From positions 2,939-66,938 of the forward strand of contig CAYISA010000004.1 of assembly GCA_964365955.1 (NCBI GenBank): a stretch of DNA of 64,000 nucleotides. Direction: 5' to 3'. This document shows positions 1-64,000 of this stretch, piece after piece (the stretch's first letter is position 1; every line of letters begins with the position of its first letter). The position numbers were made by a program, and so were the translations under genes. This stretch comes from an uncultured Candidatus Saccharibacteria bacterium (GTDB lineage: Bacteria; Patescibacteriota; Minisyncoccia; UBA6257; GWB1-50-10). The notes under the pieces are model-generated. The model had not been told where the DNA came from. It worked only from the letters and a program-made list of their open reading frames with translations, and did no database searches.

Positions 1-1
1 C

Positions 2-154
2 TATGTTTTCAAACCGAGCTCGACGTCCGGTACCGGGTTTGGGCATTATAAGCTGATGGCGAATTTGGAAAGCGGAAAATATATTCCGAAAGGAGCAACA
101 GACGGAGGAGTCGTCCCCGATTGGTACGAGTTTGGGAGCGATCTATCATTTTAA
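2..154 (+). CDS. 3' end of an upstream gene (partial, C-terminal 51 codons, enters from window edge)
   Basis: Open frame from position 2 reads ...GKYIPKGATDGGVVPDWYEFGSDLSF* with stop at 152-154. No start in window. Not in ORF track. Confidence 0.25.
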   Translation, partial: YVFKPSSTSGTGFGHYKLMANLESGKYIPKGATDGGVVPDWYEFGSDLSF

Positions 155-213
155 TTGGTAAGTTTACACGAAACCCCGTCTATGAACGGAATTTTTTGTT
201 ATAATAAGAGCGT

Positions 214-1929
214 ATGATTAATCTTCCGCCGGCAAAATTGGGGGAGATCCTTGTGAATGCCGGCATTGTGACGGAGAACGTGTTCAACACGGCCGTGGAG
301 GAGTCCCAGCGCCGCAGGCAGAATATTGTGGATATTCTAATTGCGCAAAACCTTATCACGAAGGATTATTTTAACGCGCTCGTCGCGCAGACGCTCGGTG
401 TAGAGCGGATCAATTTAGGGAATGTAAAAATAAACGAGGAATTCTTGCGGCTGTTGCCGGAAGAAGTGGCAAAACGCCGCCGCGTGATTGTGTTCGGGCG
501 CGACGAGAACGGCAGTTATCAAGTGGCGATGGAAGACCCCACTGATCTTGAGGCGATTGATTTCCTTTCGCTACGCTTGAAAGGCAAGGTGCGACCGTAT
601 CTTACGAGCGATGAAGATTTAAATCGCGGGTTTTCCCTTTATGAAAAGAAACTCACCTACGATTTCAAGAAGATTATCGAAGAAAGCGTACAACAATCAT
701 TGCGCTCACGCGTGAAAGGGGATATCGAAAAAGAAGCCGCCGATATCCCGATTGTGGCGATTGTGGACAATCTTTTTGCGTACGGCTACTCTTCGCGCGC
801 GTCGGATATTCATTTCGAAGTGTTGGATGATGCCGTGTTGGTGCGGTACCGCATCGACGGCGTGCTCCATGAAATTATCCGCATGCCGAAGGAAATCCTT
901 GCCGCCATCGTTGCGCGCATTAAACTGCTTTCGAATCTCCGCGTGGATGAACACGCGAAGCCCCAAGACGGAAGGTTCCGCCATAAAATCGCGGATTCCA
1001 TCATGGACGTGCGCGTTTCCGTGATCCCCACGTTCCATGGAGAAAAAATCGCGTTGCGCTTACTTGCCGCTTCCCAAAAACCGCTTTCACTCTCCGACAT
1101 CGGTTTGATGGACGAGGATTTAAAGATTGTCGAGGACGCGACCAATAAATCGTTCGGAATGGTTATTGCAAGCGGTCCTACGGGATCGGGGAAAACCACT
1201 ACGCTTTATGCGCTCATGAACATTTTGAACCGTCCCGAAGTGAACATCGTCACAATCGAAGACCCGATTGAGTACGATCTTCGATACCTGAACCAAGTAC
1301 AGGTGAATGTGGCGGCGGGCGTCACCTTTGCAAGCGGTTTACGTTCTCTGCTGCGCCAAGATCCAAATGTGGTGATGGTCGGAGAAGTTCGCGACAATGA
1401 AACAGCGAATATTGCGGTGCAGGCCGCTCTCACGGGCCACCTGGTGCTTTCAAGTTTGCATACCAACGATGCGCCCACCGCCATTCCGCGTCTTATGGAC
1501 ATGGGCATTCCTCCGTTTTTGGTTTCCGCCGTTTTAAATACGATTGTTGCACAGCGCTTGGTGCGTAGCATCCATAAAGATTGTGTGGAATCGAGCATCC
1601 CCGATGCGGACACGGAAGAGCAAATTCGCCGCGAGATAAAAACAGCGGGATTGAATGTGGAAAAAGTCCGGATTCCAACGACCCTGTATCGCGGGCATGG
1701 ATGCGCGGCATGCAATTACACCGGATACTTCGGGCGCGTCGGAATTTTTGAGGTGTTGCGGATTACCGAAGCGGTGCGGAAGGTGATTACCAGCTCCGAT
1801 TTTAATTTAGACATACTCCGTTCTGCCGCGCGGATGGAGGGCATGACGACGATGTTTGAAGACGGACTCCATAAAGTGGAGCAGGGGATCACGACCCTCG
1901 AGGAGGTCTTTCGCGTGATTCGCGAGTAA
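214..1929 (+). CDS. pilB: Type IV pilus assembly ATPase PilB (GspE family)
   Basis: 571 aa. Walker A GPTGSGKTTT, GspE-type N-terminal domain, Asp/His boxes, C-terminal CxxC (GHGCAACNYTG) typical of PilB/GspE. Confidence 0.85.
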   Translation: MINLPPAKLGEILVNAGIVTENVFNTAVEESQRRRQNIVDILIAQNLITKDYFNALVAQTLGVERINLGNVKINEEFLRLLPEEVAKRRRVIVFGRDENGSYQVAMEDPTDLEAIDFLSLRLKGKVRPYLTSDEDLNRGFSLYEKKLTYDFKKIIEESVQQSLRSRVKGDIEKEAADIPIVAIVDNLFAYGYSSRASDIHFEVLDDAVLVRYRIDGVLHEIIRMPKEILAAIVARIKLLSNLRVDEHAKPQDGRFRHKIADSIMDVRVSVIPTFHGEKIALRLLAASQKPLSLSDIGLMDEDLKIVEDATNKSFGMVIASGPTGSGKTTTLYALMNILNRPEVNIVTIEDPIEYDLRYLNQVQVNVAAGVTFASGLRSLLRQDPNVVMVGEVRDNETANIAVQAALTGHLVLSSLHTNDAPTAIPRLMDMGIPPFLVSAVLNTIVAQRLVRSIHKDCVESSIPDADTEEQIRREIKTAGLNVEKVRIPTTLYRGHGCAACNYTGYFGRVGIFEVLRITEAVRKVITSSDFNLDILRSAARMEGMTTMFEDGLHKVEQGITTLEEVFRVIRE

Positions 1930-1958
1930 CAGCGAACAGTATACAATGAACTAGAAAC

Positions 1959-3161
1959 ATGGAATTTCACTACATAGCATCACAGCCGGATGGAAAAATC
2001 GTGGAGAACGACACGGACGCCTCGAATATTGCCGAGGTGCTCACGTTTATTGCCTCAAAGAATTGGAAACCGGTAAGTGTGCGTCCCAAAGAAACGCATA
2101 AGCGGTTGCGCTTGTTTCGAGGAGCGGTGAATTTAAGCGATCAGATCTTTGTAACAAAATATCTTGCGCTGATGCTCAAGATCGGAACGGGGCTACTCGA
2201 AGCGATCAATATTCTAATCGCAGACTTCGACAAATTGGCGATTAAAGAGATTCTCATGGAGGTACGTTCTAATCTGGAGCAAGGGAAACCCTTTCATTTG
2301 ACGTTCCAAAAGTATCCGCAGATTTTCAGTGCCGTTACGGTGAATCTCATCAAAGCGGGAGAAGCGTCCGGGAATTTGGAACGTGTGTTTGAAGATGTGA
2401 CGGTTTCGCTCACGAAGCAGAAAGATTTGCACGATCAGCTTAAAAGCGCGCTCATCTATCCGATTATTTTGATTGTGGGCGCGATCGGTATTATGGCGCT
2501 TATTATCACATTCGCACTTCCGAAAGTCGCAAAAGTATTTTTGGATGGCGGATTTCAGCCGCCGCCGTTTTCGAGCGCCGTATTTTCTATTGGGTTCTTT
2601 TTCCGTGATTTCGGCCCGTATTTTTTGGGCGGATTGGTGTTCATAGCCATTGCGTCCGTGTATCTGATGCGTTCGTCGGTGATCTTCCGTAAATTCGTGA
2701 GCAATCTGTTTTCGGAAGTGCCGCTCATAAAGGATATCGTGAAAAAAATTGCGCTCCAACGGTTCGCCCGAACCCTTGCATCGTTGGTGCGCGCGGGCCT
2801 TCCGATTACCGAGGCGCTTGAAATCACCGCGGATGCGACCGGAAATCCTGCGCTCAAAGAGAGTCTGATTCGTATCGCGCGCGAAGGGTTGGCAAAGGGC
2901 CTTACGTTTGGCGATGCGTTCAAACGCGAACCGTTTTTCCCGCAAACCGTGGTGAACTTGATCAGCATCTCGGAAAAAGCGGGGCATATCGAGGAGGTGC
3001 TCGAAACGCTTAGCGATTTTTACGTGAAAGAGATCGACAGTTCCGTGAAATCGTTGGTATCATTCCTGGAACCCATTCTTCTTTTATTCATCGGCGTGGC
3101 GATTGCCGCCATTGCGCTTGCAGTCATCATCCCGATCTACCAGTTGACGACGCAGTTCTGA
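1959..3161 (+). CDS. pilC: Type IV pilus platform protein PilC (GspF family)
   Basis: 400 aa polytopic membrane protein with duplicated GspF-type cytoplasmic domains, immediately after pilB. Confidence 0.8.
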   Translation: MEFHYIASQPDGKIVENDTDASNIAEVLTFIASKNWKPVSVRPKETHKRLRLFRGAVNLSDQIFVTKYLALMLKIGTGLLEAINILIADFDKLAIKEILMEVRSNLEQGKPFHLTFQKYPQIFSAVTVNLIKAGEASGNLERVFEDVTVSLTKQKDLHDQLKSALIYPIILIVGAIGIMALIITFALPKVAKVFLDGGFQPPPFSSAVFSIGFFFRDFGPYFLGGLVFIAIASVYLMRSSVIFRKFVSNLFSEVPLIKDIVKKIALQRFARTLASLVRAGLPITEALEITADATGNPALKESLIRIAREGLAKGLTFGDAFKREPFFPQTVVNLISISEKAGHIEEVLETLSDFYVKEIDSSVKSLVSFLEPILLLFIGVAIAAIALAVIIPIYQLTTQF

Positions 3162-3168
3162 CGCGCTT

Positions 3169-3651
3169 ATGATCCGAATGAAACGTTTTCGCGATCGCCC
3201 GGGGTTCACATTGGTAGAACTCTTGGTGGTCGTTGCCATCATGGCGGTTATCGCAACCGTCGGCTTTTTGGGACTCGCGAATTACCGTTCAGGCAAGAAT
3301 CTGGATTTTACGATAAACGAAATCGCCGCTGCTCTACGTGCTACGCAGGAACGCGCCATCACGCAGGAAAACGGCAAAGCGTGGGGAATCCGTTTTACCA
3401 ACTCCACAAGCGGCGTCCAAAGTTATACGGTTTTTAGCGGAACGGTGTTCGCACCCTCGGGGGTAGATAAAACCTATGGGCTTCGTCGCGGAACCCGCTT
3501 CACCGATCCGGTCGCAAGCTCCACAAAAGATCTTTTTTTTCAGGCGATATCCGGCAAACCGTCCGCATATTTTTCGATAACGCTGAAAGGAGATACCACG
3601 CAGATAAAAAACATTATTGTCGCCACGTCGGGGGTGATTTCGATTCAATGA
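3169..3651 (+). CDS. Type IV prepilin (major pilin candidate)
   Basis: N-terminal class III signal: ...RPG|FTLVELLVVVAIMAVIA with Glu at +5 and a hydrophobic helix. 160 aa. Confidence 0.7.
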   Translation: MIRMKRFRDRPGFTLVELLVVVAIMAVIATVGFLGLANYRSGKNLDFTINEIAAALRATQERAITQENGKAWGIRFTNSTSGVQSYTVFSGTVFAPSGVDKTYGLRRGTRFTDPVASSTKDLFFQAISGKPSAYFSITLKGDTTQIKNIIVATSGVISIQ

Positions 3652-3655
3652 AATC

Positions 3656-4972
3656 ATGAAATCCCCACGCGCATCCGTCGCAGGCCAATCTCTTTTGGAG
3701 GTCCTTATCGGGCTTTCGATCGGAGCGATCATCATCGGAGCGGCAGTATTTACGATTGGCGGAATGTTGCGTTCAACCACCGTGACACAGCAGAACCGAT
3801 CCGCTTCACTTATCACGCAGGATCTTTTGGATCGCGCCCGCTCCTTTTTTTCGGAAAGTTGGCGGAATTTTTCCGCAGTTTCAACAAGCTCCGCAAATCA
3901 TTACTTCTTGAATGCTTCAGGGAGCACGTTTCTAGCCGTGAAGGGTGAAGAGGGCGTTTGGGATAACGACGTTTCGTCGGGGCTAGTAGGACAGTGGAAA
4001 TTGGACGAAGATGCATCCGTCGCAACGTCTACCTACGACGGATCGGGGAACGGAAATGTGGGTGCCTTGCAGTATGGCGTTGGGACAACAACACTTCCGG
4101 CGCGTCTTGGTTTGCCCGCGTGCAGAATATCGAATTGTCTACAGTTCAATGGGGCACAGCAGGTGGGTCTTAATTTGGGGAACTGGGTCCGCGTTCCATA
4201 CTCTTCAGCTTTTGATTTAACCGGATCTGCGATTACGCTTTCTGTGTGGGTGCGTCCGGTTTTGAATCCTCCGGTGGGGCAGTACGGCGGTATTCTCAGC
4301 CACAGTGGAGTCATCGCAGGGTATCGTTTACTCCATGCAACAGGCGGAGGATTATTGTTTCAGATCGGGAGTCCCACCACTTATAATCTAAATTCATTAA
4401 AAACACTTGTTCTGAATCAATGGAATTATATCGCCGCTGTTTTGGAAAACGGTGCGATGAAAATCTATTTGAACGGTGTGTTGGACGCGCAAGGCGCAGG
4501 ACCCGCCGCGCTTCTTCCGTCGGCTGAATATTTTTATATCGGAGTCACCCCCGATTATTCTTCGTTGAATGGCTTGATTGATGATGCACGTGTGTATGGC
4601 CGCGCGCTTTCGGCAGACGAGATCGTAAAACTTTCAAAAGCCAGTCCATTTCGGCGGTATTTTTATGTGGATGATGCGTGTCGTACCAGTGATGCCTCGA
4701 GTACACTTGCGGGCGTTGCCCCCTGCGGAGGGATGATCACAGACCCCGCCACGAAAGGAATCAGCGTGGTCACGGAGTGGGTGGTCGGCGGAAAAACCAG
4801 TCAATACACGTTTATGGATTATCTGACGCGCTGGCAGAACGGAACATTCTGGCAAAACGACTGGTCGGGCGGTCCGGCATCCGACACGCCGCTCCCGCAG
4901 CCCGGTAATACCTTCGCATCTTCTACCAATCTGCAGTTCGCGAGCGGGACGTTACGGCTCAAGAATCTTTAA
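3656..4972 (+). CDS. Prepilin-type minor pilin with LamG/concanavalin-A-like lectin domain
   Basis: N-terminus AG|QSLLEVLIGLSIGAIII (prepilin motif, E at +5). Central region carries LamG-like signatures (...NGLIDDARVYGRALSADEI...). 438 aa. Confidence 0.6.
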   Translation: MKSPRASVAGQSLLEVLIGLSIGAIIIGAAVFTIGGMLRSTTVTQQNRSASLITQDLLDRARSFFSESWRNFSAVSTSSANHYFLNASGSTFLAVKGEEGVWDNDVSSGLVGQWKLDEDASVATSTYDGSGNGNVGALQYGVGTTTLPARLGLPACRISNCLQFNGAQQVGLNLGNWVRVPYSSAFDLTGSAITLSVWVRPVLNPPVGQYGGILSHSGVIAGYRLLHATGGGLLFQIGSPTTYNLNSLKTLVLNQWNYIAAVLENGAMKIYLNGVLDAQGAGPAALLPSAEYFYIGVTPDYSSLNGLIDDARVYGRALSADEIVKLSKASPFRRYFYVDDACRTSDASSTLAGVAPCGGMITDPATKGISVVTEWVVGGKTSQYTFMDYLTRWQNGTFWQNDWSGGPASDTPLPQPGNTFASSTNLQFASGTLRLKNL

Positions 4973-4975
4973 TTT

Positions 4976-6505
4976 TTATTTCAGAACTCTCACAAAACTT
5001 CCTGGTGGAACCTTGTCTTTATCTTGCGGCAACACATAATGTATGTTTTTTGTGGCCTGTTCCGATGGTAAAAACGTATCGGTTAAAAACATCACCGTTT
5101 GCGTAGGCATGGGGAGCCCGCGCACATCCGTGCCTTTTGCCTCCACAATAATATACTTTTGTGTCTCGCGCGGCAGAATATTCAGTTCGTCGGCGAGTTT
5201 AACGTCAGATTGGATAAATGCATCCGCCGTATTTGGATTTTTACCCCACGTAATAAAGTAGCTCCGGAACGGTTCCAAAATCAAAACGACAAACAACACC
5301 ATTGTCCCAACGCGAAGCAGGACGGTGCCATAGGCAAATTGCGAAAGCACTTTTTTGATATGTTCATAAAGCCAGACGCTTCCGATTGCCGCAAGGATCA
5401 TGACTGCGGGGATCATAAGGATAGAACGGAGCGCATGAGGGAGTCCTTCGTTTGAAACCACAACCGGAAGCGCCGCGACAATAAGCCACGAAACACTAAT
5501 AAAAAGAGGAAATTCAAACTCATTTCTTTCTCTCCATTTTTTAGATACGCATCGCACGGCAAGAACGATCCCTAAAAGAAAGAAAACGCCGACCGGGAAA
5601 AAGAGGAGCGGCCGACCCGCAATATTGTGCCGCCAGTTGCCGTCTCCATAAACATTGAACGAGCCGAGTGTGATTCCGATATTCTTTGCCAGGTCGATCA
5701 CGGGCGTAGGAGAGCTAAAAATGGAAATCTGGCTTGTGCGCCCCAGAAAATCCTGCGGATATTCCGCAAAAAAGATAAGGAGCGGAGTGAGCGCAAGAAC
5801 AAATCCCAAAGAAAACCAGGTCAGGAATTTCAAAAAAATCCGCCACGGATATTTTTTGAAAAGAATATAAGCGGCAACAGCGAATAAAAGGAGCGGCGTT
5901 GCGCGGTAGGCGATATAGGAATGGAACCCGAGCCCGTAAACCAGACCAGCAAAAAATGGCAGAAGTCGCACGGGTTGTTTTTTGGTTTCAGCGGACATTT
6001 TACGGAGCGCCATCAGGATAAAAAATAATCCCCATGTCAGAAAAAACGGGGCCATAATTGCGCGAAATCCGATGCGGGAAAAATTAATGTGCCAGAAGGA
6101 TGTGGCGGTAAAAAAAGCCGCAAAAAGTGGTATCCAGGGATGAGTTTGTTTTTTTGAAAATCGCAAGAGCTCTCGCGTCAAAAAATAAACGCCCAGTACT
6201 GTAAGTACTCCGAATAATGCGCTCGGAACCCGGAGCATCCAGGGTTCAATGTTCCCGGTCTCCCGCATAAAGAAGTTCAGAAAGTAGGCCTGAATGTTGA
6301 TAAACAGTCCTTCTCTGCCGTTGTTTTCGGGATAGAAAACTTTCGGTTCCGTAGCGCCGTGGAGCACCTCAAGCGCGTTATTTCCATTCATCGCCTCGTC
6401 GGGATAGAGTCCGGGCGGAAATGCGGAAAGTTGATAGAAACGAAAAAAGGCCGCAATAAGCACGATCCCTATGACGATCCATGTCGTTTTGAATGATGGC
6501 GCCAT
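4976..6505 (-). CDS. GT-C fold glycosyltransferase (ArnT/PMT-like, polyprenyl-phosphate-sugar dependent)
   Basis: 509 aa with many TM helices. First extracytoplasmic loop has the YPDEAMNG acidic motif typical of the ArnT/PMT_2 family. Confidence 0.65.
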   Translation of the reverse strand: MAPSFKTTWIVIGIVLIAAFFRFYQLSAFPPGLYPDEAMNGNNALEVLHGATEPKVFYPENNGREGLFINIQAYFLNFFMRETGNIEPWMLRVPSALFGVLTVLGVYFLTRELLRFSKKQTHPWIPLFAAFFTATSFWHINFSRIGFRAIMAPFFLTWGLFFILMALRKMSAETKKQPVRLLPFFAGLVYGLGFHSYIAYRATPLLLFAVAAYILFKKYPWRIFLKFLTWFSLGFVLALTPLLIFFAEYPQDFLGRTSQISIFSSPTPVIDLAKNIGITLGSFNVYGDGNWRHNIAGRPLLFFPVGVFFLLGIVLAVRCVSKKWRERNEFEFPLFISVSWLIVAALPVVVSNEGLPHALRSILMIPAVMILAAIGSVWLYEHIKKVLSQFAYGTVLLRVGTMVLFVVLILEPFRSYFITWGKNPNTADAFIQSDVKLADELNILPRETQKYIIVEAKGTDVRGLPMPTQTVMFLTDTFLPSEQATKNIHYVLPQDKDKVPPGSFVRVLK

Positions 6506-6535
6506 TCTTGTATAATTTAATTATACAAGAATCCC

Positions 6536-6949
6536 ATGCCTAATGTCGTTAATTTTGGACCTGACTTTGAACGGAGTCTCACGCGCATCAAGGAAGACAT
6601 TGCGGAGCAGAAATCTATCCCCGGGAATGAGCAGATGGAAGAACGCGAGCTGATGAGACAATCGCTTGAGAAAATGGCCGCCGCGGTTGCGGTTCCCCCC
6701 GCGCAAGAACCCCCCGCTTCGTCCGCGCCACAGGCGGACGCGTCTTCGCTTCCCGCGTACCTTTCGAATGCCTCCGCCGATCCGCGTGTAAAAGAGGAAG
6801 TCCAGCGATTGGTGAATCTTGCGTTTAGCGATCACATCGAAAAGGCGATTTCTGAAGCAAAAAAACACCCCCCGTTTGTGGTGGACGCCCTGCACGACGC
6901 GCTGGTGGATAAATTAATTCCGGAAATGAAACGCCGGGGCATGCTTTAG
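6536..6949 (+). CDS. Hypothetical protein
   Basis: 137 aa ORF in an intergenic position, Pro/Ala-rich centre, no recognisable domain. Confidence 0.4.
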   Translation: MPNVVNFGPDFERSLTRIKEDIAEQKSIPGNEQMEERELMRQSLEKMAAAVAVPPAQEPPASSAPQADASSLPAYLSNASADPRVKEEVQRLVNLAFSDHIEKAISEAKKHPPFVVDALHDALVDKLIPEMKRRGML

Positions 6950-6964
6950 CCGTTTTTTATCTTC

Positions 6965-9337
6965 ATGCTTTCCACACTTTTTTTCGGCGTGATTTTAGGA
7001 GGCATCTTTGCGGGTGCGTATGCGTGGTTTCGGCGCGCGCAATATCAAAAACTTCTGGAAGGATTGCAGGTGCGTTTGATTTTAGTGCGCCTTCCGCTCG
7101 GAGGAAAAGAAGGCCGCGATCTCATGAAAGAAATCGCATTGACCGAGCAACTGATTGCTGCGCTTGCGGCGTTTAAAAAACCGTTCGTATTCGAAGTGGC
7201 GGTACCGTATGTCGGAGAAGAGATTCATTTTTATATTTCCGTTTCGGAACAGTATGTGGACGCCGCTGTCCGCCAGGTACAGTCCATGTGGGACGATGCC
7301 GATATTCGCAAGGTGGAGGATTACAATATTTTCAATTATCAGGGTTACACGACGGGTGCCTGGCTGAAAGAAAAAGAAAAGTTCGTGTTGCCGATTCGCA
7401 CCTATCAGGAACTCATGAGTGACACTTTTTCAAGTATCTTGGGTGGTTTCGCGCAGACAAAAGAGGTGGGCGAAGGCGCGGCACTGCAGATTGTCGTCCA
7501 GTCCGCAAGCGCGAAGGCAAAAAAAGAAATTGTTGCCTCACTGGGCTTTTTGAAAAAAGGCGGGAAATTAAAAGAAGTGCTTCATGCGGAAAAAATTGGT
7601 GCCTCGGACGTAGTTTCTGCGGCTCTGGCGGGGAAAAAATCGGGGAATGTTCCGGGACCGCAAGAGTCGAAAGTGATCGACGAAATGGCCGTGAAAGCAA
7701 TCGAGACAAAACTGGCAAAACCACTTTTTGACGTTAATGTTCGCATTTTGACCTCTGCGCCGAGTCAGCTACAGGCGGAGTCCTTGCTGGATGGAATTTC
7801 CGCCGGATTTTCGCAGTTCGGCACGACAGGGAGGAACGAGTTTCAGATGACAAAACCGCGCGCGATCAAGAATCTTGTCCGTGCGTTTTCATTTCGCGCG
7901 TTCGACGAAAAACAGAAAATGACGCTTACCAGCGAAGAGCTGGCGAGTATTTTCCATTTTCCAACCGTGTTTACGTCTACTCCGAAAATCAAATATCTCA
8001 AAGCCAAGGAAGCGGCGCCGCCACGCAATCTTCCGACATTCGGGACCCTTCTCGGCGAGAGTTCTTTCCGCGGCGAGTCAAAACCGATTTTCTTGACCGA
8101 CGAAGATCGCCGCCGCCATCTTTACGTTATCGGTCAGACCGGAACCGGCAAGACGACGCTGTTGAAGGGAATGATGCTCGACGACATCCGAAAAGGAAAA
8201 GGCATCGGCGTTATCGATCCGCACGGAGAGTTTGCCGAGTTCGCGCTCGCGAACATTCCGCCCGAACGCGCCAAAGACGTTATCGTGTTCGACCCCGCGG
8301 ATTTTGAGCGGCCGGTGGGACTCAACATGCTCGAATATCATTTTGATCGTCCGGAGGAAAAAACATTTATTGTGAATGACATGCTGGGCATTTTGGACAA
8401 GCTCTATGATTTGCGGCAGACGGGGGGCCCCATGTTCGAGCAGTATATGAGGAATGCTCTCTTGCTGCTCATGGAAGACGCGCCGAATCAGCCTGCGTCG
8501 CTTGTGGAGCTGCCGCGGATTTTTACCGACAGCGCATGGCGCGCAAAAAAACTGGCACGCATCACCAACCCTATTGTGATCGATTTTTGGGAGAAAGAAG
8601 CGACCAAAGCGGGCGGAGAAGCGTCACTTGCGAATATCACGCCTTATGTCACCTCGAAATTCAGCAATTTTATTGCAAATGATTATATGCGCCCGATTAT
8701 CGGCCAGCCGAAATCTGCATTCAATTTTCGCGAAATCATGGATCAGGGGAAAATCCTGATTGTAAGTTTGTCGAAAGGAAAGATCGGCGATGTGAATATG
8801 GGATTACTTGGGATGATTGTGATCTCAAAACTCCTTTTTGCTGCTCTTTCGCGTGTGGATATTCCAAACGAATCGTCCCGAAAAGATTTTTATCTTTACA
8901 TCGACGAGTTCCAGAATTTCGCGACCGATTCCATTTCCGTGATTCTTTCAGAGGCGCGTAAATACCGATTGTCGCTTACCATTGCCCATCAATTCATCGC
9001 CCAGCTTCCCGAAAAAATTCGCGACGCGGTATTCGGGAACGTCGGCTCCGCAATCGCCTTGCGCGTGGGACCCCAGGACGCGGAATTTTTGACCAAACAA
9101 TTTACGCCGGTGTTTAACGAAAGCGATTTATTGAATATCGACAACCTGAACGCGCACGCGCGCATTTTGGTCGACGGCATGGTCGCACCGCCGTTTAATA
9201 TTCGCGTAAATACCGCTGCGTTCTCCGCAAAAGGAGACGTACAAATGGCCGAGCGGCTGCGCAATCTCTCACGCCTTACCTATGGACGTGATCGGGGCGA
9301 AGTTGAAGAAGAAATTCGTCGCAGATTAAGAGAATAA
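6965..9337 (+). CDS. Type IV secretion coupling-protein-like ATPase (VirD4/TraD/TraG-TrwB family, membrane anchored)
   Basis: 790 aa. N-terminal TM helix, Walker A GQTGTGKTT near aa 390, Walker B-like YLYIDEFQNFA, C-terminal TraD/TraG-like region (AHQFIAQLPEKIRDAVFGNVGS). Confidence 0.6.
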   Translation: MLSTLFFGVILGGIFAGAYAWFRRAQYQKLLEGLQVRLILVRLPLGGKEGRDLMKEIALTEQLIAALAAFKKPFVFEVAVPYVGEEIHFYISVSEQYVDAAVRQVQSMWDDADIRKVEDYNIFNYQGYTTGAWLKEKEKFVLPIRTYQELMSDTFSSILGGFAQTKEVGEGAALQIVVQSASAKAKKEIVASLGFLKKGGKLKEVLHAEKIGASDVVSAALAGKKSGNVPGPQESKVIDEMAVKAIETKLAKPLFDVNVRILTSAPSQLQAESLLDGISAGFSQFGTTGRNEFQMTKPRAIKNLVRAFSFRAFDEKQKMTLTSEELASIFHFPTVFTSTPKIKYLKAKEAAPPRNLPTFGTLLGESSFRGESKPIFLTDEDRRRHLYVIGQTGTGKTTLLKGMMLDDIRKGKGIGVIDPHGEFAEFALANIPPERAKDVIVFDPADFERPVGLNMLEYHFDRPEEKTFIVNDMLGILDKLYDLRQTGGPMFEQYMRNALLLLMEDAPNQPASLVELPRIFTDSAWRAKKLARITNPIVIDFWEKEATKAGGEASLANITPYVTSKFSNFIANDYMRPIIGQPKSAFNFREIMDQGKILIVSLSKGKIGDVNMGLLGMIVISKLLFAALSRVDIPNESSRKDFYLYIDEFQNFATDSISVILSEARKYRLSLTIAHQFIAQLPEKIRDAVFGNVGSAIALRVGPQDAEFLTKQFTPVFNESDLLNIDNLNAHARILVDGMVAPPFNIRVNTAAFSAKGDVQMAERLRNLSRLTYGRDRGEVEEEIRRRLRE

Positions 9338-9342
9338 AACAT

Positions 9343-9987
9343 ATGACAAAAAAAGATTATAAATTGGTCACGCTTATCGGTTTTTTGGTCGGTTGGCTGG
9401 TGCTTCCGGTTATTGCAAATATAGGGAAGCGCTATGGAGTGACGGTCAGCATCCCGCTGGGCGCCGCGTCCGTTCTTGGTTTTTCAGCTTTTGCGCCTCT
9501 CGCGCTTTGGGTGCTGCATCTGCTTTCAAAAAAAATTCCGGTGTTTCTGCAGTTCGGAAAATTCGCGGCCGTGGGGACGCTGAACACGCTTTTGAATTTT
9601 GCGGTGTTGAACACGCTGATTTTTATGACGGATATTTCGGCGGGGTGGACCTATACCGGGTTCACCGTCATCGCCTTTTTTATAGCGACCACCAATAGTT
9701 ATTTTTGGAATAAGTTTTGGACGTTTCAGAGCCGTATTCCGCTGGGGTGGGGTGAGTATGCGCGGTTCGCCCTTTTTACCGTCGGCGGAGTGATTTTGAA
9801 TTCGGGGGTTGCATCGCTCATTGTGAACGGAATAGGGGCTCCCCAGGGAGTTGCGCCGGAGTTATGGGCGAATGTGGGCGCCCTGGGCGGCGTTGCCGTG
9901 TCTTTTCTCTGGAATTTTTTGACCTATCGCCGTATCGTGTTCCGTGCCAGCGGCGGTTCCCCGGAAGCGGCAAATCCCGTACAATAA
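9343..9987 (+). CDS. GtrA family membrane protein (polyprenyl-phosphate-sugar flippase-like)
   Basis: 214 aa, 4+ TM helices, GtrA-like signature FAAVGTLNTLLNFAVLNTLIF. Confidence 0.7.
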   Translation: MTKKDYKLVTLIGFLVGWLVLPVIANIGKRYGVTVSIPLGAASVLGFSAFAPLALWVLHLLSKKIPVFLQFGKFAAVGTLNTLLNFAVLNTLIFMTDISAGWTYTGFTVIAFFIATTNSYFWNKFWTFQSRIPLGWGEYARFALFTVGGVILNSGVASLIVNGIGAPQGVAPELWANVGALGGVAVSFLWNFLTYRRIVFRASGGSPEAANPVQ

Positions 9988-9994
9988 TAGAATA

Positions 9995-10795
9995 ATGAAA
10001 CCGTTTCTTTCCGTCATTATCCCCGCCTACAACGAGTCCCAGCGTCTTCCGCAGACGCTTGTTGATGTGGATAAAAAATTGAGCGAGGTAGAATATTCCT
10101 CGGAAGTGCTGGTGGTAAGCGACGGTTCCAAAGATGCGACGGCCGAAATTGTTCGGCGATTTGCGGTTCACATGAAAAATCTGAAGCTGATTGATAATAA
10201 GGAAAATCACGGGAAGGGGTGGGTGGTGCGACAGGGGATGATGGCTGCAAAAGGGAACTGGCGACTTTTTATGGATGCGGATAATTCCACAACTGTGGAT
10301 CAGTTCAATCTCATGCTCCCGTTCTTTAAAGAAGGATACGATGTGGTGTTCGGATCACGCGCCGTTTCCGGGGCAAAACTGGTGCCACCCCAACCGTGGT
10401 ATCGGCAGATTTTAGGGCGGGGGGGGAACGTGGTTATTCAACTCTTTGCACTTCCGGGCGTGCGTGATTCGCAGTGTGGATTCAAATGTTTTTCGGAAAA
10501 TGCCGCGCCGCGCGTTTTCGGGCTTGCTCGCGTTGACCGGTGGGGGTTCGACGTAGAAGCATTGGCGCTTGCAAAAGTGCTGGGCTACCGCGCAAAAGAA
10601 ATGCCTGTCACGTGGGTGAACGACACGCGTTCCACCGTGGGGTTGAAAGCGTATCTTTCGACGCTGTGGGATGTAGGGCGCATCTGGTGGTGGTTAAAAC
10701 GCGGCAGTTATCCGTTAAACTCGAACTCTTTAAAGCCCGAACCGCCGCGCACGGAAGAAATCGATTCAAATAGTTCAACCGGCGCATTTGAATAA
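9995..10795 (+). CDS. GT2 family glycosyltransferase (GtrB/DPM1-like polyprenyl-phosphate hexosyltransferase)
   Basis: N-terminal LSVIIPAYNES, DGSKD and DAD motifs of GT-A fold GT2. Start moved to the MKPFLS Met to avoid overlapping gtrA (track ORF starts at 9944). Confidence 0.75.
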   Translation: MKPFLSVIIPAYNESQRLPQTLVDVDKKLSEVEYSSEVLVVSDGSKDATAEIVRRFAVHMKNLKLIDNKENHGKGWVVRQGMMAAKGNWRLFMDADNSTTVDQFNLMLPFFKEGYDVVFGSRAVSGAKLVPPQPWYRQILGRGGNVVIQLFALPGVRDSQCGFKCFSENAAPRVFGLARVDRWGFDVEALALAKVLGYRAKEMPVTWVNDTRSTVGLKAYLSTLWDVGRIWWWLKRGSYPLNSNSLKPEPPRTEEIDSNSSTGAFE

Positions 10796-10797
10796 TT

Positions 10798-11814
10798 ATG
10801 GTTTCAAAAAAACATTCTGAACTGCGACAAGATCTGGTTTCGGGGGACTGGATTTTATTGGCTCCAGGCCGGCTTCATGGGAGTCCTGATTTTTCTCTTC
10901 ATAAAGAGAAACGCACAGCAACGCCAAAAAATTCCTGTATTTTCGAAACCCCTTTGGATCACGTGAGCGAAGAGATTCTTCTTGGATATGAAGATGGGCG
11001 GAGCGTGAAGGGGTGGGGAAAGTATCGCCTGCTGATCCTTGAGAATAAATTTCCGGCCGTCCGGCATCCGGAAGGGCGGGTAACCGAGTTGAAATACGGC
11101 CCGTTTCGTGTGGTGCCGGGCGTGGGGCACCATGATCTTCTGATCACCCGCGATCATACAAAAAATTTCCCACGACTGTCGCCAGCCCACGCGCGCGAAG
11201 TGTTCAAGGCATTCGCGGAGCGGTACCGGATGGTGGGCATGGGAAAAGAAATCGCGTACGTTTCCATGTTTCATAACTGGGGTCCGCGGGCCGGGGCTTC
11301 CGTGTATCATCCGCATTATCAGATGATGAGCATTCCGGTGGTTCCGCCGGACGTGGGACACTCGCTTGCCGGATCGGGGCGGTATTTTAAAAAACATCGT
11401 ACGTGTGTCCACTGCGAGATGATTGCATGGGAGCGAAAAATGAAGGAGCGCGTGATCTTTGAAACGGAGCGCGCAATCGCGTTCGCTCCTTTTGTTTCAC
11501 GCAATCCGTTTGAGGCGCGCATTTTCCCGAAACGGCATCTTCCGTATTTTGAAGATTCCGGGGAGGCCGACCGCGATGCGGTTTCCGATATTTTGCAAAA
11601 AATCCTAGAGCGGGTCACGAAAAATATGCGCGACCCGGATTATAATTTTTTCATCCATACAGCGCCGGTACACAACAAAAGCGAGTACAGGCATTACCAC
11701 TGGCACGTCGAAGTATATCCAAAGTTCAACATACGCGCCGGTTTTGAGTTCGGAACGGGAATCGATATGAACATGATCGACCCCGCCTTAGCAGCCAAGA
11801 TTTTGCGAAGATAG
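10798..11814 (+). CDS. galT: Galactose-1-phosphate uridylyltransferase-like (GalT/HIT superfamily)
   Basis: 338 aa. HPHYQ active-site motif (HxHxQ), CVHCEM zinc-site cysteines, second half-domain (HTAPVHNKSEYRHYHWHVEVYPK). Confidence 0.7.
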   Translation: MVSKKHSELRQDLVSGDWILLAPGRLHGSPDFSLHKEKRTATPKNSCIFETPLDHVSEEILLGYEDGRSVKGWGKYRLLILENKFPAVRHPEGRVTELKYGPFRVVPGVGHHDLLITRDHTKNFPRLSPAHAREVFKAFAERYRMVGMGKEIAYVSMFHNWGPRAGASVYHPHYQMMSIPVVPPDVGHSLAGSGRYFKKHRTCVHCEMIAWERKMKERVIFETERAIAFAPFVSRNPFEARIFPKRHLPYFEDSGEADRDAVSDILQKILERVTKNMRDPDYNFFIHTAPVHNKSEYRHYHWHVEVYPKFNIRAGFEFGTGIDMNMIDPALAAKILRR

Positions 11815-11866
11815 CTGGGGGAGAATAGAGCATAAAAGCCCTTTGTATTTGAAGCCCCCACAAGGC

Positions 11867-11894
11867 TTGACTTTTTATAACGGTATGCTATAAT
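11867..11894 (+). promoter_or_regulatory. Sigma70-like promoter of DGR target gene
   Basis: TTGACT (11867-11872), 16-nt spacer, TATAAT (11889-11894). AGGAGA RBS 8 nt upstream of the ATG at 11980. Confidence 0.5.
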
Positions 11895-11979
11895 TCAAGC
11901 AGAAACCTTACCAACGTCTACTTGGAGCCCCTGACCAAATGATGGGGTGGAGAGTAGACACTATACAGGAGATACAACA

Positions 11980-12570
11980 ATGGCAAAGTCCGATATGGTT
12001 CGCGGAATGCTTTTCGGAGTCGAGTTCCTTACAAACGTCGTGAAAGAAGCAAGAAAGCTTGGCAGAACCGATGAGGAAATTCACGAATGGATGAAAACAG
12101 AATCTGATGGGGCAAAGAAAACCGCACAACTCATCGTTGGCACTGCGAAAAACGTCCTTCGTATTCTCGCAAATCTCTCCCTTGCCGACCGTATCGCCCG
12201 TGGGAAGTACGACTGGGTAAACCCCGACATCACAAAAGGGCATTTCCCCACAAACGTGCCTGTAGACTACTCTCCAGACCACAAACTCTATCACTTTGAT
12301 CGTCCCATCTCCTCCGAAGAGGCGATCAAATGGATGGAAAAGGATGGATTCCGCCCGGGGAACGGAGCAGAGCTTCTTGCCTTTGGGGAAACCTTCCGCG
12401 ATGAGCAGAAGGAGTATCCTATCGTAGCTCTTGGTTCGGTCTGGCAGTACTTGGATGGCCACCGCCGCGTGCTGGTGCTCTGCTCGCATGCTTCGGGGCG
12501 CGGGCTGGGTCTGCTTGGGTTTGAGGGTGGCTGGGATGGCAACTATCGTTTCCTTGCGGTGCGCAAGTAA
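11980..12570 (+). CDS. DGR target protein with C-terminal variable region (C-type-lectin/FGE-like fold predicted)
   Basis: Track ORF 11947..12570. The ATG at 11980 has the strong RBS. The last ~47 codons are the VR. C-terminus ...GGWDGNYRFLAVRK resembles the ...GGSWNN...GFRLxR end of CLec-fold DGR targets. Confidence 0.75.
   Translation: MAKSDMVRGMLFGVEFLTNVVKEARKLGRTDEEIHEWMKTESDGAKKTAQLIVGTAKNVLRILANLSLADRIARGKYDWVNPDITKGHFPTNVPVDYSPDHKLYHFDRPISSEEAIKWMEKDGFRPGNGAELLAFGETFRDEQKEYPIVALGSVWQYLDGHRRVLVLCSHASGRGLGLLGFEGGWDGNYRFLAVRK
12427..12568 (+). repeat. DGR variable repeat (VR)
   Basis: 142-bp near-copy of 12889-13030. It differs at 24 positions, every one an A in the TR. Confidence 0.9.
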
Positions 12571-12626
12571 CTTGGACTTGGGACTTTGATGCTTAGATTT
12601 TTAATCTCTTAGTCCCTTAGATTTTT

Positions 12627-12660
12627 GACCCGTTTCGATTTTTGAAACGGGTCTTTTGTT
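12627..12660 (+). terminator. Hairpin plus U-tract downstream of VR (intrinsic terminator and/or DGR target-recognition hairpin)
   Basis: gacccgtttc-gattttt-gaaacgggtc followed by ttttgtt, about 57 nt after the target-gene stop. Confidence 0.55.
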
Positions 12661-12888
12661 ATAATAATTATGGATAGTAGGTTGGAATGCCTGCGGCTAC
12701 GGTTTCAGGCGACCGAATTCCGAAATTTCTTTGTGCAGAGTGGGTGCGGCTACGGTTTCGCCCAGCGCCACGTGGAAGTTTCTAACCCATAAAGATACTT
12801 GGTGTAGAGTATTAAGGAATTTTTTAGATTCCGAATACGATTCAATCCCAAGAATATTCAAGGGATGGTGGAACGGAAGATACTTTGC

Positions 12889-13030
12889 ACACTTGGTTCG
12901 GTCTGGCAGAACTTGAATGGCAACCGCAACGTGCTGGTGCTCAACTCGAATGATTCGAGGCGCAAGCTGAATCTGAATAGGTTTGAGAATGACTGGAATG
13001 GCAACTATCGTTTCCTTGCGGTGCGAAAGT
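12889..13030 (+). repeat. DGR template repeat (TR)
   Basis: Invariant partner of the VR, A-rich at codon positions (AAC/AAT-rich when translated). Not a protein gene (track ORF 12865..13194 is read-through). Confidence 0.9.
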
Positions 13031-13042
13031 CTCTTTATGTGT

Positions 13043-13450
13043 TCATCCCGCCCTTGGCGGGATTTCTTTCAATGATAACTGTTTTATCCAGCCGCCAAGC
13101 ATTCTTCCAATTTCATCGAGTCGTTCTGAAATCGCTATATATTTTTTACTATCAAATGACTTTGTTTCCCACGCGATTTGAAGGAAGAATTTAGCGAGAT
13201 CAAGTTTTGCTCCGGCGGCACGCACAAAAGAAATGCGGTTTTCGGGTATAGCGTAACTTGCTGAAAAGAGAAGCTCCGTGGTATCAAGTAGGTAAACATC
13301 AATTTTCTCGCCAAGTGTGTACCGTGCGGATTTTTGGAGATGTGGCATCATTTCACGCCACAATTTGTATGCCGCCACTAGTTTTTGGATTATCGATTGA
13401 TTATTTCGTCGGGGGGGGGTGTTCCGGGGTTCTTTAGTATCATGTTTCAA
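13043..13450 (-). CDS. avd: Avd-like accessory variability determinant (four-helix-bundle protein)
   Basis: 135 aa. C-terminal helix ISERLDEIGRMLGGWIKQL and upstream AKFFLQIAWETK match the Avd/four-helix-bundle family pattern. Abuts the TR and is encoded on the opposite strand. Confidence 0.7.
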   Translation of the reverse strand: MKHDTKEPRNTPPRRNNQSIIQKLVAAYKLWREMMPHLQKSARYTLGEKIDVYLLDTTELLFSASYAIPENRISFVRAAGAKLDLAKFFLQIAWETKSFDSKKYIAISERLDEIGRMLGGWIKQLSLKEIPPRAG

Positions 13451-14413
13451 AGAATAACAAGTATAGAAAATTTAGTCGAGGCGTGGGAGGAATTTATAAA
13501 AGGAAAGCGGCACAAAAGAGATGTGCAGGGGTTTTTGCTGCATTTAATGGACAACATTCTTGCGCTTCACCGCGATCTTATGGAGCATGCGTACCGCCAC
13601 GGCGGGTACGCCGCATTTGCTGTTTCTGATCCCAAGCCGCGCAGTATTCATAAGGCTCCGGTTCGTGACAGGCTACTCCACCACGCGGTACATCGCGTGC
13701 TTTATCCCCCTATGAATAAACGGTTTATTGCAGACTCATTTTCTTGTCGAACTGGCAAAGGAACGCATGCCGCTCTCGGCCGCTTTCAGAGGTTTTTCTA
13801 TACAGTAAGTAACAACAATACCAAACAATGCTGGGTTTTGAAGTGCGACATTCGAAGATTTTTTGCGAGCGTTCATCATGAAACACTTTTCAACATTTTA
13901 AAGAAAACCATCCATGATTCTGATGCACTTTGGCTTTTACGCCAGATTATTGGCAGTTTTTATATCGGTGAATATGGCAGGGGACTTCCCCTTGGCAATC
14001 TTACCTCGCAACTCTTTGCGAATGTATATATGAACGAATTTGATCGGTATGTAAAGCACACGTTGAAAATAAAACACTATATTCGATATGCAGATGATTT
14101 TGTCATTTTTTCTAACGATCGCGAAGAACTGGGACAGATTATCAAACCCATTAGAGAATTTTTATGCGACGCGCTTTCCTTACAACTCCATGAAGATAAA
14201 GTTGTGATAGAGACCATCGGTTCCGGTATTGATTTTTTGGGATGGGTGCATTTTCCGGATCATAGGGTGTTGCGCACATCAACAAAACGAAGGATGTTAA
14301 GGAAATTGCAGGCAAGGGGAAATAATACTGCCACCATCGCATCTTATTTAGGACTTTTGAAGCATGGGAACACATGTAAACTCGAGGAGGAAATTTCGAA
14401 TAGAAATTGGTAG
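13442..14413 (+). CDS. DGR-type reverse transcriptase
   Basis: RT motifs present: motif 4 LGNLTSQ (DGR hallmark [I/L]GxxxSQ rather than the group II QGxxxSP) and YADDFVIF. About 320 aa, no maturase or endonuclease domain. Start placed at the Met of MFQRITS (track start 13385). Confidence 0.85.
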   Translation: MFQRITSIENLVEAWEEFIKGKRHKRDVQGFLLHLMDNILALHRDLMEHAYRHGGYAAFAVSDPKPRSIHKAPVRDRLLHHAVHRVLYPPMNKRFIADSFSCRTGKGTHAALGRFQRFFYTVSNNNTKQCWVLKCDIRRFFASVHHETLFNILKKTIHDSDALWLLRQIIGSFYIGEYGRGLPLGNLTSQLFANVYMNEFDRYVKHTLKIKHYIRYADDFVIFSNDREELGQIIKPIREFLCDALSLQLHEDKVVIETIGSGIDFLGWVHFPDHRVLRTSTKRRMLRKLQARGNNTATIASYLGLLKHGNTCKLEEEISNRNW

Positions 14414-14422
14414 TATAAATAT

Positions 14423-15187
14423 GTGAGACAAAAGCTTCTTATCGCTAATTGGAAGTCGAATCCCGCGAACTTGCGCGCGGCGGTTGGTTTGGCGCACGCG
14501 GAAGATCTGAAAAGTGTTGTTATCGCCCCGCCCTTTTCTTTTTTGGGTGAAGTTGGAAAAGTATTGCGGAGTGCGGCGTTGGGGGCACAGGATGCGTTTT
14601 GGGAAAATGAGGGGCCCTATACCGGTGAAGAAGGGCCCACCGCGTTAAAACATTTGGGGGTGCGGCATGTGATTCTTGGCCACTCTGAACGGCGGCATTT
14701 CTTAAAAGAAACAGATATAATGGTCGCGCAGAAAACAAAACGGGTTCTAACCGAAAAATTGATTCCCGTTTGTTGCGTGGGGGAGAGTTTTTCCGTGCGG
14801 CGCAAAGGAGAAAAGGCGGCATGGCACTTTGTAGAAAGGCAGGTTTCCACAATTCTGAAGCCATTGCACATTTCAAAATTCGCACACCATCCGCATCTCA
14901 TCTTTGCCTATGAACCCGTCTGGGCGATCAGTACCAGTGGGATGGGGCTTGTAGCTACGCCGGAAAATGCCGCCGTCATGATTTCTAAAATTAAAAGCTT
15001 TGCGAAACGAAAAATACCACGCGTCACAATCGAGTGTTTTTACGGTGGTTCCGTGGATTCAAAAAATATCGCCGCTTTTCTTGAATGCCCGGAAATTGAT
15101 GGGGCGCTCGTTGGGGGCGCCAGCCTGCGTCCTACGGAATTCCGCCGAATGGCTGTTATAGCCGGGAAAATCGGTTCAAAAAAATAA
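14423..15187 (+). CDS. tpiA: Triosephosphate isomerase
   Basis: IANWKSN, catalytic His (LGHSERR) and the AYEPVWAI(S)T loop motif. 254 aa. Confidence 0.85.
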   Translation: MRQKLLIANWKSNPANLRAAVGLAHAEDLKSVVIAPPFSFLGEVGKVLRSAALGAQDAFWENEGPYTGEEGPTALKHLGVRHVILGHSERRHFLKETDIMVAQKTKRVLTEKLIPVCCVGESFSVRRKGEKAAWHFVERQVSTILKPLHISKFAHHPHLIFAYEPVWAISTSGMGLVATPENAAVMISKIKSFAKRKIPRVTIECFYGGSVDSKNIAAFLECPEIDGALVGGASLRPTEFRRMAVIAGKIGSKK

Positions 15188-15191
15188 TTCC

Positions 15192-15965
15192 GTGTCGCGC
15201 ACATCCAAAAAAATTCTGTATGGGGTTATCTACGCGTTCATCTTCTTTTTTATTTTGCGGGGAATCTACGGTTGGGCTACCGCCGTTTATCCGACGTGTT
15301 TTGACGGGATTTCAAACCAAGGTGAAGAGAGGGCGGACTGCGGCGGTCCCTGCACGGCATGCGTGGGAATTGTTTTTGATCCGCTCCGCGTGGAGGGAGC
15401 GGTGAATTTGTTTACGGCAGTCGAGGGACGCGGCGTGCTCTTTGCAAAAGTTTCAAATCCGAATACGGGTTATTCCGCGCGACCGTTCGGATATGTGTTC
15501 CGTGTTTTTAATACCGACGGGCAGTTTGTGAGAGACGTGGAAGGGAGAACAACACTTGCGGCTTCCGCGCAGAAATATATTTTTGCGGCATTTGAGACCG
15601 CAAAAAAACCTTCCACATTCGGGTCCGCGTCGCTTGAAATAAAAGATTCGGCATGGAGCGCGCTGGGTGATATTGTGCGACCAGTCCTTTCATTACCGCA
15701 GAATGTGAAGACCATAATAGACGGGAACACGATCCGCGTGGAAGGAACGCTTAAAAATCAAGGGTTGATGGACGCGCCGGAAGTGGAAATTATAGCGCTC
15801 CTGCACGATCGGTCGGGTTTCCACGATCCGTTTTTTGCAGGCAAAGCCGTGGTGGGGATTTCAAGCATGAGTGAAAATAAATTTTCCGTGTTGTTTCCTT
15901 CGGATAGAGTGCTTGCGGACAAAGTTGATCAGGCGCTTTCGGAAGTGTTCGTAAACATAGAATGA
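15192..15965 (+). CDS. Hypothetical membrane-anchored/extracytoplasmic protein (Cys-rich N-terminal segment)
   Basis: N-terminal TM helix, then CFDG...CGGPCTAC cluster. No known domain. Sits between tpiA and the SEDS gene. Confidence 0.45.
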   Translation: MSRTSKKILYGVIYAFIFFFILRGIYGWATAVYPTCFDGISNQGEERADCGGPCTACVGIVFDPLRVEGAVNLFTAVEGRGVLFAKVSNPNTGYSARPFGYVFRVFNTDGQFVRDVEGRTTLAASAQKYIFAAFETAKKPSTFGSASLEIKDSAWSALGDIVRPVLSLPQNVKTIIDGNTIRVEGTLKNQGLMDAPEVEIIALLHDRSGFHDPFFAGKAVVGISSMSENKFSVLFPSDRVLADKVDQALSEVFVNIE

Positions 15966-17038
15966 CCGCGCGATTCAAAAATCTTGACTGGATTCTTATT
16001 GGTGCGCTTGCCGTTTTTGCCGGCGCGGGGCTTGTAACCCTTGCGAGCTCGAATATCGCTTTTTTCTGGCGACAGTTGGTGTGGTATGGGATCGCGTTTG
16101 GGGTCATATTTGTCGGGAGCCAGTTAGATTGGCGCCTGCTTGCTTCAAAACAGTGGTTCCGATCGGGCATCTATTTTTCGAGCATTGCCCTTCTGGTTGT
16201 GGCTTATCTTCAGCCGCATACCATCCGAGGCACCAAAAGCTGGATTCTGATCGGCGGGTTTCAATTTGAACCGGAAGAGTTGGTGAAACTCGCTTTGATC
16301 ATCGTACTCGCATATTTTTTTTCTAGACGGCACATTGTGGCATGGCAAACGCGCAATCTTGTCCTTTCTTTCATTTATATGTTCATTCCCACGGCGCTTA
16401 TTGTTATACAGCCTAATTTTGGTTCGGCGGTGCTTGTTGCAAGTATCTGGGTGGGGTTCGTTTTGATGAGTGGGATTCACGGAAAGCGATTTTTAGCCGG
16501 GCTTCTTATTCTTGCCGTTCTGTGCGCCGGGTTGTGGATTTTTATTTTCAAAGATTATCAAAAAGAACGCATCACCACATTTTTATTTCCCGAGCGCGAT
16601 CCATTAGGCGCAAGTTATAACGTGATCCAATCGAAGATTGCGATCGGCTCGGCGGGATTGTGGGGGAAAGGATTCGGACAGGGCACGCAGGCACGTTTGG
16701 GATTTTTGCCGGCCGCACAAAACGATTTTCTCTTCGCAGCGTTTGTGGAAGAGTGGGGGATGTTCGGAGGGTTCGTTCTTTTAGGGGCCATGTTGCTCAT
16801 CATTTATCGCCTGATGCAAATTGGCCGGCATGCCCGGGATAACTTTTCTAGGTTTCTGGCTTTAGGGGGAGGAGTCTTCTTTTTGGTGCATTTTTTCATC
16901 AATATCGGCTCAAATATTGGGCTTTTGCCGGTTACGGGGATCACTCTACCCTTCTTCAGTTACGGAGGGTCTAACCTCTTGACGACCGGAATACTCGCGA
17001 GTATAATGGAACATATAAAAATTGAATCCTCAGCATGA
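15962..17038 (+). CDS. SEDS family peptidoglycan glycosyltransferase (FtsW/RodA/SpoVE)
   Basis: 358 aa, about 10 TM helices, conserved SEDS motifs (GxxxNGAxRW-like region, PxTGIxLPFxSYGGS near C-terminus). Confidence 0.8.
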   Translation: MTARFKNLDWILIGALAVFAGAGLVTLASSNIAFFWRQLVWYGIAFGVIFVGSQLDWRLLASKQWFRSGIYFSSIALLVVAYLQPHTIRGTKSWILIGGFQFEPEELVKLALIIVLAYFFSRRHIVAWQTRNLVLSFIYMFIPTALIVIQPNFGSAVLVASIWVGFVLMSGIHGKRFLAGLLILAVLCAGLWIFIFKDYQKERITTFLFPERDPLGASYNVIQSKIAIGSAGLWGKGFGQGTQARLGFLPAAQNDFLFAAFVEEWGMFGGFVLLGAMLLIIYRLMQIGRHARDNFSRFLALGGGVFFLVHFFINIGSNIGLLPVTGITLPFFSYGGSNLLTTGILASIMEHIKIESSA

Positions 17039-18056
17039 ACAAGGAGGTCGGTTTGACCTACGCTTCCTATTTGTCTTGGGAGGCATTTTATTGTTCATTG
17101 TGCTCGTCGGATATTTTTTTTACGGGTTGCAACCCGCGACATCCGTTGAGACGCTCGGAGGAGAAATCGTTCATTTGAAAATTACAAAAGGAGAAGGATT
17201 CAAAGAAATCGCCGCGCATCTTTCCCGCGAGTCGCTGATTCGTTCCATTGGAGTATTTAAGTTGTACGCGATTTTGACGGGACGCGCGCAGAAATTTCAG
17301 CCGGGCGCGTATGAGCTTTCACCCACCATGAATGTGCCGCAGATACTGGATATGCTTTCCCGCGGCGGTCGTAATGAAGTCACGGTTACGATTCCCGAAG
17401 GGTCTACACTCAAAGACATTAATGACCTACTGACGTCGGCGGGGGTACTGGAGGGTGAGGCGACGCTTTCTGGATATGCGTTCGAAAAGTGGAAAACCGT
17501 GTATCCGTATCTTGCGGACGCAAAGACACTCGAAGGGTTTCTGTTCCCGGACACATATCGGTTTAAGATCAATGCGCCGCCCGAGGATATCATCGAACGA
17601 TTGTTGTCGAATTTTGATTCAAAAGCGTGGCCAATCATTAAGGACCAAGTTGATTGGTACGACCGTTTAGTGCTCGCGTCGATTTTGGAACGGGAAGTTC
17701 CGACGTTCGAGGATCGCCAGATGGTTGCGGGGATTTTGTTGAAACGGATCGCGCTCAAAATTCCGCTTCAGGTAGACGCCACGATCGGTTATGCGAAATG
17801 CGGTGGGGAACTGAAAAATTGCAAAAATTCGCTAGTCACAAAAAACGATCTATCCCTTTCTTCTCCTTACAATACGTATCAACACCTTGGTTGGCCTCCC
17901 GGGCCCATTTCGAATCCGGGGGAAGCGGCGTTAAGCGCGGCCGTAAAACCCCAAAAAAGCCCTTATCTGTACTACCTTTCCGCGGCAAAGACGAAAGAAA
18001 CTCTATTTTCCAAAACATTAGACGAGCATAACACCAAACGCGCCCGATACCTTTGA
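17022..18056 (+). CDS. mltG: Endolytic murein transglycosylase MltG (YceG family)
   Basis: N-terminal TM, YceG-like domain with conserved catalytic-Glu region. 344 aa. Confidence 0.7.
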   Translation: MNPQHEQGGRFDLRFLFVLGGILLFIVLVGYFFYGLQPATSVETLGGEIVHLKITKGEGFKEIAAHLSRESLIRSIGVFKLYAILTGRAQKFQPGAYELSPTMNVPQILDMLSRGGRNEVTVTIPEGSTLKDINDLLTSAGVLEGEATLSGYAFEKWKTVYPYLADAKTLEGFLFPDTYRFKINAPPEDIIERLLSNFDSKAWPIIKDQVDWYDRLVLASILEREVPTFEDRQMVAGILLKRIALKIPLQVDATIGYAKCGGELKNCKNSLVTKNDLSLSSPYNTYQHLGWPPGPISNPGEAALSAAVKPQKSPYLYYLSAAKTKETLFSKTLDEHNTKRARYL

Positions 18057-18116
18057 CCCCCTTCCTTTCGTAGGTAAAAAAATAAAAACGTCGTCGAGGT
18101 AACATCTTATCCATAA

Positions 18117-21100
18117 ATGTCCTCTATTATAAAACCCAAACTTTTTTCTTCGTATCAAGGTCCCGAATTCCCCCAGCCGCATTTGGCGGAACTGCAGATC
18201 AATTCGTATCGCTGGTTTGTCGAAAAAGGATTGCGCGAATTGTTTGAAGAAATTTCTCCCATTCGCGACCACACCGGGAACGAACTGGAACTTAGTTTCC
18301 TGGATTATAAATTCGACGAGCCGAAATATTCAGAAGAGAAGGCGAAAGAAAAAGACCAGACCTACGAAGCTTCTTTGCGTGTGAAGCTGAAGTTGGTTAA
18401 TAACATCATTAAACAGACGCAGGAACAGGAAGTCTACTTGGGCGATTTTCCCATTATGACGTCGCGCGGGACATTTATCGTGAACGGCGTTGAGCGCGTG
18501 ATCATTTCACAGCTGGTACGCTCCCCGGGCGCTTATTTGAGTGCAAATGTATACCGCGGCAGAAAACTATTCGGTTCAAAAATCATTCCGAACCGCGGCG
18601 TGTGGCTGGAATTTGAAACCGAAGCGGATGGATTTATCGGCGTGAAAATCGATCGCCGCCGCAAAGCGCCGGTAACACAGCTTTTGCGTATCTTTGGGCT
18701 CACGACGCAGGAAGAAATCCTTTCCACCTTCAAAGATGTGGACACTGGTCCCATCAAATACATGGAAGTGACGTTGCGGAAAGACGATGCAAAAACGGTG
18801 GAAGATTCGTATCTTGGTATTCACCAGCGTCTTCGTCCGGGAGATCTAACGACCGTGGAAAATGCAAAATCTCTTATTGATGCGGCCTTTTTCCGCTTTG
18901 ATCGCTATGATTTAAGCCAAGTAGGGCGTTTTAAAGTAAACCAGCGGCTTAATCTTTCTAAAAATAAGACGGGCATTTTGGATCGCGAGGATATTGTCGC
19001 GCTCCTGAAGGAAATCATTCGGATGAACAATACCTTAACTGCGGAACCCGATGATATTGATGCGCTTGGGAATCGTCGTATTCGCGCGGTCGGGGAATTG
19101 GTTCAGTCCCGTCTTCGCGTTGGATTTGCGCGTTTGCGCCGCGGAGTGCAGGATCGCATGTCCACGCTTGAGAAAAACACCATGCAGCCGGTGCAGCTGG
19201 TGAATTACAAATTACTAACGTCGGTGATCCGTGATTTTTTCTCCTCGTCTCCTCTCTCGCAATTTATGGAACAGGTGAATCCGCTCGCGGAGTTGGAGCA
19301 CAAACGCCGTCTTTCCGCGATGGGTCCCGGGGGACTTACACGGGAGCGCGCCGGATTTGAAGTGCGCGATGTACATCCGACTTTCTACGGACGTATTTGT
19401 CCTATCGCAACGCCCGAGGGTTCCAATATCGGACTGGTAAGCTATATGGCGAATCATGCGCGCGTGAACGCGTTTGGATTTTTGGAGACCCCGTATTTTA
19501 AGGTAAAAAAAGGAATAGTGACCGATACCGTGGAGTGGCTTGATGCCGTGAAGGAACGGGAATTCAATATCGCGCAGGCGGATGTTCGCACGAATGAAAA
19601 ACGAGTGCTCCTGGACGAGGTAGTGGTCGCGCGTGTGAAGGGGGAACCCGGAACATGCCTCGCGAAGGAGATGGATTATGTGGATGTCTCCGCAAATCAG
19701 CTGGTGAGTATCTCAACGGCGCTGATTCCCTTTTTGGAACACACCGATGCGAGCCGCGCACTCATGGGTTCGAATATGCAACGCCAAGCCGTACCTTCTA
19801 TACGCGCGGATGCGCCATATGTCGGTACGGGGAGCGAAGAACGCGCCGCGCATGATTCCCAGCAACTTATTTTAGCGGAAGAAGATGGAACTGTGGAAGA
19901 AGTGGACGCTCGCATGATCGCGGTGAAGGGAAGATCTGGATTAAAAAAGTATTCGATTCGGAAATTTGCACGCGCGAACCAGACGCCGTGTATCACACAG
20001 CGCCCGGTGGTAGGCGTGGGAGAAAAAGTGAAAAAGGGACAATTGCTTGCGGATGGTCCCTCTACGTCCGACGGAGTTTTGGCGCTTGGGCAAAATCTTG
20101 TTGTGGCATTCGTGCCGTGGCGCGGAGGAAATTTTGAAGACGCGATCGTCCTTTCGGAACGCATTGCACGCGATGATCGGTTCACATCCATTCATATCGA
20201 TACGCATACCTGTGCGGTACGCGATACAAAATTAGGTCCCGAAATGACAACGCCGGACATCCCGAACGTTGCGGAGGAAAAACTCCGCAATCTGGATGAA
20301 GAAGGAATCGTGCGTATTGGCGCCGAGGTACGGACGGGCGATATTTTGGTCGGAAAAATTTCTCCGAAAGGAGAATCGGAATTGAGTTCCGAAGAACGTT
20401 TACTACGCGCCATTTTTGGTGAAAAAGCGCGGGATGTGAAAGACAGTTCTCTTACGTTGCCGCATGGAAAAGAAGGGCGGATTATCGGCATCAAAATATT
20501 TTCTCGCGATCAAGGAGATAAACTTGAGCCGGGAATCATTAAAAAAATTCAGATCGAAGTAGCACAGCTCCGAAAAATTCGTGCTGGAGACAAACTCGCC
20601 GGGCGCCACGGGAATAAGGGCGTCATTTCGCAGGTGCGCCCCGTAGAAGACATGCCGTATCTGGAAGATGGAACGCCGGTGGATATCGTGTTGAATCCAC
20701 TCGGGGTTCCGTCGCGTATGAACTTGGGACAGATTCTTGAAACCCATCTCGGTATTGCCGCAAAACGCCAGGGATATCGCGCCGTGGTTCCGAATTTTGT
20801 GGGTCTCGGAGAGCAGGAAATAACCGCGGAGCTTGTCAAATCGGGCTTTTCCGCGGATGGAAAAGTTGCTCTCTATGACGGCATCACCGGAAATCTATTC
20901 AAAAATCGCGTGACGGTGGGAGTTATTTATATGATGAAGCTGAATCACCTCGTGGAAGACAAGATCCATATGCGCTCTACCGGTCCCTATTCGTTGATTA
21001 CACAGCAACCGTTGGGTGGCAAGGCGCAGATGGGAGGGCAGCGGTTCGGAGAAATGGAAGTGTGGGCGCTTGAAGGGTACGGTGCCGCGCATACGCTTCA

Positions 21101-21302
21101 AGAGATGCTTACGATAAAATCGGACGACGTGCTTGGCCGCTCGGCTGCATTCGAATCGATTATCCGCGGAACCGATATTAAAAAACCCAACATTCCAGCA
21201 TCGTTCAATGTATTGGTGAGCGAAATAAAATCGCTGGGGCTGGGCGTGAGCGCTGAGCACGAAACCGTAGAGGGAAAGGGCGACGAGGACGGGGGAATAT
21301 AA
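18117..21302 (+). CDS. rpoB: DNA-directed RNA polymerase subunit beta
   Basis: 1061 aa. Conserved RpoB blocks including the rifampicin-cluster region and C-terminal GGQRFGEMEVWALEAYGAA. Confidence 0.95.
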   Translation: MSSIIKPKLFSSYQGPEFPQPHLAELQINSYRWFVEKGLRELFEEISPIRDHTGNELELSFLDYKFDEPKYSEEKAKEKDQTYEASLRVKLKLVNNIIKQTQEQEVYLGDFPIMTSRGTFIVNGVERVIISQLVRSPGAYLSANVYRGRKLFGSKIIPNRGVWLEFETEADGFIGVKIDRRRKAPVTQLLRIFGLTTQEEILSTFKDVDTGPIKYMEVTLRKDDAKTVEDSYLGIHQRLRPGDLTTVENAKSLIDAAFFRFDRYDLSQVGRFKVNQRLNLSKNKTGILDREDIVALLKEIIRMNNTLTAEPDDIDALGNRRIRAVGELVQSRLRVGFARLRRGVQDRMSTLEKNTMQPVQLVNYKLLTSVIRDFFSSSPLSQFMEQVNPLAELEHKRRLSAMGPGGLTRERAGFEVRDVHPTFYGRICPIATPEGSNIGLVSYMANHARVNAFGFLETPYFKVKKGIVTDTVEWLDAVKEREFNIAQADVRTNEKRVLLDEVVVARVKGEPGTCLAKEMDYVDVSANQLVSISTALIPFLEHTDASRALMGSNMQRQAVPSIRADAPYVGTGSEERAAHDSQQLILAEEDGTVEEVDARMIAVKGRSGLKKYSIRKFARANQTPCITQRPVVGVGEKVKKGQLLADGPSTSDGVLALGQNLVVAFVPWRGGNFEDAIVLSERIARDDRFTSIHIDTHTCAVRDTKLGPEMTTPDIPNVAEEKLRNLDEEGIVRIGAEVRTGDILVGKISPKGESELSSEERLLRAIFGEKARDVKDSSLTLPHGKEGRIIGIKIFSRDQGDKLEPGIIKKIQIEVAQLRKIRAGDKLAGRHGNKGVISQVRPVEDMPYLEDGTPVDIVLNPLGVPSRMNLGQILETHLGIAAKRQGYRAVVPNFVGLGEQEITAELVKSGFSADGKVALYDGITGNLFKNRVTVGVIYMMKLNHLVEDKIHMRSTGPYSLITQQPLGGKAQMGGQRFGEMEVWALEGYGAAHTLQEMLTIKSDDVLGRSAAFESIIRGTDIKKPNIPASFNVLVSEIKSLGLGVSAEHETVEGKGDEDGGI

Positions 21303-21319
21303 TTTCTTTATAACATACT

Positions 21320-25018
<3,699 letters not shown>

Positions 25019-25022
25019 ACAA

Positions 25023-25475
25023 TTGACCCTTTTTTCTACTTCTGATACTATGATGAACGTAATGGAAGATACGCTAAACGATAGGATTCTGGCATATGAG
25101 ATGCTGGCGCTCGGAAAAACCGAAGATTTCAGTCTTGTAAAAAAGAACATACTGAAACACGGGGGCGTTGTATTGTCTGAAAAACCGGTACAAAAAATTA
25201 AACTCGCTTACCCGATCCAGAAGCAGCAATTTTGCTTCTCCGCGAATTTCGAGTTTTCCATGCCGCCAGAAGGGCTTAAAATGCTCTCGGGCGATCTGCG
25301 ACTCGACGATTCGTTATTGCGCCATTCCACCTACTATGTGCTTGCCAAGGAAGAAAAACGGGTGGAAAAACCGATGGTGCGCCGCGGGGTAGCGTCACGG
25401 GTTATGCGAAAACCGACCGACGCGATGCTAACAAACGAAGCGCTCGAGAAAAAGATCGAGGAAATATTACAATGA
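25023..25475 (+). CDS. rpsF: 30S ribosomal protein S6
   Basis: S6-like core (YE...LAYPI.K..., RHSTYYV) directly upstream of ssb and rpsR. The true start may be an internal Met. Confidence 0.6.
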   Translation: MTLFSTSDTMMNVMEDTLNDRILAYEMLALGKTEDFSLVKKNILKHGGVVLSEKPVQKIKLAYPIQKQQFCFSANFEFSMPPEGLKMLSGDLRLDDSLLRHSTYYVLAKEEKRVEKPMVRRGVASRVMRKPTDAMLTNEALEKKIEEILQ

Positions 25476-25942
25476 ATCTCAATAAAGTTTTTTTGGCGGG
25501 AAATCTTACACGCGATCCCGAATTGCGGCAAACCACGACGGGACAGTCCGTTACCACATTTGGGATGGCGACTAATTCTTTTTATACGGATAAGGCCGGA
25601 CAGCGCCAGAAGAAAGCCGAGTTTCATACCGTGGTGGCATGGGGGAAACAAGCCGAATTGATCAGCCGATTTTTGAAGAAAGGAAGTTTGGCGCTCGTAG
25701 AGGGGCGGCTTCAGACGCGTAGCTGGGAAGATAAGCAAGGGCAGAAGCGCCAAACAACGGAAGTGGTGTGCGATAAAATCCAGTTCGGTCCTCGACCCGG
25801 CAGCGGAAGCGGAGTCGGGGCAGGTGGTCCCATAGATCGCGAAATGCCGCCCGAGGCGTTCACGGATAACACAAAAGAAGAGATATTGCCGGAAATCAAT
25901 ATCGAAGAAGGAGATATAAAAGCAGACGACATTCCATTTTAA
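25472..25942 (+). CDS. ssb: Single-stranded DNA-binding protein
   Basis: OB-fold SSB N-terminus MNLNKVFLAGNLTRDPELR, Gly-rich linker and acidic C-terminal tail ending DIPF. Confidence 0.9.
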   Translation: MNLNKVFLAGNLTRDPELRQTTTGQSVTTFGMATNSFYTDKAGQRQKKAEFHTVVAWGKQAELISRFLKKGSLALVEGRLQTRSWEDKQGQKRQTTEVVCDKIQFGPRPGSGSGVGAGGPIDREMPPEAFTDNTKEEILPEINIEEGDIKADDIPF

Positions 25943-25945
25943 TTT

Positions 25946-26170
25946 TTGCCATTTATGATGACACCCAAAGCAAGACAGTGCGTATTTTGTTCCCAAAATA
26001 TCAAAACAATCGATTATAAAGACGGGGAACTCCTGCGCCGTTTTGTTTCAAGCCAGGCGAAAATTATTGATCCGCTTCACACGGGCGTGTGTGCCAAGCA
26101 CCAGCGCCGGCTTGCAAACGCGATCAAGCGGGCGCGTATTATGGGGCTTCTTCCGTTCGTGCGCAGATAA
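25946..26170 (+). CDS. rpsR: 30S ribosomal protein S18
   Basis: 74 aa, S18 signature ...CxFC...IDYKD...LRRFVS.... Confidence 0.85.
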   Translation: MPFMMTPKARQCVFCSQNIKTIDYKDGELLRRFVSSQAKIIDPLHTGVCAKHQRRLANAIKRARIMGLLPFVRR

Positions 26171-26172
26171 CT

Positions 26173-26748
26173 ATGACGTGGGAAATCAATTTGTTTAACG
26201 CGATGCACGGGATTGTAGGACAATCCAGTCTTTTTGATTTTTTTATTGTGCTTGCGGCGCAGTATCTCCCCTATGCCGTTGTTGTGGCGGCTTTGTTTTT
26301 CTTTTTCACGCGCAAACCGGCCCGCATGCGTTTATGGACTTTGTTCGTGGTCACGCTCACTATTATTCTTTCCCGTGGAATCGTAACGGAACTCATCCGC
26401 TTTTTTTATTCTCGATCTCGGCCGCATATCGCGCTTGGGTTTGATCCTCTGGTGCAGGCCTCCACATCTTCTTTTCCTTCCGGCCACGCGGTGCTGTTTT
26501 TTGCTCTCGCTTCCGTTATCTATGTATTTGATAAAGGATGGGGGAGATGGTTTTGGGGTTTCGCGGTCGTGAATACTCTTGCGCGTATTGTGGCGGGTGT
26601 GCACTGGCCCACGGATATTGTGGGCGGGCTTATTGTAGCAATAATCTCGTTTTACGTGATACGAGCCTTAACCAAAAAATACGCCCCGAAAAATTCAACG
26701 CCAGCATCTGATCTGCCGCTGGCGCCGGAGATTCAGCAAGAAACATAA
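26173..26748 (+). CDS. PAP2 family phosphatase (undecaprenyl-diphosphatase-like)
   Basis: Membrane protein with PAP2 motifs (...SRP..., PSGH, ...H..D). Start moved to the MTWEINLF Met (track 26089 overlaps rpsR). Confidence 0.7.
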   Translation: MTWEINLFNAMHGIVGQSSLFDFFIVLAAQYLPYAVVVAALFFFFTRKPARMRLWTLFVVTLTIILSRGIVTELIRFFYSRSRPHIALGFDPLVQASTSSFPSGHAVLFFALASVIYVFDKGWGRWFWGFAVVNTLARIVAGVHWPTDIVGGLIVAIISFYVIRALTKKYAPKNSTPASDLPLAPEIQQET

Positions 26749-26778
26749 ACCCCGCACAATTGCGGGGTTTATGTTTTG
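26749..26778 (+). terminator. Intrinsic terminator after the PAP2 gene
   Basis: ccccgcacaattgcgggg hairpin followed by a tttatgtttt tract. Confidence 0.6.
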
Positions 26779-26992
26779 TCGGTACAGAATACTTGAATTA
26801 GTCCGAACGCACTTTTCCGAAAAATTCCCCCCGCGAAAATTCGAGAATGCAGCGGCCTGTACTGAGCGAAGTCGAAGTGAGCCGCACCGCTGACAATTTT
26901 CCTTCAGCTTTGTTCAGGACTTCGAGTCGTGAGCCTCAGTCGAACGATGGTGAGCCTGTCGAACCACAAGTTTTTCTTTGGCGGCATTAAAA

Positions 26993-27847
26993 TCATGACT
27001 TACTCAATTTCCTCTCCAAATCTTCTAAATAATAATATGGTGCCGATTTTAATTCAATCGCGTGTTTTACCTCTTCCCAAACTTGCTTTTTGTTTTTCTT
27101 TGCGATTTTCAATAAGAGTGCAAAGAAAGTGCAATTCTCGTGTTTTCCGGTTTCCTGTACATTTAGCATCTGGATTAAAATCGGCACTAAAATTTTCGGT
27201 GGGAATTTTAAAAGTTCCGAGACAGCTTTTCTATCATCAAAGATTTTATCGCCGATACGCTCAATTTTCTGTAAGACACTTCGCAACTTCTCTGCTTTTG
27301 ATTGGGGTAATTTTTGAAGATAAGTTTTTGTGTCAATGGTCTTTTGATCAACTAACTCTTTTTCTAAAAGTGCTACTACCCACTCGTCAGAAAGATTTAT
27401 TAAACTATGAAAATTACCCCAACCATTCTCTTTAAGAACATAAAACCAGTTTTTCCAGGATTTAAGCTGGCTTTTACAATATCTTTCAGAAAATTTTGCA
27501 TAAGCCGATGTTTTCTCCGTTGGGATATTGCGAGCAAGGGAAAAGTTAAATTTTATTTCTCCCACAAGCGGCTTAAATCCTTTCCTGTTCGGGTTGATTT
27601 TGCCAAGAATTTTTACTCTCGCTTTTCTAGCTTCAGGGTGTGGGTTCAACAGGTTTGCTTCGCTGCCGGTAAAGCCGTTTGGAGGAAATACAATAATTCT
27701 TTTTACAAGTTTTGTATCCTCGCTTTTCAAGCGAACAAAAAAACAAGCTGGTCTTGTAATTACTTCAGTGTCTCCGTTCGCAAGAAACTTTTTGAGAGTT
27801 TTTTGAAAAAGCGAGGATTTATAGATTTCATAAAAATTGGATTGCAT
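26993..27847 (-). CDS. Hypothetical protein in an AT-rich insertion
   Basis: 284 aa ORF, Lys-rich, no recognisable domain. Codon and GC usage visibly differ from flanking genes. Lies 3' of tRNA-Leu. Confidence 0.45.
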   Translation of the reverse strand: MQSNFYEIYKSSLFQKTLKKFLANGDTEVITRPACFFVRLKSEDTKLVKRIIVFPPNGFTGSEANLLNPHPEARKARVKILGKINPNRKGFKPLVGEIKFNFSLARNIPTEKTSAYAKFSERYCKSQLKSWKNWFYVLKENGWGNFHSLINLSDEWVVALLEKELVDQKTIDTKTYLQKLPQSKAEKLRSVLQKIERIGDKIFDDRKAVSELLKFPPKILVPILIQMLNVQETGKHENCTFFALLLKIAKKNKKQVWEEVKHAIELKSAPYYYLEDLERKLSKS

Positions 27848-27972
27848 AGTATGATTAAAAAAATTTCTTCCCCCAAAATGCGAAATCGCAAATTCATTTT
27901 TGCCCCCAAAATTGAATACGAATTAGTCGTCGAGCGAAGCGAGGCGAACCAAAACTCTTTGACTTTCCTTTC

Positions 27973-28059
27973 TGGTGCCCGGGGTGGGGGTCGAACCCAC
28001 ATGACCTTGCGATCACAGGATTTTGAGTCCTGCGCGTCTGCCGATTCCGCCACCCGGGC
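27973..28059 (-). tRNA. tRNA-Leu (anticodon CAA), type II with long variable arm, CCA encoded
   Basis: Reverse complement folds as GCCCGGG/CCCGGGC acceptor, anticodon loop CTCAAAA, T-arm GTGGGTTCGACCCCCAC, 3' ACCA. Confidence 0.85.
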
Positions 28060-28063
28060 AAAA

Positions 28064-28543
28064 TTATTGTATCCTTTTTAAAATCTCTGACTCATCAAAA
28101 TCACTACGCGATAATTTTTTGTATTGTTTTTGCATCGCGTCCACAAGAAAGGGAATAGGTTCCCAGCTAAAATATTTTTCTCCTCCGAAATGTTTCTCGG
28201 TACTTATTACCTGTTCCTGCTTGGAACTTGTCAGTTTGCAGAGAAAATACAGTGTAGTTTTCTGCACCTCTGCACGTTCCCAGTTTTTGAATGTGCTTGT
28301 TAACGATCCGAGGTATCCTTCTACGGCCCCGAGTATTCCAAATTCTTCCCGAAGTCCGCGCTGTACCGCTCCTTCCAGTGATTCTCCGGGGCGTACGGTT
28401 TCGCGCATGAGGTAATAGATATCAGTACCGTCAGGTGTTCGTTCATGGTGGCATGCAACTTCGCCATTTTTATTCGTTACCACAGCACCCACAGAAAGAT
28501 GGAAAGGCGACTTTTTTTGGCCAATAAAGTAGTGTAATTCCAC
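28064..28543 (-). CDS. NUDIX hydrolase
   Basis: NUDIX box RPGESLEGAVQRGLREEFGI (Gx5Ex7REUxEExGU). 159 aa. Confidence 0.7.
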   Translation of the reverse strand: MELHYFIGQKKSPFHLSVGAVVTNKNGEVACHHERTPDGTDIYYLMRETVRPGESLEGAVQRGLREEFGILGAVEGYLGSLTSTFKNWERAEVQKTTLYFLCKLTSSKQEQVISTEKHFGGEKYFSWEPIPFLVDAMQKQYKKLSRSDFDESEILKRIQ

Positions 28544-28567
28544 GGGTAGATTTTATCATCCCGCTAT

Positions 28568-29491
28568 ATGAAAAGCAACGGAATTTCGGGTAAAATGAAT
28601 GTATCTATGGCGCGTGTCATTGCGATTTGCAACCAGAAAGGCGGGGTGGGGAAAACCACGACTTCAATGAATTTAAGCGCGTATTTGGCGCTTCTTGGAA
28701 AAAAGACATTGCTCATCGATTTTGATCCGCAATTTAACGCGACCGTGGGCGTGGGAGCCATTCATGCGCCGGACGAAACCATTTATCATGCGCTTCTTGT
28801 GGATGTCCCCGTCGAACGCGTCATTAAACAAACCTATCTCTCGAATCTTGAGATCGCGCCGGCATCGGCCGATCTTGCGGGAGCTTTGGTTGAGCTGGTG
28901 AATCTGGAAAATCGCGAAACTTACCTTCGCCGTTTTGTGGATGGCGTGCGGGATCGTTACGATTTTATCATTATTGATTTAGGGCCGAGTCTACATCTTT
29001 TGACCATTAATGGACTCTTGGCGGCAGATGAAGTAATCGTCCCCATCCAGTGCGAGTATTACGCGCTTGAAGGATTAAGCCAGCTTTTACAAACGATTGA
29101 TCTGGTTCGCAGTAATCTGGAGCATCCGTTGAAAGTCGGAGGAGCGCTTCTTACCATGTACGACAAGCGGGAAAAACTTTCGCGCGAGATTGCGCGGGAA
29201 GTGCGGCGACGGTTTCCGTATCACGTCTACGATGTAGAGATTCCCCGTTCCGTGGGGCTCGCGGAGGCGCCGCGCTACAAAAAACCCATTATGCTGTATG
29301 CACCGCAGAGCCCTGGGGCGACAGCGTATGAGCGTTTGGCACAGGAAGTGATTGAGCAGAACAACGAAGTATGGCCTCGCCCCAAAGAAGAAGATAAAAA
29401 AGAGCCCTATTTTAAGGAAAATTTTACCCCGAGTTCCGAGTTTACGGCAAAAAACAGACCGGAAGAGAAGTGGGATCTGTCCGAGATGTAA
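28568..29491 (+). CDS. parA: ParA/Soj family partition ATPase
   Basis: Deviant Walker A KGGVGKTTT, ParA/MinD fold motifs. 307 aa with a Lys/Glu-rich C-terminal tail. Confidence 0.85.
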   Translation: MKSNGISGKMNVSMARVIAICNQKGGVGKTTTSMNLSAYLALLGKKTLLIDFDPQFNATVGVGAIHAPDETIYHALLVDVPVERVIKQTYLSNLEIAPASADLAGALVELVNLENRETYLRRFVDGVRDRYDFIIIDLGPSLHLLTINGLLAADEVIVPIQCEYYALEGLSQLLQTIDLVRSNLEHPLKVGGALLTMYDKREKLSREIAREVRRRFPYHVYDVEIPRSVGLAEAPRYKKPIMLYAPQSPGATAYERLAQEVIEQNNEVWPRPKEEDKKEPYFKENFTPSSEFTAKNRPEEKWDLSEM

Positions 29492-29516
29492 AAAAGTTTT
29501 CCACTGTGGACAACCG

Positions 29517-29546
29517 TTGACACGCACCCTGCAGATGCTAAAATTT
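29517..29546 (+). promoter_or_regulatory. Sigma70-like promoter in the parA-parB spacer
   Basis: TTGACA (29517-29522), 16-nt spacer, TAAAAT. Confidence 0.35.
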
Positions 29547-29845
29547 TCCTTGCGTTCGCTTTGAAGCGGGTACGGCTTGGCAGGCGATCTAGTTGCAAAT
29601 AGAGCGCAGGCTTGGACGGATTCGTAGAGATGTTGGACGCACGTATATGTACGTTTCTGAAACAGAGGTTAAGTGCGGACTGCAAGGCGGAAAGGTAGTA
29701 GCTTAAATTTCGAGCGTTGCTCTTTATACTTTAATTATAAATATACCTCGAAATACTTTAGGCGAACCCCTCCTTCCTCGCGGTCTTCATACGACCTCTG
29801 TTTTAGTTTCTATTTTTGCCGCGGGCATACTACAATAAGAGAACG

Positions 29846-30862
29846 ATGCAAGGAAAAGGACTGGAATCATTAATCCCAAAAAAAGCGAATGTTGCACCGC
29901 CGCAACCAATGGCGCCCGTTTCGCCGCTTTCCGATGTCCCGCACGGCGAATATCGCCCACACGAACAAGGATGGGAAACGCCTGCACCGCTTTCGTACCA
30001 CACCATCACGCACGATGACCGGCCGCGCGTGATCGATCATGGGGTGCCCAAGCCATTTCCAAAATCGGAATCCATTTTTCATATTGAGATAGAAAAAATT
30101 CGGCCGAACCCCTATCAACCGCGGCATGAGTTCAATCCGGAGGCACTTGAAGAGCTGGCGCAGTCTATCCGCGAATTCGGCATCATTCAGCCACTCGTGG
30201 TTACAAAGATCGAGCGCGAAAACACCTATGGTACGGAAGTCGAATATCAATTGATAGCGGGGGAGCGCCGTTTGATGGCGGCAAAAAAAGCGGGCCTTGA
30301 GCGCGTGCCGGTGATTGTGCGTCAGGTGGGCGATGCGCGTGCAAAACTGGAGATGGCGCTCATCGAGAACATTCAGCGCAGTAATCTTAACCCCATGGAA
30401 TCCGCACGCGCTTACGCACGGCTTCAGGATGAGTTTGGGCTTGCACAGCGAGAAATTGCCGTTCGGGTCGGGAAAAGCCGGGAGGCGGTGGCGAATACGA
30501 TGCGTCTTTTAAATCTGCCTATCCAGATTCAAGAGGCCATCTCGACTGGGAAAATGAGTGAATCGCAGGCACGGACGTTGCTTTCCGTTGAAAATCACGA
30601 AGAGCAGATGAACACATTTGGGAGAATCTTAGAGAGCAAGATTAGCGTTCGGACGCTTCGTGAGGAAGTAGCCAAAAAATCCCAGAATCCGACTGTAGTG
30701 GACCCGCAAGAGAGTTATTGGGAGAAACGGCTGGAGGAAGGAATCGGGGCTCCCGTGAAAGTGGTGTCGAACGGGGCTCGTGGCAAAATTGTGATCCAGT
30801 TCTATTCCCTGGAAGAAAAACGGAGTATTTTTGAGAAATTAGTGGGAGAGGTAGAGGAATAG
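29846..30862 (+). CDS. parB: ParB/Spo0J family partition protein
   Basis: ParB box IAGERR, HTH region, N-terminal ParB domain GLESLIP. Track start 29816. The MQGKG Met is preferred. Confidence 0.8.
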   Translation: MQGKGLESLIPKKANVAPPQPMAPVSPLSDVPHGEYRPHEQGWETPAPLSYHTITHDDRPRVIDHGVPKPFPKSESIFHIEIEKIRPNPYQPRHEFNPEALEELAQSIREFGIIQPLVVTKIERENTYGTEVEYQLIAGERRLMAAKKAGLERVPVIVRQVGDARAKLEMALIENIQRSNLNPMESARAYARLQDEFGLAQREIAVRVGKSREAVANTMRLLNLPIQIQEAISTGKMSESQARTLLSVENHEEQMNTFGRILESKISVRTLREEVAKKSQNPTVVDPQESYWEKRLEEGIGAPVKVVSNGARGKIVIQFYSLEEKRSIFEKLVGEVEE

Positions 30863-30981
30863 TTGACTTTTTATCAGCAATAAGTACTATAGAGGTATCC
30901 GTAGACAGTAGGCACCCTGAGCTTGTCGAGGGGAGAAGACCTACCGAGGAGATTGGGGATATTCCCTGAAATCAGTCGTGT

Positions 30982-31005
30982 CTGCGGTTCAAACCGCAGT
31001 TTTTA
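30982..31005 (+). promoter_or_regulatory. rplJ leader hairpin plus U-tract (putative L10 leader attenuator)
   Basis: ctgcggttcaaaccgcag then ttttta, ending 5 nt before the rplJ ATG. A TTGACT/TACTAT promoter lies at about 30864-30895. Confidence 0.5.
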
Positions 31006-31009
31006 TTTC

Positions 31010-31501
31010 ATGAAGACAAAAGCACAAAAGCAAAAAGTTGTAGAGGACGCGGTGGCGAACCTCAAAAAAAGCGAAACCGTAATTTTTACGGATTTTACGG
31101 GCATTCCCGTAAATGACGTGAATCAATTGAGGAAAACACTCAAAGCGATGGGGGGCGCGCTTACGGTAATTCGAAAACGATTGGTTAAAATTATTTTTGA
31201 GAAAGAAGAAATGGAGTTCGATCCGAAGCAGTTTACAGGCCAGACCGCCGTAGTCATGTCGCCTAAGGACTTGGTGGAGACGGCAAATACAGTTTATAAA
31301 TTTTCGAAGGGACGCGAGCTCTTCAAAATTTTGGGCGGATTCGATCTTAAGGAAAAAAAGTTCATGAATGCGGCAGACGTAAAAATGTTGGGCCAACTCC
31401 CCGGGCGCGAGGCGCTCTTGGGTCAGTTAGCGTTCATGCTTACCGTTCCGATTAAAAAACTTTTGTTCGTAATGAACGAACAGTCGAAAAAGTCCGCATA
31501 A
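31010..31501 (+). CDS. rplJ: 50S ribosomal protein L10
   Basis: [31 protein letters not shown]... typical L10 N-terminus, immediately upstream of rplL. Confidence 0.8.
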
Positions 31502-31521
31502 AGGTCAATAAAAATAATACT

Positions 31522-31887
31522 ATGGAAAAATTTAAAGATATCATCGAGAAGGTTGAGAAACTAACCGTGTTGGAGCTTGCGGAATTGGTGAAAGCGCTTG
31601 AGGAAAAATTCGGCGTGTCTGCGGCGGCTATGGCGGTTGCGGGTCCGGCGGCAGGCGGCGTAGCAGCGGAAGAAAAAACCGCTTACACAGTGGTTTTGAA
31701 GGCAGCTGGCGAGCAAAAAGTGAATGTTATAAAGATGGTGAAAGAAGTGACAGGTCTTGGACTTAAGGAGGCAAAAGACATCGTGGACGGAGCTCCTAAA
31801 AATGTGAAAGAGGGGTTGAAAAAAGAGGACGCCGAAGAAATAAAGAAAAAATTGGAAGCGGTAGGTGCGGTAGTGGAATTAGCGTAA
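31522..31887 (+). CDS. rplL: 50S ribosomal protein L7/L12
   Basis: 121 aa, N-terminal dimerisation helix, Ala/Gly hinge, C-terminal domain [20 protein letters not shown]... Confidence 0.9.
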
Positions 31888-31901
31888 GAAATAGGAGAAA
31901 A

Positions 31902-31933
31902 ACAGCACGGGTTGAATCCCGTGCTGTTTTTTG
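31902..31933 (+). terminator. Intrinsic terminator after rplL
   Basis: cagcacggg-ttgaat-cccgtgctg followed by tttttt. Confidence 0.75.
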
Positions 31934-31953
31934 TATACTGGGGTTGTAGAATG

Positions 31954-32025
31954 GGGCGCGTAGTTTAGTGGTAGAACGTTGCATTCACATTGCAAAGGTC
32001 GGAGGTTCGATCCCTCCCGCGCCCA
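31954..32025 (+). tRNA. tRNA-Val (anticodon CAC)
   Basis: Acceptor GGGCGCG/CGCGCCC, anticodon stem TTGCA/TGCAA with loop TTCACAT, T-loop GGTTCGATCC. CCA not encoded (ends ...A-CAAAA). Confidence 0.8.
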
Positions 32026-32029
32026 CAAA

Positions 32030-32617
32030 ATGAAAAAGCGGGTTTTTATTATTCATGGCTGGGAAGGATATCCGGAAGAAGCATGGTTTCCGTGGCTGAA
32101 ACATGAATTGGAGGAGAAAGAATTTGAAGTAGTTGTGCCGCAGATGCCGAATGCGGACGCCCCGAGCATCGACGTCTGGATTCCTTTTCTCCATACGGTG
32201 GTCGGTAAGTGCGATGCGAACACTTTTTTTGTCGGACACAGTATCGGGTGCCAGACAATTCTTCGGTATCTTGAAATACTTCCGCCGCAGGAGAAAATCG
32301 GGGGCGCAGTGCTCGTTGCGGGGTGGGTGAGTTTAACCCCGATCGCGACTCGTACACCGGAAGAGCAAACCATCACAAGACCATGGCTTGAAGCGCCGAT
32401 TGATTACGAAAAAATAAAGACGCACACGAAAAATTTTGTCGGGATCTTTTCGGACAATGATCCGTACGTCCCGCCCGAAAATCAAATCACATACCGGGAA
32501 AAGTTGAATGCCAGAATAGCGATCATTCCCGGCCGTGGTCACTTTAACGAAGAAAGCAACACAAAAGAGTTCCCGGATGTTCTTCACGCAATACTTGGGA
32601 TGGTAGGTGTAAAATAG
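32030..32617 (+). CDS. Alpha/beta-fold serine hydrolase (YdeN/RBBP9-like)
   Basis: GHSIG nucleophile-elbow motif. 195 aa. Track ORF 31979 start overlaps the tRNA, so the MKKRVFIIHGW Met is used. Confidence 0.55.
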   Translation: MKKRVFIIHGWEGYPEEAWFPWLKHELEEKEFEVVVPQMPNADAPSIDVWIPFLHTVVGKCDANTFFVGHSIGCQTILRYLEILPPQEKIGGAVLVAGWVSLTPIATRTPEEQTITRPWLEAPIDYEKIKTHTKNFVGIFSDNDPYVPPENQITYREKLNARIAIIPGRGHFNEESNTKEFPDVLHAILGMVGVK

Positions 32618-32654
32618 GGAAGTTCATAATTTGTTGATAACTTACTGTGTCTCA

Positions 32655-32687
32655 TAAAAACCCTCATGAATTTTGAGGGTTTTTTGT
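32655..32687 (+). terminator. Intrinsic terminator after the hydrolase gene
   Basis: aaaaccctca-tgaattt-tgagggtttttt. Confidence 0.7.
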
Positions 32688-32721
32688 TCTCGCAAATTTA
32701 TTTTTTAAATATCCACATGTT

Positions 32722-32790
32722 GAAGTGGGGAGGGATGTGGTATACTGGTGTTAAGAAGTGGGGAAATGTGGATAAGTATGTGGATAAACC
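32722..32790 (+). promoter_or_regulatory. Putative MraZ operator/promoter: five direct (A/T)GTGG(G/A) repeats flanking a TATACT -10 box
   Basis: GTGGGGA at 32725 and 32758, TGTGGTA at 32736, TGTGGATA at 32767 and 32779 (spacings about 10-12 and 21 bp), TATACT at 32741. About 30-95 bp upstream of mraZ. Confidence 0.5.
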
Positions 32791-32817
32791 TCATTTCGGG
32801 GGATAACTATAAAAAAT

Positions 32818-33249
32818 ATGTTGCTCGGCGAATTTAAACATAATGTGGATCCCAAAGGTCGCATTGCCGTACCCGCAAAATTTCGCGCTCTTTTTGAGAG
32901 TGGCGCGATTATTACGCGCGGTCTTGAACACTGTTTGTTTGTATTCGGGATGAAGGAATGGGAAACGTTAGTTCAGAAGATCACGGCTCTGCCGCTTGCG
33001 CAGGCAAATTCGCGCGCATTTTCGCGGCTAATGCTTTCCGGAGCCATGGACGTTCAATTGGATGTCCAAGGACGGATTCTTGTCCCACAGTATCTACGTG
33101 ATTATGCGGGGTTCAAGAAAAACGTGATTGTGGCCGGACTGTATAATCGCGCCGAGATCTGGGACGCGGAGCAGTGGGATAGTTACAAAACCAAGACGGA
33201 ATCGCAGTCGGATGATATTGCGGAGAAATTAGGGTCGCTCGGAATTTAG
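32818..33249 (+). CDS. mraZ: Transcriptional regulator MraZ
   Basis: Duplicated MraZ/SpoVT-AbrB-like halves, N-terminus MLLGEFKHNVDPKGRIAVPAKFR. Confidence 0.9.
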   Translation: MLLGEFKHNVDPKGRIAVPAKFRALFESGAIITRGLEHCLFVFGMKEWETLVQKITALPLAQANSRAFSRLMLSGAMDVQLDVQGRILVPQYLRDYAGFKKNVIVAGLYNRAEIWDAEQWDSYKTKTESQSDDIAEKLGSLGI

Positions 33250-33254
33250 TTGCG

Positions 33255-34145
33255 ATGGGGACCTGCATGCACATCCCCGTACTTTTAAAAGAAGTTCTTG
33301 CAGTTTTGGATCCACAACCGGGAGAATGTGTGGTTGATGGAACATTGGGCACTGGAGGACACGCACGGGCATTTATTAAACATGTCGGCAACGCGGATAA
33401 ATTTATCGGCATCGATTGGAATCCTAACGCAGTGAGAAAAGCGCAAAAAGAAATTCAGACGGACGGGGGAAAAATTGTGCAAGGAAATTACGCGGACATC
33501 CCGGACATTCTTATACGCGAAAAAATGGAGAAGCCGGACGTATTGCTTTTGGACCTGGGGCTTTCTTCCGACGAACTTGAAACATCGGGTCTAGGATTCA
33601 GCTTTCAAAAAGACGAACCACTCGATATGCGCTATGATCCCACATCAACGATGCCAACCGCCGCGGATGTGATCAATCAAATCGAAATGCCGGAGATGGA
33701 ACAGATCCTTCGCAAATATGGAGAAGAGCGCTATGCGGGCCGCATTGCAAGAGTCATTATCGAAACGCGGCGCAAGGCGCATATTGTACGGACGAGCGAG
33801 TTGGTGGCATGTGTGCGAAATGCCGTGCCAGGGTGGGGGCAGCATGTACGGCGCAATCCAGCCACTCGGACATTTCAAGCGCTCCGGATTTATGTAAACC
33901 ATGAATTGGAAAATCTGGAACGCTCGCTCGCATGGATTCCTGCAGTGATGCAAAAAGGAGGGCGCGTAGGCATCATCACGTTCCATTCTTTGGAAGATCG
34001 AATGGTAAAAAATTATTTCAGAAATTTTCAAAAAAATAAACTCGCGGAACTTCTTACAAAAAAACCGATTGTGCCTAGTAGAGAGGAGCAGCTAAAAAAT
34101 CCCCGCAGCCGATCGGCAAAACTTCGTGCGATAAAAATTATATAA
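33255..34145 (+). CDS. rsmH: 16S rRNA (cytosine1402-N4)-methyltransferase RsmH (MraW)
   Basis: HIPVLLKEVL...DGTLGTGGH, SAM-binding motifs, C-terminal FHSLEDR. Confidence 0.9.
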   Translation: MGTCMHIPVLLKEVLAVLDPQPGECVVDGTLGTGGHARAFIKHVGNADKFIGIDWNPNAVRKAQKEIQTDGGKIVQGNYADIPDILIREKMEKPDVLLLDLGLSSDELETSGLGFSFQKDEPLDMRYDPTSTMPTAADVINQIEMPEMEQILRKYGEERYAGRIARVIIETRRKAHIVRTSELVACVRNAVPGWGQHVRRNPATRTFQALRIYVNHELENLERSLAWIPAVMQKGGRVGIITFHSLEDRMVKNYFRNFQKNKLAELLTKKPIVPSREEQLKNPRSRSAKLRAIKII

Positions 34146-34163
34146 ACCATTTTTTAAAAATCC

Positions 34164-34475
34164 ATGACTATTATTAAACCCCATAAAAATCCTCATTTTC
34201 GCATTGTTTTTGTTGGCTTTTTTGTTGTCATGGCGCTTGGCGCTGGCTTTTATATCTTCGGGTACACCGCTCTTGCGAATCTAAAATTTCAGACGAGGGA
34301 ACTAAAAAAAGAACTCGAGACGCTGCGAGTAGAAAACGCGGATTTAGCTATGAGTGCGTCTTCCCTGCGCGACCCTCAAAAACTGCAAACTTTAGCAAAA
34401 GAAAAAGGCTTTACCCAAGAACGTCGTCCGGAATACCTTAGAGTGAACCAATGGCTTTCCGCTTCCTCTTTGTAA
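34164..34475 (+). CDS. FtsL/DivIC-like cell division protein
   Basis: 103 aa, single TM helix then a coiled coil, in the dcw position between rsmH and ftsI. Confidence 0.45.
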   Translation: MTIIKPHKNPHFRIVFVGFFVVMALGAGFYIFGYTALANLKFQTRELKKELETLRVENADLAMSASSLRDPQKLQTLAKEKGFTQERRPEYLRVNQWLSASSL

Positions 34476-36070
34476 CTTTCTTTTTCATCGCAGCCTATCT
34501 TGGATTGGGATATCAATTGTATTATCTCCAGATTGTGCATAGCGAGGATGCCGTACGGCGTGTAGCCGTGAAGGATTCGCTGGTGCAGGCGGAGGAACTG
34601 CGTCGTGGGCAGATTATTTTAGTCGATCGGGACGGGAACAATCTGATCACGGCCTATAATCGGGATTATCCGGAATTGTTTTTAGCACCGAACGAAATTA
34701 AGGACGCTAAACAGACAGCCGCCGCTCTCTCGCCGATTGTGGGGATGGGGGCGGATGAATTGGAAAAAATGATCGTAGCGGATCCCACCAGCTCGTTTCG
34801 CCCGCTTCTTCCGAAACCGACCGCCACACAAATAAACGCCATCCGGGATGCTGGCATAAAAGGAGTTCATATTAAATTTAGACAGTATCGTACATATCCG
34901 TTTGGGAAATCCGCTTCTCATGTAGTCGGATTTGCGGGATTAAACGCGGATGCGGCGATTCCAAAAGGCCTCTATGGTCTTGAGAAACTGAAAAATACTG
35001 AACTCACCCGCGGAGAACAGATTCGGCTTACGATCGACCGCAATCTTCAGGTGCACGTAGAGCAAATCCTGGCTGCGCTTATGAAGGATCACGAAGCGGC
35101 CGGAGGTACGATTATGATTACCGATCCGATGACGGGAAAAATTATGGCGCTTGCAAACGCTCCCGACTTTGATCCAAATCTATACAAAGATTATCCCGTA
35201 AAAAACTTTTTAAACCCGGCGGTGCAGTTGCAATACGAACCGGGTTCCGTATTCAAACCGCTCACGATGGCGGCTGGTATTGATTCAGGGGCTTTTACTC
35301 CCGACACCACATTTGTGGACACTGGTTTTGTTACGCTCAATGGAAAGACGATCACGAACTGGGATAAGAACGCGTATGGGAAAATTACGATGACAAATGT
35401 TATCGAGCACTCCGTTAACACCGGTGCCGTGTTTGCCGAACAAAAAATCGGCAATCAAACGTTTTATGAATATTTAACGCGTTTCGGGTTAGGGCAGGCA
35501 ACTGGAATGGATCTTCCAGATGAAATCAACGGAAGTCTGCGGAATTTGGAAAATAAAAATGCGCGGCAGATCGATTTTGCGACCGCTTCGTACGGGCAGG
35601 GCACGGCGGTCACGCCCGTACAGTTAGTGGCGGCATTCGGAGCACTCGCAAACGGCGGCGTGTTGATGCGCCCCTATGTGATCGAAGATACAAAACCAAA
35701 AATGATTCGCCGCGTGATATCGGAAGATACGGCGAAAAAAGTAGTAGGGATGATGGAATCCGCCGTTGAGATAAACCGCATGGCGGCAATCCCTGGCTAT
35801 CGTATTGCGGGGAAAACAGGAACCGCATTCGTACCCGATTTGATCCGCGGGGGGTATTATAACGATCAGTTTATTCATACGTTCATTGGATTCGGGCCGG
35901 TCAGCAATCCAAAATTTTTGATTTATATGAAGCTGGAACGTCCGCAGATCGGTGACTTAGCGGGTCGGACCGTTGTTCCGGTGTTTCGCGATGTGGCAGA
36001 GTTCGTTTTGAATTACTACTCCATTCCGCCGGATAAACTCGCGACCTCTACGACTCCGAAAATTCCGTAA
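34451..36070 (+). CDS. ftsI: Penicillin-binding protein (class B transpeptidase, FtsI/PBP2 family)
   Basis: N-terminal TM, dimerisation domain, transpeptidase motifs (SxxK ...SVFK..., SxN ...SVN..., KTG ...KTGTA). Confidence 0.8.
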   Translation: MAFRFLFVTFFFIAAYLGLGYQLYYLQIVHSEDAVRRVAVKDSLVQAEELRRGQIILVDRDGNNLITAYNRDYPELFLAPNEIKDAKQTAAALSPIVGMGADELEKMIVADPTSSFRPLLPKPTATQINAIRDAGIKGVHIKFRQYRTYPFGKSASHVVGFAGLNADAAIPKGLYGLEKLKNTELTRGEQIRLTIDRNLQVHVEQILAALMKDHEAAGGTIMITDPMTGKIMALANAPDFDPNLYKDYPVKNFLNPAVQLQYEPGSVFKPLTMAAGIDSGAFTPDTTFVDTGFVTLNGKTITNWDKNAYGKITMTNVIEHSVNTGAVFAEQKIGNQTFYEYLTRFGLGQATGMDLPDEINGSLRNLENKNARQIDFATASYGQGTAVTPVQLVAAFGALANGGVLMRPYVIEDTKPKMIRRVISEDTAKKVVGMMESAVEINRMAAIPGYRIAGKTGTAFVPDLIRGGYYNDQFIHTFIGFGPVSNPKFLIYMKLERPQIGDLAGRTVVPVFRDVAEFVLNYYSIPPDKLATSTTPKIP

Positions 36071-36073
36071 CCC

Positions 36074-37378
36074 ATGAAATCACTCGCACTAAAATTATTG
36101 ATGGGAATTTTGCGTCTGCTCGCGAAGATGACGGTTTTTAAGTACAAGCCGGAGATGATCGGCGTTACTGGTACGGTGGGGAAAACGTCCGCGAAACTCG
36201 CTATCGGTGCGGCGCTTCGGAACGGGAAGCGGGTGAGGGCATCGGCGAAGAGTTATAATAACGAGCTCGGGTTGCCGCTCACCATTTTGGGGGATTGGGA
36301 ATCAACGGAAGGGCCATGGTTCTGGCCTCGCGTTGTCATTTCTTCCTTGTGGCGGCTCATCGTGAGATCAAAAAACTATCCGCATTGTATTGTGTTGGAG
36401 TACGGGATCGATCGACCCGGAGATATGCGCAAATTGCTTTCGATTGCGCGCCCCGCAGTGGGCGTCTTGACCGCCATGGGATCCACGCCTGTGCATATCG
36501 AATTCTTTTCGGGGCCTGACGCTGTTTTACGCGAAAAGGCGAAATTGATTGCCCAGTTACCCGCCACGGGTTTTGCGATTTTGAATGCCGATAACAAAGC
36601 GGTCATGAGCGTAAAAAACCAGACGCGCGCTCAAGTTGTTACGTTTGGATTCACAGAAGGAGCGGACGTCAAGATCACGACGTTTGCACAGGCAGTTATC
36701 GGAAACAGCGCGGAAGTTTCGTTTAAGTTACTACACGCAGGGAGTTTTGTTCCTATCAAACTAGAAGGTGTTTTGGGGCGTACACAGGCGTATGCCGCCG
36801 CGGCGGCCGCAGCCGTGGGACTCGCCTCGGGAATCAATCTTGTGACGATTGCGGAGTCGTTTAAATTTTATCACGCGCCGAATGGGCGCTTGAAAGTGGT
36901 AAAAGGCATAAAAGGAACGCTAATCATTGACGATACCTATAACGCATCGCCTATCGCTGTTTCGGAGGCACTTTATACAATCAAGGGGTTAAAACCAAAA
37001 CGCGCAATCGCGGTCTTGGGGGATATGCTGGAACTTGGAAAATACACGCTGGAGGAGCACGAAACAATCGGACGCTTTGCCGCAAAAACCGTAAACATCC
37101 TTTTAACGGTAGGTTTGCGCGGGAAGTTCATGGCGGAAGCGGCGCTCCGCGCCGGTTTCCCGCGGCGTTCCGTTTTTTCGTTTATGAATGTCGTGGAGGC
37201 GGGAATGTTTCTACAGAATAAAATTCAAAAAGGAGACGTGATTCTAATTAAGGGTTCACAGGGAGTTCGGCTCGAGAAAGTGGTAAAAGAAATCATGGCG
37301 GAGCCACTTGAGGCACAGAGGCTTTTGGTGCGGCAAAGCAAAGTGTGGGATGCCAAACCGGGATTATATGATATTTAG
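36074..37378 (+). CDS. murF: UDP-MurNAc-pentapeptide synthetase (MurF-type Mur ligase)
   Basis: Mur ligase P-loop GVTGTVGKTS, MurF-like NNELGLPLTIL motif. 434 aa. Confidence 0.65.
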   Translation: MKSLALKLLMGILRLLAKMTVFKYKPEMIGVTGTVGKTSAKLAIGAALRNGKRVRASAKSYNNELGLPLTILGDWESTEGPWFWPRVVISSLWRLIVRSKNYPHCIVLEYGIDRPGDMRKLLSIARPAVGVLTAMGSTPVHIEFFSGPDAVLREKAKLIAQLPATGFAILNADNKAVMSVKNQTRAQVVTFGFTEGADVKITTFAQAVIGNSAEVSFKLLHAGSFVPIKLEGVLGRTQAYAAAAAAAVGLASGINLVTIAESFKFYHAPNGRLKVVKGIKGTLIIDDTYNASPIAVSEALYTIKGLKPKRAIAVLGDMLELGKYTLEEHETIGRFAAKTVNILLTVGLRGKFMAEAALRAGFPRRSVFSFMNVVEAGMFLQNKIQKGDVILIKGSQGVRLEKVVKEIMAEPLEAQRLLVRQSKVWDAKPGLYDI

Positions 37379-37422
37379 TTGACGATTCAGAATTTAGGGC
37401 TTATCGTTTAAGCGTTTTCTAT

Positions 37423-37495
37423 AGCCTCATCGTCTAATGGTTCAGGACGGCGCCCTCTCACGGCGTAAATGGGAGTTCGATTCTCCCTGGGGCTA
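37423..37495 (+). tRNA. tRNA-Glu (anticodon CUC)
   Basis: Acceptor AGCCTCA/TGGGGCT (one G-U), anticodon stem GCGCC/GGCGT with loop CTCTCAC, T-arm GGGAGTTCGATTCTCCC. CCA not encoded. Confidence 0.7.
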
Positions 37496-37570
37496 CAATG
37501 GATTTACATGTTTATAGAAGCAACATTTAAAAGTGAGATTGATTTTGAGTTTTTATGATATAATAAAACA

Positions 37571-38188
37571 ATGAATGACCTTGAAGTTTTTAAAGAGGAG
37601 GAAAAACAAGTGATCCCCATTCATGAAGGAGAAGGTCGGAAAAAATTGTCTATAGACCAATCACCTGTTGGTTTTCATGATGACCAAGAGGACGAAATAA
37701 AAGACCTCAAAGACAAGGAAGAAGAAGTTTTAAAACGAAACGGAAAAGAAAGTATAAAATCAAAAGGTGCCGCTTGGGTAGAGGGAGCACCGAATCTCCC
37801 GGGTGCTTTTTATCCGCAGGATGGAGAAACGGAAAAAATTGTGGATCCTGACACGGAAGATATAGAAAATAAACTCGCAGAAAGCATTGACGATCCTGAT
37901 GCATGGATGGACGAAATGAGCGACAAGGAGTGGGAGATATACATGAATCATGGAAGTGAAGAAGAAAGTTTGGACTATATTCGCTCGCGCGCACCAAGTC
38001 CATTGCCACAAGAAGTGCAGGATATTTTAAAGGAAAATAGACTTCCGAGGAAACTTTGGGATTCGATGACAGACGATCAGAAACGCGCGTGGAAGAAAAA
38101 AATTCAAGAGGACATCCAAAATTTGTATCTGAAAAAGCCGGTGAATATGGTTCACCGAAAAAAGAAGGAAAAAACGGAGAATTTATAA
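37571..38188 (+). CDS. Hypothetical highly acidic protein
   Basis: 205 aa, Asp/Glu-rich, basic C-terminus. TATAAT at 37556. No domain recognised. Confidence 0.4.
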   Translation: MNDLEVFKEEEKQVIPIHEGEGRKKLSIDQSPVGFHDDQEDEIKDLKDKEEEVLKRNGKESIKSKGAAWVEGAPNLPGAFYPQDGETEKIVDPDTEDIENKLAESIDDPDAWMDEMSDKEWEIYMNHGSEEESLDYIRSRAPSPLPQEVQDILKENRLPRKLWDSMTDDQKRAWKKKIQEDIQNLYLKKPVNMVHRKKKEKTENL

Positions 38189-38296
38189 GGCGAAAATAGG
38201 CTCAAAAACAAGGATTTTCGCTTGTTTTTCACCTCTTTCTTTGGTATACTTTAAAGTGCCCAAAGAAAGGGGTTTTTTGTTGGAAAATAAGCGTTT

Positions 38297-40219
38297 ATGG
38301 CATCAGAAAAAGCGAAAAAAACATCATCCTATAGTGCCAAAGACATCTACGTTTTAGAAGGTCTTGAACCCGTGCGGAAGCGTCCGGGAATGTATATTGG
38401 GACCACTGGGACCGATGGCTTGCACCATTTGATTTGGGAGATTGTTGACAACTCTATCGACGAGGCGATGGCGGGTTTCGCAAAAAACATTAAAATCGAG
38501 CTTCTGCCCGACAATAAAGTGATGGTGACGGACGATGGTCGCGGTATTCCGGTAGACATTCACGCAAAAACAAAAAAGTCAGCGCTTGAGACCGCGCTCT
38601 GCACGCTCCACGCCGGTGGAAAGTTCGGCGGAGAGTCCTATAAAGTATCGGGTGGTTTGCACGGCGTGGGAGTTTCGGTTGTAAACGCGCTTTCCAAATG
38701 GATGAAAGCGGAGGTTTGGAAAGATGGCGGCGTCTATGTGCAGGAATATAAGCGTGGCATTCCACAGTACAGCGTTAAAAAAATCGGTAAAACCGATAAA
38801 ACAGGAACCATTATTACGTTCCAACCCGACGAAGAAATTTTCTCCACGATCGAGTTTGACCTGAAAAAGATTTTGGAGCATAACCGCCAACAGGCCTATT
38901 TGACGAAAGGAGTGCGGTTGGAGTTGGTGGATGCGCGGAAAGGTAGCCCCGCATTTTTTGGTTTTTATTTTGAAGGGGGCCTGGGATCATACTTAAAATA
39001 TCTTGTGGGAACAGAAAAAGCACTCCATGATCGGCATTTTTACGTTCATAAAGAAAATGACAATGTGGATGTGGAAGCGGCGCTGTTGTATGTGAATGAT
39101 GTGGAGCCGGAAGAAAAAAGTTTTGCGAACAATATTTATACGCCGGATGGAGGGACGCATCTTACGGGTTTTCGCACTGCGCTTACTCGAACTTTGAATG
39201 ATTACGCTCGGAAAGAGGGATACATAAAAGAATCGGAAGAAAATTTAACCGGTGAGGACGTGCGCGAGGGCCTAGTTGCGGCAGTTTCCATTAAAATTCG
39301 GGAGCCGCAGTTCGAGGGGCAGACCAAGGCACGCCTGGGGAATCCGAATGCCCGTACGGCAGTGGACGCAGTAGTGTCCGAGGCGCTCAAGGAATTTTTG
39401 GAACGCTACGGAACCGACGCGCGCGGAATTATCGAAAAAAATCTTTTAGCCGCGAAAGCGCGTAAAGCCGCAAAAGCGGCAAAAGACACCGTGTTGCGGA
39501 AAGGCGCGCTTGAAGGACTGACACTGCCCGGCAAGTTAGCGGACTGTAGCTCCCGGAGTGCGGAAGATTCGGAGCTTTTTATCGTAGAGGGTGACTCCGC
39601 AGGAGGTTCGGCAAAGCAGGGCCGCGACCGCCGTTTTCAGGCGATTTTACCCCTCAAAGGGAAAATCTTAAATGTTGAAAAAGCGCGCATTGATAAGATG
39701 CTGTTGAATAAAGAGATCAAGTCGTTAGTCATCGCCCTTGGCACGGCCATTTCGGACAGTTTTGATATCAGCAAACTCCGTTATCATAAGATTATCTTGA
39801 TGACTGATGCCGACGTAGACGGAGCCCATATCCGCACTCTCCTTTTAACACTTTTTTACCGCTACTTCCCGCAGATTATCGAGAATGGGCACTTATGCAT
39901 TGCCCAGCCGCCCTTGTTTCGTCTACAAAAAGGGAAAGAGATTCATTATGCATATTCGGAGGGGGAAAAGGAAAAGCTACTGAAAGCGATGGGAACACAG
40001 AGCGTAGGGGTCCAGCGTTACAAAGGTTTGGGAGAGATGAATCCGACACAGTTGTGGGAAACAACATTGAATCCGGAAGTCCGCGTTTTAAAGAGAGTGG
40101 AAGTGGGGGATGCGGTTGCTGCGGATAAACTCTTCGATATTTTGATGGGAGAAGTGGTGGAACCGCGCAAAAACTTCATCCAGTCGCATGCCATGAGTGT
40201 CAAAAATCTTGACATTTAA
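38297..40219 (+). CDS. gyrB: DNA gyrase subunit B (type IIA topoisomerase ATPase subunit)
   Basis: GHKL ATPase motifs (...EIVDNSIDEA..., ...GLHGVG...), TOPRIM (EGDSAGG), C-terminal GyrB tail. 640 aa. ParE cannot be fully excluded. Confidence 0.75.
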   Translation: MASEKAKKTSSYSAKDIYVLEGLEPVRKRPGMYIGTTGTDGLHHLIWEIVDNSIDEAMAGFAKNIKIELLPDNKVMVTDDGRGIPVDIHAKTKKSALETALCTLHAGGKFGGESYKVSGGLHGVGVSVVNALSKWMKAEVWKDGGVYVQEYKRGIPQYSVKKIGKTDKTGTIITFQPDEEIFSTIEFDLKKILEHNRQQAYLTKGVRLELVDARKGSPAFFGFYFEGGLGSYLKYLVGTEKALHDRHFYVHKENDNVDVEAALLYVNDVEPEEKSFANNIYTPDGGTHLTGFRTALTRTLNDYARKEGYIKESEENLTGEDVREGLVAAVSIKIREPQFEGQTKARLGNPNARTAVDAVVSEALKEFLERYGTDARGIIEKNLLAAKARKAAKAAKDTVLRKGALEGLTLPGKLADCSSRSAEDSELFIVEGDSAGGSAKQGRDRRFQAILPLKGKILNVEKARIDKMLLNKEIKSLVIALGTAISDSFDISKLRYHKIILMTDADVDGAHIRTLLLTLFYRYFPQIIENGHLCIAQPPLFRLQKGKEIHYAYSEGEKEKLLKAMGTQSVGVQRYKGLGEMNPTQLWETTLNPEVRVLKRVEVGDAVAADKLFDILMGEVVEPRKNFIQSHAMSVKNLDI

Positions 40220-40253
40220 GTCACTTCCCCTTATTCTCTAATGAATTGAACGT

Positions 40254-40445
40254 ATGATGGAACGCTTAAAGAAATTTTTTGAGGAATCACGCCAGGAACT
40301 GAAGCGCGTGAATTGGCCAACCCGCGAACAGACGATCCGTTACACCATGTTCGTGATCGGGCTTTCGCTCGGGCTTTCGGCATTTTTGGGCGTTATTGAT
40401 TTCGGGTTTTTACAGGGACTAAAAGCAATTCTGCCGATTTATTAA
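40254..40445 (+). CDS. secE: Preprotein translocase subunit SecE
   Basis: 63 aa, basic N-terminus, RVNWPTREQ motif, single C-terminal TM, directly upstream of nusG. Confidence 0.75.
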   Translation: MMERLKKFFEESRQELKRVNWPTREQTIRYTMFVIGLSLGLSAFLGVIDFGFLQGLKAILPIY

Positions 40446-40454
40446 CGTTGTAGT

Positions 40455-41030
40455 ATGACAGAGGCAAAAAAAGAACAAAAACAAATTAAGGAGGCACCAA
40501 AAAGCGAACGCCGCTGGTATGCAATCCATACGTATTCAGGGTATGAAGACGCGGTGGAGCGTTATCTGAAGCAGCGGGTGGCATCACTGATGATGAGCGA
40601 TAAAATTTTCAATGTGGTTGTTCCGAAAGAAGTGAAAATTCGCGTGAAAGGCGGAAAGCGGCACACGATGGAAGAAAAGATTTACCCCGGGTACGTGTTG
40701 GTGGATATGGTGATGGATCACGATTCATGGTCGGTGGTGCGGAACACGCCGCGCGTAACCGGCTTTGTGGGCGCCGACAGTTCTGTCCCTACGCCGCTTT
40801 CGCAGGAAGAGATTGATTCTTTATTGGTTAGAATGGGACAGCGCGAGACGAAGTTCAAGGTGGATTTGCGCTTGAACGAGCTGGTGCGGATTGCGGATGG
40901 GCCGTTCAAGGATCAAGAAGGAAGGGTTTCGGAAGTGGACGAAGAACACGGTAAGGTGAAGGTAATGGTCCCCATCTTCGGTCGCGATACTATTTTGGAA
41001 CTTGACTCGTTGCAGGTAAGAAAGATATAA
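40455..41030 (+). CDS. nusG: Transcription termination/antitermination factor NusG
   Basis: NGN domain (RWYAIHTYSGYE) and C-terminal KOW (...FKDQEGRVSEVD...). Confidence 0.85.
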   Translation: MTEAKKEQKQIKEAPKSERRWYAIHTYSGYEDAVERYLKQRVASLMMSDKIFNVVVPKEVKIRVKGGKRHTMEEKIYPGYVLVDMVMDHDSWSVVRNTPRVTGFVGADSSVPTPLSQEEIDSLLVRMGQRETKFKVDLRLNELVRIADGPFKDQEGRVSEVDEEHGKVKVMVPIFGRDTILELDSLQVRKI

Positions 41031-41040
41031 CTAACCATCT

Positions 41041-41466
41041 ATGGCAAAACCCATCAAAACAACTTTGAAATTGCAGATTGAGGCAGGGAAAGCAAATCCG
41101 GCGCCGCCGATCGGTCCTGCGCTCGGTCAGCACGGAGTGAACATTCAGCAATTTTGTCAGCAGTTCAATGAGGCGACAAAAGAAATGCACGGCGATGTGG
41201 TGCCGGCGGAGATTACGATTTATGAGGATCGTAGTTTTACATTCAAATTAAAGACTCCACCCGCCTCCGCTCTTCTGAAGAAGGCGGCAGGCATCGAGAA
41301 GGGCGCGGCAACGCCCGGGACGGTAAAGGTAGGCAAGGTGAGCCGGGCGGACTTACGAAAAATCGCGGAGAGAAAGATGGAGGATCTGAATACTACGGAC
41401 GTAGATGCGGCTATGAAAATCATCGCGGGTACGGCAAAAAACATGGGAATTGAGATCGTCGATTAA
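41041..41466 (+). CDS. rplK: 50S ribosomal protein L11
   Basis: 141 aa, ...[22 protein letters not shown]... L11 signature. Confidence 0.9.
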
Positions 41467-41540
41467 AGGATTTGACTTCAAGAAGACGGGCTGGAATAAT
41501 CATTTCAGCTCGTTTTTTATTACAATAAAGGGGAAAAAAG

Positions 41541-42392
41541 ATGAAAATCAATCCACGTTTTATGGTGATTGAGGGCCTTTCCGGTTCCGGAAAAAGCACC
41601 CTAGCAAGGCGTATTGTGGCGCGTTTGGAAGCTGAACGTGCGCCGGCATTTTATAACGCAGAGCCGACCAAAGAGAACCCGATGCCGTTCGGGAAAGTGA
41701 TCCGCCAGATCATCGAGGGGCGGAAGCTCGACCAATCAGAGGTATACGCTTGTATCGGTGCGATTTGGTGTCTCTACGAGCAACTTGCGAAAAGCAGTGC
41801 AAATTGGAGAACGCAGATGCGCCCCCTCCTCATTTATAAATTGTTCGACAATATTGAAAGCAAGTTGTCTCAAATGGCAGACTTGGGAGATAAAAAAAAT
41901 CTCCTGAACGAACTTGAGTTACAGACGCTTTTCCTGATCGACCGCAGATATGATTTGGAGTATGCCATCGAACCAAAGACAGCCCGGGGAAATATTCTGG
42001 TACAGGATCGGTATGAGCTCACCACTTTTGCATACGGTGGAAGCCGCGGACTTTTTATTGAGGACATGTGGAATCTGCAAGTGTTGATTACGGGCGAACA
42101 TTACCGCGTGCCGATTTTGACTGTTGTGTTTAAGGTGGATCCGGCGACTGCTGCCGCGCGCTTGCAAAGTTCCGGGAAAACTCTGGATCGGTTTGAAATG
42201 ACCGCGGAGAGCCTCCAAAAAATCGATGCCGAATACGATTCAGCGATCGAGTTTTTGCGTAGAAAACACCAGGCTATCGCGGTGGAAGATCGTGCAACAT
42301 GGCACGGGATTACCACGATCGATGCGAACCGTCCCGAAGATGAAGTGTTCGATGAACTTTGGCGGTTGGTCAGCAGTATTTTTCTTCGGTAG
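41541..42392 (+). CDS. tmk: Thymidylate kinase-like P-loop kinase
   Basis: P-loop IEGLSGSGKST and DRYELTTFAYGG (Tmk DRYxxSxxAYQ-like). 283 aa, longer than canonical Tmk. Confidence 0.5.
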   Translation: MKINPRFMVIEGLSGSGKSTLARRIVARLEAERAPAFYNAEPTKENPMPFGKVIRQIIEGRKLDQSEVYACIGAIWCLYEQLAKSSANWRTQMRPLLIYKLFDNIESKLSQMADLGDKKNLLNELELQTLFLIDRRYDLEYAIEPKTARGNILVQDRYELTTFAYGGSRGLFIEDMWNLQVLITGEHYRVPILTVVFKVDPATAAARLQSSGKTLDRFEMTAESLQKIDAEYDSAIEFLRRKHQAIAVEDRATWHGITTIDANRPEDEVFDELWRLVSSIFLR

Positions 42393-42398
42393 CAAAAG

Positions 42399-42428
42399 AT
42401 CCCCGTTTTCCACGGGGATTTTTATTTC
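42399..42428 (+). terminator. Intrinsic terminator after the tmk-like gene
   Basis: atccccgt-tttcc-acggggat followed by ttttatttc. Confidence 0.7.
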
Positions 42429-42462
42429 TCAAAAGCAGATTTTCGTTGTATTATGATCAGGT

Positions 42463-43884
42463 ATGAGGATTCCAACGATTGGGCTTGAGATCCACGCGGA
42501 ACTAAAAACTACCACCAAGATGTTTTGCGCCTGCCCGAACAATCCCAGCGAGAAACGTCCTAATACGAACGTATGTCCCATTTGTTTGGCGCACCCAGGG
42601 GTATTGCCGGTGGCAAACCGCGTCGCGATCGAGTCGGTTATCCGGACGGGGCTCGCGCTTCACGGCACGGTAGCGCTTGATTCCCATTTTGACCGCAAAA
42701 GCTATTTTTATCCCGATCTGCCGAAAGGATATCAAATTTCCCAGTATGAAAAGCCGCTTATTACGGGCGGGATGCTCCAGAATATCCGAATCCGCCGCAT
42801 CCATTTGGAAGAAGATACGGGGCGGCTGTTGCATGAACTTCCGGACGGGAAAGTATCAAAAAAAGAAGCGACGTATGTGGATTATAATCGCGCAGGCGTG
42901 CCGCTTATGGAACTGGTGACGGAACCCGATATCAAAACAGCGGAAGAGGCAACTGCATTCGCTAAAGAACTGCAGCTTATTTTGAGGTATCTGGGTGTCT
43001 CCGATGCGGACATGGAGCATGGCCAGATGCGGGTAGAGGCGAATATCAGTTTAGATATGGGCACTAAGGTGGAGGTAAAAAATATCAACTCCTTCAAAGC
43101 GGTCTTTGGTGCGATCCAGTACGAAATAAAGCGCCAGAGTGAGGTACTCGATGAAAAAAGAAAGGTAGCACAGGAGACGCGGGGATGGAACGATAAAAAA
43201 GGAATCACGGAAAGCCAGCGGTCCAAAGAATCCGCGCATGATTATCGGTATTTCCCGGAGCCGGACATTCCGCCGCTCGATCTGCGCGTGTTTGATCTGG
43301 AGCATCTCAAAAACGCTGTTCCCGAATTGCCGGACGCAAAACGGAAGCGGTTTGCCGAAGAGTTCGGAATCCATCGCGAGCAGGCGAATCTATTGGTGGA
43401 GAATAAAGAAGTCTCCGAGTATTTTGAAAAGGCCGCTTCGGAACTTAAGGAGAAAATGCCGGAAGCGGATTACATACTTTTAGTGAATTATTTTACAACG
43501 GATTTGTGGTCACTGATGAACAAAAAAGGAGTCGCGCTCGGCGAGTTAAAAATTCTGCCCGAGCACCTGGCGCATTTAGTGATGTTTATCAGGAAGGGGA
43601 CGCTCTCAAGTCGTCTTGCGAAGAATCTTTTGCAGAAAATGTTTGAAACAGGCGAGGACCCCGAGACATTGATGGAATCATCGGGGGTAAGGGTTATGCA
43701 GGATGTCGGGGAACTCGAAAAAATCGTGGACGAAATAATCAAGAAAAATCCGAAACCGGCGGAGGATTACAAAAAAGGCAATAAAAATTCGGTTCAGTTT
43801 CTAATCGGACAAGCTATGGCGCGCACCAAAGGTCAAGCAGATCCAGAGAAACTAAAAGAGTTTTTCGAGAAGAAGCTACGATAA
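42463..43884 (+). CDS. gatB: Asp-tRNA(Asn)/Glu-tRNA(Gln) amidotransferase subunit B
   Basis: GatB N-terminus IGLEIHAEL.T.TKMFC, core motifs and C-terminal GatB/YqeY tail. 473 aa. Confidence 0.9.
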   Translation: MRIPTIGLEIHAELKTTTKMFCACPNNPSEKRPNTNVCPICLAHPGVLPVANRVAIESVIRTGLALHGTVALDSHFDRKSYFYPDLPKGYQISQYEKPLITGGMLQNIRIRRIHLEEDTGRLLHELPDGKVSKKEATYVDYNRAGVPLMELVTEPDIKTAEEATAFAKELQLILRYLGVSDADMEHGQMRVEANISLDMGTKVEVKNINSFKAVFGAIQYEIKRQSEVLDEKRKVAQETRGWNDKKGITESQRSKESAHDYRYFPEPDIPPLDLRVFDLEHLKNAVPELPDAKRKRFAEEFGIHREQANLLVENKEVSEYFEKAASELKEKMPEADYILLVNYFTTDLWSLMNKKGVALGELKILPEHLAHLVMFIRKGTLSSRLAKNLLQKMFETGEDPETLMESSGVRVMQDVGELEKIVDEIIKKNPKPAEDYKKGNKNSVQFLIGQAMARTKGQADPEKLKEFFEKKLR

Positions 43885-43986
43885 AGAGAAAATAGAAGTT
43901 TAAATTCACCTTCGGTTGACTTTTTTATAAAAACAGAGGTAACATTATTGTAGTAGTTCGTTAAAAATTTAGAAGGATAAGTTCAT

Positions 43987-44343
43987 ATGTCAAAGTATAT
44001 TGGAGACGTGTTTGATTTTCCAAAAGTGATCGTAACTCGGTTTGAAGATGAGAGTATAAAAGGTTTGCGAGAGGGAGACCATATGTTTGTAAGCGTTGCG
44101 AAAGCGGGCAATGGAGATGTTGGTTTCACTATCCTTTTTCAACGGGGCAAGAAATTGATCCAATTTAGGACATCAAGCCGGAGATCTCCCGAGTTCCATT
44201 TTAGCGCAATTCTTTCATCAACAACGATATCCGAATATGCGATTTTACGTATGGTGGAAATGATCGTTCTTATCTCGGGAAGGATGAGCGCCCGTTTAAT
44301 TGGCAGAACGCACCGTGGTGAATACGAATTTGTTTTGGGATAG
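43987..44343 (+). CDS. Hypothetical protein
   Basis: 118 aa ORF with its own promoter-like TTGACT upstream and a terminator downstream. No domain recognised. Confidence 0.35.
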   Translation: MSKYIGDVFDFPKVIVTRFEDESIKGLREGDHMFVSVAKAGNGDVGFTILFQRGKKLIQFRTSSRRSPEFHFSAILSSTTISEYAILRMVEMIVLISGRMSARLIGRTHRGEYEFVLG

Positions 44344-44350
44344 AGGCATT

Positions 44351-44376
44351 CCCCCACATATACGTGGGGGTTTTTA
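44351..44376 (+). terminator. Hairpin terminator between convergent genes
   Basis: cccccacatatacgtggggg followed by ttttta. Lies between the 43987 gene (+) and the miaA stop (-). Confidence 0.65.
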
Positions 44377-45315
44377 TTTCAAGAATTTTTTCATCAGTGA
44401 AAATGTTTGTTTTCTGTCCGAAATCCAATGAATGCGCTTGTCGCGCTTAAACCAGGTCATCTGCCGTTTTATGTATTGGATACTTGCCCGTTCCCATTCC
44501 GCTTTCATGACTCTGTCAGTAAGTTTTTTCTGGATATAGAGACACAAAATACGATATTCAAATCCCAGTCCTTCAAGTCGCTTCCAGGAAACTCCTTTGC
44601 CTGTTCGTGGATTGTGGAGTTGTCGGATCTCTGTAAGCATGCCCCCGCGGAGACGTTTTAGAAGCCGCGCGTGTATAAGTCTTTTGAGTTCAGTTTTATT
44701 CTTCGTGATCCCGATTATCAACACATCATCCTGAAACGGTTTTTGGGTAAGCACAGGAACTTTTCCAAGCGCTTCAATAATTTCAAGTGCGCGGATCAGA
44801 CGGCGAGGATTATGGGGGTCGATGGCTATTGCACGTCTAGGGTCTTTCTGCTGCACTATCCGGAAAAGTTCTTGTGTCGTCTTTTTCTCCAGCTTTTTTC
44901 GAAGTGCGAAGTTTGGTTTTACTTCTGGGATGACGATGCCATCTGTCACCGATTGAATATAGAGTCCCGTTCCACCGCAAAGAATAGGTAGCTTGCCTCG
45001 CTTTAAGATATTTTGGATGGCGACACGGGCAAGACACTGATACTCGGCAACCGTAAAGGTTTGTTCGGGGTTCGCAACATCGAGCAAGTGATGGCGAACG
45101 CCGCGCATCTCGTGCTTTGTTATTTTTCCGGATGTAATATCGAATCCTTTATAAACCTGCCGTGAATCGGCGGAGACAACTTCTCCGTTATATCGGCGCG
45201 CCAAAAAAACCGCTAAAGAACTTTTTCCGCTGGCAGTTGGGCCAAGAACAACGACCAATTTTGGTGCGCTGTGCTTACGTCCGTTCGCGGATTTCTTTTG
45301 TGATTTTTTTAACAA
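44374..45315 (-). CDS. miaA: tRNA dimethylallyltransferase
   Basis: P-loop GPTASGKS and MiaA core motifs. 313 aa. Overlaps the thrS 3' end by 41 nt. Confidence 0.85.
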   Translation of the reverse strand: MLKKSQKKSANGRKHSAPKLVVVLGPTASGKSSLAVFLARRYNGEVVSADSRQVYKGFDITSGKITKHEMRGVRHHLLDVANPEQTFTVAEYQCLARVAIQNILKRGKLPILCGGTGLYIQSVTDGIVIPEVKPNFALRKKLEKKTTQELFRIVQQKDPRRAIAIDPHNPRRLIRALEIIEALGKVPVLTQKPFQDDVLIIGITKNKTELKRLIHARLLKRLRGGMLTEIRQLHNPRTGKGVSWKRLEGLGFEYRILCLYIQKKLTDRVMKAEWERASIQYIKRQMTWFKRDKRIHWISDRKQTFSLMKKFLK

Positions 45316-47029
45316 ATTCTTTTGTCGGCAACGTTTCCGTTTCTTTTTTGTTGCGCGTGCGTATATTCACTGCGTTGGAACTCGTTTCCTTTTCGCCCAC
45401 GACAAGGATGTAGGGAATTTTAAGTAACTCGGCTTCACGAATGCGTTTTCCAAGTGTTTCGTTCGAAGGCGCCAGTTCCGCGCGACACCCTGCTTTTTTC
45501 AGTTCTTCAAGCACTTTTTCTGCATATTCTTGCTGTTTTTCACTTACCGCAAGGATTTGCACTTGTGTCGGAGAAATCCATGTCGGAAGCGCTCCTGAAT
45601 AGTGTTCTAAGAGTACCATCATAAACCGCTCGGACGAGCCAATGATCGCTCTGTGGACCATTACGGGCCTTTTTTCTTTCCCGTTCGCATCAATATAGGA
45701 AAGGTCAAAACGTTCGGGAAGAAAAAAGTCTATTTGTACGGTCGAAAGTTGCCACTCGCGTCCCAGCGCGTCGGTGGCAATCAGATCCATTTTGGGAGCA
45801 TAGAATGCCGCTTCTCCGGGCCCGTCAAAATATTCAATTCCATTCCTTTTCATGATTTTTTCTGCCCATTGTTCCACCTTATCCCATGTGGTGCGATCTC
45901 CAAGATACTTTTCAGGATGCTCTTTATCGCTGGTGGAGAGGCGGTAGCGATACTTAAAATCGAACGTTCGCATAACTTCTTTGGTCATTGCAAGAGCGCG
46001 ATCAATCTCTTCATCTACTTGGTCTTCGCGACAAAAAATATGGCAGTCATCCTGTGAAAAAGAGCGCACACGTGCCAGGCCGTTTAACTCGCCTGGTTTT
46101 TCATCGCGGTAGAGCATTGCGAAGTCCGTGTAACGAATCGGCAAATCACGATAACTTCGGGGTTTGGAGGCGTAAATCTGCGTATGCTGGGGACAATTCA
46201 TCGGTTTGAGGTAAAATTCTTCCTCTGAATAGTTTGAATGCACACTAAAGAGATTCTCTCTATATTTGTTGTAATGCCCGGATGTTTTAAAAAGGTCAGC
46301 TTTTACGATTTGTGGGGTCCATACTTGCTCATATCCTGCCGCTGTTTGTAATTCTTCAATATAATCGTTCAACGATTGACGGATAAATGTTCCACGGGGA
46401 GTAAAGAGTGGGAGTCCACTTCCGACAAGCGGAGAGAAAGTAAAAAGGTCCAACTGCTTTCCTAATTTGCGGTGGTCTCGTTTTTTTGCTTCTTCCCGCA
46501 GCACTAGATAATTCGACAATTCTTCTTTGTTGGCAAATGCCAGCCCATAGATGCGGGTGAGCATTGTTTTATTCTCATCTCCTCGCCAGTAGGCCCCCGC
46601 AACACGGTCAAGTTTGAAGGATGTGGGATCAATTGAGCGCGTATCTTCTACGTGGCCGCCACGGCAGAGATCGGTAAACTGGCCCGATGTGTATAGAGAT
46701 AGTGTTTTCCCTTCCTCTGCGAATTCGTTGATCAACTCCAGTTTGTAGGGATTTTTCGAAAAATGTTTTTTTGCGTCGGAGACAGAGATCTCCTTCCGTT
46801 CAAACGAGTTCCAAGAGGGAAGGATTTCCCGCATTTTTTCTTCGATCTTAGTAAGATCGGCGTCCGAAATAGGTGTTAGAAATTCAAAATCGTAATAAAA
46901 GCCGTTTTCGATAGCCGGACCAATGGTATTTTTTGTCCCCGGATATAACTCAAGAACCGCAGCGGCCAAAAGATGGGCGAGTGAATGGCGGATATGATCC
47001 AGTTTTTCTGCTTTATCCATAGTGTTCAT
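45275..47029 (-). CDS. thrS: Threonine--tRNA ligase (short form lacking N-terminal TGS domain)
   Basis: Starts in the second additional domain (HSLAHLLAAAV). Class II motifs 1-3 and C-terminal anticodon-binding domain. 584 aa. Confidence 0.85.
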   Translation of the reverse strand: MNTMDKAEKLDHIRHSLAHLLAAAVLELYPGTKNTIGPAIENGFYYDFEFLTPISDADLTKIEEKMREILPSWNSFERKEISVSDAKKHFSKNPYKLELINEFAEEGKTLSLYTSGQFTDLCRGGHVEDTRSIDPTSFKLDRVAGAYWRGDENKTMLTRIYGLAFANKEELSNYLVLREEAKKRDHRKLGKQLDLFTFSPLVGSGLPLFTPRGTFIRQSLNDYIEELQTAAGYEQVWTPQIVKADLFKTSGHYNKYRENLFSVHSNYSEEEFYLKPMNCPQHTQIYASKPRSYRDLPIRYTDFAMLYRDEKPGELNGLARVRSFSQDDCHIFCREDQVDEEIDRALAMTKEVMRTFDFKYRYRLSTSDKEHPEKYLGDRTTWDKVEQWAEKIMKRNGIEYFDGPGEAAFYAPKMDLIATDALGREWQLSTVQIDFFLPERFDLSYIDANGKEKRPVMVHRAIIGSSERFMMVLLEHYSGALPTWISPTQVQILAVSEKQQEYAEKVLEELKKAGCRAELAPSNETLGKRIREAELLKIPYILVVGEKETSSNAVNIRTRNKKETETLPTKEFVKKITKEIRERT

Positions 47030-47155
47030 TATACCCGAATTTTCACGTTATTTTCAATTTCAGTGAATTTTTGTGTTAGCTTGCAAATCATTCTATTTTA
47101 ATGCATGCTCTTTGTAGTTCATATTTCTACCAAATAAGATAAGAAAGGAATACCG

Positions 47156-47638
47156 ATGTATCCGCTCCATGATTTTTTCGTTGATTGCAAAAAGACCGGT
47201 TTTATCTTTGTGTACGAATCGTTTGAAGAAGCTCTGGATCAATTCCAAAAGATTCGGACGTCTTTAGATCGATTTCAAGCACCCGATGGTACGTATAAAG
47301 TGGCGCCCTGTCCTTATTTGCCCGATCAGATGGATGAGGTGATGGATGATATGACTGCATCCGTCTTAATGCTGGACATCTGCAGTTTGATCGAAAAAGA
47401 TCCAAAGGATGGACTTACGGAAAAGCCGTTCGATTTGCGTTTGCCTTTTGACGCTCTCGTGCGCCGATTTATTTACTCAAATATGTGGCTGGGTAATGAA
47501 GAGATTGGTCATAAGCTGGTTCAAAAGGCAGTGCGTTATTTGAAACTGCGTCTCGCATTCCAGCCATTTGCATCACAACTGAACGATCTCTACGCTGGCT
47601 CTATTGAAAATCTGGATGCGATACCAATCGTGCAATAA
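47156..47638 (+). CDS. Hypothetical protein
   Basis: 160 aa, followed by a strong terminator. No domain recognised. Confidence 0.4.
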   Translation: MYPLHDFFVDCKKTGFIFVYESFEEALDQFQKIRTSLDRFQAPDGTYKVAPCPYLPDQMDEVMDDMTASVLMLDICSLIEKDPKDGLTEKPFDLRLPFDALVRRFIYSNMWLGNEEIGHKLVQKAVRYLKLRLAFQPFASQLNDLYAGSIENLDAIPIVQ

Positions 47639-47642
47639 ATCG

Positions 47643-47672
47643 AGCCCCCCGCTTTCGCGGGGGATTTTTATA
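47643..47672 (+). terminator. Intrinsic terminator (G/C hairpin plus T-tract) between convergent genes
   Basis: gccccccgctttcgcggggg followed by attttta. dnaE stop at 47668-47670 on the other strand. Confidence 0.7.
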
Positions 47673-50600
47673 ATTCCTTTACCTCGTCGCAGATGAGTTT
47701 CGGTTCCTCATCGCGCCATGACAGCCGCCCACTTACCATAATCGCCTTGTTTTCCTGCCAGGCAAGCGGATTTTTTGCGAGTGTATCCGAAAATACCAGA
47801 AGCTCAAGATTGTCGTTCAAATCCTCCAACGTTACGAAAAGCATCGGCTGGCCCTTTTTTGTCATAATTTTTTGGATACCAGAAATAATACCGGCGAGTC
47901 GCAGGCGTGGCCCCGTTCTGCTTTCTGTCGCGCGCGGGAGCTTCATCACATCCTTGATGGGTTTTACCTGCCCTTCAACTTTTGCAAGGTATGCTTTGAA
48001 CGGATGATCCGTGATATAGAGGCCGAGCAATTCCTTTTCCCACAGGAGCAACGTTTGTTTGTCCGCGGCGGTGGCAGGACGCATCCGAAGCGTCGCGAAT
48101 GTTGCGGAAGAACCGAAAAGGGAGGTTTGGTTACTCCCCGCTATTTTCTTGGCCGCTTGATTGAATCGGATGAGTTCCTCGATATTTTCAAGCGCCTGTC
48201 CGCGCTCTACGCCGAGTGAATCAAATGCCCCTGTTTTTATCAGCGCCTCGAGCGATTTTTTGTTCAGGTCACGGTGTTCAATGCGCGAAAGAAATGTCGT
48301 AAGGTCGGCGAACGGACCGTTGTGGTTGCGGTCTTCAATAATGGCGTGGGCGATATTTGCACCAAGATTCTTGATTGCCAAAAGCCCAAAACGGATGTTC
48401 GGACCGTCTACGGCAAAATTTTCCGAACTTGCGTTGATGTCCGGCGGCAGCACCTGGAGCCCCAGATGCTTGACCTCGTCCACTAGAAAGTTAATCTCTT
48501 CAATGTCGGTTCCGGAGACATTCAGAAGACTCGTCATGAATTCTTGCGTGTAGTGAGCCTTCAAATATGCCGTTTCATAACTCACCATGGCGTAACACGC
48601 GGCATGACTGCGATTGAAACCATAGCGGGCGAACGGCGGAAAAAGTTCCCAGATTGCTTGGGCGGTTTTTGCGGGGATGCCGTTCTTTACCATGCCATCG
48701 ATCAGTTTGTTTTTCTGTTCCTCCAGAAGTTCTTTGATCTTTTTCCCGATCGCTTTTCGGAGCGTGTCGGCTTCCGCGAGTGTAAAGCCCGCGAGGTCGC
48801 GTGCGATGCGCATCATCTGTTCCTGATACACGCCCACGCCGTAGGTATTTGCAAGAATAGGTGCAAGACGCGGATGCAGATAGGTAATCGGCTCACGTTT
48901 ATGCTTACGAGCGATGTAGTGGGGGATCAGCTCCATCGGTCCGGGACGATACAGAGAAATCATCGCGATGATATCTTCAAGCTCGGTCGGTTGAAGTTCT
49001 TTCAGATACCGGCGCATGCCAGAAGATTCCAACTGAAAAACTCCAGTGGTGTCTCCCGCACGGTAGAGTGCGAATGTTGCTTTGTCATCGAGCGGAAGTT
49101 TATCAACATCCACCTCTTCGCCGCGCGTCTCGCGGATAAGGCGCAATGTTTTTTCGATAATCGTTAGGTTTTTGAGCCCCAGAAAATCCATCTTAATAAG
49201 TCCAAGCGCCACAACGCTGTGCATCCCAAATTGAGTGATGATGGTTTCGTCTCCTTGGGGTGCGCGTTGGAGCGGCAAGAAGTTAGTGAGCGGTTCGGGA
49301 GAAATCACAATGCCGCAGGCATGCACGGATGCGTGGCGGGCGGTTCCCTCAAGCCGCATAGCTTCGTCCAAGAGGCGGCGGACATCTTCCTCGGCATCGT
49401 AGCGCGTTTTCAGTTCCGGAATCATCTCGAGCGTTTCCGGGAGCGTTTTATTGAACGGGATGAGTTTTGCAAGGGCATCACAGAACGCATAGGACATTCC
49501 GAGCGCTCGTCCGGTATCTCGTATGGCCGCCCGCGCCGCCATGGTACCGAACGTGATAATCTGGGCCACGCGGTCCTCGCCATATTTTTGGCGCACATAT
49601 GCCACTACCTCATCCCGACGAATGTCAGTAAAATCAATGTCAATATCGGGTACTTCGATGCGGTCGGGGTTCAAAAAACGCTCAAATAATAATTCATATT
49701 TGATGGGGTCGATGTTGGTGATCCCAAGTATATAAGAAACCAAACTACCCGCCGCCGAACCGCGGCCGGGGCCGACAACGATGCCGTGGGATTTTGCCCA
49801 CAGGATAAAATCCTGCACGATCAAAAAATAATCGGAGAAGCCCGTTTTTTCGATCACTCCAAGTTCGGTTGCAAGGCGTTCTTCAATAACGGAAGTGATC
49901 TCCTTAAATCTATTCCCTACACGTTCGTTCACAAGTTTTTTCAGATAGTCGAAAGAAGAAACTTCTCCGTCCGGCAAAATAAATTTCGGCAAGTACGTTT
50001 TTCCGAGTTCGAGGGTTACATTGCATTTCTCGGCGATCGCGTTCGTATTTTCTATCGCCTCGGGAATATCGGAAAAAATTTCTGCCATCTCATCGGGCGA
50101 GCGTAACGAGAGATCATATTTTTTTAACGACATTCGATCTTCGTCATCCAAGCGGCTATTGGTCTGTACCGCTAGTAAAATTTCGTGCGCGGTTTTTTCT
50201 TCGCGCGTGATGTAGTGCACGTCGGAAGTGGCAACGAGCGGAATATGAAATTTTTGGGATAGCTCAATCATTGGCGCATGAAGAAGAGACGCGTGTTCCT
50301 GTTTTGTGTGTGGCTGTACCTCAAGATAAAAATCATCGAGGAACATTTCTTGATACCACCGCACCAGCGTTTCCGCCTCCGCCATTTTTTTTGCCGCAAT
50401 CAGTTTGGAAAGTTCGGACGACGGACATCCGGAAAGACAAATCAGTCCTTCGCGATGTTCCGCAAGTAATTCTTTGTCAATGCGTGGCTTGTAATAGAAT
50501 CCTTCCAAGTTGGATTTTGTGACAAGTTGGATCAGATTTCTCCATCCCGTATTATTTTTCGCAAGAAGTGTGAGATGATAACGCGCGTCGTCAATTTTTG

Positions 50601-50838
50601 CGCGCTTCTGGAGCCGTCCATACGGCGCAATGTACGCTTCGAGCCCAAAGATCGGTTTCACTCCGCATTTTTTTGCGGCCTTGTAAAATTCCACCGCGCC
50701 GTAGAGGTTGCCGTGGTCGGTGAGCGCGATCGCATCCATCCCAAGTTCCTTCACGCGATCGAGAAGCGGATCGATTTGCGAGAGTCCATCAAGAAGCGAG
50801 TAGTGGGAGTGGACGTGAAGGTGTGTGAAGCGCGACAT
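47668..50838 (-). CDS. dnaE: DNA polymerase III alpha subunit
   Basis: N-terminal PHP domain HLHVHSHYSLLDG, palm/fingers motifs, OB-fold C-terminus. 1056 aa. Confidence 0.9.
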   Translation of the reverse strand: MSRFTHLHVHSHYSLLDGLSQIDPLLDRVKELGMDAIALTDHGNLYGAVEFYKAAKKCGVKPIFGLEAYIAPYGRLQKRAKIDDARYHLTLLAKNNTGWRNLIQLVTKSNLEGFYYKPRIDKELLAEHREGLICLSGCPSSELSKLIAAKKMAEAETLVRWYQEMFLDDFYLEVQPHTKQEHASLLHAPMIELSQKFHIPLVATSDVHYITREEKTAHEILLAVQTNSRLDDEDRMSLKKYDLSLRSPDEMAEIFSDIPEAIENTNAIAEKCNVTLELGKTYLPKFILPDGEVSSFDYLKKLVNERVGNRFKEITSVIEERLATELGVIEKTGFSDYFLIVQDFILWAKSHGIVVGPGRGSAAGSLVSYILGITNIDPIKYELLFERFLNPDRIEVPDIDIDFTDIRRDEVVAYVRQKYGEDRVAQIITFGTMAARAAIRDTGRALGMSYAFCDALAKLIPFNKTLPETLEMIPELKTRYDAEEDVRRLLDEAMRLEGTARHASVHACGIVISPEPLTNFLPLQRAPQGDETIITQFGMHSVVALGLIKMDFLGLKNLTIIEKTLRLIRETRGEEVDVDKLPLDDKATFALYRAGDTTGVFQLESSGMRRYLKELQPTELEDIIAMISLYRPGPMELIPHYIARKHKREPITYLHPRLAPILANTYGVGVYQEQMMRIARDLAGFTLAEADTLRKAIGKKIKELLEEQKNKLIDGMVKNGIPAKTAQAIWELFPPFARYGFNRSHAACYAMVSYETAYLKAHYTQEFMTSLLNVSGTDIEEINFLVDEVKHLGLQVLPPDINASSENFAVDGPNIRFGLLAIKNLGANIAHAIIEDRNHNGPFADLTTFLSRIEHRDLNKKSLEALIKTGAFDSLGVERGQALENIEELIRFNQAAKKIAGSNQTSLFGSSATFATLRMRPATAADKQTLLLWEKELLGLYITDHPFKAYLAKVEGQVKPIKDVMKLPRATESRTGPRLRLAGIISGIQKIMTKKGQPMLFVTLEDLNDNLELLVFSDTLAKNPLAWQENKAIMVSGRLSWRDEEPKLICDEVKEL

Positions 50839-51025
50839 AGGTTTGGATTCGGATTTGCCTTAATTCTAAAAATTGTTTTTCGGAGTTTCAACGTGTTGAT
50901 AACTAATTTTTTCCTGATTTTTTCCATTTTTGAACACGCGTCTTGCACTTTGTAAATTTTTTTGACAACCCGCATGGTAAATTTCAAAAAAATAAAAACC
51001 GTCCCATTTTCATAGGACGGCGATG

Positions 51026-51766
51026 TCATTTTTTGTCATTTGAAGCATCTTTCAACCGTAACGACGTGAAACACGTTATCATATCGTTAGAAGGAATAGA
51101 AAGAATGGTACGCGTTGCTTCAATATACCCTTGATTAATGCCGACTACTGTCCCTGAACGGTCTATAAGAGGACTCCCTGAACTTCCGGGGCATATAGGG
51201 AGGCTCGAAAGAATATAGTGCGGAGAAGAAAATTCTTTCGGCAGGAAATTAGACGGGAAAAGCCATCGAGACGTGCTTTGTTTTTCGATCAAGCCCTCCG
51301 ACGCGACCCACGGAATACCATATTGCATCCCTACCGTCATGACGCGATCGAGGAGTCCGATCTCGTCCGAATTTCCCAAGGGGAGCGGTGCGGGGAGTTC
51401 GGTATCGGCATCCCGTGGAACCACAGACGCCAGATCATTTCTTTGGTCAATTTTCTCTAGGACGCAAGAAAATTTTTTGCCCCCTTCGAACCGGACGGTA
51501 ATGATTGGATTTTTTATGCAGATTGTATCGTCAAAGAATAGATGTGCATTTGTCACAATAAAGGACTTCCCCTCGAGTTCCGTTATAAAACAAGAGGCTA
51601 TCACAAAGTAGAGAGAGTCAGCACTTTGGACTGTGATTCTGCCGGTTGCGGCAGAAACTTTTCTTATCAGTTCTACGCGCTTGTATTCTTTCCACGTGTC
51701 ATATCCTAATTGCAGCGTGATTGCCAAAATACAGAAAGTAAGAATTTCAACCGCATGTTTTTTCAT
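51026..51766 (-). CDS. Trypsin-like (S1 family) serine protease, membrane-anchored
   Basis: N-terminal TM, catalytic triad contexts TNAHL, NDLA, GSSGSP. A hairpin plus T-tract terminator follows on the minus strand at about 50998-51025. Confidence 0.7.
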   Translation of the reverse strand: MKKHAVEILTFCILAITLQLGYDTWKEYKRVELIRKVSAATGRITVQSADSLYFVIASCFITELEGKSFIVTNAHLFFDDTICIKNPIITVRFEGGKKFSCVLEKIDQRNDLASVVPRDADTELPAPLPLGNSDEIGLLDRVMTVGMQYGIPWVASEGLIEKQSTSRWLFPSNFLPKEFSSPHYILSSLPICPGSSGSPLIDRSGTVVGINQGYIEATRTILSIPSNDMITCFTSLRLKDASNDKK

Positions 51767-51891
51767 GGTGCATTTCCTTATAAAAATTATTATTCAGAAC
51801 TACCTTTAGATTACGCCTAGGCGAGAGAGCAATTACAAGCAAGTCGAAAATATAAAAATCCCCCATCAAAAAAAGATGGGGGACTGGATAG

Positions 51892-52392
51892 CTACATATA
51901 CTTCCGAAGTTCTGCAACCTCTTTCTTGCGGTTCTCGAGACGCGCATTCGCATTCGTGAGTGCCTGGATGAGGGAAGTTGCTGCATCCCGGATCAAAGCG
52001 ACCCGTGCGCGGATTTGTTGAATGCGGCGCTCTCTCCACGCGGTCTTACGATCTGCTCTTTCTAGTTCATTTGTAACCTGGGTGTGGTTCGCGGTGATCT
52101 GCGCCGCGCAGGTCGCGATTGCAGTTTTTGCTTCATCGGGTGCAGTATATACACCGCCCATGGCCTTCACAGAATTCTTTGTCGTTGAAATCATCGTCCC
52201 TGGCAGTAGTTCTGTGACAAGTTCAATTACTTCCGGGCTGATCTTATCGCGCAGCGTTTCGCGGTACCTTTCTACTTCAGCTTGCGCATCAGCAAAAAGT
52301 TGCTCGAATTTCGCAAGTCCGAACTTTGCCTTTTTTCGATGTGTTACCAAGATGACGACGATGAGGAGAATTAGAACTAGGATTGGATGCAT
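51892..52392 (-). CDS. Hypothetical membrane-anchored coiled-coil protein
   Basis: N-terminal TM (MHPILVLILLIVVILV) then a helical/coiled-coil region. Minus-strand terminator hairpin at about 51848-51885. Confidence 0.4.
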   Translation of the reverse strand: MHPILVLILLIVVILVTHRKKAKFGLAKFEQLFADAQAEVERYRETLRDKISPEVIELVTELLPGTMISTTKNSVKAMGGVYTAPDEAKTAIATCAAQITANHTQVTNELERADRKTAWRERRIQQIRARVALIRDAATSLIQALTNANARLENRKKEVAELRKYM

Positions 52393-52496
52393 AAATTACT
52401 CCTTCCAGAAAATATGAATTATTGATTTGTGAAAAATGAATTATTTAGAACAAACTACCAACTTTACTTTCAACTCATTGTGCTGATCCCATTGTA

Positions 52497-52511
52497 TCTC
52501 TCTCTCTCTCT
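52497..52511. repeat. (TC)7 dinucleotide microsatellite in a divergent intergenic region
   Basis: tctctctctctctct between the 51892-52392 gene (-) and rnhB (+). Confidence 0.9.
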
Positions 52512-52596
52512 TATTTGTCAATACCGCCAAACCATTGGAAAATAAGGGATTTTTTGCTTGTAGTATGTGGCAGAATGCTTCAAAATAGAGCTATTG

Positions 52597-53223
52597 ATGG
52601 CTAAGAGAAGATACATCATCGGCATTGATGAAGTGGGCCGGGGGCCGCTTGCGGGACCGGTTATGGTCTGTGCGGCGCTTTTTCCGAGCGATTTTCCGTT
52701 TCGGCTCCATGCCAAAAAATTGGGTGTTCCGCTCCGCGATTCCAAGAAACTGACTGAACGCGCAAGGGAACTGTGGGATGCATCTTTTAGGACGGATATG
52801 CGCGTTGCGTTCGCTCTTGCAAGTAGTTCATCCAAATTGATTGATAAAACCCATATCGGAATAGCCACACTCATGGCAGTTGATAAAGCGCTTTTAAAAC
52901 TCGCTCGTCGCTATGGGCATAAAATAACGAACGCGAAAGTTTTTTTGGACGGGGGACTCTATGTTTCACCGCGCATCATACAGAAGCTTCATATCAATAC
53001 CCATCCGCGTACGATCATTAAAGGAGACGAAAAAATTCCTGCGATTCGTGCCGCCTCGATCATCGCGAAAGTGGCGCGGGATCGCCTGATGGTAAACATG
53101 GCGAACCAGTATTCCGGGTATGGCTTTGCGAAGCATAAGGGATATGGGACAAAAGCGCACATCAGAGCTATAAAAAAACGCGGGATTTCCGCCATCCACC
53201 GCCGGAGTTTTTTAAAAATATGA
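52597..53223 (+). CDS. rnhB: Ribonuclease HII
   Basis: GIDEVGRGPLAGPVMV active-site motif and DSK catalytic residues. Start at the MAKRRY Met (track 52567). Confidence 0.85.
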   Translation: MAKRRYIIGIDEVGRGPLAGPVMVCAALFPSDFPFRLHAKKLGVPLRDSKKLTERARELWDASFRTDMRVAFALASSSSKLIDKTHIGIATLMAVDKALLKLARRYGHKITNAKVFLDGGLYVSPRIIQKLHINTHPRTIIKGDEKIPAIRAASIIAKVARDRLMVNMANQYSGYGFAKHKGYGTKAHIRAIKKRGISAIHRRSFLKI

Positions 53224-53250
53224 AAACTGCTGTATAATACGTTCATCATT

Positions 53251-54516
53251 ATGCCGGTTCCCCCCCCCGCCGATAATCCAGAATTATTGAAAGTAAGTTC
53301 GCGTGTACGCACGCGTCTTTCGGACGTGGATTTTTCACATCACCTTTCCATGCGCGGACTTTTTAAACTCTCGTTCCGTGCGTTTAAGAGCCGTTCACTG
53401 CGAACCATTCTCACAACCTTAGGCATCGGCGTGGGTATCGGCACCGTGCTTTTTTTGGTGTCTTTGGGATTCGGGCTGGAACGCATCTTGGTTGAGCAGA
53501 TCGCGAAAACGGAGGATTCGCTCTATTCCATGGAGGCATATTTTCCTTCCGAAGAGGTGTTTGGTATTTCAGAAAAAGAATTAAAGGCGGTGGGCGAAGT
53601 TCCACGCGTGGTCGAGGTTTCACCGATTGCGGATCTTTCAGGCGAGATGCTCGCACAAAATACAAGTGGAAATGTGAAAGTGCGTGTGGTGGAGCCGAGT
53701 TATTTCCGTCTTTCGGGCACCGTGCCGGAGCTCGGTACTCCTTTAGTAGAAGGGGATCCGAATGGAGTGGTCATCACGAGCGCCGTGCTCAAATTCTTTA
53801 ATCTTGAACCGAGCCAAAAAACCCTTGGGATTCCGTTCAATCTTTCCGTTGCCCTTCCGCAGGAGTTTGTGCTTCCCCAGCAGTTGAAGATTGTGGGCAT
53901 TATTCAGGACGATGCGCTTGACCCCACGGTTATTGTGCCGCGCGGGTTATTGCCGGGGGCGACACTTCAGTACCGGAGCGTTTTGGTGCGTGCCGCGGCG
54001 GCGGATGATGTGCTTACCGTGCGCGACACGCTGTTGGAGCGCGGATTTTCCATCACCGCAAAACTGGATTTGATCAACCAGGTAAAAAAGGTCTTGACCA
54101 TCGCCACGGTTATTTTGGGCGCATTCGGCGTAACCGCGCTTACGGTCTCCGCGATCGGAATGTTCAACACCATGACGATTGCATTGCTGGAACGCACCTA
54201 CGAAATCGGCATTATGAAGTCCTTGGGTGCGACGAACGGCGACATCCAGCGGCTTTTCTTGATGGAGGCATTTCTGATGGGATTTCTAGGAGGCGTGATG
54301 GGGTTGATTATCGGAATCTTGGGTGCCGACATCTTTAATCTTGCGCTGAATTTGCTTGCAAAATCACTGGAAGGAAAAGCAGTCGATCTTTTTGACCGGC
54401 CGTGGTGGTTTATTTCGGGGCTCGTTGGGTTTGCGTCGCTTGTAAGCTTGATCACCGGTTATTATCCGGCCCGGCGCGCCGTCAAACTTTCTCCGCGCGA
54501 AGCATTTAAGAAGTAG
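53251..54516 (+). CDS. ABC transporter permease, FtsX/MacB family
   Basis: N-terminal TM, large periplasmic domain, C-terminal 3-TM FtsX domain (...MKSLGATNGDIQRLFLMEA...). Confidence 0.75.
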   Translation: MPVPPPADNPELLKVSSRVRTRLSDVDFSHHLSMRGLFKLSFRAFKSRSLRTILTTLGIGVGIGTVLFLVSLGFGLERILVEQIAKTEDSLYSMEAYFPSEEVFGISEKELKAVGEVPRVVEVSPIADLSGEMLAQNTSGNVKVRVVEPSYFRLSGTVPELGTPLVEGDPNGVVITSAVLKFFNLEPSQKTLGIPFNLSVALPQEFVLPQQLKIVGIIQDDALDPTVIVPRGLLPGATLQYRSVLVRAAAADDVLTVRDTLLERGFSITAKLDLINQVKKVLTIATVILGAFGVTALTVSAIGMFNTMTIALLERTYEIGIMKSLGATNGDIQRLFLMEAFLMGFLGGVMGLIIGILGADIFNLALNLLAKSLEGKAVDLFDRPWWFISGLVGFASLVSLITGYYPARRAVKLSPREAFKK

Positions 54517-55933
54517 CCCGCGCGTGTTGTTCTTTTAAGACCTTCTCGTCCGCAAGAAGAGTCTGAAACTTTGTGGTAATACGATGGGGCGTCTGTCCTC
54601 GCAGTCCCAATCCGCCAGCTTTTCTGGGCAATGACAAAACTTTTTCAAAATTTTCCCATGTGATAATTGAGCGGAGTTTTTCACCGGTGATTTCATCGAA
54701 TCGCTCCATATCTTCGACGGTGGAAACGGAAGTGGCACCTTCCAAAATCCAGCGGCGTATGGCCTTTGTCTCCTCCGCAAGGAGGGTCTTGGGGTGGCGT
54801 TCTAGTTTTGCGATTGCTTTGTCGGCAAAACGCCATTCATTGATGAATCTGTCACATTTTTTTGCAAGAATTTCCGCGGTTGTCTTCCAAAGACCCGTCC
54901 CGCCTTCCAAAAAGGGAGTGTCCAGAAGCCGTGCAAACGTACCCGGCTCAATAAGGCCATGCAGTCGCTTTCTAAGGAACGATTCAAAGCGCGCGCGCGT
55001 CTCTTCTGGATACCCTTCGAGCAGTAGGAGCCCAAGCGCCTTGATGCGCACCTCTTCCATTTTAAGTTCGGGGTAGAGCGCTTTCAATTTTGAGAGAGTG
55101 TGAGAATCTCCCGCTCCACCCTCTTCACCTTCCGGCACGGCATCCTCCTCCGGAGATTTACCAAAAGGATTTTCCTCCATGGTAATTTCCTCAACAGATT
55201 TTTCCGCCGGAAGTTTTGAATCTTTTGACGGTGCTCGTTCCTCCGTTCTCATAATTTTCCCGTCACGCACGTAGAAAATTTTCCGCACATCACGAAGTGT
55301 CCACACTTCGTGCGTGACCATGATAATGGTTTTCCCATCTTTTTCGTTTAGCTCCCGCAACTGGTCAAGCACGATTTTTGCGTTGGTGGTATCCAGGTTT
55401 CCCATAGGTTCATCCGCAAGAATGACGAGCGGATCATTCGCCAACGAACGGGCAATCGAAACACGTTGCTGTTGTCCGCCGGAAAGTTCATTGGGGTACC
55501 GCACCGCCAAATGGTCCAACCCAAAACGCATCAAAAGTTCCTGCGCGCGCTTTTTTGCATCGTGATCGGGAATTCCCAAAAACGCCATCGGGAGCGCGAC
55601 GTTTTCCAAAACCGTGATGGTGGGGATGAGGTTAAAATTTTGAAAGACAATTCCGATTTTTGTCTGGCGCATGATTGCAATTTCGGTGGGGGAAAGCGTG
55701 AGGATATTTTTCCCGTCGATCCACACGCTTCCGGTTTGTGGTTTTTCAATACCGGCAACCGCATAGAGGAGCGATGTTTTTCCGCAACCGGAAGGCCCGA
55801 AAAATGCGGTGTATTCTCCGGGAAAAATTTTGAGCGAAACGTCGTCCAGCGCTTTCACTTCTTTATTGGTTCCGGGATCGTACGTAAACGAAGTGTTCCG
55901 CAGTTCTACAATTGGTTTCTTTTCTTGTTCCAT
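54506..55933 (-). CDS. ABC transporter ATP-binding protein (MacB-type ATPase) with about 250-aa C-terminal extension of unknown function
   Basis: Walker A GPSGCGKTS, signature LSGGQQQRVSIAR, Walker B ILADEP, H-loop. The C-terminal 250 aa have no recognisable domain. The 3' end overlaps the convergent permease by 11 bp. Confidence 0.85.
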   Translation of the reverse strand: MEQEKKPIVELRNTSFTYDPGTNKEVKALDDVSLKIFPGEYTAFFGPSGCGKTSLLYAVAGIEKPQTGSVWIDGKNILTLSPTEIAIMRQTKIGIVFQNFNLIPTITVLENVALPMAFLGIPDHDAKKRAQELLMRFGLDHLAVRYPNELSGGQQQRVSIARSLANDPLVILADEPMGNLDTTNAKIVLDQLRELNEKDGKTIIMVTHEVWTLRDVRKIFYVRDGKIMRTEERAPSKDSKLPAEKSVEEITMEENPFGKSPEEDAVPEGEEGGAGDSHTLSKLKALYPELKMEEVRIKALGLLLLEGYPEETRARFESFLRKRLHGLIEPGTFARLLDTPFLEGGTGLWKTTAEILAKKCDRFINEWRFADKAIAKLERHPKTLLAEETKAIRRWILEGATSVSTVEDMERFDEITGEKLRSIITWENFEKVLSLPRKAGGLGLRGQTPHRITTKFQTLLADEKVLKEQHARATS

Positions 55934-55939
55934 AAGGGG

Positions 55940-56308
55940 TTAGTAACAAAATTCTTTGATACGCGACACCAACTGCGGAAGCGGCGCGTTCCGCAAAACA
56001 ATCGGGACCTTTTGCTGTGCGGAGAATTCATTCAAGCGCTCTGTAGAGTCACCCAAAATGACAATCTGCGAATGGCTTGCCTCCGGCTCTTTCTTTAGAT
56101 CCGTTACCACTTCTGTGGATTCAAGCGAAGGAGGCGTGTCGTCAACCACAATGAGCTGTGGATGAAACATATTGGAAAATTGCTCCGCGCGGCGTTCGTC
56201 AAAAGCACCGTGTACCTCGATGTTTGCAGGTGCAAGCTCAATCGTTAAAAAATCAATGAGGTTGATATTCCGGCTTACGACCACAATATCCTTATGAGTA
56301 GATTCCAT
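55940..56308 (-). CDS. Receiver-domain-like (CheY-like) protein
   Basis: 122 aa, alternating beta-alpha pattern, acidic pocket candidates (IVVVS..., LIVVDD). Weak call. Confidence 0.35.
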   Translation of the reverse strand: MESTHKDIVVVSRNINLIDFLTIELAPANIEVHGAFDERRAEQFSNMFHPQLIVVDDTPPSLESTEVVTDLKKEPEASHSQIVILGDSTERLNEFSAQQKVPIVLRNAPLPQLVSRIKEFCY

Positions 56309-56532
56309 GCTTTCAGAATATAGGTTATTTTATTATGTTACGTGGTGTTACAGGCGATTTTTTAAAATTATTCTCTAAGTTAGTGATTCAAATGTGTATA
56401 TATGAATGAATTTCTTATTTATCGTTTTTAGTTCAGCGAGAATGGAATTATTACGAAAATTCTAAGGAATTTCAAGTAAAAATACTTAAAAATTATTTCA
56501 GAAAGGACAAAAAAACTGATATAATTTATGGG

Positions 56533-59500
56533 ATGCGTAAATTTCGTTCCGTTTTTGCCTTTATCTTTATTCTGCTTCTCTCGCCGGGTTTTGGTTCTCC
56601 CAAAATTGCCGAAGCCGCAACCTACACTTTTACGCAGACCAACTGGAGCGGATCTGCGGATACTCCCGGGAGTCCAACCATTTTATTAAACGGTCCTAAT
56701 AATACCGGGGCAACCAGTTTTGCAACCAGCAGTTCCAATATAACACGTTCTGCAACTGCCGTCACAACCCAGTTTGCAACAGGGAGTATTACACAGACTG
56801 ATGACACAACGAGTGTCACTGGGTTCAACTATACCGGTAAAACATTTACATCAACGACCATTTCCGGAACCGGAAGCGCCGCGAAAATTATTTTGGGCAC
56901 GGCGCTCTATCCGAAGGCGGATATGGTGCGGGGGAATCAAGGTGGTCTTTTTGCTTACTATGCAAATTCCGCCGGAACGTTTGGGTCCGGTTCTTTTTTT
57001 GGGCCGGATGCCGGTAGTCAGACAAATCCAGAACTTGTGGATATTGATAACGATGGCGATCTCGATATTATTTATTCGATTTCGACCCAAAATCCGAATA
57101 TCGGTGTTTTAGAAAACCAAGGTACCGCACAATCCTCAAATTTTGTTTCCGTAACCACGCTTAGTAAATTAGGTTCAGTAGCTGCTAATTATGATATGAA
57201 TGTATTGGAATCTAAGGTGGGGGTTGGAGATGTCAATCATGATGGTCTCTTTGATATTGTTATTGGGAAAAACGGCGGCCAACTCGATCTTTTATTGAAT
57301 GTGGGCACGCTCGGATCGCCATCCTTTTCTCTTACGACGTTCTGGTTAAATGCTTTTGACTTTGGGACAGGCATTGATCCGTCTTTTGCGGACATCAATC
57401 GCGATGGGTGGGATGACCTTATATTAGGAGAGAGTACGGGAAAACTGAACGTGTACTATAACACCAAAAACACAGCGACCGTACATACACTCTTTAGCAC
57501 AACGCCGAGTTTAGCGAATTGGTTGTGTGGTACTGGTCAAATTTGTGATGTTGGCAGCGATTCGTCGATAGATTTCGGCGATATAAATGGAGACGGGGAC
57601 ACTCTTGATCTTGCGGTAGGAAATAATGGCGGAAGTGGTGGTGGCTATGTCTATTTTTATCTACACACCAGTTCTACGCACACCTGGGCATCGTCGCAGA
57701 ACCTTTCTATTAATGATTATCCACTTGCGCCTGCATTGGGTGACTTAAATAACGACCTGAATTATTACGGAAACGGGTCGTACACATCCGGTGTTTTGGA
57801 TACGGGTCAAGCGGCTACGTTTTCTACGGTTAGTTTCGTTTCCTCGACTCCTGCCAACACTCAATTATCTATACAACTGCGCGCAGGGAATGTGGCAACC
57901 GTGGATGGTACCTGGACGGGCTGGCAAGCGCTTTCGGGGAGTGGCGCGACTGTTCCCGTGGGGCTAAACAGTGCCACACACCGGTACGTGCAGTATCAGG
58001 CAATTGCTACAACCACCAATGCGCTTGTCACGCCATCACTCGACTCTATCACCATCAATTATGGCTGGCAGAGGAACGACTACCTGATCTCGAACATTTT
58101 TGATGCTTCCTCTACGTACAACTTTCTGACCAGTTTAACCTGGAATGAATCTCCCTCTTCAAATAATGCGGTAGCTGTTTCCCTGCGCAGCAGTAGCACC
58201 AGCGCCTGGCTCAATTCAGCTGCAACCTCTACCGCGTGGGTTGATTTTACCAGTTCTACTGCGGGGCGTACGCTTACCACTAGCACGCTTGGCGGTACCA
58301 CCACATCTATTTCGATTGCGGCAATTTCTTCATTACGAACCGGAAATGATGATAGATTTTTCCAGTATAAATTTTCATTTACTACGAATAGCACCAGCAC
58401 CCCAACCATCTCTTACATGCGGGTGGGGTTTGCGGTGAACGCCGCACCCGGCGTTTCGATTGCAAATGCGTATCAATCCACTTCAACGGATTCCACGTGG
58501 GGGAAAGTGTATACCACCTATACTGTGACGGACACCGATACCCCCGCTCCGCGCGTCACGAGCACGCTCCAGTACAGCACGGGTACCGCATGGTCTACTT
58601 TTGGGACTGTCGCGAATACCGTTTCTTACACGACAACCACCATATGGCTTGCCACGACGACGGTCCCAAACACGTACGCGAGCGCGATGCAGATTCGCGT
58701 CACGGTGAATGATGGCGAATCAGTAAACGCGACAACCACCGCGACGAGTTCCGCGTTTGAGTTTGATTCAAAACGCCCGACTATCTCTACATTCCAGCTC
58801 AATTCGCAGACTGACCGACTTACTATTTCTTCTTCCGACAACACCACAACGACGATGCATTTTTATGATTCTGTGACGGATACGGGGTGGATCGCGGCGA
58901 CTACCTCGCGCGCGTGGACACCTGTGTTGAGTAGTGACAATACGGAGTTGGTGAATCTCCAGGTGCGTGACTACTACGGAAATATCAGCACCTCTTCCGC
59001 AAAAGCGCCTGCCGCGCCCGCAGGCGTCACGATTACGGACACTTCAACGGGCGGAACATGGTCGGAACGCATTAATTGGACCGCATACACCACGGCAACC
59101 AGCGGCGTTGCATTTTCGAAGTACCAAGTTTATCGCGCCACCTCAAGCGGAGGTACCTACTCACAGATTGGTGTGGATATCGTGGACAGTGCAATTAATT
59201 TCTATGTGGACTCCGGGCTTTCTACGACTACAACGTACTATTATAAGGTTGCTGTTATAGATAGTGATGGAGATGCGTCTAACTTTTCTTCAATTGTTTA
59301 TGACCAGCCCGATGCGGGTACCAGCGTACAATTTAGTTCTGCGAGCGCGACCGGTGGGGAAGGAACAAGTGCCGTAACGGTCCTCATCGCACTCTCGGGA
59401 GTTTCCATGAGTCCGGTCACCGTAAATTATGCGGTTGTCACGGCTTCATCAACGGCAACGGGCGGAGGCGTGGACTACACGTTTACAAATGGCACGGCAA

Positions 59501-62500
59501 CCATTGCCGCCGGGGCTACTTCCACATCCGTGGCACTCACGATTGCAAATGATGAAATTTACGAAGGCGACGAGACGGTTGTTCTCGCACTTACAAGCCC
59601 CTCCGGCGCTACGCTTGGTACGAATACCAGTTATACCTATACCATCACGGACAGTTCTTCGCCGCCCGCCGTCACGTTCTCGACGTCATCGTCAAACATC
59701 AACGAGGGATTCTCCGGAACTTTTTCCGTGCGGCTTTCCGCGGCGTCCGGAGTCACCACCACCGTTCCCTTCACCGTGAGTAGTACGGCGACGAATTACA
59801 CCATTACACCAAGTCCGGTTGTGATCTCTCCGAGTGCCACATCTAGCACTATAACTATTACTACGACGGATAATAATACGTATACGGGAAATAAAACCGT
59901 GATTGCGACGATGGGAACTCCGATAAACGCGAACGCGGGTTCGCCGGCAGTTCACACCGCAACCATTATTGAAGCCACGCAGACCCCGGTGCTTTCGATC
60001 GGAAACGCGTCGCAAAACGAAGGAAACAGCGGGACCTCGACCATGAGTTTTACCGTTTCACTCACCGACGCTTCCGCGCAGACGATCACGGTGGATTACA
60101 CAACCGCTGACGGCACCGCAACCGCGGGAAGCGACTACACGGCCGCAACAGGAACACTCACTTTTTCGCCGGGGCAGACATCCAAAACAGTATCCATCAC
60201 AATCTTTGGCGACACTATTTACGAAGGTAATGAAACATTCACCGTAACGCTTTCGAACGCTTCACCCACCTCTACTCCTATTAGTACTGCAATCGGCACT
60301 GGGACTATTCTAAACGACGAAACTATCTCTACCATCCAATTTAATGGGGTAAATATTTCAAATTCAGAAACCACAACTTCTTATTCCATTCCGCTTGTCC
60401 TTTCTCCCGCGTCCGGAAGCACCGTGACCGTAAGTTACGCGACGAGTGGAACGGCAGTCCCGACAACGGATTACACGCTCACCACCGCGTCGCCGGTTTC
60501 GATTTCCGCGGGGGCGACGACGTCTTCTATTAATCTCACCATTGTGGATGACTCACTCTATAGTGGGGACCGCACTCTTGCGCTTACTCTTTCAAGTCCG
60601 TCCTCCAACGCGCAGTTGGGCGCGAGCACGACATTTTCTTACACGATTCAGGACGATGAAACCATGCCGCAGGCAACGATTTCGAGTGCCTCGACAACGG
60701 AAGGAAATTCCGGGACCACCACCCTCACGTTTCCGGTGATCTTGTCCGGTGGGAGCCGATCTACCACAACGGTTGCGTATGCAACTGCGAATGGCACTGC
60801 AACCGCCGGAAGCGATTACACCGCCGCAACCGGGACACTCACGTTTTCGCCGGGGCAGACGTCACAATCCATCAACGTGACGATTATCGGAGACATTCAT
60901 TACGAGTCCGATGAAACATTTGCGGTGACACTCTCGAGTCCTTCTGGGATCACGATTGCGCAAGGAACGGCGACCGGGACAATTGTAAATGATGATTCAC
61001 AGCCGTCGCTTGCTATCAACGATGTTGTAGCGACGACGGAAGGAAATAGCGGAACTTCACAGATGACATTCACCGTTACTCTTTCCGGAACCACTTCTGG
61101 GACCACAACGGTTGCATTTACGACGGTAGACGGTACCGCAACAGTCGCAAATAACGACTACACAGCGAATTCAGGGACACTAACATTTTCTTCCGGCCAA
61201 ACCACCAAAACAATCGATGTCACAATCGCTGGAGATACCACCTATGAAGCCGACGAGGTCTTTAATGTAGTTCTTTCGAACCCTTCCGGCGCCGTTTTGG
61301 GTGATGATACCGGGCTTGGGACGATTACGAATGATGATACCGCGCCCACCATACAGTTCGGAGTCCAATCATCCAATGGGCGGGAAAGCAGTACCACCGT
61401 TTCCGTTGCAGTATCCTTGTCGGCGCCGTCCAGCCAGAATATTACGGTTTCTTTCGCGGCGACCGGCGGAACCGCAACCGTGGTTGACGATTATTCGCTT
61501 GCGAGCAGTTCTATTACCATTCCCGCGGGTTCGTCGCAGGGGACTTTTACGCTTACGGTAGTAAACGATGAGCTACAGGAACCGGATGAAACTGTGATTC
61601 TTACGCTATCGAGCCCCATAAACGCGACGCTCGGAAGCGTGCAAACCTATACGTACACGATTGTAAACGATGATGTGATTTCCGCCGTAACGATTTCTAG
61701 CGTGTATTCCACCATCGCGAAAGTGACGTGGACGACAACGCTCGCGGGCACGACCGTTGTTCAGTACGGATTAAGCATTGATAATTTGAATCTTACAAAA
61801 TCCTATAACGATTCAGTGACGTCGCACATCGCCTATCTGGCAAACCTTTCGCCGGGCACTACTTATTATCTGAAGGTTATTTCTGTGGATACGACCGGCG
61901 CTACGAATACCGACGATAACCACAGTGCAGGATATACCTTTACCACAAACAATGGAGCCGTGATTACCGGAGTCGGAAGCGCGAACGTGCGGGATGTGAC
62001 GGCGGACATCACATGGACAACCAGCAAGGCCGCGACCGCCGGCGTGTTTTATTCCACAACGTCATCACTCGCAAACAGTACCGAGGTGAGCACCACAACA
62101 ATCCCGCAGGAAAATTACACACAAACCATCTATCTTACGGGGCTGACTCCGCAGACCACCTATTTTTATAAAGTGCGATCCATCGATACGGACGGAAACA
62201 TCGCGGAAGAATGGAATTCAGGCGCTTACTATTCGCTCACCACAACAGCGGATCAAACTCCTCCGGTTATCTCGAATATCCAGACACCGGTTCGTACACT
62301 CGATTCCATCGTCGTGACGTGGCAAACCAATGAAGGTGCCACGGGGATTGTGAATTATGGGACAAGTACCGGTTCATATCCCTCTTCTACAACCCTCGAT
62401 TCATCCTTGAGTACCACCCACAGCGCGGTTTTGTTGAACCTTACCGGCAATATCACCTATTACTACACCATCACATCAGCGGATACGCTCGGTAACTCGA

Positions 62501-63984
62501 CTACCACGGCGGAGCAAACGGCGGACACAACCGTGACAAGTAACATCGAATATATTCATACGGGAAGCGGGGGCGTTTCGGCGGAAGTTTACAGTCTTTT
62601 ACAGGATGAGTTGAAGAAACTACAGGATCAGTATCAGAAAGTCGCGGGATTAGACGACACGACGCCGCCGGTGATCGAAAGTGTGCGCAGCGAGGACGTA
62701 AAAGCATTCACAGCGTCGGTAAAGTGGAAAACCAATGAGCCCGCCACCTCATTTTTGGAGTATGGCGAAACAGCCGCTTATGGCCTGACCGCGGGTTCTC
62801 CCGAGTTGGTGATGGATCATGCGTTTGGATTGAAGAGCCTAAAATTGGGGACTACTTATCACTTCCGCGCCATCTCGGCGGACAAAGCCGGCAACCGAGC
62901 CACATCGAACGACTATACATTTACCACGCAGTTCGCGGCAGAGGCGGCCGAAGATCTGGTTCGTACGGGTGACATCGAACAGTTTCAGGACAAGCTAGAA
63001 AAAATTATCGAGTCCATGACGCCATCGCTCGTCCCGCCAATTATTTTGGAAGTGAAAGTTGCGAGTACCACGGAAACAAGCGCGGTTGTCACATGGAGAA
63101 CAAATATCGACAGCACGTCAATTGTGGCGCTCGCGGAGGGAGAAAAATATAAAGCGGATACAACGAATCCCTACACGTCGGAGTTCGTAAAGACGGGGGA
63201 AAAATCAAAAACACATGCCGTGGAACTGCAAGATTTGAAGGTCGGGGCAACCTATCATTTTCAGGTTAAGTCGCAGAATGTTTTGGGTGTCGCGGGGAAG
63301 GGGAAGGACATGATTTTTAGCACAAAATTTGGCAAGCCGGATCTTGTGATAGCGAACGTGGGTCAGGTTCAAGCGAACATAAAATGGACGACGGATCGCA
63401 AGACAACGTCCTACGCGGAATATAAAGAAGTGAAGACCGGAAAAATTATGCGCGCGGGCGACGATATTTTAACGGGTGTACACATTTTACAACTGGGGGG
63501 TCTTGCACAGGACACCACCTATGAAGTGCGCGGATATGGTACGGATGAAAGAGAAAACACATTGGAAACCGTTACACGCAGATTCCGAACGCTTATTGAT
63601 ACCAAACCACCAACTGTTTCGGGCGTAAAGATCGAAAACGCCATCATGCCAAACCGCACCGACCGGCTTCAGACCATTGTGTTTTGGAAAACCGATGAAC
63701 CCGCCACATCCCAGATCTCCTATCAAGAAGGCATCGGGCAGGGGAACGTCCTATCCCAACAGTCGGTACTGGACACCGATCTGGTGACCGATCACGCCGT
63801 CATTTTAACCACCTTTAAACCGTCCACCGTTTACCGCGTACAAGTAACTTCCAAAGATGCCAGTGGAAATGTGGGGACTTCGAAGATACAATCGATTCTT
63901 ACGCCGCAAAAAGGAGAGTCCATCATCGATATCATCTCGCGCAACTTCGAACAGTCATTCCAGTGGCTCAAACAACTCCGTTAA
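56533..63984 (+). CDS. Giant secreted/surface protein: signal peptide, FG-GAP/VCBS-like beta-propeller repeats, tandem Calx-beta domains, multiple fibronectin type III-like domains
   Basis: 2483 aa. Signal peptide MRKFRSVFAFIFILLLSPGFGSPKIAEA. DxDxDG repeats (DIDNDGDLD, GDVNHDGLFD, ADINRDGWDD, GDINGDGDTLD). At least 8 Calx-beta-like units with DYT...GTLTFS.GQT...I..D..YE.DE.F. C-terminal third built of repeated ~100-aa TxxTAxIxWTT...TTYYxKVxSxDxxGN FN3-like modules. Confidence 0.7.
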   Translation: MRKFRSVFAFIFILLLSPGFGSPKIAEAATYTFTQTNWSGSADTPGSPTILLNGPNNTGATSFATSSSNITRSATAVTTQFATGSITQTDDTTSVTGFNYTGKTFTSTTISGTGSAAKIILGTALYPKADMVRGNQGGLFAYYANSAGTFGSGSFFGPDAGSQTNPELVDIDNDGDLDIIYSISTQNPNIGVLENQGTAQSSNFVSVTTLSKLGSVAANYDMNVLESKVGVGDVNHDGLFDIVIGKNGGQLDLLLNVGTLGSPSFSLTTFWLNAFDFGTGIDPSFADINRDGWDDLILGESTGKLNVYYNTKNTATVHTLFSTTPSLANWLCGTGQICDVGSDSSIDFGDINGDGDTLDLAVGNNGGSGGGYVYFYLHTSSTHTWASSQNLSINDYPLAPALGDLNNDLNYYGNGSYTSGVLDTGQAATFSTVSFVSSTPANTQLSIQLRAGNVATVDGTWTGWQALSGSGATVPVGLNSATHRYVQYQAIATTTNALVTPSLDSITINYGWQRNDYLISNIFDASSTYNFLTSLTWNESPSSNNAVAVSLRSSSTSAWLNSAATSTAWVDFTSSTAGRTLTTSTLGGTTTSISIAAISSLRTGNDDRFFQYKFSFTTNSTSTPTISYMRVGFAVNAAPGVSIANAYQSTSTDSTWGKVYTTYTVTDTDTPAPRVTSTLQYSTGTAWSTFGTVANTVSYTTTTIWLATTTVPNTYASAMQIRVTVNDGESVNATTTATSSAFEFDSKRPTISTFQLNSQTDRLTISSSDNTTTTMHFYDSVTDTGWIAATTSRAWTPVLSSDNTELVNLQVRDYYGNISTSSAKAPAAPAGVTITDTSTGGTWSERINWTAYTTATSGVAFSKYQVYRATSSGGTYSQIGVDIVDSAINFYVDSGLSTTTTYYYKVAVIDSDGDASNFSSIVYDQPDAGTSVQFSSASATGGEGTSAVTVLIALSGVSMSPVTVNYAVVTASSTATGGGVDYTFTNGTATIAAGATSTSVALTIANDEIYEGDETVVLALTSPSGATLGTNTSYTYTITDSSSPPAVTFSTSSSNINEGFSGTFSVRLSAASGVTTTVPFTVSSTATNYTITPSPVVISPSATSSTITITTTDNNTYTGNKTVIATMGTPINANAGSPAVHTATIIEATQTPVLSIGNASQNEGNSGTSTMSFTVSLTDASAQTITVDYTTADGTATAGSDYTAATGTLTFSPGQTSKTVSITIFGDTIYEGNETFTVTLSNASPTSTPISTAIGTGTILNDETISTIQFNGVNISNSETTTSYSIPLVLSPASGSTVTVSYATSGTAVPTTDYTLTTASPVSISAGATTSSINLTIVDDSLYSGDRTLALTLSSPSSNAQLGASTTFSYTIQDDETMPQATISSASTTEGNSGTTTLTFPVILSGGSRSTTTVAYATANGTATAGSDYTAATGTLTFSPGQTSQSINVTIIGDIHYESDETFAVTLSSPSGITIAQGTATGTIVNDDSQPSLAINDVVATTEGNSGTSQMTFTVTLSGTTSGTTTVAFTTVDGTATVANNDYTANSGTLTFSSGQTTKTIDVTIAGDTTYEADEVFNVVLSNPSGAVLGDDTGLGTITNDDTAPTIQFGVQSSNGRESSTTVSVAVSLSAPSSQNITVSFAATGGTATVVDDYSLASSSITIPAGSSQGTFTLTVVNDELQEPDETVILTLSSPINATLGSVQTYTYTIVNDDVISAVTISSVYSTIAKVTWTTTLAGTTVVQYGLSIDNLNLTKSYNDSVTSHIAYLANLSPGTTYYLKVISVDTTGATNTDDNHSAGYTFTTNNGAVITGVGSANVRDVTADITWTTSKAATAGVFYSTTSSLANSTEVSTTTIPQENYTQTIYLTGLTPQTTYFYKVRSIDTDGNIAEEWNSGAYYSLTTTADQTPPVISNIQTPVRTLDSIVVTWQTNEGATGIVNYGTSTGSYPSSTTLDSSLSTTHSAVLLNLTGNITYYYTITSADTLGNSTTTAEQTADTTVTSNIEYIHTGSGGVSAEVYSLLQDELKKLQDQYQKVAGLDDTTPPVIESVRSEDVKAFTASVKWKTNEPATSFLEYGETAAYGLTAGSPELVMDHAFGLKSLKLGTTYHFRAISADKAGNRATSNDYTFTTQFAAEAAEDLVRTGDIEQFQDKLEKIIESMTPSLVPPIILEVKVASTTETSAVVTWRTNIDSTSIVALAEGEKYKADTTNPYTSEFVKTGEKSKTHAVELQDLKVGATYHFQVKSQNVLGVAGKGKDMIFSTKFGKPDLVIANVGQVQANIKWTTDRKTTSYAEYKEVKTGKIMRAGDDILTGVHILQLGGLAQDTTYEVRGYGTDERENTLETVTRRFRTLIDTKPPTVSGVKIENAIMPNRTDRLQTIVFWKTDEPATSQISYQEGIGQGNVLSQQSVLDTDLVTDHAVILTTFKPSTVYRVQVTSKDASGNVGTSKIQSILTPQKGESIIDIISRNFEQSFQWLKQLR

Positions 63985-64000
63985 TTCTTGACTTTTTACG

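Follow-up and report, generated by a model that had tools for sequence, protein, structure and literature searches.

Organization of the Locus

The window analyzed here is a 64,000-nucleotide stretch of DNA from an uncultured Candidatus Saccharibacteria bacterium, and the features discussed below are collected in Table 1. When the ORFs and their translations were checked, all those named in the initial annotation were found where it had placed them. Judged by their homologues, they are genuine genes and not chance ORFs, because the searches returned >4000 homologues of the GT-C protein and >5600 of the GT2.

Table 1. Genes and other features of the locus, in order along the window
Feature	Position	Strand	Evidence
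PilB-type type IV pilus assembly ATPase (context gene)	214..1929	+	PF00437 T2SSE 1.4e-120, MshEN
PilC-type platform protein (context gene)	1959..3161	+	PF00482 T2SSF 3.3e-53
Prepilin, 160 aa, GspH/ComGD-type minor pilin-like	3169..3651	+	N_methyl 7.6e-8, GspH 7e-4
Prepilin, 438 aa, LamG/ConA-like domain	3656..4972	+	Laminin_G_3 1.4e-25, N_methyl 8e-4
GT-C-fold integral-membrane glycosyltransferase, 509 aa	4976..6505	-	Homologues, AF2, Foldseek, motif
Perfect palindrome, 13+3+13 nt, ATTCTTGTATAAT-tta-ATTATACAAGAAT	6504..6532		Sequence
orf137, small conserved cytoplasmic protein	6536..6949	+	Homologues adjacent to GT-C
Orphan VirD4/TraD-like (T4CP-type) P-loop ATPase, 790 aa	6965..9337	+	DUF87, TrwB_AAD_bind, T4SS-DNA_transf, TraG-D_C
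GtrA/DPMS-TM family membrane protein, 214 aa	9343..9987	+	PF04138 2e-20, residues 73-200
TM-less GT2, Dol-P-Man/Dol-P-Glc synthase-like	9995..10795	+	PF00535 3.9e-26
GalT-family HIT nucleotidyltransferase/phosphorylase, 338 aa	10798..11814	+	Pfam HIT, GalP_UDP_tr_C, DUF4921; 1z84

The genes from orf137, which is the first, to the GalT-like gene, which is the last, form a tight operon with successive gaps of 15, 5, 7, and 2 nt, and the promoter scan places a terminator-like and a strong promoter-like site 3' of the GalT-like gene (11852-11894). In the lineage of the window, the GT-C gene and this operon diverge from a single 30-nt palindromic promoter region. The palindrome occupies the divergent intergenic region and presents two back-to-back TATAAT -10 boxes, with promoter scan matches at 6489-6516(+) and 6549-6520(-). 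A TATAAT(N0-3)ATTATA-like element is seen in 38 of 55 related loci versus a background of 17%. We infer from its sequence that the palindrome serves as a compact bidirectional promoter and/or operator.

The initial annotation had described the locus as the classic arrangement of polyprenyl-phosphate-sugar synthase, flippase, and GT-C transferase. All three enzyme types and a nucleotide-sugar enzyme are present, but the arrangement is not contiguous, because orf137 and the T4CP-like ATPase part the GT-C gene from GtrA-GT2-GalT. The orf137 product matches no Pfam or NCBIfam model and has no TM segment. The ATPase carries an N-terminal membrane anchor, gives weak matches to the TraD/VirD4 models of NCBIfam, and matches the P-loop region of TrwB and DotL in the PDB; DUF8128 is found in its orthologues. 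Both genes lie within the interval that the initial annotation covered and had been omitted from it.

The GT-C Glycosyltransferase

The window GT-C itself has no sequence matches in Pfam, NCBIfam, or the PDB, and its assignment comes from the AF2 model (pLDDT 89.2, pTM 0.91), in which an extracytoplasmic C-terminal domain of ∼85 aa follows some 11 TM helices. As the Foldseek comparison with the PDB shows, 31 of the 31 best matches are GT-C-fold membrane proteins, which bears out the proposed GT-C transferase. The YPDEAMNG loop motif is located at residues 34-41 and is invariant among 43 homologues; its D36-E37 pair is placed in the first outer loop, where PMTs likewise have a DE motif. The description of the protein as ArnT/PMT-like holds in part: PF13231 (PMT_2) is matched by 34 of the 43 relatives, and the fold matches agree, but the kinship is distant, there is no direct match to a curated model, and the family profile retrieves no PMT or ArnT of solved structure. 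By sequence relationship, the protein belongs to a large Patescibacteria-specific family with distant PMT_2/GT39 kinship. In the fold and family-model comparisons, no clustering with lipid-A or arabinan transferases is seen.

The best Foldseek E-values are those of STT3/AglB (1.8e-8), ahead of ArnT (8.4e-7) and Pmt4 (7.4e-5), and weak archaeo_STT3 matches in NCBIfam (19 of 43 relatives) and Pfam STT3 matches (4 of 43) point the same way, toward an oligosaccharyltransferase of the AglB/PglB/STT3 type, which would transfer to proteins a glycan assembled beforehand on a pyrophosphate-linked lipid. We consider this very improbable. The model fits STT3, ArnT, and Pmt4 about equally well (TM-scores 0.48-0.56), PMT_2 matches are far commoner than those to STT3, the WWDxG motif occurs in none of the 43 members, and the outer C-terminal domain is small for the role. 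In addition, the stretch 214-18056 shows no initiating phosphoglycosyltransferase and no Wzx-type flippase among its genes.

The GtrA, GT2, and GalT-like Proteins

The GtrA-like protein and the DPM1/GtrB-like GT2 that had been proposed are both confirmed by their Pfam domains. The closest PDB relative of the GT2 is the dolichyl-phosphate mannose synthase (DPMS) of Pyrococcus furiosus (5mlz, 7.5e-16, residues 5-211). GtrB and ArnC come next, and all three are polyprenyl-P glycosyltransferases. The match with PfDPMS spans the whole catalytic domain, including the DAD metal site (residues 94-96 in the GT2). Two NCBIfam models, PpgS (2.1e-9) and the Dol-P-hexose transferase, also align with the whole protein, although no curated NCBIfam model scores above its cut-off, and no TM segment is predicted. 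Set against PfDPMS and the eukaryotic ALG5-type Dol-P-Glc synthase, the GT2 would be a glucosyltransferase by its database names: the identical protein at NCBI is called dolichyl-phosphate beta-glucosyltransferase, and JGI uses the same name. These data are consistent with a putative polyprenyl-phosphate hexosyltransferase.

The Pfam name of the GtrA family, GtrA/DPMS transmembrane domain, recalls the same archaeal enzyme. Unlike in PfDPMS, two genes, GtrA and then GT2, encode the TM and the catalytic part here; fusions are encountered in rare relatives, in the order GT2-GtrA in L121 and GtrA-GT2 in L126. Because of these fusions, the two proteins can be regarded as functionally linked, and the GtrA-family protein probably assists the GT2 as its membrane subunit and/or as a flippase. 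Of 80 metagenome loci, only 5 have GtrA beside GT2. In favor of a pathway that ends in a GT-C, two other lineages (L102, L108) have the GT2 gene directly beside a different, 625-aa-type PMT_2-like GT-C.

The last gene of the operon had been assigned to the GalT-family uridylyltransferases. The GalT/HIT family domains support the family, but within it the protein stands nearer the At5g18200 type, with Leloir GalT more distant: its closest PDB relative is Arabidopsis At5g18200 (1z84, 4.8e-50), with which it shares a full-length match and the HxHxQ nucleotidyl-transfer motif (HPHYQ, residues 171-175), and its TIGR00209 score of 92.1 bits falls below the cut-off of 102.1. At5g18200 is a GalT-like HIT enzyme and has been described as an ADP-glucose phosphorylase. 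The GalT-like gene is a conserved partner of the GT2, being located immediately 3' of it in 16 of 52 metagenome loci.

Two Conserved Gene Pairs

The initial annotation had treated the GT-C, GtrA, and GT2 genes as a module, and the relatives do not preserve them as a unit. Within 10 kb of GT-C, GtrA occurs in 10 and GT2 in 9 of 80 GTDB species loci, and of 80 metagenome loci, 2 have a GT-C of the window type ≤10 kb from GT2. The block as a whole, with the convergent pilin genes, is confined to the lineage of the window (8 of 80 GTDB species loci, together with the close metagenomic relatives L161-L164). The most conserved neighbor of GT-C is the T4CP-like ATPase, which in 48 of 63 loci is transcribed divergently from a position ≤1.6 kb upstream; an orf137 homologue adjoins GT-C in 45 of 75. 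No further neighbor comes near these frequencies (GalT, 30 of 81 loci, the window counted; YchF, 23; PGK, 19). The GT2-GalT pair is commonly sited elsewhere, after SecY-Adk-Map.

These frequencies, with the conservation of the back-to-back -10 palindrome, could mean that GT-C works mainly with orf137 and the ATPase in an envelope process unrelated to GtrA-GT2-GalT, such as assembly or modification of a translocation apparatus. GT2-GalT would then act for a different GT-C or in sugar metabolism of the cytoplasm, and lineage-specific hitch-hiking would account for its place in the operon. For Patescibacteria, 5,713 VirD4-type T4CP homologues have been reported, of which only 148 are near virB4, and exaptation has been raised as possible (PMC12102498). 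Yet no mechanism is known that joins a GT-C to a T4CP, a GT-C requires a lipid-linked donor for which the GT2 is the only synthase in view, and where the genome is reduced and highly syntenic, a divergent pair can be kept without a shared function. We regard this explanation as rather unlikely, and it is compatible with a lipid-carrier pathway, the two not being mutually exclusive. The gene pairs reside in strongly syntenic housekeeping regions, namely the ribosomal operon-SecY-Adk-Map and TIM-FtsW-YceG-RpoB; therefore, adjacency may be inherited gene order that is functionally meaningless.

Adjacency to Pilin Genes

The two prepilin genes are present beside GT-C on the opposite strand, as had been noted, and converge on it with 3 nt between the stop codons. 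Both products bear the N_methyl motif, and only the second has the LamG_3 domain, which makes it a candidate adhesive minor pilin. The 160-aa prepilin matches TIGR02532 and, weakly, gspH, and has a single N-terminal TM segment. Even at GT-C identities of only ∼50%, 8 GTDB species loci and L162-L164 retain the order PilB-PilC-pilin-LamG pilin, convergent on GT-C, and glycosylation of Saccharibacteria pilins has been predicted, though not shown (PMC11623550). These observations would fit a GT-C that O-glycosylates the adjacent type IV pilins with a lipid-linked sugar from GtrA-GT2, as TfpW does in P. aeruginosa group IV, and a TfpW-like pathway with pilin as a possible substrate had been suggested initially.

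The adjacency persists in the lineage of the window, but only 8 of 66 loci have a pilin gene directly downstream of GT-C; at this position, other lineages carry pyruvate kinase, YchF, Ddl, or a second GT-C, and the GT-C family is conserved far more widely than the pilin neighborhood. Every such pilin gene is convergent and LamG minor-pilin-like, with no major pilin, and because of the convergent orientation GT-C and the pilin genes are not co-transcribed. TfpW, a 646-aa protein, combines a periplasmic C-terminal TPR domain with DDX and Emb-like proline motifs; its gene follows pilA immediately and on the same strand, the donor is decaprenyl-P-D-Araf produced by DprE1/E2, and a GtrA-like protein takes part in the pathway (10.1101/2020.04.19.049825). 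The locus resembles this system in that pilin genes adjoin the gene of a GT-C membrane enzyme and that a GtrA-like protein is present; unlike it, the locus has no TPR domain, DDX or Emb-like proline motif, same-strand position after a major pilin gene, or DprE1/E2. The likeness to TfpW thus fails at its hallmarks, and pilin as the substrate is not borne out; we judge it improbable.

Proposed Pathway and Comparison with Known Systems

We favor, with a probability of roughly 55%, the reading that the region holds parts of an ordinary three-component polyprenyl-phosphate-sugar pathway for extracytoplasmic glycosylation, in which two independently conserved gene pairs have been juxtaposed by this lineage, and not a dedicated pilin-glycosylation cassette. 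A polyprenyl-P-hexose pathway of this already known kind is plausible in the host, an ultrasmall Paceibacteria-type Patescibacterium; that the sugar is a hexose is suggested by the homology-based annotation. The GalT/HIT enzyme would interconvert or regenerate an NDP-hexose, probably NDP-glucose. The soluble DPMS/ALG5-like GT2, docked on the GtrA-like protein as a split form of the fused Pyrococcus enzyme, would move the hexose to undecaprenyl or polyprenyl phosphate at the cytoplasmic face; the homology is observed, and the activity and sugar are predicted from it. The lipid-linked sugar would then be flipped, possibly with the help of GtrA, and at the outer face the D36-E37 loop of GT-C, whose fold and motif are established above, would pass it from this presumed donor to an envelope acceptor. 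In the lineage of the window, the common palindromic bidirectional promoter region would co-express GT-C and the five-gene operon.

Three-component systems of this type include the Gtr O-antigen glucosylation of Shigella phages and the CsbB-GtcA-YfhO teichoic-acid glycosylation of Bacillus and Listeria. The window shares their inferred logic of a GT2 polyprenyl-P sugar synthase, a small GtrA-family protein, and an outer-face GT-C. Unlike GtrB and CsbB, the GT2 is without C-terminal TM helices, and unlike in those systems the genes are non-contiguous, with GT-C divergent beyond two intervening genes, the co-location is limited to one lineage, and the constant companion of the GT2 is the GalT/HIT enzyme. 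In mycobacteria, PpgS (Rv3631), the GtrA-like Rv3632, and the GT-C Rv3779 constitute a galactosamine pathway, and actinobacterial Ppm1 and PMT carry out protein O-mannosylation. At the present locus, too, a TM-less or split polyprenyl-P sugar synthase and a small GtrA-type protein would feed a GT-C, and the GT2 matches PpgS; however, no curated NCBIfam model of these systems is matched above its cut-off, and the Patescibacterium envelope differs. Systems of the GtrA/GtrB/GT-C type have been reviewed (PMC8035078, PMC11127046).

In other lineages, the conserved genes around GT-C have roles in the cell wall, cell division, and housekeeping. Because of these surroundings, and because pilin adjacency is found in one lineage only, the acceptor is more likely to be a general envelope component, either a wall polymer or a protein that is secreted or located at the surface, than pilin specifically.

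Gene Organization

The genes at the left end of the window, together with the parts of a neighboring retroelement, are collected in the table below. The gene calls and coordinates of the initial annotation proved correct, and the glycosylation genes that it listed as a block (GT-C, GtrA, GT2, and GalT) are all present, but it passed over orf137 and the 790-aa ATPase gene, which lie inside its own interval. These two genes open a compact plus-strand operon, orf137-T4CP-GtrA-GT2-GalT, in which the successive intergenic gaps are 15, 5, 7, and 2 nt. Core-genome genes fill the remainder of the window (TIM, FtsW, YceG, RpoB/C, MraW, FtsI, GyrB, NusG, DnaE, and others). The homologues discussed below are hosted by Paceibacteria/Parcubacteria-type Patescibacteria, for example Wolfe-, Colwell-, and Liptonbacteria.

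Coordinates of the genes at the left end of the window and of the adjacent retroelement
Feature	Position (nt)	Strand	Remarks
PilB	214-1929	+	
PilC	1959-3161	+	
160-aa prepilin, GspH-like	3169-3651	+	N_methyl motif
438-aa prepilin with LamG domain	3656-4972	+	
509-aa multi-TM protein, GT-C candidate	4976-6505	-	convergent on pilins
orf137	6536-6949	+	
790-aa ATPase	6965-9337	+	
GtrA	9343-9987	+	
GT2	9995-10795	+	
GalT-like	10798-11814	+	
orf207, target gene	11947-12570	+	variable repeat 12430-12573
Template repeat	12892-13035		144 nt, 83% identical to variable repeat
Reverse transcriptase	13385-14413		PF00078, 6e-24

The 509-aa Protein Has a Predicted GT-C Fold

The 509-aa protein itself gives no Pfam match even at E ≤ 10, and none in NCBIfam or, with phmmer, among PDB sequences. 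A profile built from 43 family members (A1) likewise found no solved structure by sequence in the PDB, and no solved PMT. The assignment to a family is therefore made through the matches of its homologues and through the fold, as the window protein is without a direct family match. The homologues number more than 4000 at ~50% identity, and many carry the name "glycosyltransferase family 39 protein". Among the 43 sampled relatives, Pfam identifies PF13231 PMT_2 in 34, PF02366 PMT in 15, and STT3 in 4, while the NCBIfam matches are weak and scattered (archaeo_STT3 in 19, Agl23 in 11, Pmt (PrMnsylTfPmt) in 4, and ArnT in 3). An AlphaFold2 model computed from the alignment is confident (pLDDT 89.2, pTM 0.91), and the top 31 Foldseek matches of this model in the PDB are all membrane proteins of the GT-C fold. 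The best of these are STT3/AglB (E = 1.8e-8), ArnT (8.4e-7), and Pmt4 (7.4e-5), each with a probability of 1.0 and with TM-scores of 0.48-0.56 across the three groups.

YPDEAMNG (residues 34-41) is invariant in the family, and its D36-E37 is the sole acidic pair within the first 120 residues, located in the first outer loop; a DE motif in the first loop on the lumenal/outer side is likewise a feature of PMT (GT39) enzymes. Further invariant motifs are YPENNGREG (58), WHINFSRIGFRAIMAP (138), GDxNWRHN (287), and SNEGLPHALR (351). In the AlphaFold2 model the C-terminal outer domain comprises ~85 residues of mixed alpha/beta structure. The model thus supports the initial identification of a GT-C transferase with a YPDEAMNG loop motif, and indicates a genuine member of the ArnT/PMT/STT3 structural class.

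Placement within this class is a separate matter. Assignment as ArnT (GT83), the lipid A aminoarabinosyltransferase, is rejected, as NF009784 does not match the window protein and matches only 3/43 relatives (best 7.8e-5), and in fold the protein resembles STT3 or Pmt4 just as well. An oligosaccharyltransferase of the STT3/AglB/PglB kind is rejected as well; the WW[DN]xG motif of these enzymes occurs in 0/43 family members (WWDxG is absent in 43/43), and the C-terminal domain is short. An arabinan transferase is rejected too, as the AftA/AftB/Emb fold matches are weaker, with TM-scores of 0.32-0.45. For 81 GT-C sequences, neighbor joining gave a star-like, poorly resolved tree, in which the loci that carry the window-type block fall mostly in a few adjacent deep branches. 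The protein belongs to a Patescibacteria clade of its own, for which no firm grouping with lipid-A, arabinan, PMT, or OST enzymes is seen; no publication on this family in Patescibacteria came up in our literature searches.

A second GT-C paralogue of the PMT_2 type, ~580-720 aa in length, accompanies the 509-aa type at close range in 15/80 loci. It is 2-4 kb downstream of GT-C or adjoins it in L005, L012, L017, L022, L024, L031, L034, L049, and L062, and it is also found in L102, L108, and L165, in the first two of which it directly adjoins the DPMS-like GT2. The 64-kb window contains no copy of this paralogue.

GT2, GtrA, and the GalT-like Protein

The best solved relative of GT2 is the Pyrococcus Dol-P-Man synthase (PfDPMS, 7.5e-16), aligned over residues 5-211 and thus the whole catalytic domain; GtrB and ArnC come next. 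Among NCBIfam models, those for Dol-P-hexose transferase and PpgS align full-length, a DAD motif is present at residues 94-96, and no TM segment is predicted. By homology only, GT2 would be of the polyprenyl-phosphate glycosyltransferase type. An identical NCBI MAG protein and many JGI relatives are named dolichyl-phosphate beta-glucosyltransferase; this name is a homology annotation, and its sources would make the enzyme a glucosyl- rather than a mannosyltransferase. Because TIM and PGK are encoded nearby, glucosyl-3-phosphoglycerate synthase was considered too, and was rejected since that match spans only residues 5-104, compared with the full-length DPMS, Dol-P-hexose, and PpgS alignments.

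GtrA is a clear member of PF04138 (2e-20, over the curated cut-off), a family named "GtrA/DPMS transmembrane domain" in Pfam. Natural fusions of the two proteins occur in two metagenomic relatives and in both orders, GT2-GtrA at L121:865-2013, as in the Pyrococcus DPMS, and GtrA-GT2 at L126:9560-10744. Because of these fusions, we read GtrA and GT2 as a putative split DPMS-type polyprenyl-P hexose synthase. The gene after GT2 had been assigned to the GalT family. The HxHxQ motif of that family is indeed present, as HPHYQ at residues 171-175, but the score against TIGR00209 (GalT) is 92.1 bits, below the cut-off of 102.1, and the closest solved relative over the full length is of the Arabidopsis At5g18200 type (4.8e-50), an enzyme described as an ADP-glucose phosphorylase.

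A Possible Lipid-Linked Sugar Pathway

The most likely model for these proteins, to which we assign a probability of roughly 0.55, is a lipid-linked sugar pathway of four steps. The GalT-like enzyme would handle an NDP-hexose, probably glucose; GT2, seated on GtrA, would make polyprenyl-P-hexose at the cytoplasmic face; the lipid-linked sugar would be flipped across the membrane; and GT-C, by way of its D36-E37 loop, would pass the sugar to an acceptor in the envelope. The folds, motifs, homologies, fusions, and synteny are observed, and we infer both sugar and lipid as well as the flipping, the coupling between GT2 and GT-C, and the acceptor. Three-component systems of GT2, GtrA, and GT-C are well known, examples being Gtr, CsbB-GtcA-YfhO, and PpgS-Rv3632-Rv3779. 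The pathway is thus of a well-known kind, and public MAGs already carry annotations of its genes. What sets this locus apart from the known systems is the split DPMS, the constant GalT-like companion, the phylum-specific GT-C clade, and the interleaved T4CP genes.

Two Conserved Gene Pairs Meet in One Lineage

Conservation of the neighborhood was examined from both sides, with 80 loci of GTDB species representatives and flanks of up to 10 kb for GT-C, and with 80 metagenome loci for GT2. The most conserved neighborhood of GT-C consists of orf137 and the 790-aa VirD4/TraD-like ATPase (DUF8128 + DUF87 in orthologues). A homologue of the ATPase lies upstream and divergent within 1.6 kb in 48/63 loci with enough upstream DNA, and a homologue of orf137 likewise in 45/75. 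The neighbors next in frequency are much rarer, namely the GalT-like gene (30/81 loci, the window included), YchF (23), PGK (19), and FtsE (17), and within 10 kb of GT-C in the 80 loci GtrA is found 10 times and GT2 9 times. On the GT2 side, the GalT-like gene is the next gene downstream in 16/52 loci whose sequence extends far enough, and in the majority of those at GT2 identities of at least ~44%. GtrA is adjacent or fused to GT2 in 5/80 loci and a window-type GT-C is nearby in 2/80; the usual context of GT2 is ribosomal operon-SecY-Adk-Map-GT2-GalT...TIM.

The full block (pilins, GT-C on the opposite strand, and orf137-T4CP-GtrA-GT2-GalT-TIM-...-FtsW-YceG-RpoB) recurs in 8/80 GTDB species loci and in the metagenomic loci L161-L164. 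L161 and L162 are the closest metagenomic relatives examined, with GT-C proteins 56-59% identical to that of the window, and L163 and L164 were located via their GT2 proteins. In this region GtrA and two pairs that are each conserved on their own (GT-C with orf137/T4CP, and GT2 with GalT) have been joined in one lineage. The proposal of a three-component module of GT-C, GtrA, and GT2 is sustained as to the types of protein, and the genes are co-located in some relatives, but they are split by two others in the window and unlinked in most relatives.

The start codons of GT-C and orf137 are separated by a gap of 30 nt, and a perfect palindrome of 29 nt (13+3+13, at 6504-6532) that holds two TATAAT boxes placed back-to-back fills it. 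In relatives this position is enriched for a similar element, TATAAT(N0-3)ATTATA. With one mismatch allowed per hexamer, it occurs in 38/55 loci with the ATPase upstream and in 6/22 that lack the ATPase there, against 17% of random windows; it is present at the GT-C/orf137 gap also in L002, L003, L010, L020, L041, L052, L073, L161, and L162. The arrangement appears to indicate compact divergent transcription, and the palindrome may possibly serve as a common operator. With its promoter function read only from the consensus, it would co-express GT-C with GtrA-GT2-GalT in the lineage of the window. Of the local evidence for a working pathway, this putative shared promoter region is the strongest.

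The same palindrome bears on another explanation, that GT-C and the T4CP form a functional unit. The conservation of that pair is much stronger, and in ~3/4 of the Paceibacteria-type loci examined the two genes diverge from a conserved back-to-back -10 palindrome. The ATPase domains of the 790-aa protein are weak matches, and no T4SS genes are found among its neighbors in the window and the relatives examined. It thereby fits the "orphan" T4CPs described for Patescibacteria, where 5,713 T4CP homologues were counted, 148 of them near virB4, and exaptation was suggested (PMC12102498). Such orphan genes number in the thousands in the phylum (PMC12102498), which also favors a unit of this kind. 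We regard it as rather unlikely as the explanation of the locus, though it may coexist with the lipid-linked sugar pathway. A bolder version, which we consider very improbable, has the Patescibacteria-specific GT-C coupled to the T4CP-like ATPase and orf137 as an unrecognized envelope machine. This could be, for example, a route for DNA or protein translocation whose assembly or gating depends on glycosylation. The donor-sugar genes (GtrA-GT2-GalT) and the type IV pilus operon would then have been recruited to the locus in the lineage of the window. If true, the coupling would explain thousands of T4CP genes located far from any T4SS.

Pilin as a Candidate Acceptor

The adjacency of GT-C to prepilin genes had suggested glycosylation of pilin in the manner of TfpW. 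With pilins scored by homology and a loose prepilin motif that takes in the GQSL[IL]E type, a pilin gene is directly downstream of GT-C in 8/66 loci. In other lineages this position is occupied by pyruvate kinase, YchF, Ddl, or a 625-aa PMT_2-type GT-C. TfpW is a protein of 646 aa with a large periplasmic C-terminal TPR domain; its gene comes right after that of the major pilin, in the same orientation, and its donor is D-Araf (10.1101/2020.04.19.049825). The window protein has 509 aa, a C-terminal domain of ~85 aa, and no TPR match in Pfam, and its gene is convergent with a LamG minor-pilin-like gene rather than following a major pilin on the same strand. The genes for a D-Araf donor (DPPR synthase, DprE1, and DprE2) are absent among the Pfam-scanned genes at 214-11814, where the donor enzyme is the DPMS-like GT2. 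The window protein thus shows none of the defining TfpW features that were open to test, and its assignment as TfpW is rejected. That pilin is the acceptor of GT-C is very unlikely, as the sole evidence for it is a convergent adjacency restricted to one lineage.

Patescibacteria live as epibionts, a lifestyle in which surface structures are central, and their glycosylation has hardly been studied. From the analysis it is evident which gene pairs are truly conserved, and pilin glycosylation, a tempting but weak inference, falls away. A minimal pathway, in which a split DPMS-like synthase is joined by a GalT-like enzyme and a GT-C specific to the phylum, is now testable. Beyond the facts of synteny and the pairing of GT-C with an orphan T4CP, the finding adds little.

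Other Features of the Region

A complete diversity-generating retroelement (11947-14413) lies between the GalT-like gene and TIM, and a strong promoter-like site (11867-11894) is located ahead of it. At 22/24 of the mismatches between its two repeats, the template has an A and the variable repeat a different base. The retroelement looks like an insertion because it is missing from L161 and L162, the closest relatives examined, where GalT stands directly before TIM.

At L162:14417-16679 three more prepilin genes and a response regulator are encoded beyond PilB, distal to GT-C. Because the start of the window cuts off the equivalent region, the pilus operon is probably longer than its visible part. 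Toward the other end, a very long ORF (56533-63984, more than 2483 aa) extends past the end of the window. It begins with a hydrophobic, signal-like segment at the N-terminus and presumably encodes a giant surface protein.

Follow-up and report, generated by a model that had tools for sequence, protein, structure and literature searches.

In the diversity-generating retroelement (DGR) of Bordetella phage BPP-1, whose genes are ordered mtd-avd-TR-brt, the complex of reverse transcriptase (RT), Avd and RNA is known from cryo-EM (Handa et al., bioRxiv 10.1101/2023.10.23.563531). In that complex, one strand of the spacer RNA makes two adjacent duplexes, and its partners are the 3' end of the template repeat (TR) and a segment upstream of TR. 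Among CPR bacteria, the arrangement TR-(avd)-RT, termed B3, makes up 90% of the DGR set of Wu et al. 2018 (PMC5758913) according to the searched parts of that survey, which leave most CPR classes of variable repeat (VR) without a fold assignment and cite Paul et al. 2017 as a further source of CPR/DPANN DGRs.

Taken as a whole, the locus found in our 64-kb window (the whole stretch of DNA that was analysed) is very probably best explained as a chromosomal DGR of a Patescibacteria (CPR) lineage, with the order target-TR-(avd)-RT (Table 1). The DGR is genuine and intact, and it is of a type already catalogued in CPR bacteria. In fact, the target lies upstream and is followed by TR, by avd on the reverse strand and by RT; this gene order is the published B3 order, and the locus therefore belongs to a known type. 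The original prediction had read the stretch as a complete DGR, and each component that it named was found and is supported by an independent test. It had also placed the element amid housekeeping genes, and the flanking genes are indeed GalT/HIT, TIM, FtsW, YceG and RpoB. For its host, the element is not unusual, the arrangement being the standard CPR one in the searched parts of PMC5758913. The comparative set comprised about 110 related loci, and complete cassettes were present in 33 GTDB genomes.

Table 1. Features of the cassette, in window coordinates
Feature	Position	Strand	Remarks
Promoter-like site of target gene (TTGACT-16-TATAAT, TG-extended)	11867-11894	+	Consensus scan, 11/12 positions
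Target (variable-protein) gene, 196 aa	11980-12570	+	ORF opens at GTG 11947; AGGAG precedes ATG 11980
VR	12427-12568	+	Last 47 codons of target; 24 differences from TR, each at a TR adenine
Intrinsic-terminator-like hairpin and U-run after target gene	12627-12662	+	12-bp stem, then TTTTGTT
Putative extended -10 promoter (TGTTATAAT) of template RNA	12657-12666	+	TAnnnT conserved at this alignment position in almost every related locus
Conserved structured 5' domain of template RNA (predicted)	12672-12890	+	Covariation, covariance model, single-sequence fold
P1	12689-12697/12702-12710	+	Helix of 5' domain
P2	12741-12751/12754-12764	+	Helix of 5' domain
LR, 5' strand	12788-12801	+	Pairs with 13026-13039
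P3	12802-12813/12879-12890	+	Helix abutting TR 5' boundary
P4	12816-12820/12828-12832	+	Helix of 5' domain
P5	12843-12853/12858-12870	+	Helix of 5' domain
TR	12889-13030	+	36 adenines, 21 recodable codons
LR, 3' strand (last 5 nt of TR and linker)	13026-13039	+	Pairs with 12788-12801
avd accessory gene	13043-13450	-	Longest ORF 135 aa from TTG 13450; alternative ATG 13443
Stem-loop and U-run just 3' of TR	13045-13070	+	8-bp stem; candidate RNA terminator and/or Avd-binding stem-loop
G9 homopolymeric tract (C9 on avd strand)	13411-13419		Within N-terminal extension of avd; RT ATG lies 22 nt downstream
DGR RT, 323 aa	13442-14413	+	PDB 8ub7 E=1e-46; PHROG 1423 2e-107; LGNLTSQ, YADD

Repeats, reverse transcriptase and target protein

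By aligning TR with VR, the repeat was recovered at the coordinates that had been predicted for it (Table 1), with a length of 142 nt and a VR-TR offset of 462 nt; the VR, expected to form roughly the last 47 codons of the target, spans the 47 terminal codons of the ORF ending at 12570. When the mismatches were tabulated by TR base, all 24 differences among the 142 nt fell on TR adenines and none on any other base (A->G 14, A->C 6, A->T 4; hypergeometric P = 1.3e-18), and 24 of the 36 TR adenines are altered in VR. Codon positions 1 or 2 hold 34 of the 36 adenines, 11 codons are AAC or AAT, and the hypervariable columns of the target-family alignment fall on the TR AAY codons. The adenine-restricted pattern is also seen in 32 relatives. 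At the 3' ends of VR and TR, the 28 nt preceding 12564 are identical and invariant, a mismatch follows at 12564/13026, and the two sequences diverge after AAGT; the only hairpin after VR is the terminator-like one, which starts 57 nt downstream. The 13026 difference (A vs C) falls within helix LR and is possibly of the IMH/IMH* type. A scan of the 64-kb window returned no further VR.

The RT ORF spans 13385-14413, and public gene calls start at ATG 13442. The DGR motif 4 (LGNLTSQ) and YADD, both of which had been predicted, are present in the ORF and invariant across 14 relatives. Comparison with profiles and solved structures identified the enzyme as DGR-type: its best solved relative is the BPP-1 bRT (8ub7) at 163 bits, and the next best, group II/retron-type RTs, reach 75 bits (4.5e-20). 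NCBIfam, which is without a DGR RT model, gives retron St85 at 63 bits, below the cut-off of 235. An exact look-up of the 342-aa version of the RT gave zero matches, and a search of the locus for a recognisable RT promoter gave none.

These data also bear on the idea that the repeat is a duplicated gene fragment beside an unrelated RT (of a group II intron, a retron or a defence system), with no templated mutagenesis. The best NCBIfam match is indeed the group II intron RT/maturase family, at 128 bits, and the NCBI annotation of the RT reads 'reverse transcriptase/maturase family'. However, this match lies far under its cut-off of 300 bits, the match to the BPP-1 bRT is 88 bits above that to any other solved RT, and Rfam at permissive thresholds (E<=10) returned chance matches to terminator hairpins alone, with no intron, retron or other RNA. 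In addition, the probability that all 24 mismatches would be restricted to adenines by chance is about 1e-18, and the pattern is repeated in the relatives. An ordinary duplication is extremely improbable and is already effectively refuted, leaving templated, adenine-specific diversification of the target as the reading that is followed here.

Searches of the target protein against Pfam, NCBIfam, PADLOC, PHROGs and PDB sequences gave chance matches only. Exact-sequence look-up from either start (11947 and 11980) returned zero matches; similarly, in the protein collection the exact target is absent and no protein is more than 61% identical to it. In the structural model, the C-terminus that carries the VR is a C-type-lectin/FGE-like fold. 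The N-terminal region consists of three helices, and hydropathy reveals neither a signal peptide nor a membrane segment. The promoter predicted at the start of the locus corresponds to the promoter-like site in Table 1, as judged from its agreement with the consensus.

Predicted RNA structure around the template repeat

Immediately 5' of TR, between the target terminator and TR, comparison of sequences identifies a conserved putative promoter and a 215-nt structured RNA domain. The TG extension of this promoter occurs in most related loci. By RNAalifold, 37 of 41 pairs of the domain are compensatory; paired cells amount to 92.5%, against 41-48% with the partners slid, 52 of 69 pairs are changed on both sides, and 0 of 500 shuffles reached the observed values. 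The single-sequence MFE fold recovers the same helices. The covariance model of the domain (R1) scores 212 bits at the window and has matches in 45/81 and 62/80 searched sources, always on the same strand and upstream of TR, with the exception of L114, a truncated fragment on the minus strand where a contig ends. R1 is found in 36 of the 37 RT-anchored loci with enough upstream DNA, whatever the target family, and the window-type target in just 5 of these 37.

Helix LR comprises 13 pairs, 9 of which are altered on both sides, and in a retest with 46 independent loci the cognate duplexes surpassed non-cognate ones (Wilcoxon p=5e-4). Since one strand (12788-12813) pairs both 3' of TR, in LR, and 5' of TR, in P3, TR is predicted to form a clamped 142-nt loop. 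In the window, VR/TR homology stops at most 2 nt from the P3 base at one end, and at the other end it extends into LR by 5 nt. The stem and U-run just 3' of TR are present in 32 of 33 related loci, a few of the automatic picks differing from the hairpin seen by eye, and the stem sequences vary between loci. The Rfam RT-10 model, which describes the BPP-1 spacer, has no match at the locus, and the stretch between TR and RT, which in the BPP-1 type is a structured spacer, is antisense avd here. No description of the 5' RNA domain or of the G tract in avd was found in the searchable literature, and the searched parts of PMC5758913 mention neither; an earlier description of the RNA domain is possible.

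A domain with its own promoter, and with a terminator-like hairpin after TR, might also be an independent regulatory RNA (a leader, an sRNA or a riboswitch-like element) by which transcription into TR or antisense to avd is controlled, and not a structural part of the reverse-transcription ribonucleoprotein. The motif GGYTAMGG, which is repeated in the loops of P1 and P2, could then be a protein or ligand site. However, the domain travels with the RT/Avd lineage and not with the window-type target, its pairing in LR takes in the TR 3' boundary, P3 directly adjoins the 5' one, both helices show covariation, and the geometry is that of the BPP-1 spacer. An independent RNA is quite improbable on these grounds, and the domain is preferably regarded as the 5' part of the template RNA.

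By analogy with BPP-1, an RNA of ~400 nt (about 12673-13070) would bind RT and Avd, and cDNA would be primed near the LR/P3 junction. TR would then be copied with random insertion opposite adenines, and synthesis would halt at P3. Finally, the cDNA would replace VR, which may yield up to ~5e19 protein variants. With the RT-binding domain and the primer and stop strands all placed 5' of TR, such an RNA can end directly after TR, leaving avd antisense behind it.

The avd gene and its G tract

The presence of an Avd-like gene, as predicted, is supported by Pfam bAvd (PF22296; 44.7 bits, above the gathering cut-off of 40) and by PHROG 3206 'Avd protein of DGR' (1.7e-13), and the NCBIfam DGR Avd model (DivGenRetAVD) scores 63 bits, under its cut-off of 80; the prediction had omitted the strand, which is actually minus. 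Its position is between TR and RT, in the opposite orientation to the other parts of the cassette; the minus-strand orientation recurs in 32 of 33 related GTDB cassettes and in each of the 37 metagenome loci with enough upstream DNA.

At the site equivalent to the G9 tract, 92 of 105 related loci carry G7-14 and 5 more carry a dinucleotide repeat (97/105 with an SSR). Among G/C runs of at least 8 in 1.06 Mb of loci, 98 of 99 are G runs on the cassette strand. Two related contigs (L168 and L172) are identical over 6.7 kb apart from G8 in one and G10 in the other, and this difference in the tract alone suggests that it may serve as a phase-variable control of avd: slipped-strand changes in its length, at the 5' end of the gene, would switch expression of the machinery. 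In loci with both a G tract and the conserved ATG, avd is in frame with that ATG in 17 of 69 and out of frame in 52 of 69; in SSR-less loci, it is in frame in 6 of 6. In the window, G9 is in frame with TTG 13450, and ATG 13443 would require G10. Based on the tract and the RNA structure, we tentatively propose that the B3 lineage combines a permuted template RNA, with its RT-binding domain and its primer and stop strands 5' of TR, with gating by a hypermutable avd tract; this model is a reasonable possibility that falls short of being probable.

Public assemblies show a further property of the locus. At least five assemblies contain the flanking genes at 100% identity, and each of them breaks at 12202/12227 and 12613/12638; the VR-containing piece is unassembled in every short-read assembly looked up. 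The contig ends around VR are k-dependent and shifted by 25 nt between two assembly sets, presumably built with k=31 (Logan) and k=55 (SPAdes-style ENA). This offset is a sign that the segment of about 12173-12667 has a second context as well, and not of VR variation alone; the second context was searched for and not found. The TR/VR repeat was rejected as the cause of the breaks, since TR and VR share no exact match longer than 28 nt, which is below k=31, and the ends shift by 25 nt.

The cassette may also be intact and yet silent at present, that is, a DGR with recent activity that is now phase-OFF or otherwise unexpressed, with its VR frozen in the population. The loci in which avd is out of frame agree with this reading, as do the five assemblies of the window's own population, all with the same G9 and identical flanks, and the window itself, if ATG 13443 is used, would be out of frame. 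Among relatives, one locus (L087) is without RT and has 13 non-A TR/VR mismatches and another (L012) is without TR, implying that such elements are often lost. On the other hand, the window has zero non-adenine TR/VR mismatches and all of its ORFs are intact, avd can be read in frame through its longest ORF, from TTG 13450, and the VR piece stays unassembled in every short-read assembly looked up. A silent cassette is therefore considered unlikely, though by no means negligible, and the DGR with a possibly switchable avd tract is retained as the working model.

Comparison with known systems

The DGR itself is one more well-documented case, with a modelled lectin-fold target, of a class known to be abundant in CPR, and the comparative by-products, namely the RNA domain and the G tract, outweigh it in importance. 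For the commonest CPR DGR type, the covariation-backed architecture offers a candidate ~400-nt template RNA for reconstitution and engineering. If the proposed gating is true, the hypermutable tract in the first avd codons would be a phase-variable switch on a targeted hypermutator, and such stochastic ON/OFF control of targeted hypermutation would be relevant to the way in which cells manage a DGR's cost.

As far as the searched parts of PMC5758913 describe them, the CPR/DPANN B3 DGRs are like the present locus in gene order, strands, host group, chromosomal location and a small target protein whose VR is C-terminal, and there are zero differences at that level of description. Most CPR VR classes there are without a fold, whereas the target family here models as C-type-lectin/FGE-like. 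Compared with lectin/FGE-fold variable proteins of DGRs (Mtd and Treponema TvpA, 2y3c), the target matches neither Pfam FGE-sulfatase nor any PDB chain in sequence, and its domain is far smaller and is preceded by the three-helix N-terminal region.

The RT (E=1e-46) and Avd of the locus are homologous to those of BPP-1, and both systems have TR-to-VR differences specific to adenines, AAY codons, a C-terminal lectin-fold VR and a stem-loop just 3' of TR. As in BPP-1, the two ends of TR are, in our model, held by two adjacent duplexes with one continuous RNA strand. In contrast, the host here is a cell and not a phage, avd, in antisense orientation, separates TR from RT, an SSR occupies the avd/RT junction, and the strand that clamps TR is located 5' of it together with the large structured domain, whereas those of BPP-1 are 3', in the spacer. 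This suggests that one-strand clamping of both TR ends is a conserved design, although its position in the RNA is permuted.

Finally, the tract resembles the phase-variation contingency loci of Neisseria, Campylobacter and Bordetella (e.g. PMC2831843, PMC8355987) in having 7-14 G/C near a coding 5' end, in lengths that are not limited to multiples of three and in dinucleotide repeats that stand in at the site. One otherwise identical contig pair likewise differs in length alone, a difference between contigs and not within one population. Unlike in those loci, the gene putatively controlled here encodes a hypermutation accessory factor and not a surface structure.

Adenine-specific repeats and the proteins of the retroelement

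By aligning the template repeat (TR) with the variable repeat (VR, the last 47 codons of the target) over their 142-nt core, 24 mismatches were found, and tabulation by TR base placed all 24 on adenines (A to G 14, A to C 6, A to T 4); the chance that 24 random mismatches would all hit A sites is 1.3e-18. The original prediction of a complete diversity-generating retroelement (DGR) at 11867-14413, whose coordinates and description are correct, is confirmed, and its interpretation is supported. A repeat search of the window returned the direct repeat as 12430-12573 and 12892-13035, and no further VR was found across the window. Read in frame with the upstream ORF, the TR has 34 of its 36 adenines at codon positions 1 or 2, and 11 of its codons are AAC or AAT; about 5e19 protein variants could be specified by the TR, and two AAG codons could turn into stops.

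The reverse transcriptase (RT) matches the DGR RT of Bordetella phage BPP-1 over nearly its full length (PDB 8ub7; E=1e-46, 163 bits), whereas group II- and retron-type enzymes, the runners-up among solved RTs, score up to 75 bits, and the NCBIfam models for group II, retron and DRT enzymes all score far under their cut-offs. PHROG 1423 matches the protein at 2e-107. The motifs LGNLTSQ and YADD, from which a DGR-type enzyme had been predicted, are indeed present and are invariant in 14 relatives. The predicted Avd-like gene was also recovered: its product scores above the gathering threshold of Pfam bAvd and is also hit by the PHROG family 'Avd protein of DGR'; with the NCBIfam Avd model it stays under the cut-off. 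The target protein has no family match and no PDB match by sequence, and neither the exact protein nor a relative above 61% identity is present in the protein collection searched. About 297 homologues of ~200 aa occur, in Patescibacteria only, many of them matching only from residue ~65 onward; their alignment shows a conserved scaffold, GSVW..G.R.V..L......R.L.L......W....RFLAVRK, broken up by hypervariable columns that fall on the TR AAY codons.

Features of the DGR locus (window positions; paired strands of helices separated by a slash)
Feature	Position	Strand	Remarks
Target gene	ATG 11980	+	196 aa; preceded by AGGAG
VR	12427-12568	+	142-nt core aligned to TR, offset 462 nt
Target terminator	12627-12653 plus U-run	+	upstream edge of conserved stretch
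Extended -10 element TGnTAnAAT	12657-12666	+	conserved across loci; opens conserved stretch
P1	12689-12697/12702-12710		GGYTAMGG loop
P2	12741-12751/12754-12764		GGYTAMGG loop
LR (long-range helix)	12788-12801/13026-13039		3' strand is last 5 nt of TR plus linker
P3	12802-12813/12879-12890
P4	12816-12820/12828-12832
P5	12843-12853/12858-12870
TR	12889-13030	+	142-nt core, 36 adenines
avd	13043-13450	-	135-aa ORF between TR and RT
G9 tract	13411-13419		C9 on avd strand; inside avd N-terminal extension, 22 nt before RT ATG
RT	13442-14413		start as in public gene calls; matches BPP-1 DGR RT

Related cassettes, host and assembly breaks

A complete cassette is present at 33 of 80 GTDB loci that code for target homologues, in the order target(+), 256-408 nt, TR(+), avd, RT(+), with avd on the minus strand in all but one (L043); the TR/VR pairs of these cassettes span 96-146 nt and contain 12-28 adenine mismatches versus 0-5 others. 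This order is the 'TR-(avd)-RT' arrangement named B3, which, according to the survey that named it, accounts for 90% of its candidate phyla radiation set (Wu et al. 2018, PMC5758913). The window locus thus belongs to a known kind of DGR and is typical of its host group.

DGR loss appears to be frequent in the target-homologue family, leaving frozen targets behind. L012, which encodes the target homologue nearest to that of the window, no longer has TR, avd or RT and still carries the conserved RNA domain that lies 5' of the TR (5686-5926, 170 bits), and L087 (5664-6034), also without RT and Avd, keeps a TR with 13 non-adenine mismatches. Loci L014, L025 and L055 are among the decayed relatives as well, and those other than L012 and L087 keep only RT or Avd fragments. 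In the window, unlike in these relatives, every mismatch is at an adenine and each ORF is intact, which speaks for recent activity.

Proteins identical to the RT, TIM and GalT-like products are encoded in metagenomes from Hainich groundwater (well H43), as well as by a MAG listed at NCBI as 'Patescibacteria group bacterium'. The DGR neighbours (GtrA, a GT2 glycosyltransferase, a GalT/HIT protein, TIM, FtsW/RodA, YceG and RpoB) imply a chromosomal, housekeeping setting. Upstream of the DGR, the 5798-9342 region (genes seen in L009, a contig of the same population) encodes a 790-aa protein with DUF87/TraG-TrwB-like Pfam matches (type IV secretion coupling ATPase), which adjoins GtrA and the glycosyltransferase.

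In all short-read assemblies of the window population (L001-L011), the lectin-domain/VR/terminator segment is flanked by a contig break at either end: contigs 100% identical to the window end at 12202/12227 and restart at 12613/12638 in three to five independent assemblies. The ends are displaced by 25 nt between two sets of assemblies, which we take to be k=31 (Logan) and k=55 (SPAdes-style ENA); such a shift is expected of these two k values and indicates that about 12173-12667 is common to another sequence context. This segment includes the coding sequence of the lectin domain, the VR and terminator, and the promoter of the RNA; its left boundary coincides with the target domain boundary at residue ~65. 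The other context of 12173-12667 was looked for and not found; it could be a second target/module copy or a strain variant. The TR/VR repeat was rejected as the cause of the breaks, its longest exact match being 28 nt. The breaks are compatible with VR heterogeneity and do not demonstrate it.

A simple-sequence repeat at the avd/RT junction

In most relatives (e.g. L020, L023, L043 and L071), RT and avd share a head-to-head overlap of about 21 nt, and its sequence ATGAAAATTCAATTGnnnCAT, the first 7 RT codons, translates as MKIQLxH from one strand and as MxQLNFH from the opposite one; the window junction differs, reading ATGTTTCAA / TTGAAACAT. At the position of the window's G9 tract, G7-14 (modes 9 and 10) occurs in 92 of 105 RT-holding loci, and five more have (GT)8-18 or (TC)17 instead (97/105 with a repeat). 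Within 1.06 Mb of loci, 98 of the 99 G/C runs of at least 8 are G runs on the cassette strand. Tract length in the RT-holding loci shows no preference modulo 3, and the stretch from the tract to the conserved Avd core contains no canonical start codon that is conserved. Where the repeat is missing, avd is in frame with a conserved ATG overlapping the first RT codons (6/6 loci), compared to only 17 of 69 tract-bearing loci that have this ATG. L168 and L172, contigs of two different metagenomes, differ over 6,765 nt only by having G8 versus G10; avd is out of frame with either length, and a G9 tract would put it in frame.

Judged from these sequences, the tract bears the signature of a contingency locus, which suggests that expression of Avd, and possibly of RT too, may be phase-variable or slippage-dependent and makes the tract a candidate phase-variation switch of the DGR machinery. 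A literature search for DGRs linked with homopolymer or repeat tracts found no paper. Five assemblies of the window population agree on G9. This length keeps TTG 13450 in frame, but a start at ATG 13443 would require G10, so the present avd state is ambiguous.

Two other tracts occur in the window. C9 at 53260-53268 forms codons 4-6 (MPVPPPA...) of a 421-aa ORF (53251-54516) resembling, on inspection by eye only, an FtsX-type ABC-transporter permease; such a position is typical of a phase-variable gene. The GT2 glycosyltransferase gene (9944-10795) contains G8 at 10419-10426; three assemblies (L009-L011) show the same tract, and it is possibly another contingency tract.

Structured RNA 5' of the TR and comparison with BPP-1

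Nucleotide-level conservation across loci extends from the target terminator to the TR. RNAalifold predicted 41 pairs from 32 sequences, 37 with compensatory changes. A second alignment, which takes in the TR 3' flank, gave 69 pairs in 10 helices, which are 92.5% paired; the figure is 41-48% once partners are displaced by 1-3 columns. Changes on both sides are seen in 52 of the 69, and none of 500 shuffles reached any observed pairing measure. The MFE fold of 12673-13072 alone contains the same helices (z=-2.65), and the loop shared by P1 and P2 was returned by the repeat search as short direct repeat D5. In LR, 9 of 13 pairs have double changes; this helix was replicated in metagenome data, with 46 independent loci in which duplexes of cognate strands are more stable than non-cognate ones (Wilcoxon p=5e-4). 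By simple search, a stem-loop plus U-run was found 3' of the TR in 32 of 33 loci, a few automatic picks not being the hairpin visible by eye; its stem sequences vary between loci.

With a covariance model of the 5' RNA domain, the window gets a score of 212 bits, and 45 of 81 sources give one match per locus. The model matches 62 of 80 RT-anchored metagenome loci, always 5' of the TR and on the RT strand, except for a truncated minus-strand fragment at a contig end (L114). Where a metagenome locus has over 1.6 kb of sequence ahead of RT, 36/37 contain the domain and only 5/37 a window-type target, which implies that the RNA belongs to the RT/Avd lineage and not to the target. Rfam 15 holds no family matching the window RNA. 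In L172 (334-568, 2703-2928), two domain copies and two avd matches lie inside 3 kb, which suggests tandem or duplicated cassettes.

In the BPP-1 RNP, one spacer strand 3' of the TR makes two adjacent duplexes, the first with the TR 3' end (the template:primer duplex) and the second with a segment upstream of the TR ('cPRT stop'), and an Avd-binding stem-loop lies directly 3' of the TR; the survey of other DGRs in the same work was limited to 40 nt on the 5' side and 100 nt on the 3' side of the TR (bioRxiv 10.1101/2023.10.23.563531). Similarly, one continuous window strand (12788-12813) clamps both TR ends, LR then P3, in the same 5'-to-3' order; on the other hand, this strand lies 5' of the TR in the window and 3' of it in BPP-1. 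VR/TR homology in the window reaches 2 nt into P3 at one end and 5 nt into LR at the other. From the observed pairings and this analogy, we infer a permuted DGR RNA, in which LR would act as the template:primer duplex and P3 as the stop, P1, P2, P4, P5 and the conserved single strands may bind RT/Avd, and the 3' stem-loop may bind Avd and/or terminate the RNA. The 5' RNA domain with its TR clamp, together with the repeat tract in avd, is of interest for specialist follow-up. A permuted RNA would explain how avd can lie antisense directly behind the TR.

Follow-up and report, generated by a model that had tools for sequence, protein, structure and literature searches.

The window, that is, the whole 64-kb stretch of DNA that was analysed, contains a target gene that ends in a variable repeat (VR), followed downstream by a template repeat (TR), an avd (accessory variability determinant) gene on the opposite strand and a reverse transcriptase (RT) gene. 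These genes and repeats, together with two elements that follow the target gene, lie as follows:

11947-12570, + strand: target (variable-protein) gene, a 207-aa ORF from GTG 11947
12430-12568, + strand: VR (12427-12568 in the preliminary description), the last 46 codons of the target
12580-12616, + strand: imperfect inverted repeat, 12 nt 3' of the VR, a DNA fold
12627-12660, + strand: intrinsic-terminator-like hairpin and T-tract at the end of the target transcript, 12 pairs of which 6 are GC, tail TTTTGTTATA
12892-13030, + strand: TR (12889-13030 in the preliminary description), with 34 A and 11 AAY codons, A-free at 13008-13025
13043-13450, - strand: avd, 135 aa, between TR and RT
13442-14413, + strand: diversity-generating retroelement (DGR) RT, 323 aa, from ATG 13442 (mechanical ORF from TTG 13385)

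The likely start of the target protein is ATG 11980 (MAKSDMV...), where its homologues begin. The protein is predicted to combine an N-terminal three-helix region with a C-terminal domain of C-type-lectin fold, which would place it on one of the variation-tolerant scaffolds (C-type lectin or Ig fold) by which DGR targets are recognised. The VR shares the reading frame of ORF 11947-12570 and encodes the C-terminal strands of this predicted domain; the variable columns of the target protein family match the A-codons of the TR, and about 10^19 protein variants are encodable. Behind the VR, the inverted repeat at 12580-12616 has an unusual form, with short stems split by T.T mismatches and CTTGG-type boxes, and is a candidate counterpart of the hairpin or cruciform found behind the VR of other DGRs. 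Analogous segmented hairpins follow the VR in most related loci, where the frequency of CYTKG behind VRs is 4.5 per 70 nt, against a background of 0.36 and a value of 0.07 for its reverse complement. The terminator-like hairpin of the target transcript shows compensatory differences in the syntenic relative L001.

Our ungapped comparison reproduced the VR/TR pair of the preliminary description: positions 12427-12568 align with 12889-13030 without gaps over 142 positions at an offset of 462, with 24 mismatches, and an independent repeat search of the window returned the same pair (family D1, spacing 462). All mismatches fall on template adenines, which are replaced in the VR by G (14 times), C (6) or T (4); with 36 adenines among the 142 TR positions, the hypergeometric probability of 24/24 is 1.3e-18. 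Mismatches at C, G or T of the TR, which the preliminary description had named as the finding that would speak against it, amount to 0 of 106 such positions. The 3' end of the TR given there stood, whereas the 5' end more likely lies at 12892 than at 12889: the two 5'-most mismatches (12427 and 12429) sit at the edge of the homology, positions 12424-12426 just upstream are non-A mismatches, and TR bases 12889-12890 form part of a conserved RNA helix (P6, see below). In the conservative core, 12430-12568 versus 12892-13030, 22 of 22 mismatches are on A (34 A in 139 bases; P = 2.5e-17).

Across the 142-nt range, mutated adenines occupy the first codon position 14 times, the second 8 times and the third twice, one of the latter being a boundary base and the other a silent CGA to CGC change. 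The earlier expectations of an AAC/AAT-rich template, varied at the first two positions of AAY codons, were thus borne out (11 AAY codons counted, 10 of them altered in the VR; 22 of 24 changes at positions 1-2). The reported near-invariance of the 3' end, where VR and TR differ by a single A to C change, held as well, but it need not mark an IMH-like homing end: the GC-rich 18-nt stretch 13008-13025 has zero adenines and therefore cannot vary, and no IMH/IMH* difference that would account for directionality is visible between VR and TR. Scanning both strands of the window gave no further VR of this TR, which thus has a single VR there, while 29 related loci also carry A-biased TR/VR pairs.

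The RT gene begins 412 nt downstream of the TR. Its product matches Pfam RVT_1 (E = 6e-24), and the best match in the PDB is the RT of Bordetella phage BPP-1 (bRT, 8ub7), with E = 9.3e-47 and an alignment that begins at residue 1 of the ATG form, while group II intron and retron RTs in the PDB match it at E = 1e-20 or weaker. The motifs LGNLTSQ at residue 184 and YADD at residue 216 fit [I/L/V]GxxxSQ and YxDD; together with the best PDB match, they point to an RT of the DGR clade. An identical RT protein is on record under the name Patescibacteria group bacterium MAG, and the protein collection contains at least 8000 homologues at E <= 1e-20. The avd product matches Pfam PF22296 (bAvd; E = 2e-11, 44.7 bits with a cutoff of 40) and, over the full length of the model, NCBIfam NF033474 (DivGenRetAVD; E = 2.7e-17), the latter at 63 bits and so under its cutoff of 80. 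The gene overlaps the TR-RNA hairpin (see below) with its final codons and the RT start with its own start. A run of nine G residues (13411-13419) lies within it. With the TR at 12892-13030 (+), avd at 13043-13450 (-) and the RT at 13442-14413 (+), the cassette has DGR architecture B3, and the same gene order and strands were found in 33 of 80 related loci and in all four loci picked via the RT; position and strand of avd are identical in all 33 related loci with an RT, and also in L083-L086.

Could the repeats stem from ordinary segmental duplication or gene conversion, followed by normal point mutation, beside an unrelated RT, for example that of a group II intron or a retron? The TR does lie within a mechanical 109-aa ORF (12865-13194), and among the NCBIfam models group_II_RT_mat scores best for the RT, although its 128 bits fall far short of the cutoff of 300. 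However, a duplication would have to place all 22-24 differences on TR adenines and none elsewhere (P <= 2.5e-17) and repeat this bias in 29 other loci, next to an RT whose nearest solved relative is bRT, which has the LGxxxSQ motif and adjoins an Avd gene, and Rfam detects no group II intron or retron RNA in the window. We regard this explanation as effectively refuted. The DGR reading given in the preliminary description is upheld by A-only mismatches, a DGR-type RT, an Avd homologue, a target of predicted C-type-lectin fold and the 29 loci with the same bias.

What the preliminary description had missed, while recognising the repeat pair correctly, is a conserved RNA structure that brackets the TR. 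Judging from sequence comparison, the TR appears to lie within a discrete RNA gene of ~400 nt that comprises a -10-like box, a covarying leader of ~215 nt, the TR, a linker of 8-10 nt and a terminator-like hairpin, with the following parts:

12660-12665, + strand: -10-like box TATAAT, 6 nt before the conserved 5' end of the RNA
12672-12890, + strand: structured 5' domain of the TR RNA
12672-74 / 12719-21, + strand: helix P1
12680-82 / 12712-14, + strand: helix P2
12689-97 / 12702-10, + strand: helix P3
12732-35 / 12769-72, + strand: helix P4
12741-50 / 12755-64, + strand: helix P5
12788-12795 / 13032-13039, + strand: long-range helix PL, the 3' strand of which is the linker
12797, + strand: near-invariant A
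12799-12802, + strand: invariant TTGG
12802-13 / 12879-90, + strand: helix P6, closing on the segment 5' of the TR
12817-19 / 12829-31, + strand: helix P7
12845-53 / 12858-66, + strand: helix P8
13032-13039, + strand: linker directly 3' of the TR, TCTTTATG, the 3' strand of PL
13045-13070, + strand: GC-rich hairpin ATCCCGCC-CTT-GGCGGGAT, then TTCTTTC

In most related loci, the conserved start GGATAGTAGG (or GACAGATG) is preceded at a distance of ~6-9 nt by a TAnAAT-like box, which is kept in L001 too, and we infer that TATAAT 12660-12665 is the promoter of the TR-RNA gene. At the other end, 26 of 30 loci have a hairpin of <= -7 kcal/mol with a T-rich tail within ~16 nt after the TR, conserved in structure and not in sequence. 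The hairpin at 13045-13070 would accordingly act as an intrinsic terminator for the TR RNA, and it may at the same time be what Handa et al. call the 'Avd-binding stem-loop'; some read-through into antisense-avd sequence may occur and would perhaps be needed for RT expression. Between these ends, one upstream strand pairs twice, namely with the linker 3' of the TR (PL) and then, past A12797 and TTGG, with the 12 nt 5' of the TR (P6), such that the TR starts 2 nt past the end of P6 and ends where PL begins.

The structure is supported by comparison among loci. For the leader, RNAalifold gave 49 pairs, and compensatory changes were seen in 38. Over 30 loci, 91.3% of pair cells are paired, as compared with 71.4% in shuffles (0 of 500 reach the observed value; the shuffles ignore phylogeny) and 42-49% when the partners are slid, and 54 of 60 pairs show changes on both sides. 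When 45 instances were considered, 96.2% of cells were paired, an equivalent of A12797 was present in 44 and each position of TTGG was kept in 43-45. For P6 alone, 97% of cells are paired and 10 of the 12 pairs have compensatory changes. Helix PL is short and A/U-rich, with ~84% of cells paired over seven core pairs and weak pairing in the subclade L028, L039, L070 and L078; its cognate duplexes average -7.5 kcal/mol versus -3.4 for non-cognate ones (permutation p <= 5e-5), it is recovered by the single-sequence minimum-energy fold, and its pairing is also found in four loci with unrelated targets. A12797 and U13030 can pair in 30/30 loci, as A-U in 29 and as C-G in one. Two further candidates were rejected. 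Snap-back priming by the RNA 3' end (tail CUUUC with GAAAG at the TR end) showed complementarity that, judged by eye, was inconsistent across loci, and the VR-flank junction (AAGTAACTTGG) resembles the RNA junction (AAGATACTTGG) in a way that, apart from (A)CTTGG, is not repeated in other loci.

The covariance model R1 has a single match in the 64-kb window, with a score of 100.8 bits that lies within the family range. It also matched 14 loci outside the seed. Its matches include four loci with sequence-unrelated targets (13-27% identity), in which the TR starts 1-8 nt past the match. In three target-(avd)-RT loci (L034, L037 and L066), no TR was found on either strand of the whole locus at >=65% identity, and R1 had no match either. 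In L073, an ungapped scan at >=65% identity likewise gave no TR, but R1 matches just upstream of the predicted one, and this locus probably has a more diverged TR. At gathering thresholds, Rfam reported three tRNAs only in the whole window; at E <= 10, Rfam 15 gave weak sRNA-like matches on the terminators within 12560-13460 and nothing credible on the leader 12672-12890.

Its own promoter-like box, its complex structure and its persistence in L001 after the loss of the RT might suggest that 12672-12890 is an independent small RNA or a cis-regulatory leader that merely adjoins the DGR. We consider this very improbable, given that most of the checkable ones among the 45 instances run on into a TR (1-8 nt from the 3' end in four measured loci), with exceptions that are either remnants (L001, where ~25 nt of the TR are left) or matches cut by contig ends. 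In addition, two strands of the domain pair with the TR flanks, it tracks the RT/Avd clade across unrelated target families, and it occurs a single time in the window and matches no Rfam family.

A different objection concerns the side of the TR on which priming takes place. The RNA might be organised as in BPP-1, with a spacer and priming adenosine downstream of the TR in the antisense-avd transcript, while the upstream domain serves stability, regulation of TR or RT, or the binding of another factor. Such an RNA is the published model and has been proposed for CPR DGRs too (Handa et al.); it would agree with the stem-loop directly 3' of the TR, which resembles the 'Avd-binding stem-loop', and with an RT gene that lacks an evident promoter of its own and might rely on read-through. 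Yet the segment 5' of the TR already has its partner upstream in the well-supported helix P6, so that the downstream spacer and the stop duplex with a downstream strand that define a BPP-1-type RNA were not found here. The linker 3' of the TR likewise pairs with the adjacent upstream strand, and the hairpin that follows ends in a T-tract in 26/30 loci, beyond which lies avd coding sequence on the other strand. We therefore judge a downstream arrangement unlikely and favour upstream strands as the partners of both TR flanks.

Whether the element is still active is a separate matter, as decay is common in this family. In the syntenic relative L001/L003, the target gene and the RNA leader are kept and most of the TR, avd and RT is lost; L006, L035, L062 and L071 contain RT fragments beside their targets, and roughly one in two target homologues lacks a neighbouring RT. 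These cases, along with the G9 run in avd, would be in line with a dead DGR, a relic whose VR was fixed long ago. In the window, however, the RT and avd ORFs are full length, the catalytic motifs are present, all RNA helices are intact and the R1 score lies inside the family range. Moreover, TR and VR show no drift at any of the 106 non-A positions, which argues that retrohoming was recent relative to the point-mutation rate. A relic is thus an improbable reading of this locus, and we continue to regard the element as apparently functional.

Taken together, we assign a probability of roughly 0.85 to the reading that the locus is a complete, apparently functional chromosomal DGR of Patescibacteria (CPR) with a TR-(avd)-RT layout and, by analogy with BPP-1, a permuted, retron-like TR RNA gene. 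DGRs are abundant in CPR genomes, and as a DGR this one is ordinary: one more member of the known CPR type, with no difference in gene content, that would diversify a small protein of predicted lectin fold and unknown ligand into ~10^19 variants. Less ordinary is that the structured, apparently priming part of the RNA is located upstream of the TR and not downstream. According to the established DGR mechanism, the TR would be transcribed, an RT-Avd complex would copy it into cDNA with misincorporation opposite adenines, and the cDNA would replace the VR. By analogy, PL would be the counterpart of the BPP-1 spacer:TR template-primer duplex, A12797 that of the priming adenosine Sp A56, and P6 that of the 'stop' duplex. 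As with the promoter and terminator, we infer the priming nucleotide and the cDNA ends of the TR RNA; the cDNA would start at ~G13029 and end at ~12891, which are the exact limits of VR/TR homology.

More tentatively, and at slightly under even odds, we propose that a permuted, retron-like DGR RNA is common to the large CPR TR-(avd)-RT clade as a whole, which comprises at least 8000 RT homologues at E <= 1e-20. In such an RNA, the spacer equivalent with its primer strand, priming adenosine, stop strand and protein-binding stem-loops would lie 5' of the template, in a self-contained gene of ~400 nt that has its own promoter and terminator, and the equivalents of A12797 would act as branch or priming nucleotide. 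We know of no earlier description of such an RNA, and we found none of a discrete TR-RNA gene with a structured leader of ~215 nt in the papers compared here, such as Wu et al. 2018, Handa et al. and Weinberg et al. 2017. The covariation indicates that the commonest DGR type of ultra-small bacteria has the BPP-1-equivalent strands upstream, and the two helices that bracket the template match the boundaries of VR/TR homology with single-nucleotide precision. If true, nature would have solved cis-priming in DGRs in a second way, and this would explain why avd can lie antisense between TR and RT. It would also put the cis-priming and stop-duplex model to a natural test by permutation, and it offers a minimal RNA of ~400 nt with a named candidate priming nucleotide for the reconstitution of a CPR DGR. 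In practical terms, R1 locates TRs directly, orphan and decayed ones among them, with no VR required.

In terms of gene content, the counterparts of this element are the CPR DGRs of architecture B3, in which TR, reverse avd and RT follow each other and which make up 90% of the CPR DGR set of Wu et al. (2018, NAR 46:11, PMC5758913). Order and strands (target with C-terminal VR, TR, reverse avd, RT), host group and a small target of otherwise unknown function are the same, and one locus of the family studied here, L020, stems from a Kuenenbacteria groundwater genome (2015) such as those used in that set. The set is reportedly based on Paul et al. 2017. A structured RNA beside an RT gene also recalls the candidate motifs RT-1 to RT-19 of Weinberg et al. 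(2017, PMC5737381), who suggest that some of them may be parts of DGRs or retrons; even at E = 10, Rfam 15 gave no credible match on 12672-12890.

The window RNA can be compared most closely with that of BPP-1 (mtd-avd-TR-Sp-brt; PDB 8ub7 series). To our knowledge, BPP-1 is the sole DGR with a structurally understood mechanism of reverse transcription, and the RNA that primes, guides and stops it lies downstream of the template. There, Sp47-56 pairs with TR117-129, A56 primes, and Sp59-70 forms the stop duplex with avd369-379 (Handa et al., bioRxiv 10.1101/2023.10.23.563531). The same study states that CPR DGRs have a BPP-1-like downstream stem-loop and an upstream/downstream stop duplex, a statement that was based on single-sequence MxFold2 predictions for 40 nt upstream joined to 100 nt downstream; this stop duplex differs from our assignment of P6, and searching just these flanks of a TR can mis-assign RNA elements. 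The window DGR and BPP-1 share a homologous RT (E = 9e-47), Avd, adenine-specific mutagenesis and a target of C-type-lectin fold (here predicted) with a C-terminal VR. In both RNAs, a single continuous strand would pair at both ends of the template, in a first duplex with its 3' edge and in an adjoining one with the segment on its 5' side, and a conserved A lies in between. In BPP-1, however, the strand concerned (Sp 47-70) is part of the 144-nt spacer that separates the TR from the downstream brt, whereas here it is located ~90 nt upstream of the TR; avd is upstream and on the same strand in BPP-1, in contrast to the antisense avd of the window, where only the linker and the hairpin come after the TR. 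The gap from the A to the second duplex is 4 nt here versus 2 in BPP-1, the inverted repeat after the VR is long and T.T-segmented instead of a short GC hairpin, and IMH/IMH* differences are absent here. An R1 search of the BPP-1 DGR gave no match, and the analogy is thus topological, with no detectable homology.

In retrons of the Ec86 type, the order of the ncRNA is a2, branching G, msr stem-loops, msd template and a1. The window RNA departs from this scheme in that the candidate branch base is an A and not a G, an extra domain of 115 nt (P1-P5) precedes the closing helix, and a second helix, P6, brackets the 5' end of the template. The product would retrohome into the VR and not persist as msDNA, and the RT appears to be of the DGR clade, with retron models scoring far lower. 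The layout nevertheless resembles that of a retron, with the 5' strand of a closing helix, a putative branch nucleotide, stem-loops, the template and the 3' strand of the closing helix in succession, which is a permutation of the BPP-1 order, and copying by the RT would begin at the template base beside the closing helix.

The window carries a complete diversity-generating retroelement (DGR) of the standard CPR type that, judging from its sequence, is probably active, and its main interest for specialists lies in a self-contained template repeat (TR) gene with a covarying leader and strands that bracket the template. The preliminary description had proposed a DGR from a pair of repeats alone, and this reading is upheld by the reverse transcriptase (RT), Avd and target genes found around the pair. 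Self-alignment of the window at offset 462 matched the variable repeat (VR, 12427-12568) to the TR (12889-13030) without gaps and with 118 of 142 positions identical. A separate repeat search recovered the same pair, and no further copy was found in the window. As originally claimed, all 24 mismatches are an A in the TR, replaced in the VR by G (14), C (6) or T (4). Adenine accounts for 36 of the 142 TR bases, and a hypergeometric test against base composition gave P=1.3e-18 for 24 randomly placed differences all landing on a TR adenine. The proposal had staked itself on the C, G and T positions of the TR, and none of these 106 differs from the VR. Since mismatches 12427 and 12429 lie at the outermost edge of homology, adjoining non-A mismatches at 12424-12426, we also defined a conservative core (12430-12568 versus 12892-13030), in which 22 of 22 mismatches fall on A (P=2.5e-17).

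The VR is in frame with the target ORF at 11947-12570 and terminates at its stop codon. Codon positions 1 or 2 take 22 of the 24 changes and 10 of the 11 AAY codons of the TR are changed in the VR, as had been anticipated; the TR has a coding capacity of ~10^19 protein variants. The nearly invariant 3' end of the pair, also remarked on earlier, corresponds to an 18-nt adenine-free stretch of the TR (13008-13025). The translation 'NLNGNRN...' that was read from the TR does come from an ORF, a mechanical 109-aa frame at 12865-13194 covering the TR, the hairpin behind it and the antisense 3' end of avd, but this ORF is almost certainly not a gene. The TR is followed by two genes:

13043-13450, minus strand: avd (accessory variability determinant), a 135-aa ORF matching Pfam bAvd above the gathering score
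13442 (ATG)-14413, plus strand: RT, a 323-aa ORF with RVT_1

The avd ORF covers the full length of NCBIfam DivGenRetAVD at a score below the model cutoff. By far the best solved relative of the RT is that of the Bordetella phage BPP-1 DGR (8ub7, E 9.3e-47), with RTs of group II or retron type at 2e-20, and motifs LGNLTSQ and YADD are present; an identical protein is on record from a Patescibacteria MAG. Because avd (start 13450) and RT begin head-to-head with a 9-nt overlap, each must have its promoter upstream of the TR or inside its partner. The N-terminal coding region of avd contains nine consecutive Gs (13411-13419), a potential site of slippage or of assembly error. The target protein matched nothing in Pfam or NCBIfam and is one of a family of ~200-aa proteins from Patescibacteria (245 matches), the variable columns of which are the TR-A codons; in its AlphaFold2 model (pLDDT 90.6), three helices at the N-terminus are followed by a C-terminal domain. 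Housekeeping genes (HIT/GalT-like, triose-phosphate isomerase) flank the locus.

For comparison, one genome per species was scanned and 80 of the resulting 220 target-family loci were analysed. In 33 of these, genes for RT and Avd come after the target, always with avd between target/TR and RT on the opposite strand; the others have no adjacent RT or fragments only. TR/VR pairs with A-dominated mismatches were found in 29 loci, and all fitting loci with an organism name come from Patescibacteria/CPR MAGs. This layout is architecture B3, TR-(avd)-RT, which constitutes 90% of the CPR DGR set and is nearly absent elsewhere (Wu et al., PMC5758913), so at the gene level the window element is an ordinary CPR DGR. 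The closest relative, L001/L003 (GCA_030018585.1, JASEHZ010000008.1), shares its gene order with the window (DUF87 ATPase, GtrA, GT2, target, TIM, FtsW, YceG). At 4600-5076 of L001, avd, RT and all but ~25 nt of the TR are gone, and what is retained is the target gene, its VR fixed, together with the entire RNA leader (72 bits with the leader model R1, see below); L001 is thus a snapshot of DGR decay. A 790-aa ATPase gene lies upstream of the window element (6965-9337), and its syntenic counterpart in L001 matches DUF8128, with DUF87 and T4SS-DNA_transf as weak matches. As synteny is kept in this relative without a DGR, the ATPase is probably unrelated to the element. Short RT fragments adjoin target genes in L006, L035, L062 and L071, and tandem target paralogues occur in L012, L014, L040, L059 and L067, evidence that losses and duplications are frequent in the target family. 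L034, L037 and L066, in which (avd)-RT comes directly after the target, yielded neither a TR nor an R1 match in the ~4 kb to each side. Such elements are either defective or have their TR at a distance. L023 has leader copies upstream and downstream of its target gene (1801-1909 and 3232-3339), which suggests that it has two TR genes or has kept part of a second element.

Window and L001 resemble each other more closely in the noncoding region separating VR from TR than in the target protein (60% amino-acid identity), which led us to compare this region across loci. The conserved RNA begins at 12672 (GGATAGTAGG), 6 nt past a TATAAT box, and most loci have a TAnAAT-like box ~6-9 nt ahead of the corresponding position. 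RNAalifold on 21 sequences predicted 49 pairs for the leader (12672-12890, helices P1-P8), with compensatory changes in 38. In a full-length alignment of 30 loci, 91.3% of cells in 60 named pairs were paired compared with 71.4% in column shuffles, none of 500 shuffles reaching the observed value; the shuffle control ignores phylogeny, and these figures are strong support and not a probability. Sliding partners by 1-3 columns left only 42-49% of cells paired, and 54 of the 60 pairs show both-sided changes. No Rfam family matched the leader, and folding the window RNA alone to minimum energy also yields P1-P8, the terminal hairpin and a long-range helix, PL. Three elements bracket or follow the template:

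12802-12813 / 12879-12890: helix P6, 97% of cells paired, 10 of 12 pairs with compensatory changes
12788-12795 (CATAAAGA) / 13032-13039 (TCTTTATG, linker): helix PL, joining leader and linker
13045-13070: GC-rich hairpin and T-rich tail, 8-10 nt after the TR

A comparable hairpin and tail with unrelated stem sequences is present in 26 of 30 loci, and past it there is only avd coding sequence, read from the opposite strand. Taken most simply, this sequence arrangement points to a discrete RNA of ~400 nt that would consist of promoter, ~215-nt leader, TR, linker and terminator. A direct repeat (12685-12706 / 12738-12759) forms leader hairpins P3 and P5, the stems of which covary around a common loop consensus, CGGYUAMGGYU; these hairpins may be twin protein-binding sites.

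The 3' strand of P6 ends 2 nt short of the start of VR/TR homology (12892), and the linker strand of PL starts 2 nt past its end (13030). PL covaries (L013 ATGAAGC/GCTTCAT; L018 ACAAAAC/GTTTTGT; L059 ATGATGAAC/GTTCAATCAT), and cognate duplexes average -7.5 kcal/mol versus -3.4 for non-cognate ones, with 0 of 20,000 permutations as good; in one subclade PL is weak. The 5' strands of PL and P6 are separated by A12797 and TTGG (12799-12802), the A being kept in 44 of 45 instances and each TTGG position in 43-45. A12797 and U13030 form a pair in 29 of 30 loci, the remaining locus having a C-G exchange, and the adjacent pair, 12798:13029, is not maintained across the 30. CTTGG is invariant at this junction (12798-12802), and CTTGG-like boxes lie densely on one strand after the VR (12571-12625); they recur in the 70 nt post-VR in L005-L079 and in L084. 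They fold as a long hairpin of 5-6-bp stems with T.T (U.U) mismatches between. After the VR, the density of CYTKG is 4.5 per 70 nt (background 0.36) and that of its reverse complement 0.07, so that the element, unlike a plain palindrome, is strand-specific.

R1, a covariance model of 12784-12892, has a single match in the window (100.8 bits), found ten further sites in non-seed loci and, even with filters off, had no match in the BPP-1 DGR region. RT homologues number at least 8000 at E<=1e-20. Identity to the window RT is ~60-65% for the top 120, two closer ones excepted, and those with a named source come from Patescibacteria or unclassified-bacterium MAGs. Four loci selected by RT alone (L083-L086) have the same layout as the window element and targets that are not alignable with the window target (13-27% identity). 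R1 matches all four (67-101 bits), the TR starts 1-8 nt past the match, and TR/VR mismatches fall on A in 15/16, 24/24, 16/16 and 16/16 cases. Each of the four also has pairing between linker and upstream strand (-5.5 to -11 kcal/mol) and a hairpin behind the TR, which in three runs into a clear T-tract. The RNA therefore goes with the RT/Avd clade and not with one target family.

In BPP-1, the spacer RNA (Sp) 3' of the TR makes two adjacent duplexes: Sp47-56 pairs with TR117-129, A56 priming and G117 being copied first, and 2 nt on, Sp59-70 forms a 'stop' duplex with the 3' end of avd immediately ahead of the TR (Handa et al., bioRxiv 10.1101/2023.10.23.563531). The CPR RNA has both duplexes in the same 5'-to-3' order on a single strand and a conserved A where they meet, but this strand lies ~90 nt upstream of the TR, whereas that of BPP-1 lies downstream. 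By analogy, we infer that PL would set the position of the template 3' edge, with A12797 as candidate priming nucleotide, and that copying would begin at ~G13029 and halt at P6. These predicted limits match those of VR/TR homology, and the last TR adenine differing from the VR (13026, 4 nt from the TR end) fits them. Handa et al. reported BPP-1-like elements in CPR DGRs from single-sequence prediction on TR flanks, 40 nt from the 5' side fused to 100 nt from the 3' side (bioRxiv 10.1101/2023.10.23.563531). In contrast, covariation in this clade puts the stop-duplex partner upstream of the TR. Retron ncRNAs run in the order closing strand, branch nucleotide, stem-loops, template and closing strand, and the parts of the CPR RNA, with a putative branch nucleotide, follow the same order. 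Collectively, the TR RNA, the structure of which is itself well supported, appears as the BPP-1 arrangement in permuted, retron-like form.

What the first reader, a model, noticed from the sequence alone, without database searches (positions are those of the whole stretch)
13043..13450. Unusual DGR architecture: avd on the opposite strand, abutting the TR and overlapping the RT start
Canonical DGRs such as BPP-1 are co-directional (target-avd-TR-RT). Here the Avd-like ORF (C-terminal helix EIGRMLGGWI, as in bAvd) is on the minus strand. Its stop lies 13 bp from the TR end, and its start overlaps or diverges from the RT start at 13385/13442. The TR sense RNA must therefore be made antisense to avd or from an independent promoter. 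A TATAAT sits at about 12660.
Basis: partly seen in the sequence, partly recalled or inferred. Interest (0 to 1): 0.6.

Follow-up and report, generated by a model that had tools for sequence, protein, structure and literature searches.

The report
Standard CPR-type DGR, reversed avd
The minus-strand ORF is a real Avd gene, but its reversed position between template repeat and reverse transcriptase is the normal, already published layout of diversity-generating retroelements in CPR (Patescibacteria) bacteria. The locus also holds a conserved structured RNA upstream of the template and a slippery G-tract that may switch the element on and off.

Summary
ORF 13043-13450 (-) is an Avd homologue: it passes the Pfam bAvd threshold, models as a four-helix bundle and superposes on bAvd 4DWL. 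Its stop lies 12 nt after the TR. Its only in-frame start, TTG 13450, overlaps the RT ATG at 13442.

The word "unusual" is not supported. Wu et al. 2018 named this layout architecture B3, TR-(avd)-RT, and found it in 90% of CPR DGRs. Here, all 73 related loci with upstream DNA have it.

The TR has its own extended -10 promoter (12657-12665), and a hairpin follows it (13045-63). In 56 of 70 junctions that hairpin carries a T-tract, so the TR RNA is probably a separate short transcript.

Three further features turned up:
- A ~220-nt leader RNA (12672-12891) has strong covariation and no Rfam match.
- A leader strand pairs with the sequence just 3' of the last mutable TR adenine, in a primer-like geometry.
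- A simple-sequence repeat (G9, 13411-19) sits at the avd/RT junction in 72 of 74 junctions. Its length differs between near-identical contigs in three related lineages, putting the avd start in or out of frame.

I found no paper describing the repeat or the leader in the library I could search.

The parts
11980..12570 (+). DGR target gene (196 aa; AGGAG lies 7 nt upstream of the ATG). It has no Pfam or NCBIfam match. The VR forms its C-terminus.
12430..12568 (+). Variable repeat (VR)
   Evidence: 22 differences from the TR, all at TR adenines
12627..12653 (+). Intrinsic-terminator-like hairpin of the target gene (stem of 10 complementary bases per arm; the scan counts 12 pairs), followed by TTTTGTT
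12657..12665 (+). Extended -10 promoter element TGTTATAAT for the TR RNA. The predicted transcription start is near 12672 (GG).
   Evidence: a -10-like hexamer sits 225-246 nt upstream of the TR start in most of 56 loci
12672..12891 (+). Structured leader RNA 5' of the TR. P1 is 12691-97/12702-08. P2 is 12741-50/12755-64. The long-range helix P4 is 12802-13/12879-90 and encloses P5 (12817-20/12828-31) and P6 (12845-52/12859-66).
   Evidence: 37 pairs, 34 with compensatory changes, 95.3% paired against 70.2% in shuffles; covariance-model hit 12775-12896, 108.7 bits. No Rfam match.
12784..12800 (+). Leader 'box' AACCCATAAAGATACTT, which pairs with 13027-13043 (15 of 17 bp). Proposed primer strand.
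   Evidence: repeat I3; own-locus duplex -7.55 against cross-locus -4.80 kcal/mol, none of 5000 permutations as good
12892..13030 (+). Template repeat (TR). The last adenine that differs from the VR is 13026.
13027..13043 (+). Post-TR strand that pairs with the leader box. It starts directly 3' of the last mutable adenine.
13045..13073 (+). GC-rich hairpin ATCCCGCC-CTT-GGCGGGAT followed by TTCTTTCAAT. It looks like an intrinsic terminator and is probably also the Avd-binding stem-loop analogue. Its complement encodes the Avd C-terminal tail.
   Evidence: and literature
13043..13450 (-). avd (135 aa counted from TTG 13450; the four-helix core is residues 20-127)
13411..13419 (.). Simple-sequence repeat: G9 on the + strand, C9 in avd (encodes the PP in ...NTPPRR...). 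It lies 23-31 nt upstream of the RT ATG.
   Evidence: Length polymorphism was seen in related lineages.
13442..14413 (+). DGR reverse transcriptase (323 aa; LGNLTSQ at residue 184, YADD at 216)

Best explanation
This is an ordinary member of the CPR-type DGR family, architecture B3 of Wu et al. 2018. The order of parts is: target gene with C-terminal VR; terminator; promoter; a structured leader of about 220 nt; the TR; a hairpin; avd on the opposite strand; the RT.

Shown here:
- The minus ORF is a bona fide Avd.
- The layout is the norm for this RT clade.
- The leader is a conserved structured RNA that is specific to these DGRs.
- A leader strand co-varies with the sequence immediately 3' of the TR.
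- A G/C or other simple repeat sits at the avd/RT junction, and its length differs between near-identical contigs of related lineages.

Inferred:
- The TR RNA is made from its own extended -10 promoter (12657-12665). It mostly ends at the hairpin and T-tract just after the TR, so it does not have to run antisense through avd.
- avd and the RT are divergent genes with overlapping 5' ends. Their promoters were not located.
- The RT-Avd complex binds the leader-TR RNA.
- The leader box : post-TR duplex plays the part of the template:primer duplex of the Bordetella phage element. Helix P4 at the 5' edge of the TR would be the stop, and the post-TR hairpin would be the Avd-binding stem-loop.
- The repeat tract acts as a stochastic switch on Avd translation, and possibly on RT expression.
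For: Identity of Avd, RT, TR and VR.

Published architecture: (PMC5758913).

Synteny:
- 73 of 73 loci have avd on the minus strand directly upstream of the RT.
- The TR abuts the avd stop in 52 of 56 DGRs.

Promoter: a -10-like element lies at a conserved distance of 225-246 nt from the TR.

Hairpin plus T-tract: present at 56 of 70 TR/avd junctions on the + strand and 0 of 70 on the minus strand. The background rate is 2.5% of 8686 windows.

Leader RNA:
- 34 of 37 pairs show compensatory changes.
- 95.3% of cells are paired against 70.2% in shuffles (0 of 500 shuffles reach it). Slid controls give 41-53%.
- The covariance model hits once per DGR, 75 hits in 650 kb, always on the RT strand.

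Box: post-TR duplex.

Repeat tract:
- Present at 72 of 74 junctions.
- G/C runs of 8 or more occur 63 times at the junction and once elsewhere in 528 kb.
- Contigs that are otherwise 99.7-99.9% identical carry C9/C10, C9/C8 and (CA)9/(CA)10. In the two poly-C lineages (C9/C10 and C8/C9) this puts the upstream ATG in or out of frame; neither (CA)n length has an in-frame ATG.

Bordetella phage RNA model used for comparison.
Against: - No transcript data exist, so the promoter, the terminator and the ends of the TR RNA are predictions.
- The window's own T-tract is weak (TTCTTTCAAT). It fails my stricter rule of at least 6 T in 9.
- No promoter for the RT or for avd could be identified.
- The priming role of the leader box is an analogy, not a test.
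- For the repeat tract, no length variation was seen in the window's own lineage (two assemblies, both G9). None was seen in the P0009 lineage (9 contigs, C7), the P0121 lineage (3 contigs, C8) or the P0078 lineage (11 contigs, C9).
- A TTG at the Leu codon that opens helix 1 is enriched (27 of 53 against an 18.6% background). This suggests an alternative start downstream of the tract, which would make Avd expression partly independent of tract length.
- Homopolymer length in short-read assemblies can be miscalled.
Confidence: 0.85

Rival explanations
1. The transcription unit resembles that of the Bordetella phage. One + strand RNA runs from the TR promoter through the TR and antisense avd into the RT. 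The post-TR hairpin would be only an Avd-binding stem-loop, and further functional RNA (primer, RT-binding stem) would lie in the antisense-avd stretch.
For: - In the Bordetella phage, all the RNA needed for priming lies 3' of the TR.
- Handa et al. report putative Avd-binding stem-loops just downstream of the TR in 207 of 278 DGRs with Avd, a set that includes CPR members.
- The window's T-tract is weak.
- No separate RT promoter was found.
Against: - 56 of 70 junctions have a T-rich tail right after the hairpin, and only on the + strand.
- The large, covarying structured domain lies 5' of the TR, and its box pairs with the post-TR strand.
- The antisense-avd stretch is constrained by protein coding.
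Confidence: 0.2
2. The G/C tract is not a switch on Avd. It lies in the 5' UTR of an avd that starts at the helix-1 Leu codon, and/or in the RT promoter or 5' UTR. Its length would tune transcription or translation of the RT, or it would be kept for another nucleic-acid-level reason.
For: - TTG is enriched at the Leu(-10) codon.
- An upstream ATG lies in the Avd frame in only 20 of 72 loci, which is no better than chance. This fraction does not depend on whether an internal start exists.
- A purine-rich Shine-Dalgarno-like sequence and the RT start follow the tract within about 20-45 nt.
Against: - 26 of 72 loci have no canonical start either upstream or at helix 1, yet their Avd bodies are intact.
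- The tract is replaced at the same place by (GT)n, (CT)n or (CTGG)n, always inside an ORF continuous with the Avd body.
- Both loci without a repeat have the conserved ATG in frame.
- Natural variants move the conserved MxQLNxH start in and out of frame.
Confidence: 0.3
3. The tract and its length differences are artefacts of sequencing or assembly, or merely neutral poly-proline coding.
For: - Long G/C homopolymers are error-prone in short-read data.
- Several lineages show no variation.
Against: - The tract is present at the same site in 67 independent assemblies from many studies.
- G/C runs of 8 or more occur 63 times at the junction and once elsewhere.
- CCC makes up only 26% of Pro codons elsewhere in these genes.
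- Lengths are reproducible across 9-11 assemblies within a lineage.
- A dinucleotide repeat also varies, by exactly one unit.
Confidence: 0.08
4. The minus-strand ORF is not a gene, and the region is only an untranslated TR-RT spacer.
For: None beyond the weak TTG start and the lack of an obvious Shine-Dalgarno sequence.
Against: - It passes the Pfam threshold.
- 258 homologues were found, all carrying the bAvd domain.
- The ORF is intact in all 73 relatives.
- The confident four-helix model matches 4DWL.
Confidence: 0.01

Closest known systems
[quoted passage not shown] 2018, NAR 46:11; Paul et al. 2017, Nat Microbiol 2:17045, which I could not read)
   Same: Order and orientation of target/VR, TR, reversed avd and RT. 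Host group (Patescibacteria). A small target protein with no recognisable domain.
   Different: Nothing in the layout differs. The structured leader, the T-tract after the post-TR hairpin and the repeat tract are not mentioned in the parts of Wu et al. that I read.
Bordetella phage BPP-1 DGR (mtd-avd-TR-Sp-brt) and its RT-Avd-RNA particle (Handa et al. 2018, PMC6182149; Handa et al. preprint 10.1101/2023.10.23.563531; PDB 8UB7)
   Same: Adenine-specific TR-to-VR differences. An RT with the [ILV]GxxxSQ motif. A four-helix basic Avd. A stem-loop right after the TR. A duplex between sequences upstream and downstream of the TR.
   Different: - avd is on the other strand and lies between the TR and the RT.
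- There is no non-coding Sp spacer of about 140 nt 3' of the TR.
- The large structured RNA domain lies 5' of the TR.
- The strand that pairs next to the initiation site comes from the 5' leader, not from Sp.
- The 5' ends of avd and the RT overlap.
Simple-sequence-repeat contingency loci (phase variation) of Neisseria, Haemophilus, Campylobacter and Helicobacter
   Same: A G/C homopolymer of 7-14 nt, or a di- or tetranucleotide repeat, near the 5' end of an ORF and between divergent genes. Unit-number differences between near-identical genomes. Frame ON/OFF consequences.
   Different: The host is an uncultivated CPR bacterium. The controlled gene is an accessory factor of a mutagenic retroelement, not a surface or restriction-modification gene. 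Switching rates and expression effects have not been measured.
Retron ncRNA (msr-msd) priming from an internal 2'-OH
   Same: This is an analogy only: a structured RNA 5' of the templated segment whose internal nucleotide would prime cDNA next to a duplex that closes the template as a loop.
   Different: There is no evidence here for a branched product. The RT clade, the accessory protein and the biological outcome all differ.

Membership tests
Diversity-generating retroelement | TR/VR repeat pair whose differences fall at TR adenines | tested here: met
   22 of 22 core differences are at TR adenines. Twelve TR adenines are unchanged.
Diversity-generating retroelement | RT with the DGR-type [I/L/V]GxxxSQ motif and a YxDD catalytic site | tested here: met
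   LGNLTSQ at residue 184 and YADD at 216. RVT_1 E 5.5e-24. That the motif defines the family is from my own knowledge.
Diversity-generating retroelement | VR at the 3' end of a target ORF near the cassette | tested here: met
   VR 12430-12568 lies inside ORF 11980-12570.
Diversity-generating retroelement | Ongoing mutagenic retrohoming (VR variation within a population) | not tested
   Only consensus assemblies were available. No read-level data were available.
Avd (PF22296 / NF033474) | Sequence match above the curated threshold | tested here: inconclusive
   Pfam 44.7 bits, above its cut-off of 40. NCBIfam 63 bits, below its cut-off of 80.
Avd (PF22296 / NF033474) | Four-helix-bundle fold like bAvd | tested here: met
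   AlphaFold2 pLDDT 87.5 with four helices. Foldseek 4DWL TM 0.82-0.87, rmsd 1.7-2.1 A.
Avd (PF22296 / NF033474) | Basic protein (pI about 9.5) | tested here: met
   pI 9.8. Wu et al. give 9.5 +/- 0.7.
Avd (PF22296 / NF033474) | Pentamer that binds the RT and the RNA | not testable with these tools
   This needs biochemistry or modelling of the complex.
Architecture B3, TR-(avd)-RT (Wu et al. 2018) | The TR comes first, then avd on the reverse strand, then the RT, with no other accessory gene | tested here: met
   Coordinates. All 73 relatives show the same layout.
Intrinsic (Rho-independent) terminator after the TR | GC-rich hairpin followed directly by a T-tract on the transcribed strand | tested here: inconclusive
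   The window has an 8-bp stem with 6 GC pairs, but its tail is TTCTTTCAAT. 56 of 70 junctions surveyed pass the strict rule; the window is one of the 14 that fail.
Intrinsic (Rho-independent) terminator after the TR | RNA 3' ends at the T-tract | not testable with these tools
   No transcript data were available.
BPP-1-type DGR RNA (avd 3' end - TR - Sp) | Non-coding spacer 3' of the TR carrying the primer nucleotide, cPRT stop strand, thumb ring and RT-binding stem | tested here: not met
   3' of the TR there are only a 14-nt linker, one hairpin and then avd coding sequence on the other strand. The structured domain lies 5' of the TR.
BPP-1-type DGR RNA (avd 3' end - TR - Sp) | Stem-loop immediately 3' of the TR (Avd-binding) and a duplex between sequences upstream and downstream of the TR | tested here: met
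   Hairpin 13045-63. Box: post-TR duplex with co-variation. The function of both is inferred.
SSR contingency locus | Repeat tract long enough to slip, placed in a 5' coding region or a promoter | tested here: met
   G9 at 13411-19 lies between the avd start and helix 1, 23 nt upstream of the RT ATG.
SSR contingency locus | Tract length varies among otherwise identical genomes | tested here: inconclusive
   Met in three related lineages. Not seen in the window's own lineage, where both assemblies are G9, nor in three other lineages.
SSR contingency locus | Length change switches expression | not testable with these tools
   Only the frame consequences were computed. In the window, G9 puts the TTG ORF in frame, G10 or G7 puts the ATG ORF in frame, and G8 or G11 puts neither in frame.

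The most novel reading that the evidence does not exclude
CPR-type DGRs may use a permuted DGR RNA and a built-in stochastic switch.

The permuted RNA:
- A structured domain of about 220 nt, absent from Rfam, lies 5' of the TR rather than 3' of it.
- It would supply the primer strand (the leader box pairing right next to the last mutable adenine) and the stop helix (P4 at the 5' edge of the TR).
- The RNA would end at an Avd-binding hairpin that doubles as a terminator and is dual-coded with the Avd C-terminus.

The switch:
- A conserved hypermutable repeat at the overlapping avd/RT 5' ends would turn Avd, and with it mutagenic retrohoming, on and off within populations.
Probability: 0.45. Interest if true: 0.7.

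Novelty: already known. Interest (0 to 1): 0.4.

Why it matters
The finding as written does not matter much. It rediscovers the standard CPR DGR layout.

The features found while checking it could matter to people who work on DGRs, for three reasons.
- They suggest how a DGR RNA can work when no 3' spacer is available, and they give exact nucleotides to mutate.
- They suggest an answer to an open question: how hosts limit a mutagenic system. A slippery repeat would lock a variant in or re-open diversification.
- They show dual coding, with a terminator or Avd-binding hairpin inside the avd 3' end and overlapping avd/RT starts.

All three are directly testable with metatranscriptomes, read-level metagenomics and in vitro reconstitution.

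Tried and rejected
- Sequence-only search of the PDB gave only E 0.45 to 4DWL. The fold comparison was needed.
- Rfam gave nothing but three tRNAs at gathering thresholds. A permissive scan of 12560-13480 gave only weak hits of the terminator or small-RNA type.
- Looking for tract-length variation in the window's own lineage gave one sibling contig, which is identical at G9.
- The P0009 lineage gave 9 assemblies, all C7.
Exact-protein look-ups are biased towards one length when the protein includes the tract.
- Literature searches linking DGR or avd with phase variation, homopolymers or simple repeats found nothing. A search for DGR structured RNA in Patescibacteria found only the generic RT-1 to RT-19 motifs of Weinberg 2017, which are in Rfam and did not match.
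- Paul et al. 2017 is not held in the library, so I cannot exclude that it mentions these features.
- I could not locate convincing promoters for the RT or for avd by consensus. The scan found no more sites than in shuffled sequence, and inspection by eye of the junction was inconclusive.
- I considered that loci lacking an in-frame upstream ATG might compensate with an internal start. The cross-tabulation shows no such complementarity.
- I rejected TTG 13385 as the RT start.
Full report
**What is at the coordinates.**
The region is a DGR. A 139-nt repeat pair is present. The VR (12430-12568) lies at the 3' end of a + strand ORF (11980-12570). The TR (12892-13030) lies 462 nt downstream. All 22 differences in the core fall at TR adenines. 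Downstream, a + strand ORF from ATG 13442 to 14413 is a reverse transcriptase (RVT_1, E 5.5e-24). It has the DGR-type LGNLTSQ motif and YADD.

- It passes the Pfam bAvd threshold, with 44.7 bits against a cut-off of 40.
- It aligns end to end with the NCBIfam Avd model, but at 63 bits, below that model's cut-off of 80.
- It has 258 database relatives, all carrying the bAvd domain. One is an identical NCBI protein from a Patescibacteria MAG.
- It models as a four-helix bundle with pLDDT 87.5.
- The model superposes on bAvd 4DWL and on the Avd chains of the 8UB7 particle, with TM 0.82-0.87 and rmsd about 2 A.
- It is basic, with pI 9.8.

Its stop codon (13043-13045) lies 12 nt after the last TR/VR-identical base. 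Its only in-frame ATG/GTG/TTG upstream of helix 1 is TTG 13450, which overlaps the RT ATG by 9 nt.

**Is the architecture unusual?**
No. Wu et al. 2018 (PMC5758913) define architecture B3 as TR-(avd)-RT, with the parentheses marking the reverse strand. [quoted passage not shown]

I checked this independently. A scan of one genome per species returned 80 loci encoding RTs 57-65% identical to this one, and by their record titles they come from Patescibacteria/CPR or unclassified MAGs, apart from two binned under Gammaproteobacteria names (L005, L072). I built an HMM from 120 Avd homologues and ran it over their six-frame ORFs. It found Avd on the strand opposite to the RT, directly upstream of it, in all 73 loci that have upstream sequence. 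The other seven loci start at the RT. In 56 DGRs (55 loci plus the window) with an A-biased TR/VR pair, the TR ends at a median of 12.5 nt from the avd stop, and 52 of the 56 lie within -10 to +30 nt. The VR lies about 400-520 nt upstream on the RT strand. The window is a typical member of a published class.

**How is the TR RNA made?**
The evidence favours the second.

The target gene ends with a terminator-like hairpin (12627-12653). Directly after it lies a perfect extended -10, TGTTATAAT (12657-12665). In most of the related loci, a -10-like hexamer, often with TGn, lies at a nearly constant distance of 225-246 nt from the TR start.

On the 3' side, a GC-rich hairpin (13045-13063) follows the TR by 14 nt and lies inside the last codons of avd. 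The same feature recurs in the relatives. The stem sequence differs from locus to locus, and a tail of the TTTTGTTTT type usually follows. With a fixed rule (stem of at least 6 bp, at least 3 GC pairs, at least 6 T in 9), 56 of 70 junctions have it on the + strand and none on the minus strand. The background rate in the same loci is 2.5% of 8686 windows.

One caveat applies. The window's own tail, TTCTTTCAAT, meets only the looser rule of at least 5 T in 8.

A preprint from the Ghosh laboratory (10.1101/2023.10.23.563531) reports putative Avd-binding stem-loops just downstream of the TR in 207 of 278 Avd-containing DGRs, CPR included. The hairpin is probably that element. Here it usually also looks like an intrinsic terminator. 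I infer that the TR RNA is a separate transcript of about 400 nt. This is a prediction, not an observation.

**A structured leader RNA.**
The constant promoter-to-TR distance led me to align the leaders of 56 DGRs. They are strongly conserved.

RNAalifold predicts six helices with 37 pairs, 34 of which show compensatory changes. Counting pairs gives these figures:
- 95.3% of cells are paired, against 70.2% in column shuffles. None of 500 shuffles reach the observed value.
- Sliding the partners by 1-3 columns gives 41-53% paired.
- The covariation score is 0.80, against 0.15-0.20 for the slid versions.

In window coordinates the helices are as follows:

| Helix | Coordinates |
|---|---|
| P1 | 12691-97 / 12702-08 |
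| P2 | 12741-50 / 12755-64 |
| P4 (long-range) | 12802-13 / 12879-90 |
| P5 (inside P4) | 12817-20 / 12828-31 |
| P6 (inside P4) | 12845-52 / 12859-66 |

P1 and P2 are the two copies of the direct repeat TGCGGCTACGGTTTC noted.

I built a covariance model of the 3' domain. It finds exactly one hit per DGR in every locus with enough upstream DNA, including loci outside the seed alignment. It gave 75 hits in 650 kb, always on the RT strand just 5' of the TR. In the 64-kb window the only hit is 12775-12896, at 108.7 bits. Rfam 15 has no match, even at E of 10 or less.

**A leader : post-TR duplex.**
The inverted repeat I3 pairs 12784-12800 with 13027-13043 (15 of 17 bp). It is conserved too. The leader "box" (consensus AAAAATGAAGATACTT) pairs with the stretch between the TR and the hairpin. 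Changes on one side are matched on the other. Examples are AAACGAAG/CTTCGTT in L031, AAACAAAG/CTTTGTT in L034 and AGAAGGAGGG/CCTTCTT in L012. Own-locus duplexes average -7.55 kcal/mol, against -4.80 for cross-locus pairs, and none of 5000 permutations did as well.

The geometry is suggestive:
- The 3' end of the box (U12800) pairs with A13027.
- The next template base, A13026, is the last adenine that differs from the VR.
- One nucleotide later, the leader enters P4.
- The 3' strand of P4 ends where the TR begins.

The TR is thus a loop of about 135 nt, closed by the box duplex and P4.

In the Bordetella phage element the comparable parts are arranged differently. The primer nucleotide (Sp A56) sits at the end of a short TR:Sp duplex next to the first templated base. 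A duplex between upstream and downstream sequences acts as the stop. An Avd-binding stem-loop follows the TR.

By analogy, I propose these roles:
- The box duplex is the template:primer duplex.
- P4 is the stop.
- The hairpin is the Avd-binding element.

That would be a permuted RNA, with the scaffold 5' rather than 3' of the TR. Such a permutation makes sense when avd occupies the 3' side. This is inference. Handa et al. analysed only 40 nt upstream of the TR, which would miss the box and most of the leader.

**The avd/RT junction.**
Printing the junction for all loci showed two things.

First, many relatives share a conserved avd start. It is an ATG that is the reverse complement of a His codon in the RT N-terminus. 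The RT begins MKIQLxH and Avd begins MxQLNFH, encoded on opposite strands of the same 21 nt. This ATG is present at 48 of 74 junctions.

Second, between that start and Avd helix 1 lies a simple-sequence repeat:
- It is poly-G on the RT strand, 7-14 nt long with a mode of 9-10, at 67 junctions, counting the window.
- It is replaced at the same place by (GT)9-10 in three loci, (CT)10 in one locus and (CTGG)10 in one locus.
- It is absent from two loci.

G/C runs of 8 or more occur 63 times at this junction and once elsewhere in 528 kb of the same loci. CCC makes up only 26% of Pro codons elsewhere in these genes. The tract is therefore kept at the nucleotide level.

Across the tract, the reading frame is not kept. 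An upstream ATG open to the tract lies in the Avd frame in 20 of 72 loci, in frame +1 in 38 and in frame +2 in 26. All the Avd bodies are nevertheless intact. The two loci without a repeat both have the conserved ATG in frame.

**Is the tract really variable?**
Tests within single lineages gave mixed results.

No variation was seen in four lineages:

| Lineage | Contigs | Tract |
|---|---|---|
| The window's own | 2 | G9 |
| P0009 | 9 | C7 |
| P0121 | 3 | C8 |
| P0078 | 11 (sampling biased) | C9 |

Clusters of Avd proteins at 90% identity, however, contain members with identical bodies and unrelated N-termini. Their DNA shows why:

| Lineage | Variant 1 | Variant 2 | Difference outside the tract |
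|---|---|---|---|
| P0011/P0147 | C9 (L107-L110): the ATG ORF MNFTNTNQ... is in frame | C10 (L104-L106): a stop lies upstream | 1 mismatch in 1591 nt |
| P0144 | C8 (L124): MGQLNLHN... is in frame | C9 (L121-L123): no start, and gene callers report a truncated 92-aa protein | 0 mismatches in 1079 nt |
| P0135 | (CA)9, 7 contigs | (CA)10, 3 contigs | 1 mismatch in 1130 nt |

In the P0135 lineage, a read-level ORF (P0137) shows a third length.

In the window, G9 leaves only the TTG ORF in frame. G10 or G7 would bring ATG 13443 into frame. G8 or G11 would bring neither.

This is the signature of a contingency locus, but an alternative remains. The Leu codon that opens helix 1 is TTG in 27 of 53 cases, against 18.6% of Leu codons elsewhere. 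It may therefore serve as a second start that bypasses the tract. Even so, 26 of 72 loci have neither kind of start. The tract also lies 20-45 nt upstream of the RT start, so it could act on the RT as well.

I found no paper that links DGRs with simple repeats or phase variation in the library I could search. I could not read Paul et al. 2017.

**Verdict.**
As stated, the finding is already known and of low interest.

The checks did surface three things that appear to be undescribed in the sources I could search:
- a covarying 5' leader RNA, with a primer-like pairing to the 3' edge of the TR;
- a dual-coded hairpin, usually terminator-like, inside the 3' end of avd;
- a conserved, naturally polymorphic repeat tract at the overlapping avd/RT starts.

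The sequence-level facts are well supported. Their functions are inferred and need transcript mapping, read-level analysis and biochemistry.

Noticed in passing
window 12672-12891 (+): The leader of about 220 nt between the TR promoter and the TR is a conserved structured RNA. It has six helices, and 34 of its 37 pairs show compensatory changes. It has no Rfam match and occurs once per DGR in about 70 related loci.
   Followed up: yes
window 12784-12800 with 13027-13043: A leader box pairs with the strand immediately 3' of the last mutable TR adenine (A13026) and co-varies with it across loci. Together with helix P4, it closes the TR as a loop, in a primer:template-like geometry.
   Followed up: yes
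window 13045-13073 (+), inside the avd 3' end: A GC-rich hairpin plus T-rich tail follows the TR on the + strand only. It is present at 56 of 70 junctions surveyed. Its complement encodes the Avd C-terminal tail, so the stretch is dual-coded. The window's own T-tract is weak.
   Followed up: yes
window 13411-13419; related loci L001-L080, L104-L124: A simple-sequence repeat lies at the avd/RT junction in 72 of 74 junctions. It is poly-G of 7-14 nt, or (GT)n, (CT)n or (CTGG)n. Its length differs between contigs that are 99.7-99.9% identical in three lineages, moving the avd start in or out of frame.
   Followed up: yes
related loci, Avd residue 10 positions before the conserved Tyr of YKLW (the Leu of LP[IV]IQ): This Leu codon is TTG in 27 of 53 loci, against 18.6% of Leu codons elsewhere. 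It may be an alternative start that yields a core Avd without the N-terminal extension. The window has Ser (TCG) at this position.
   Followed up: partly
window 53260-53268 (+): A second long homopolymer, C9, lies at codons 4-6 of a 421-aa ORF (53251-54516, MPVPPPADN...; hydrophobic stretches in the translation suggest a membrane protein, which I did not test). It is a possible further contingency locus in the same genome.
   Followed up: no
window 10419-10426 (+): A G8 run lies inside ORF 9944-10795, which by its sequence looks like a glycosyltransferase (not tested). This is another candidate slippery tract.
   Followed up: no
L010 (1722-2380 and 3357-4175): This locus carries two avd genes and two leader-RNA hits, so it has two DGR cassettes in tandem.
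   Followed up: no
L031, L034, L038, L052 (RT start region): These RTs lack an ATG where the relatives start (RRIEF/RRIQF in place of MKIQL). Their RT frame stays open back through the G-tract, so the tract might lie inside the RT ORF there, or an ATT start might be used.
   Followed up: no
L104-L106 (protein P0147): The database gene call for the C10 variant reads through an in-frame TGA, and the look-up reports that the locus does not translate to the query. This is probably a call made with an alternative genetic code. Under code 11 the ORF is interrupted.
   Followed up: partly
window 12685-12706 and 12738-12759: The 22-nt direct repeat containing TGCGGCTACGGTTTC corresponds to the two similar hairpin modules P1 and P2 of the leader. 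The inner motif CGGyTACGGyTT is conserved across loci, and its role is unknown.
   Followed up: partly
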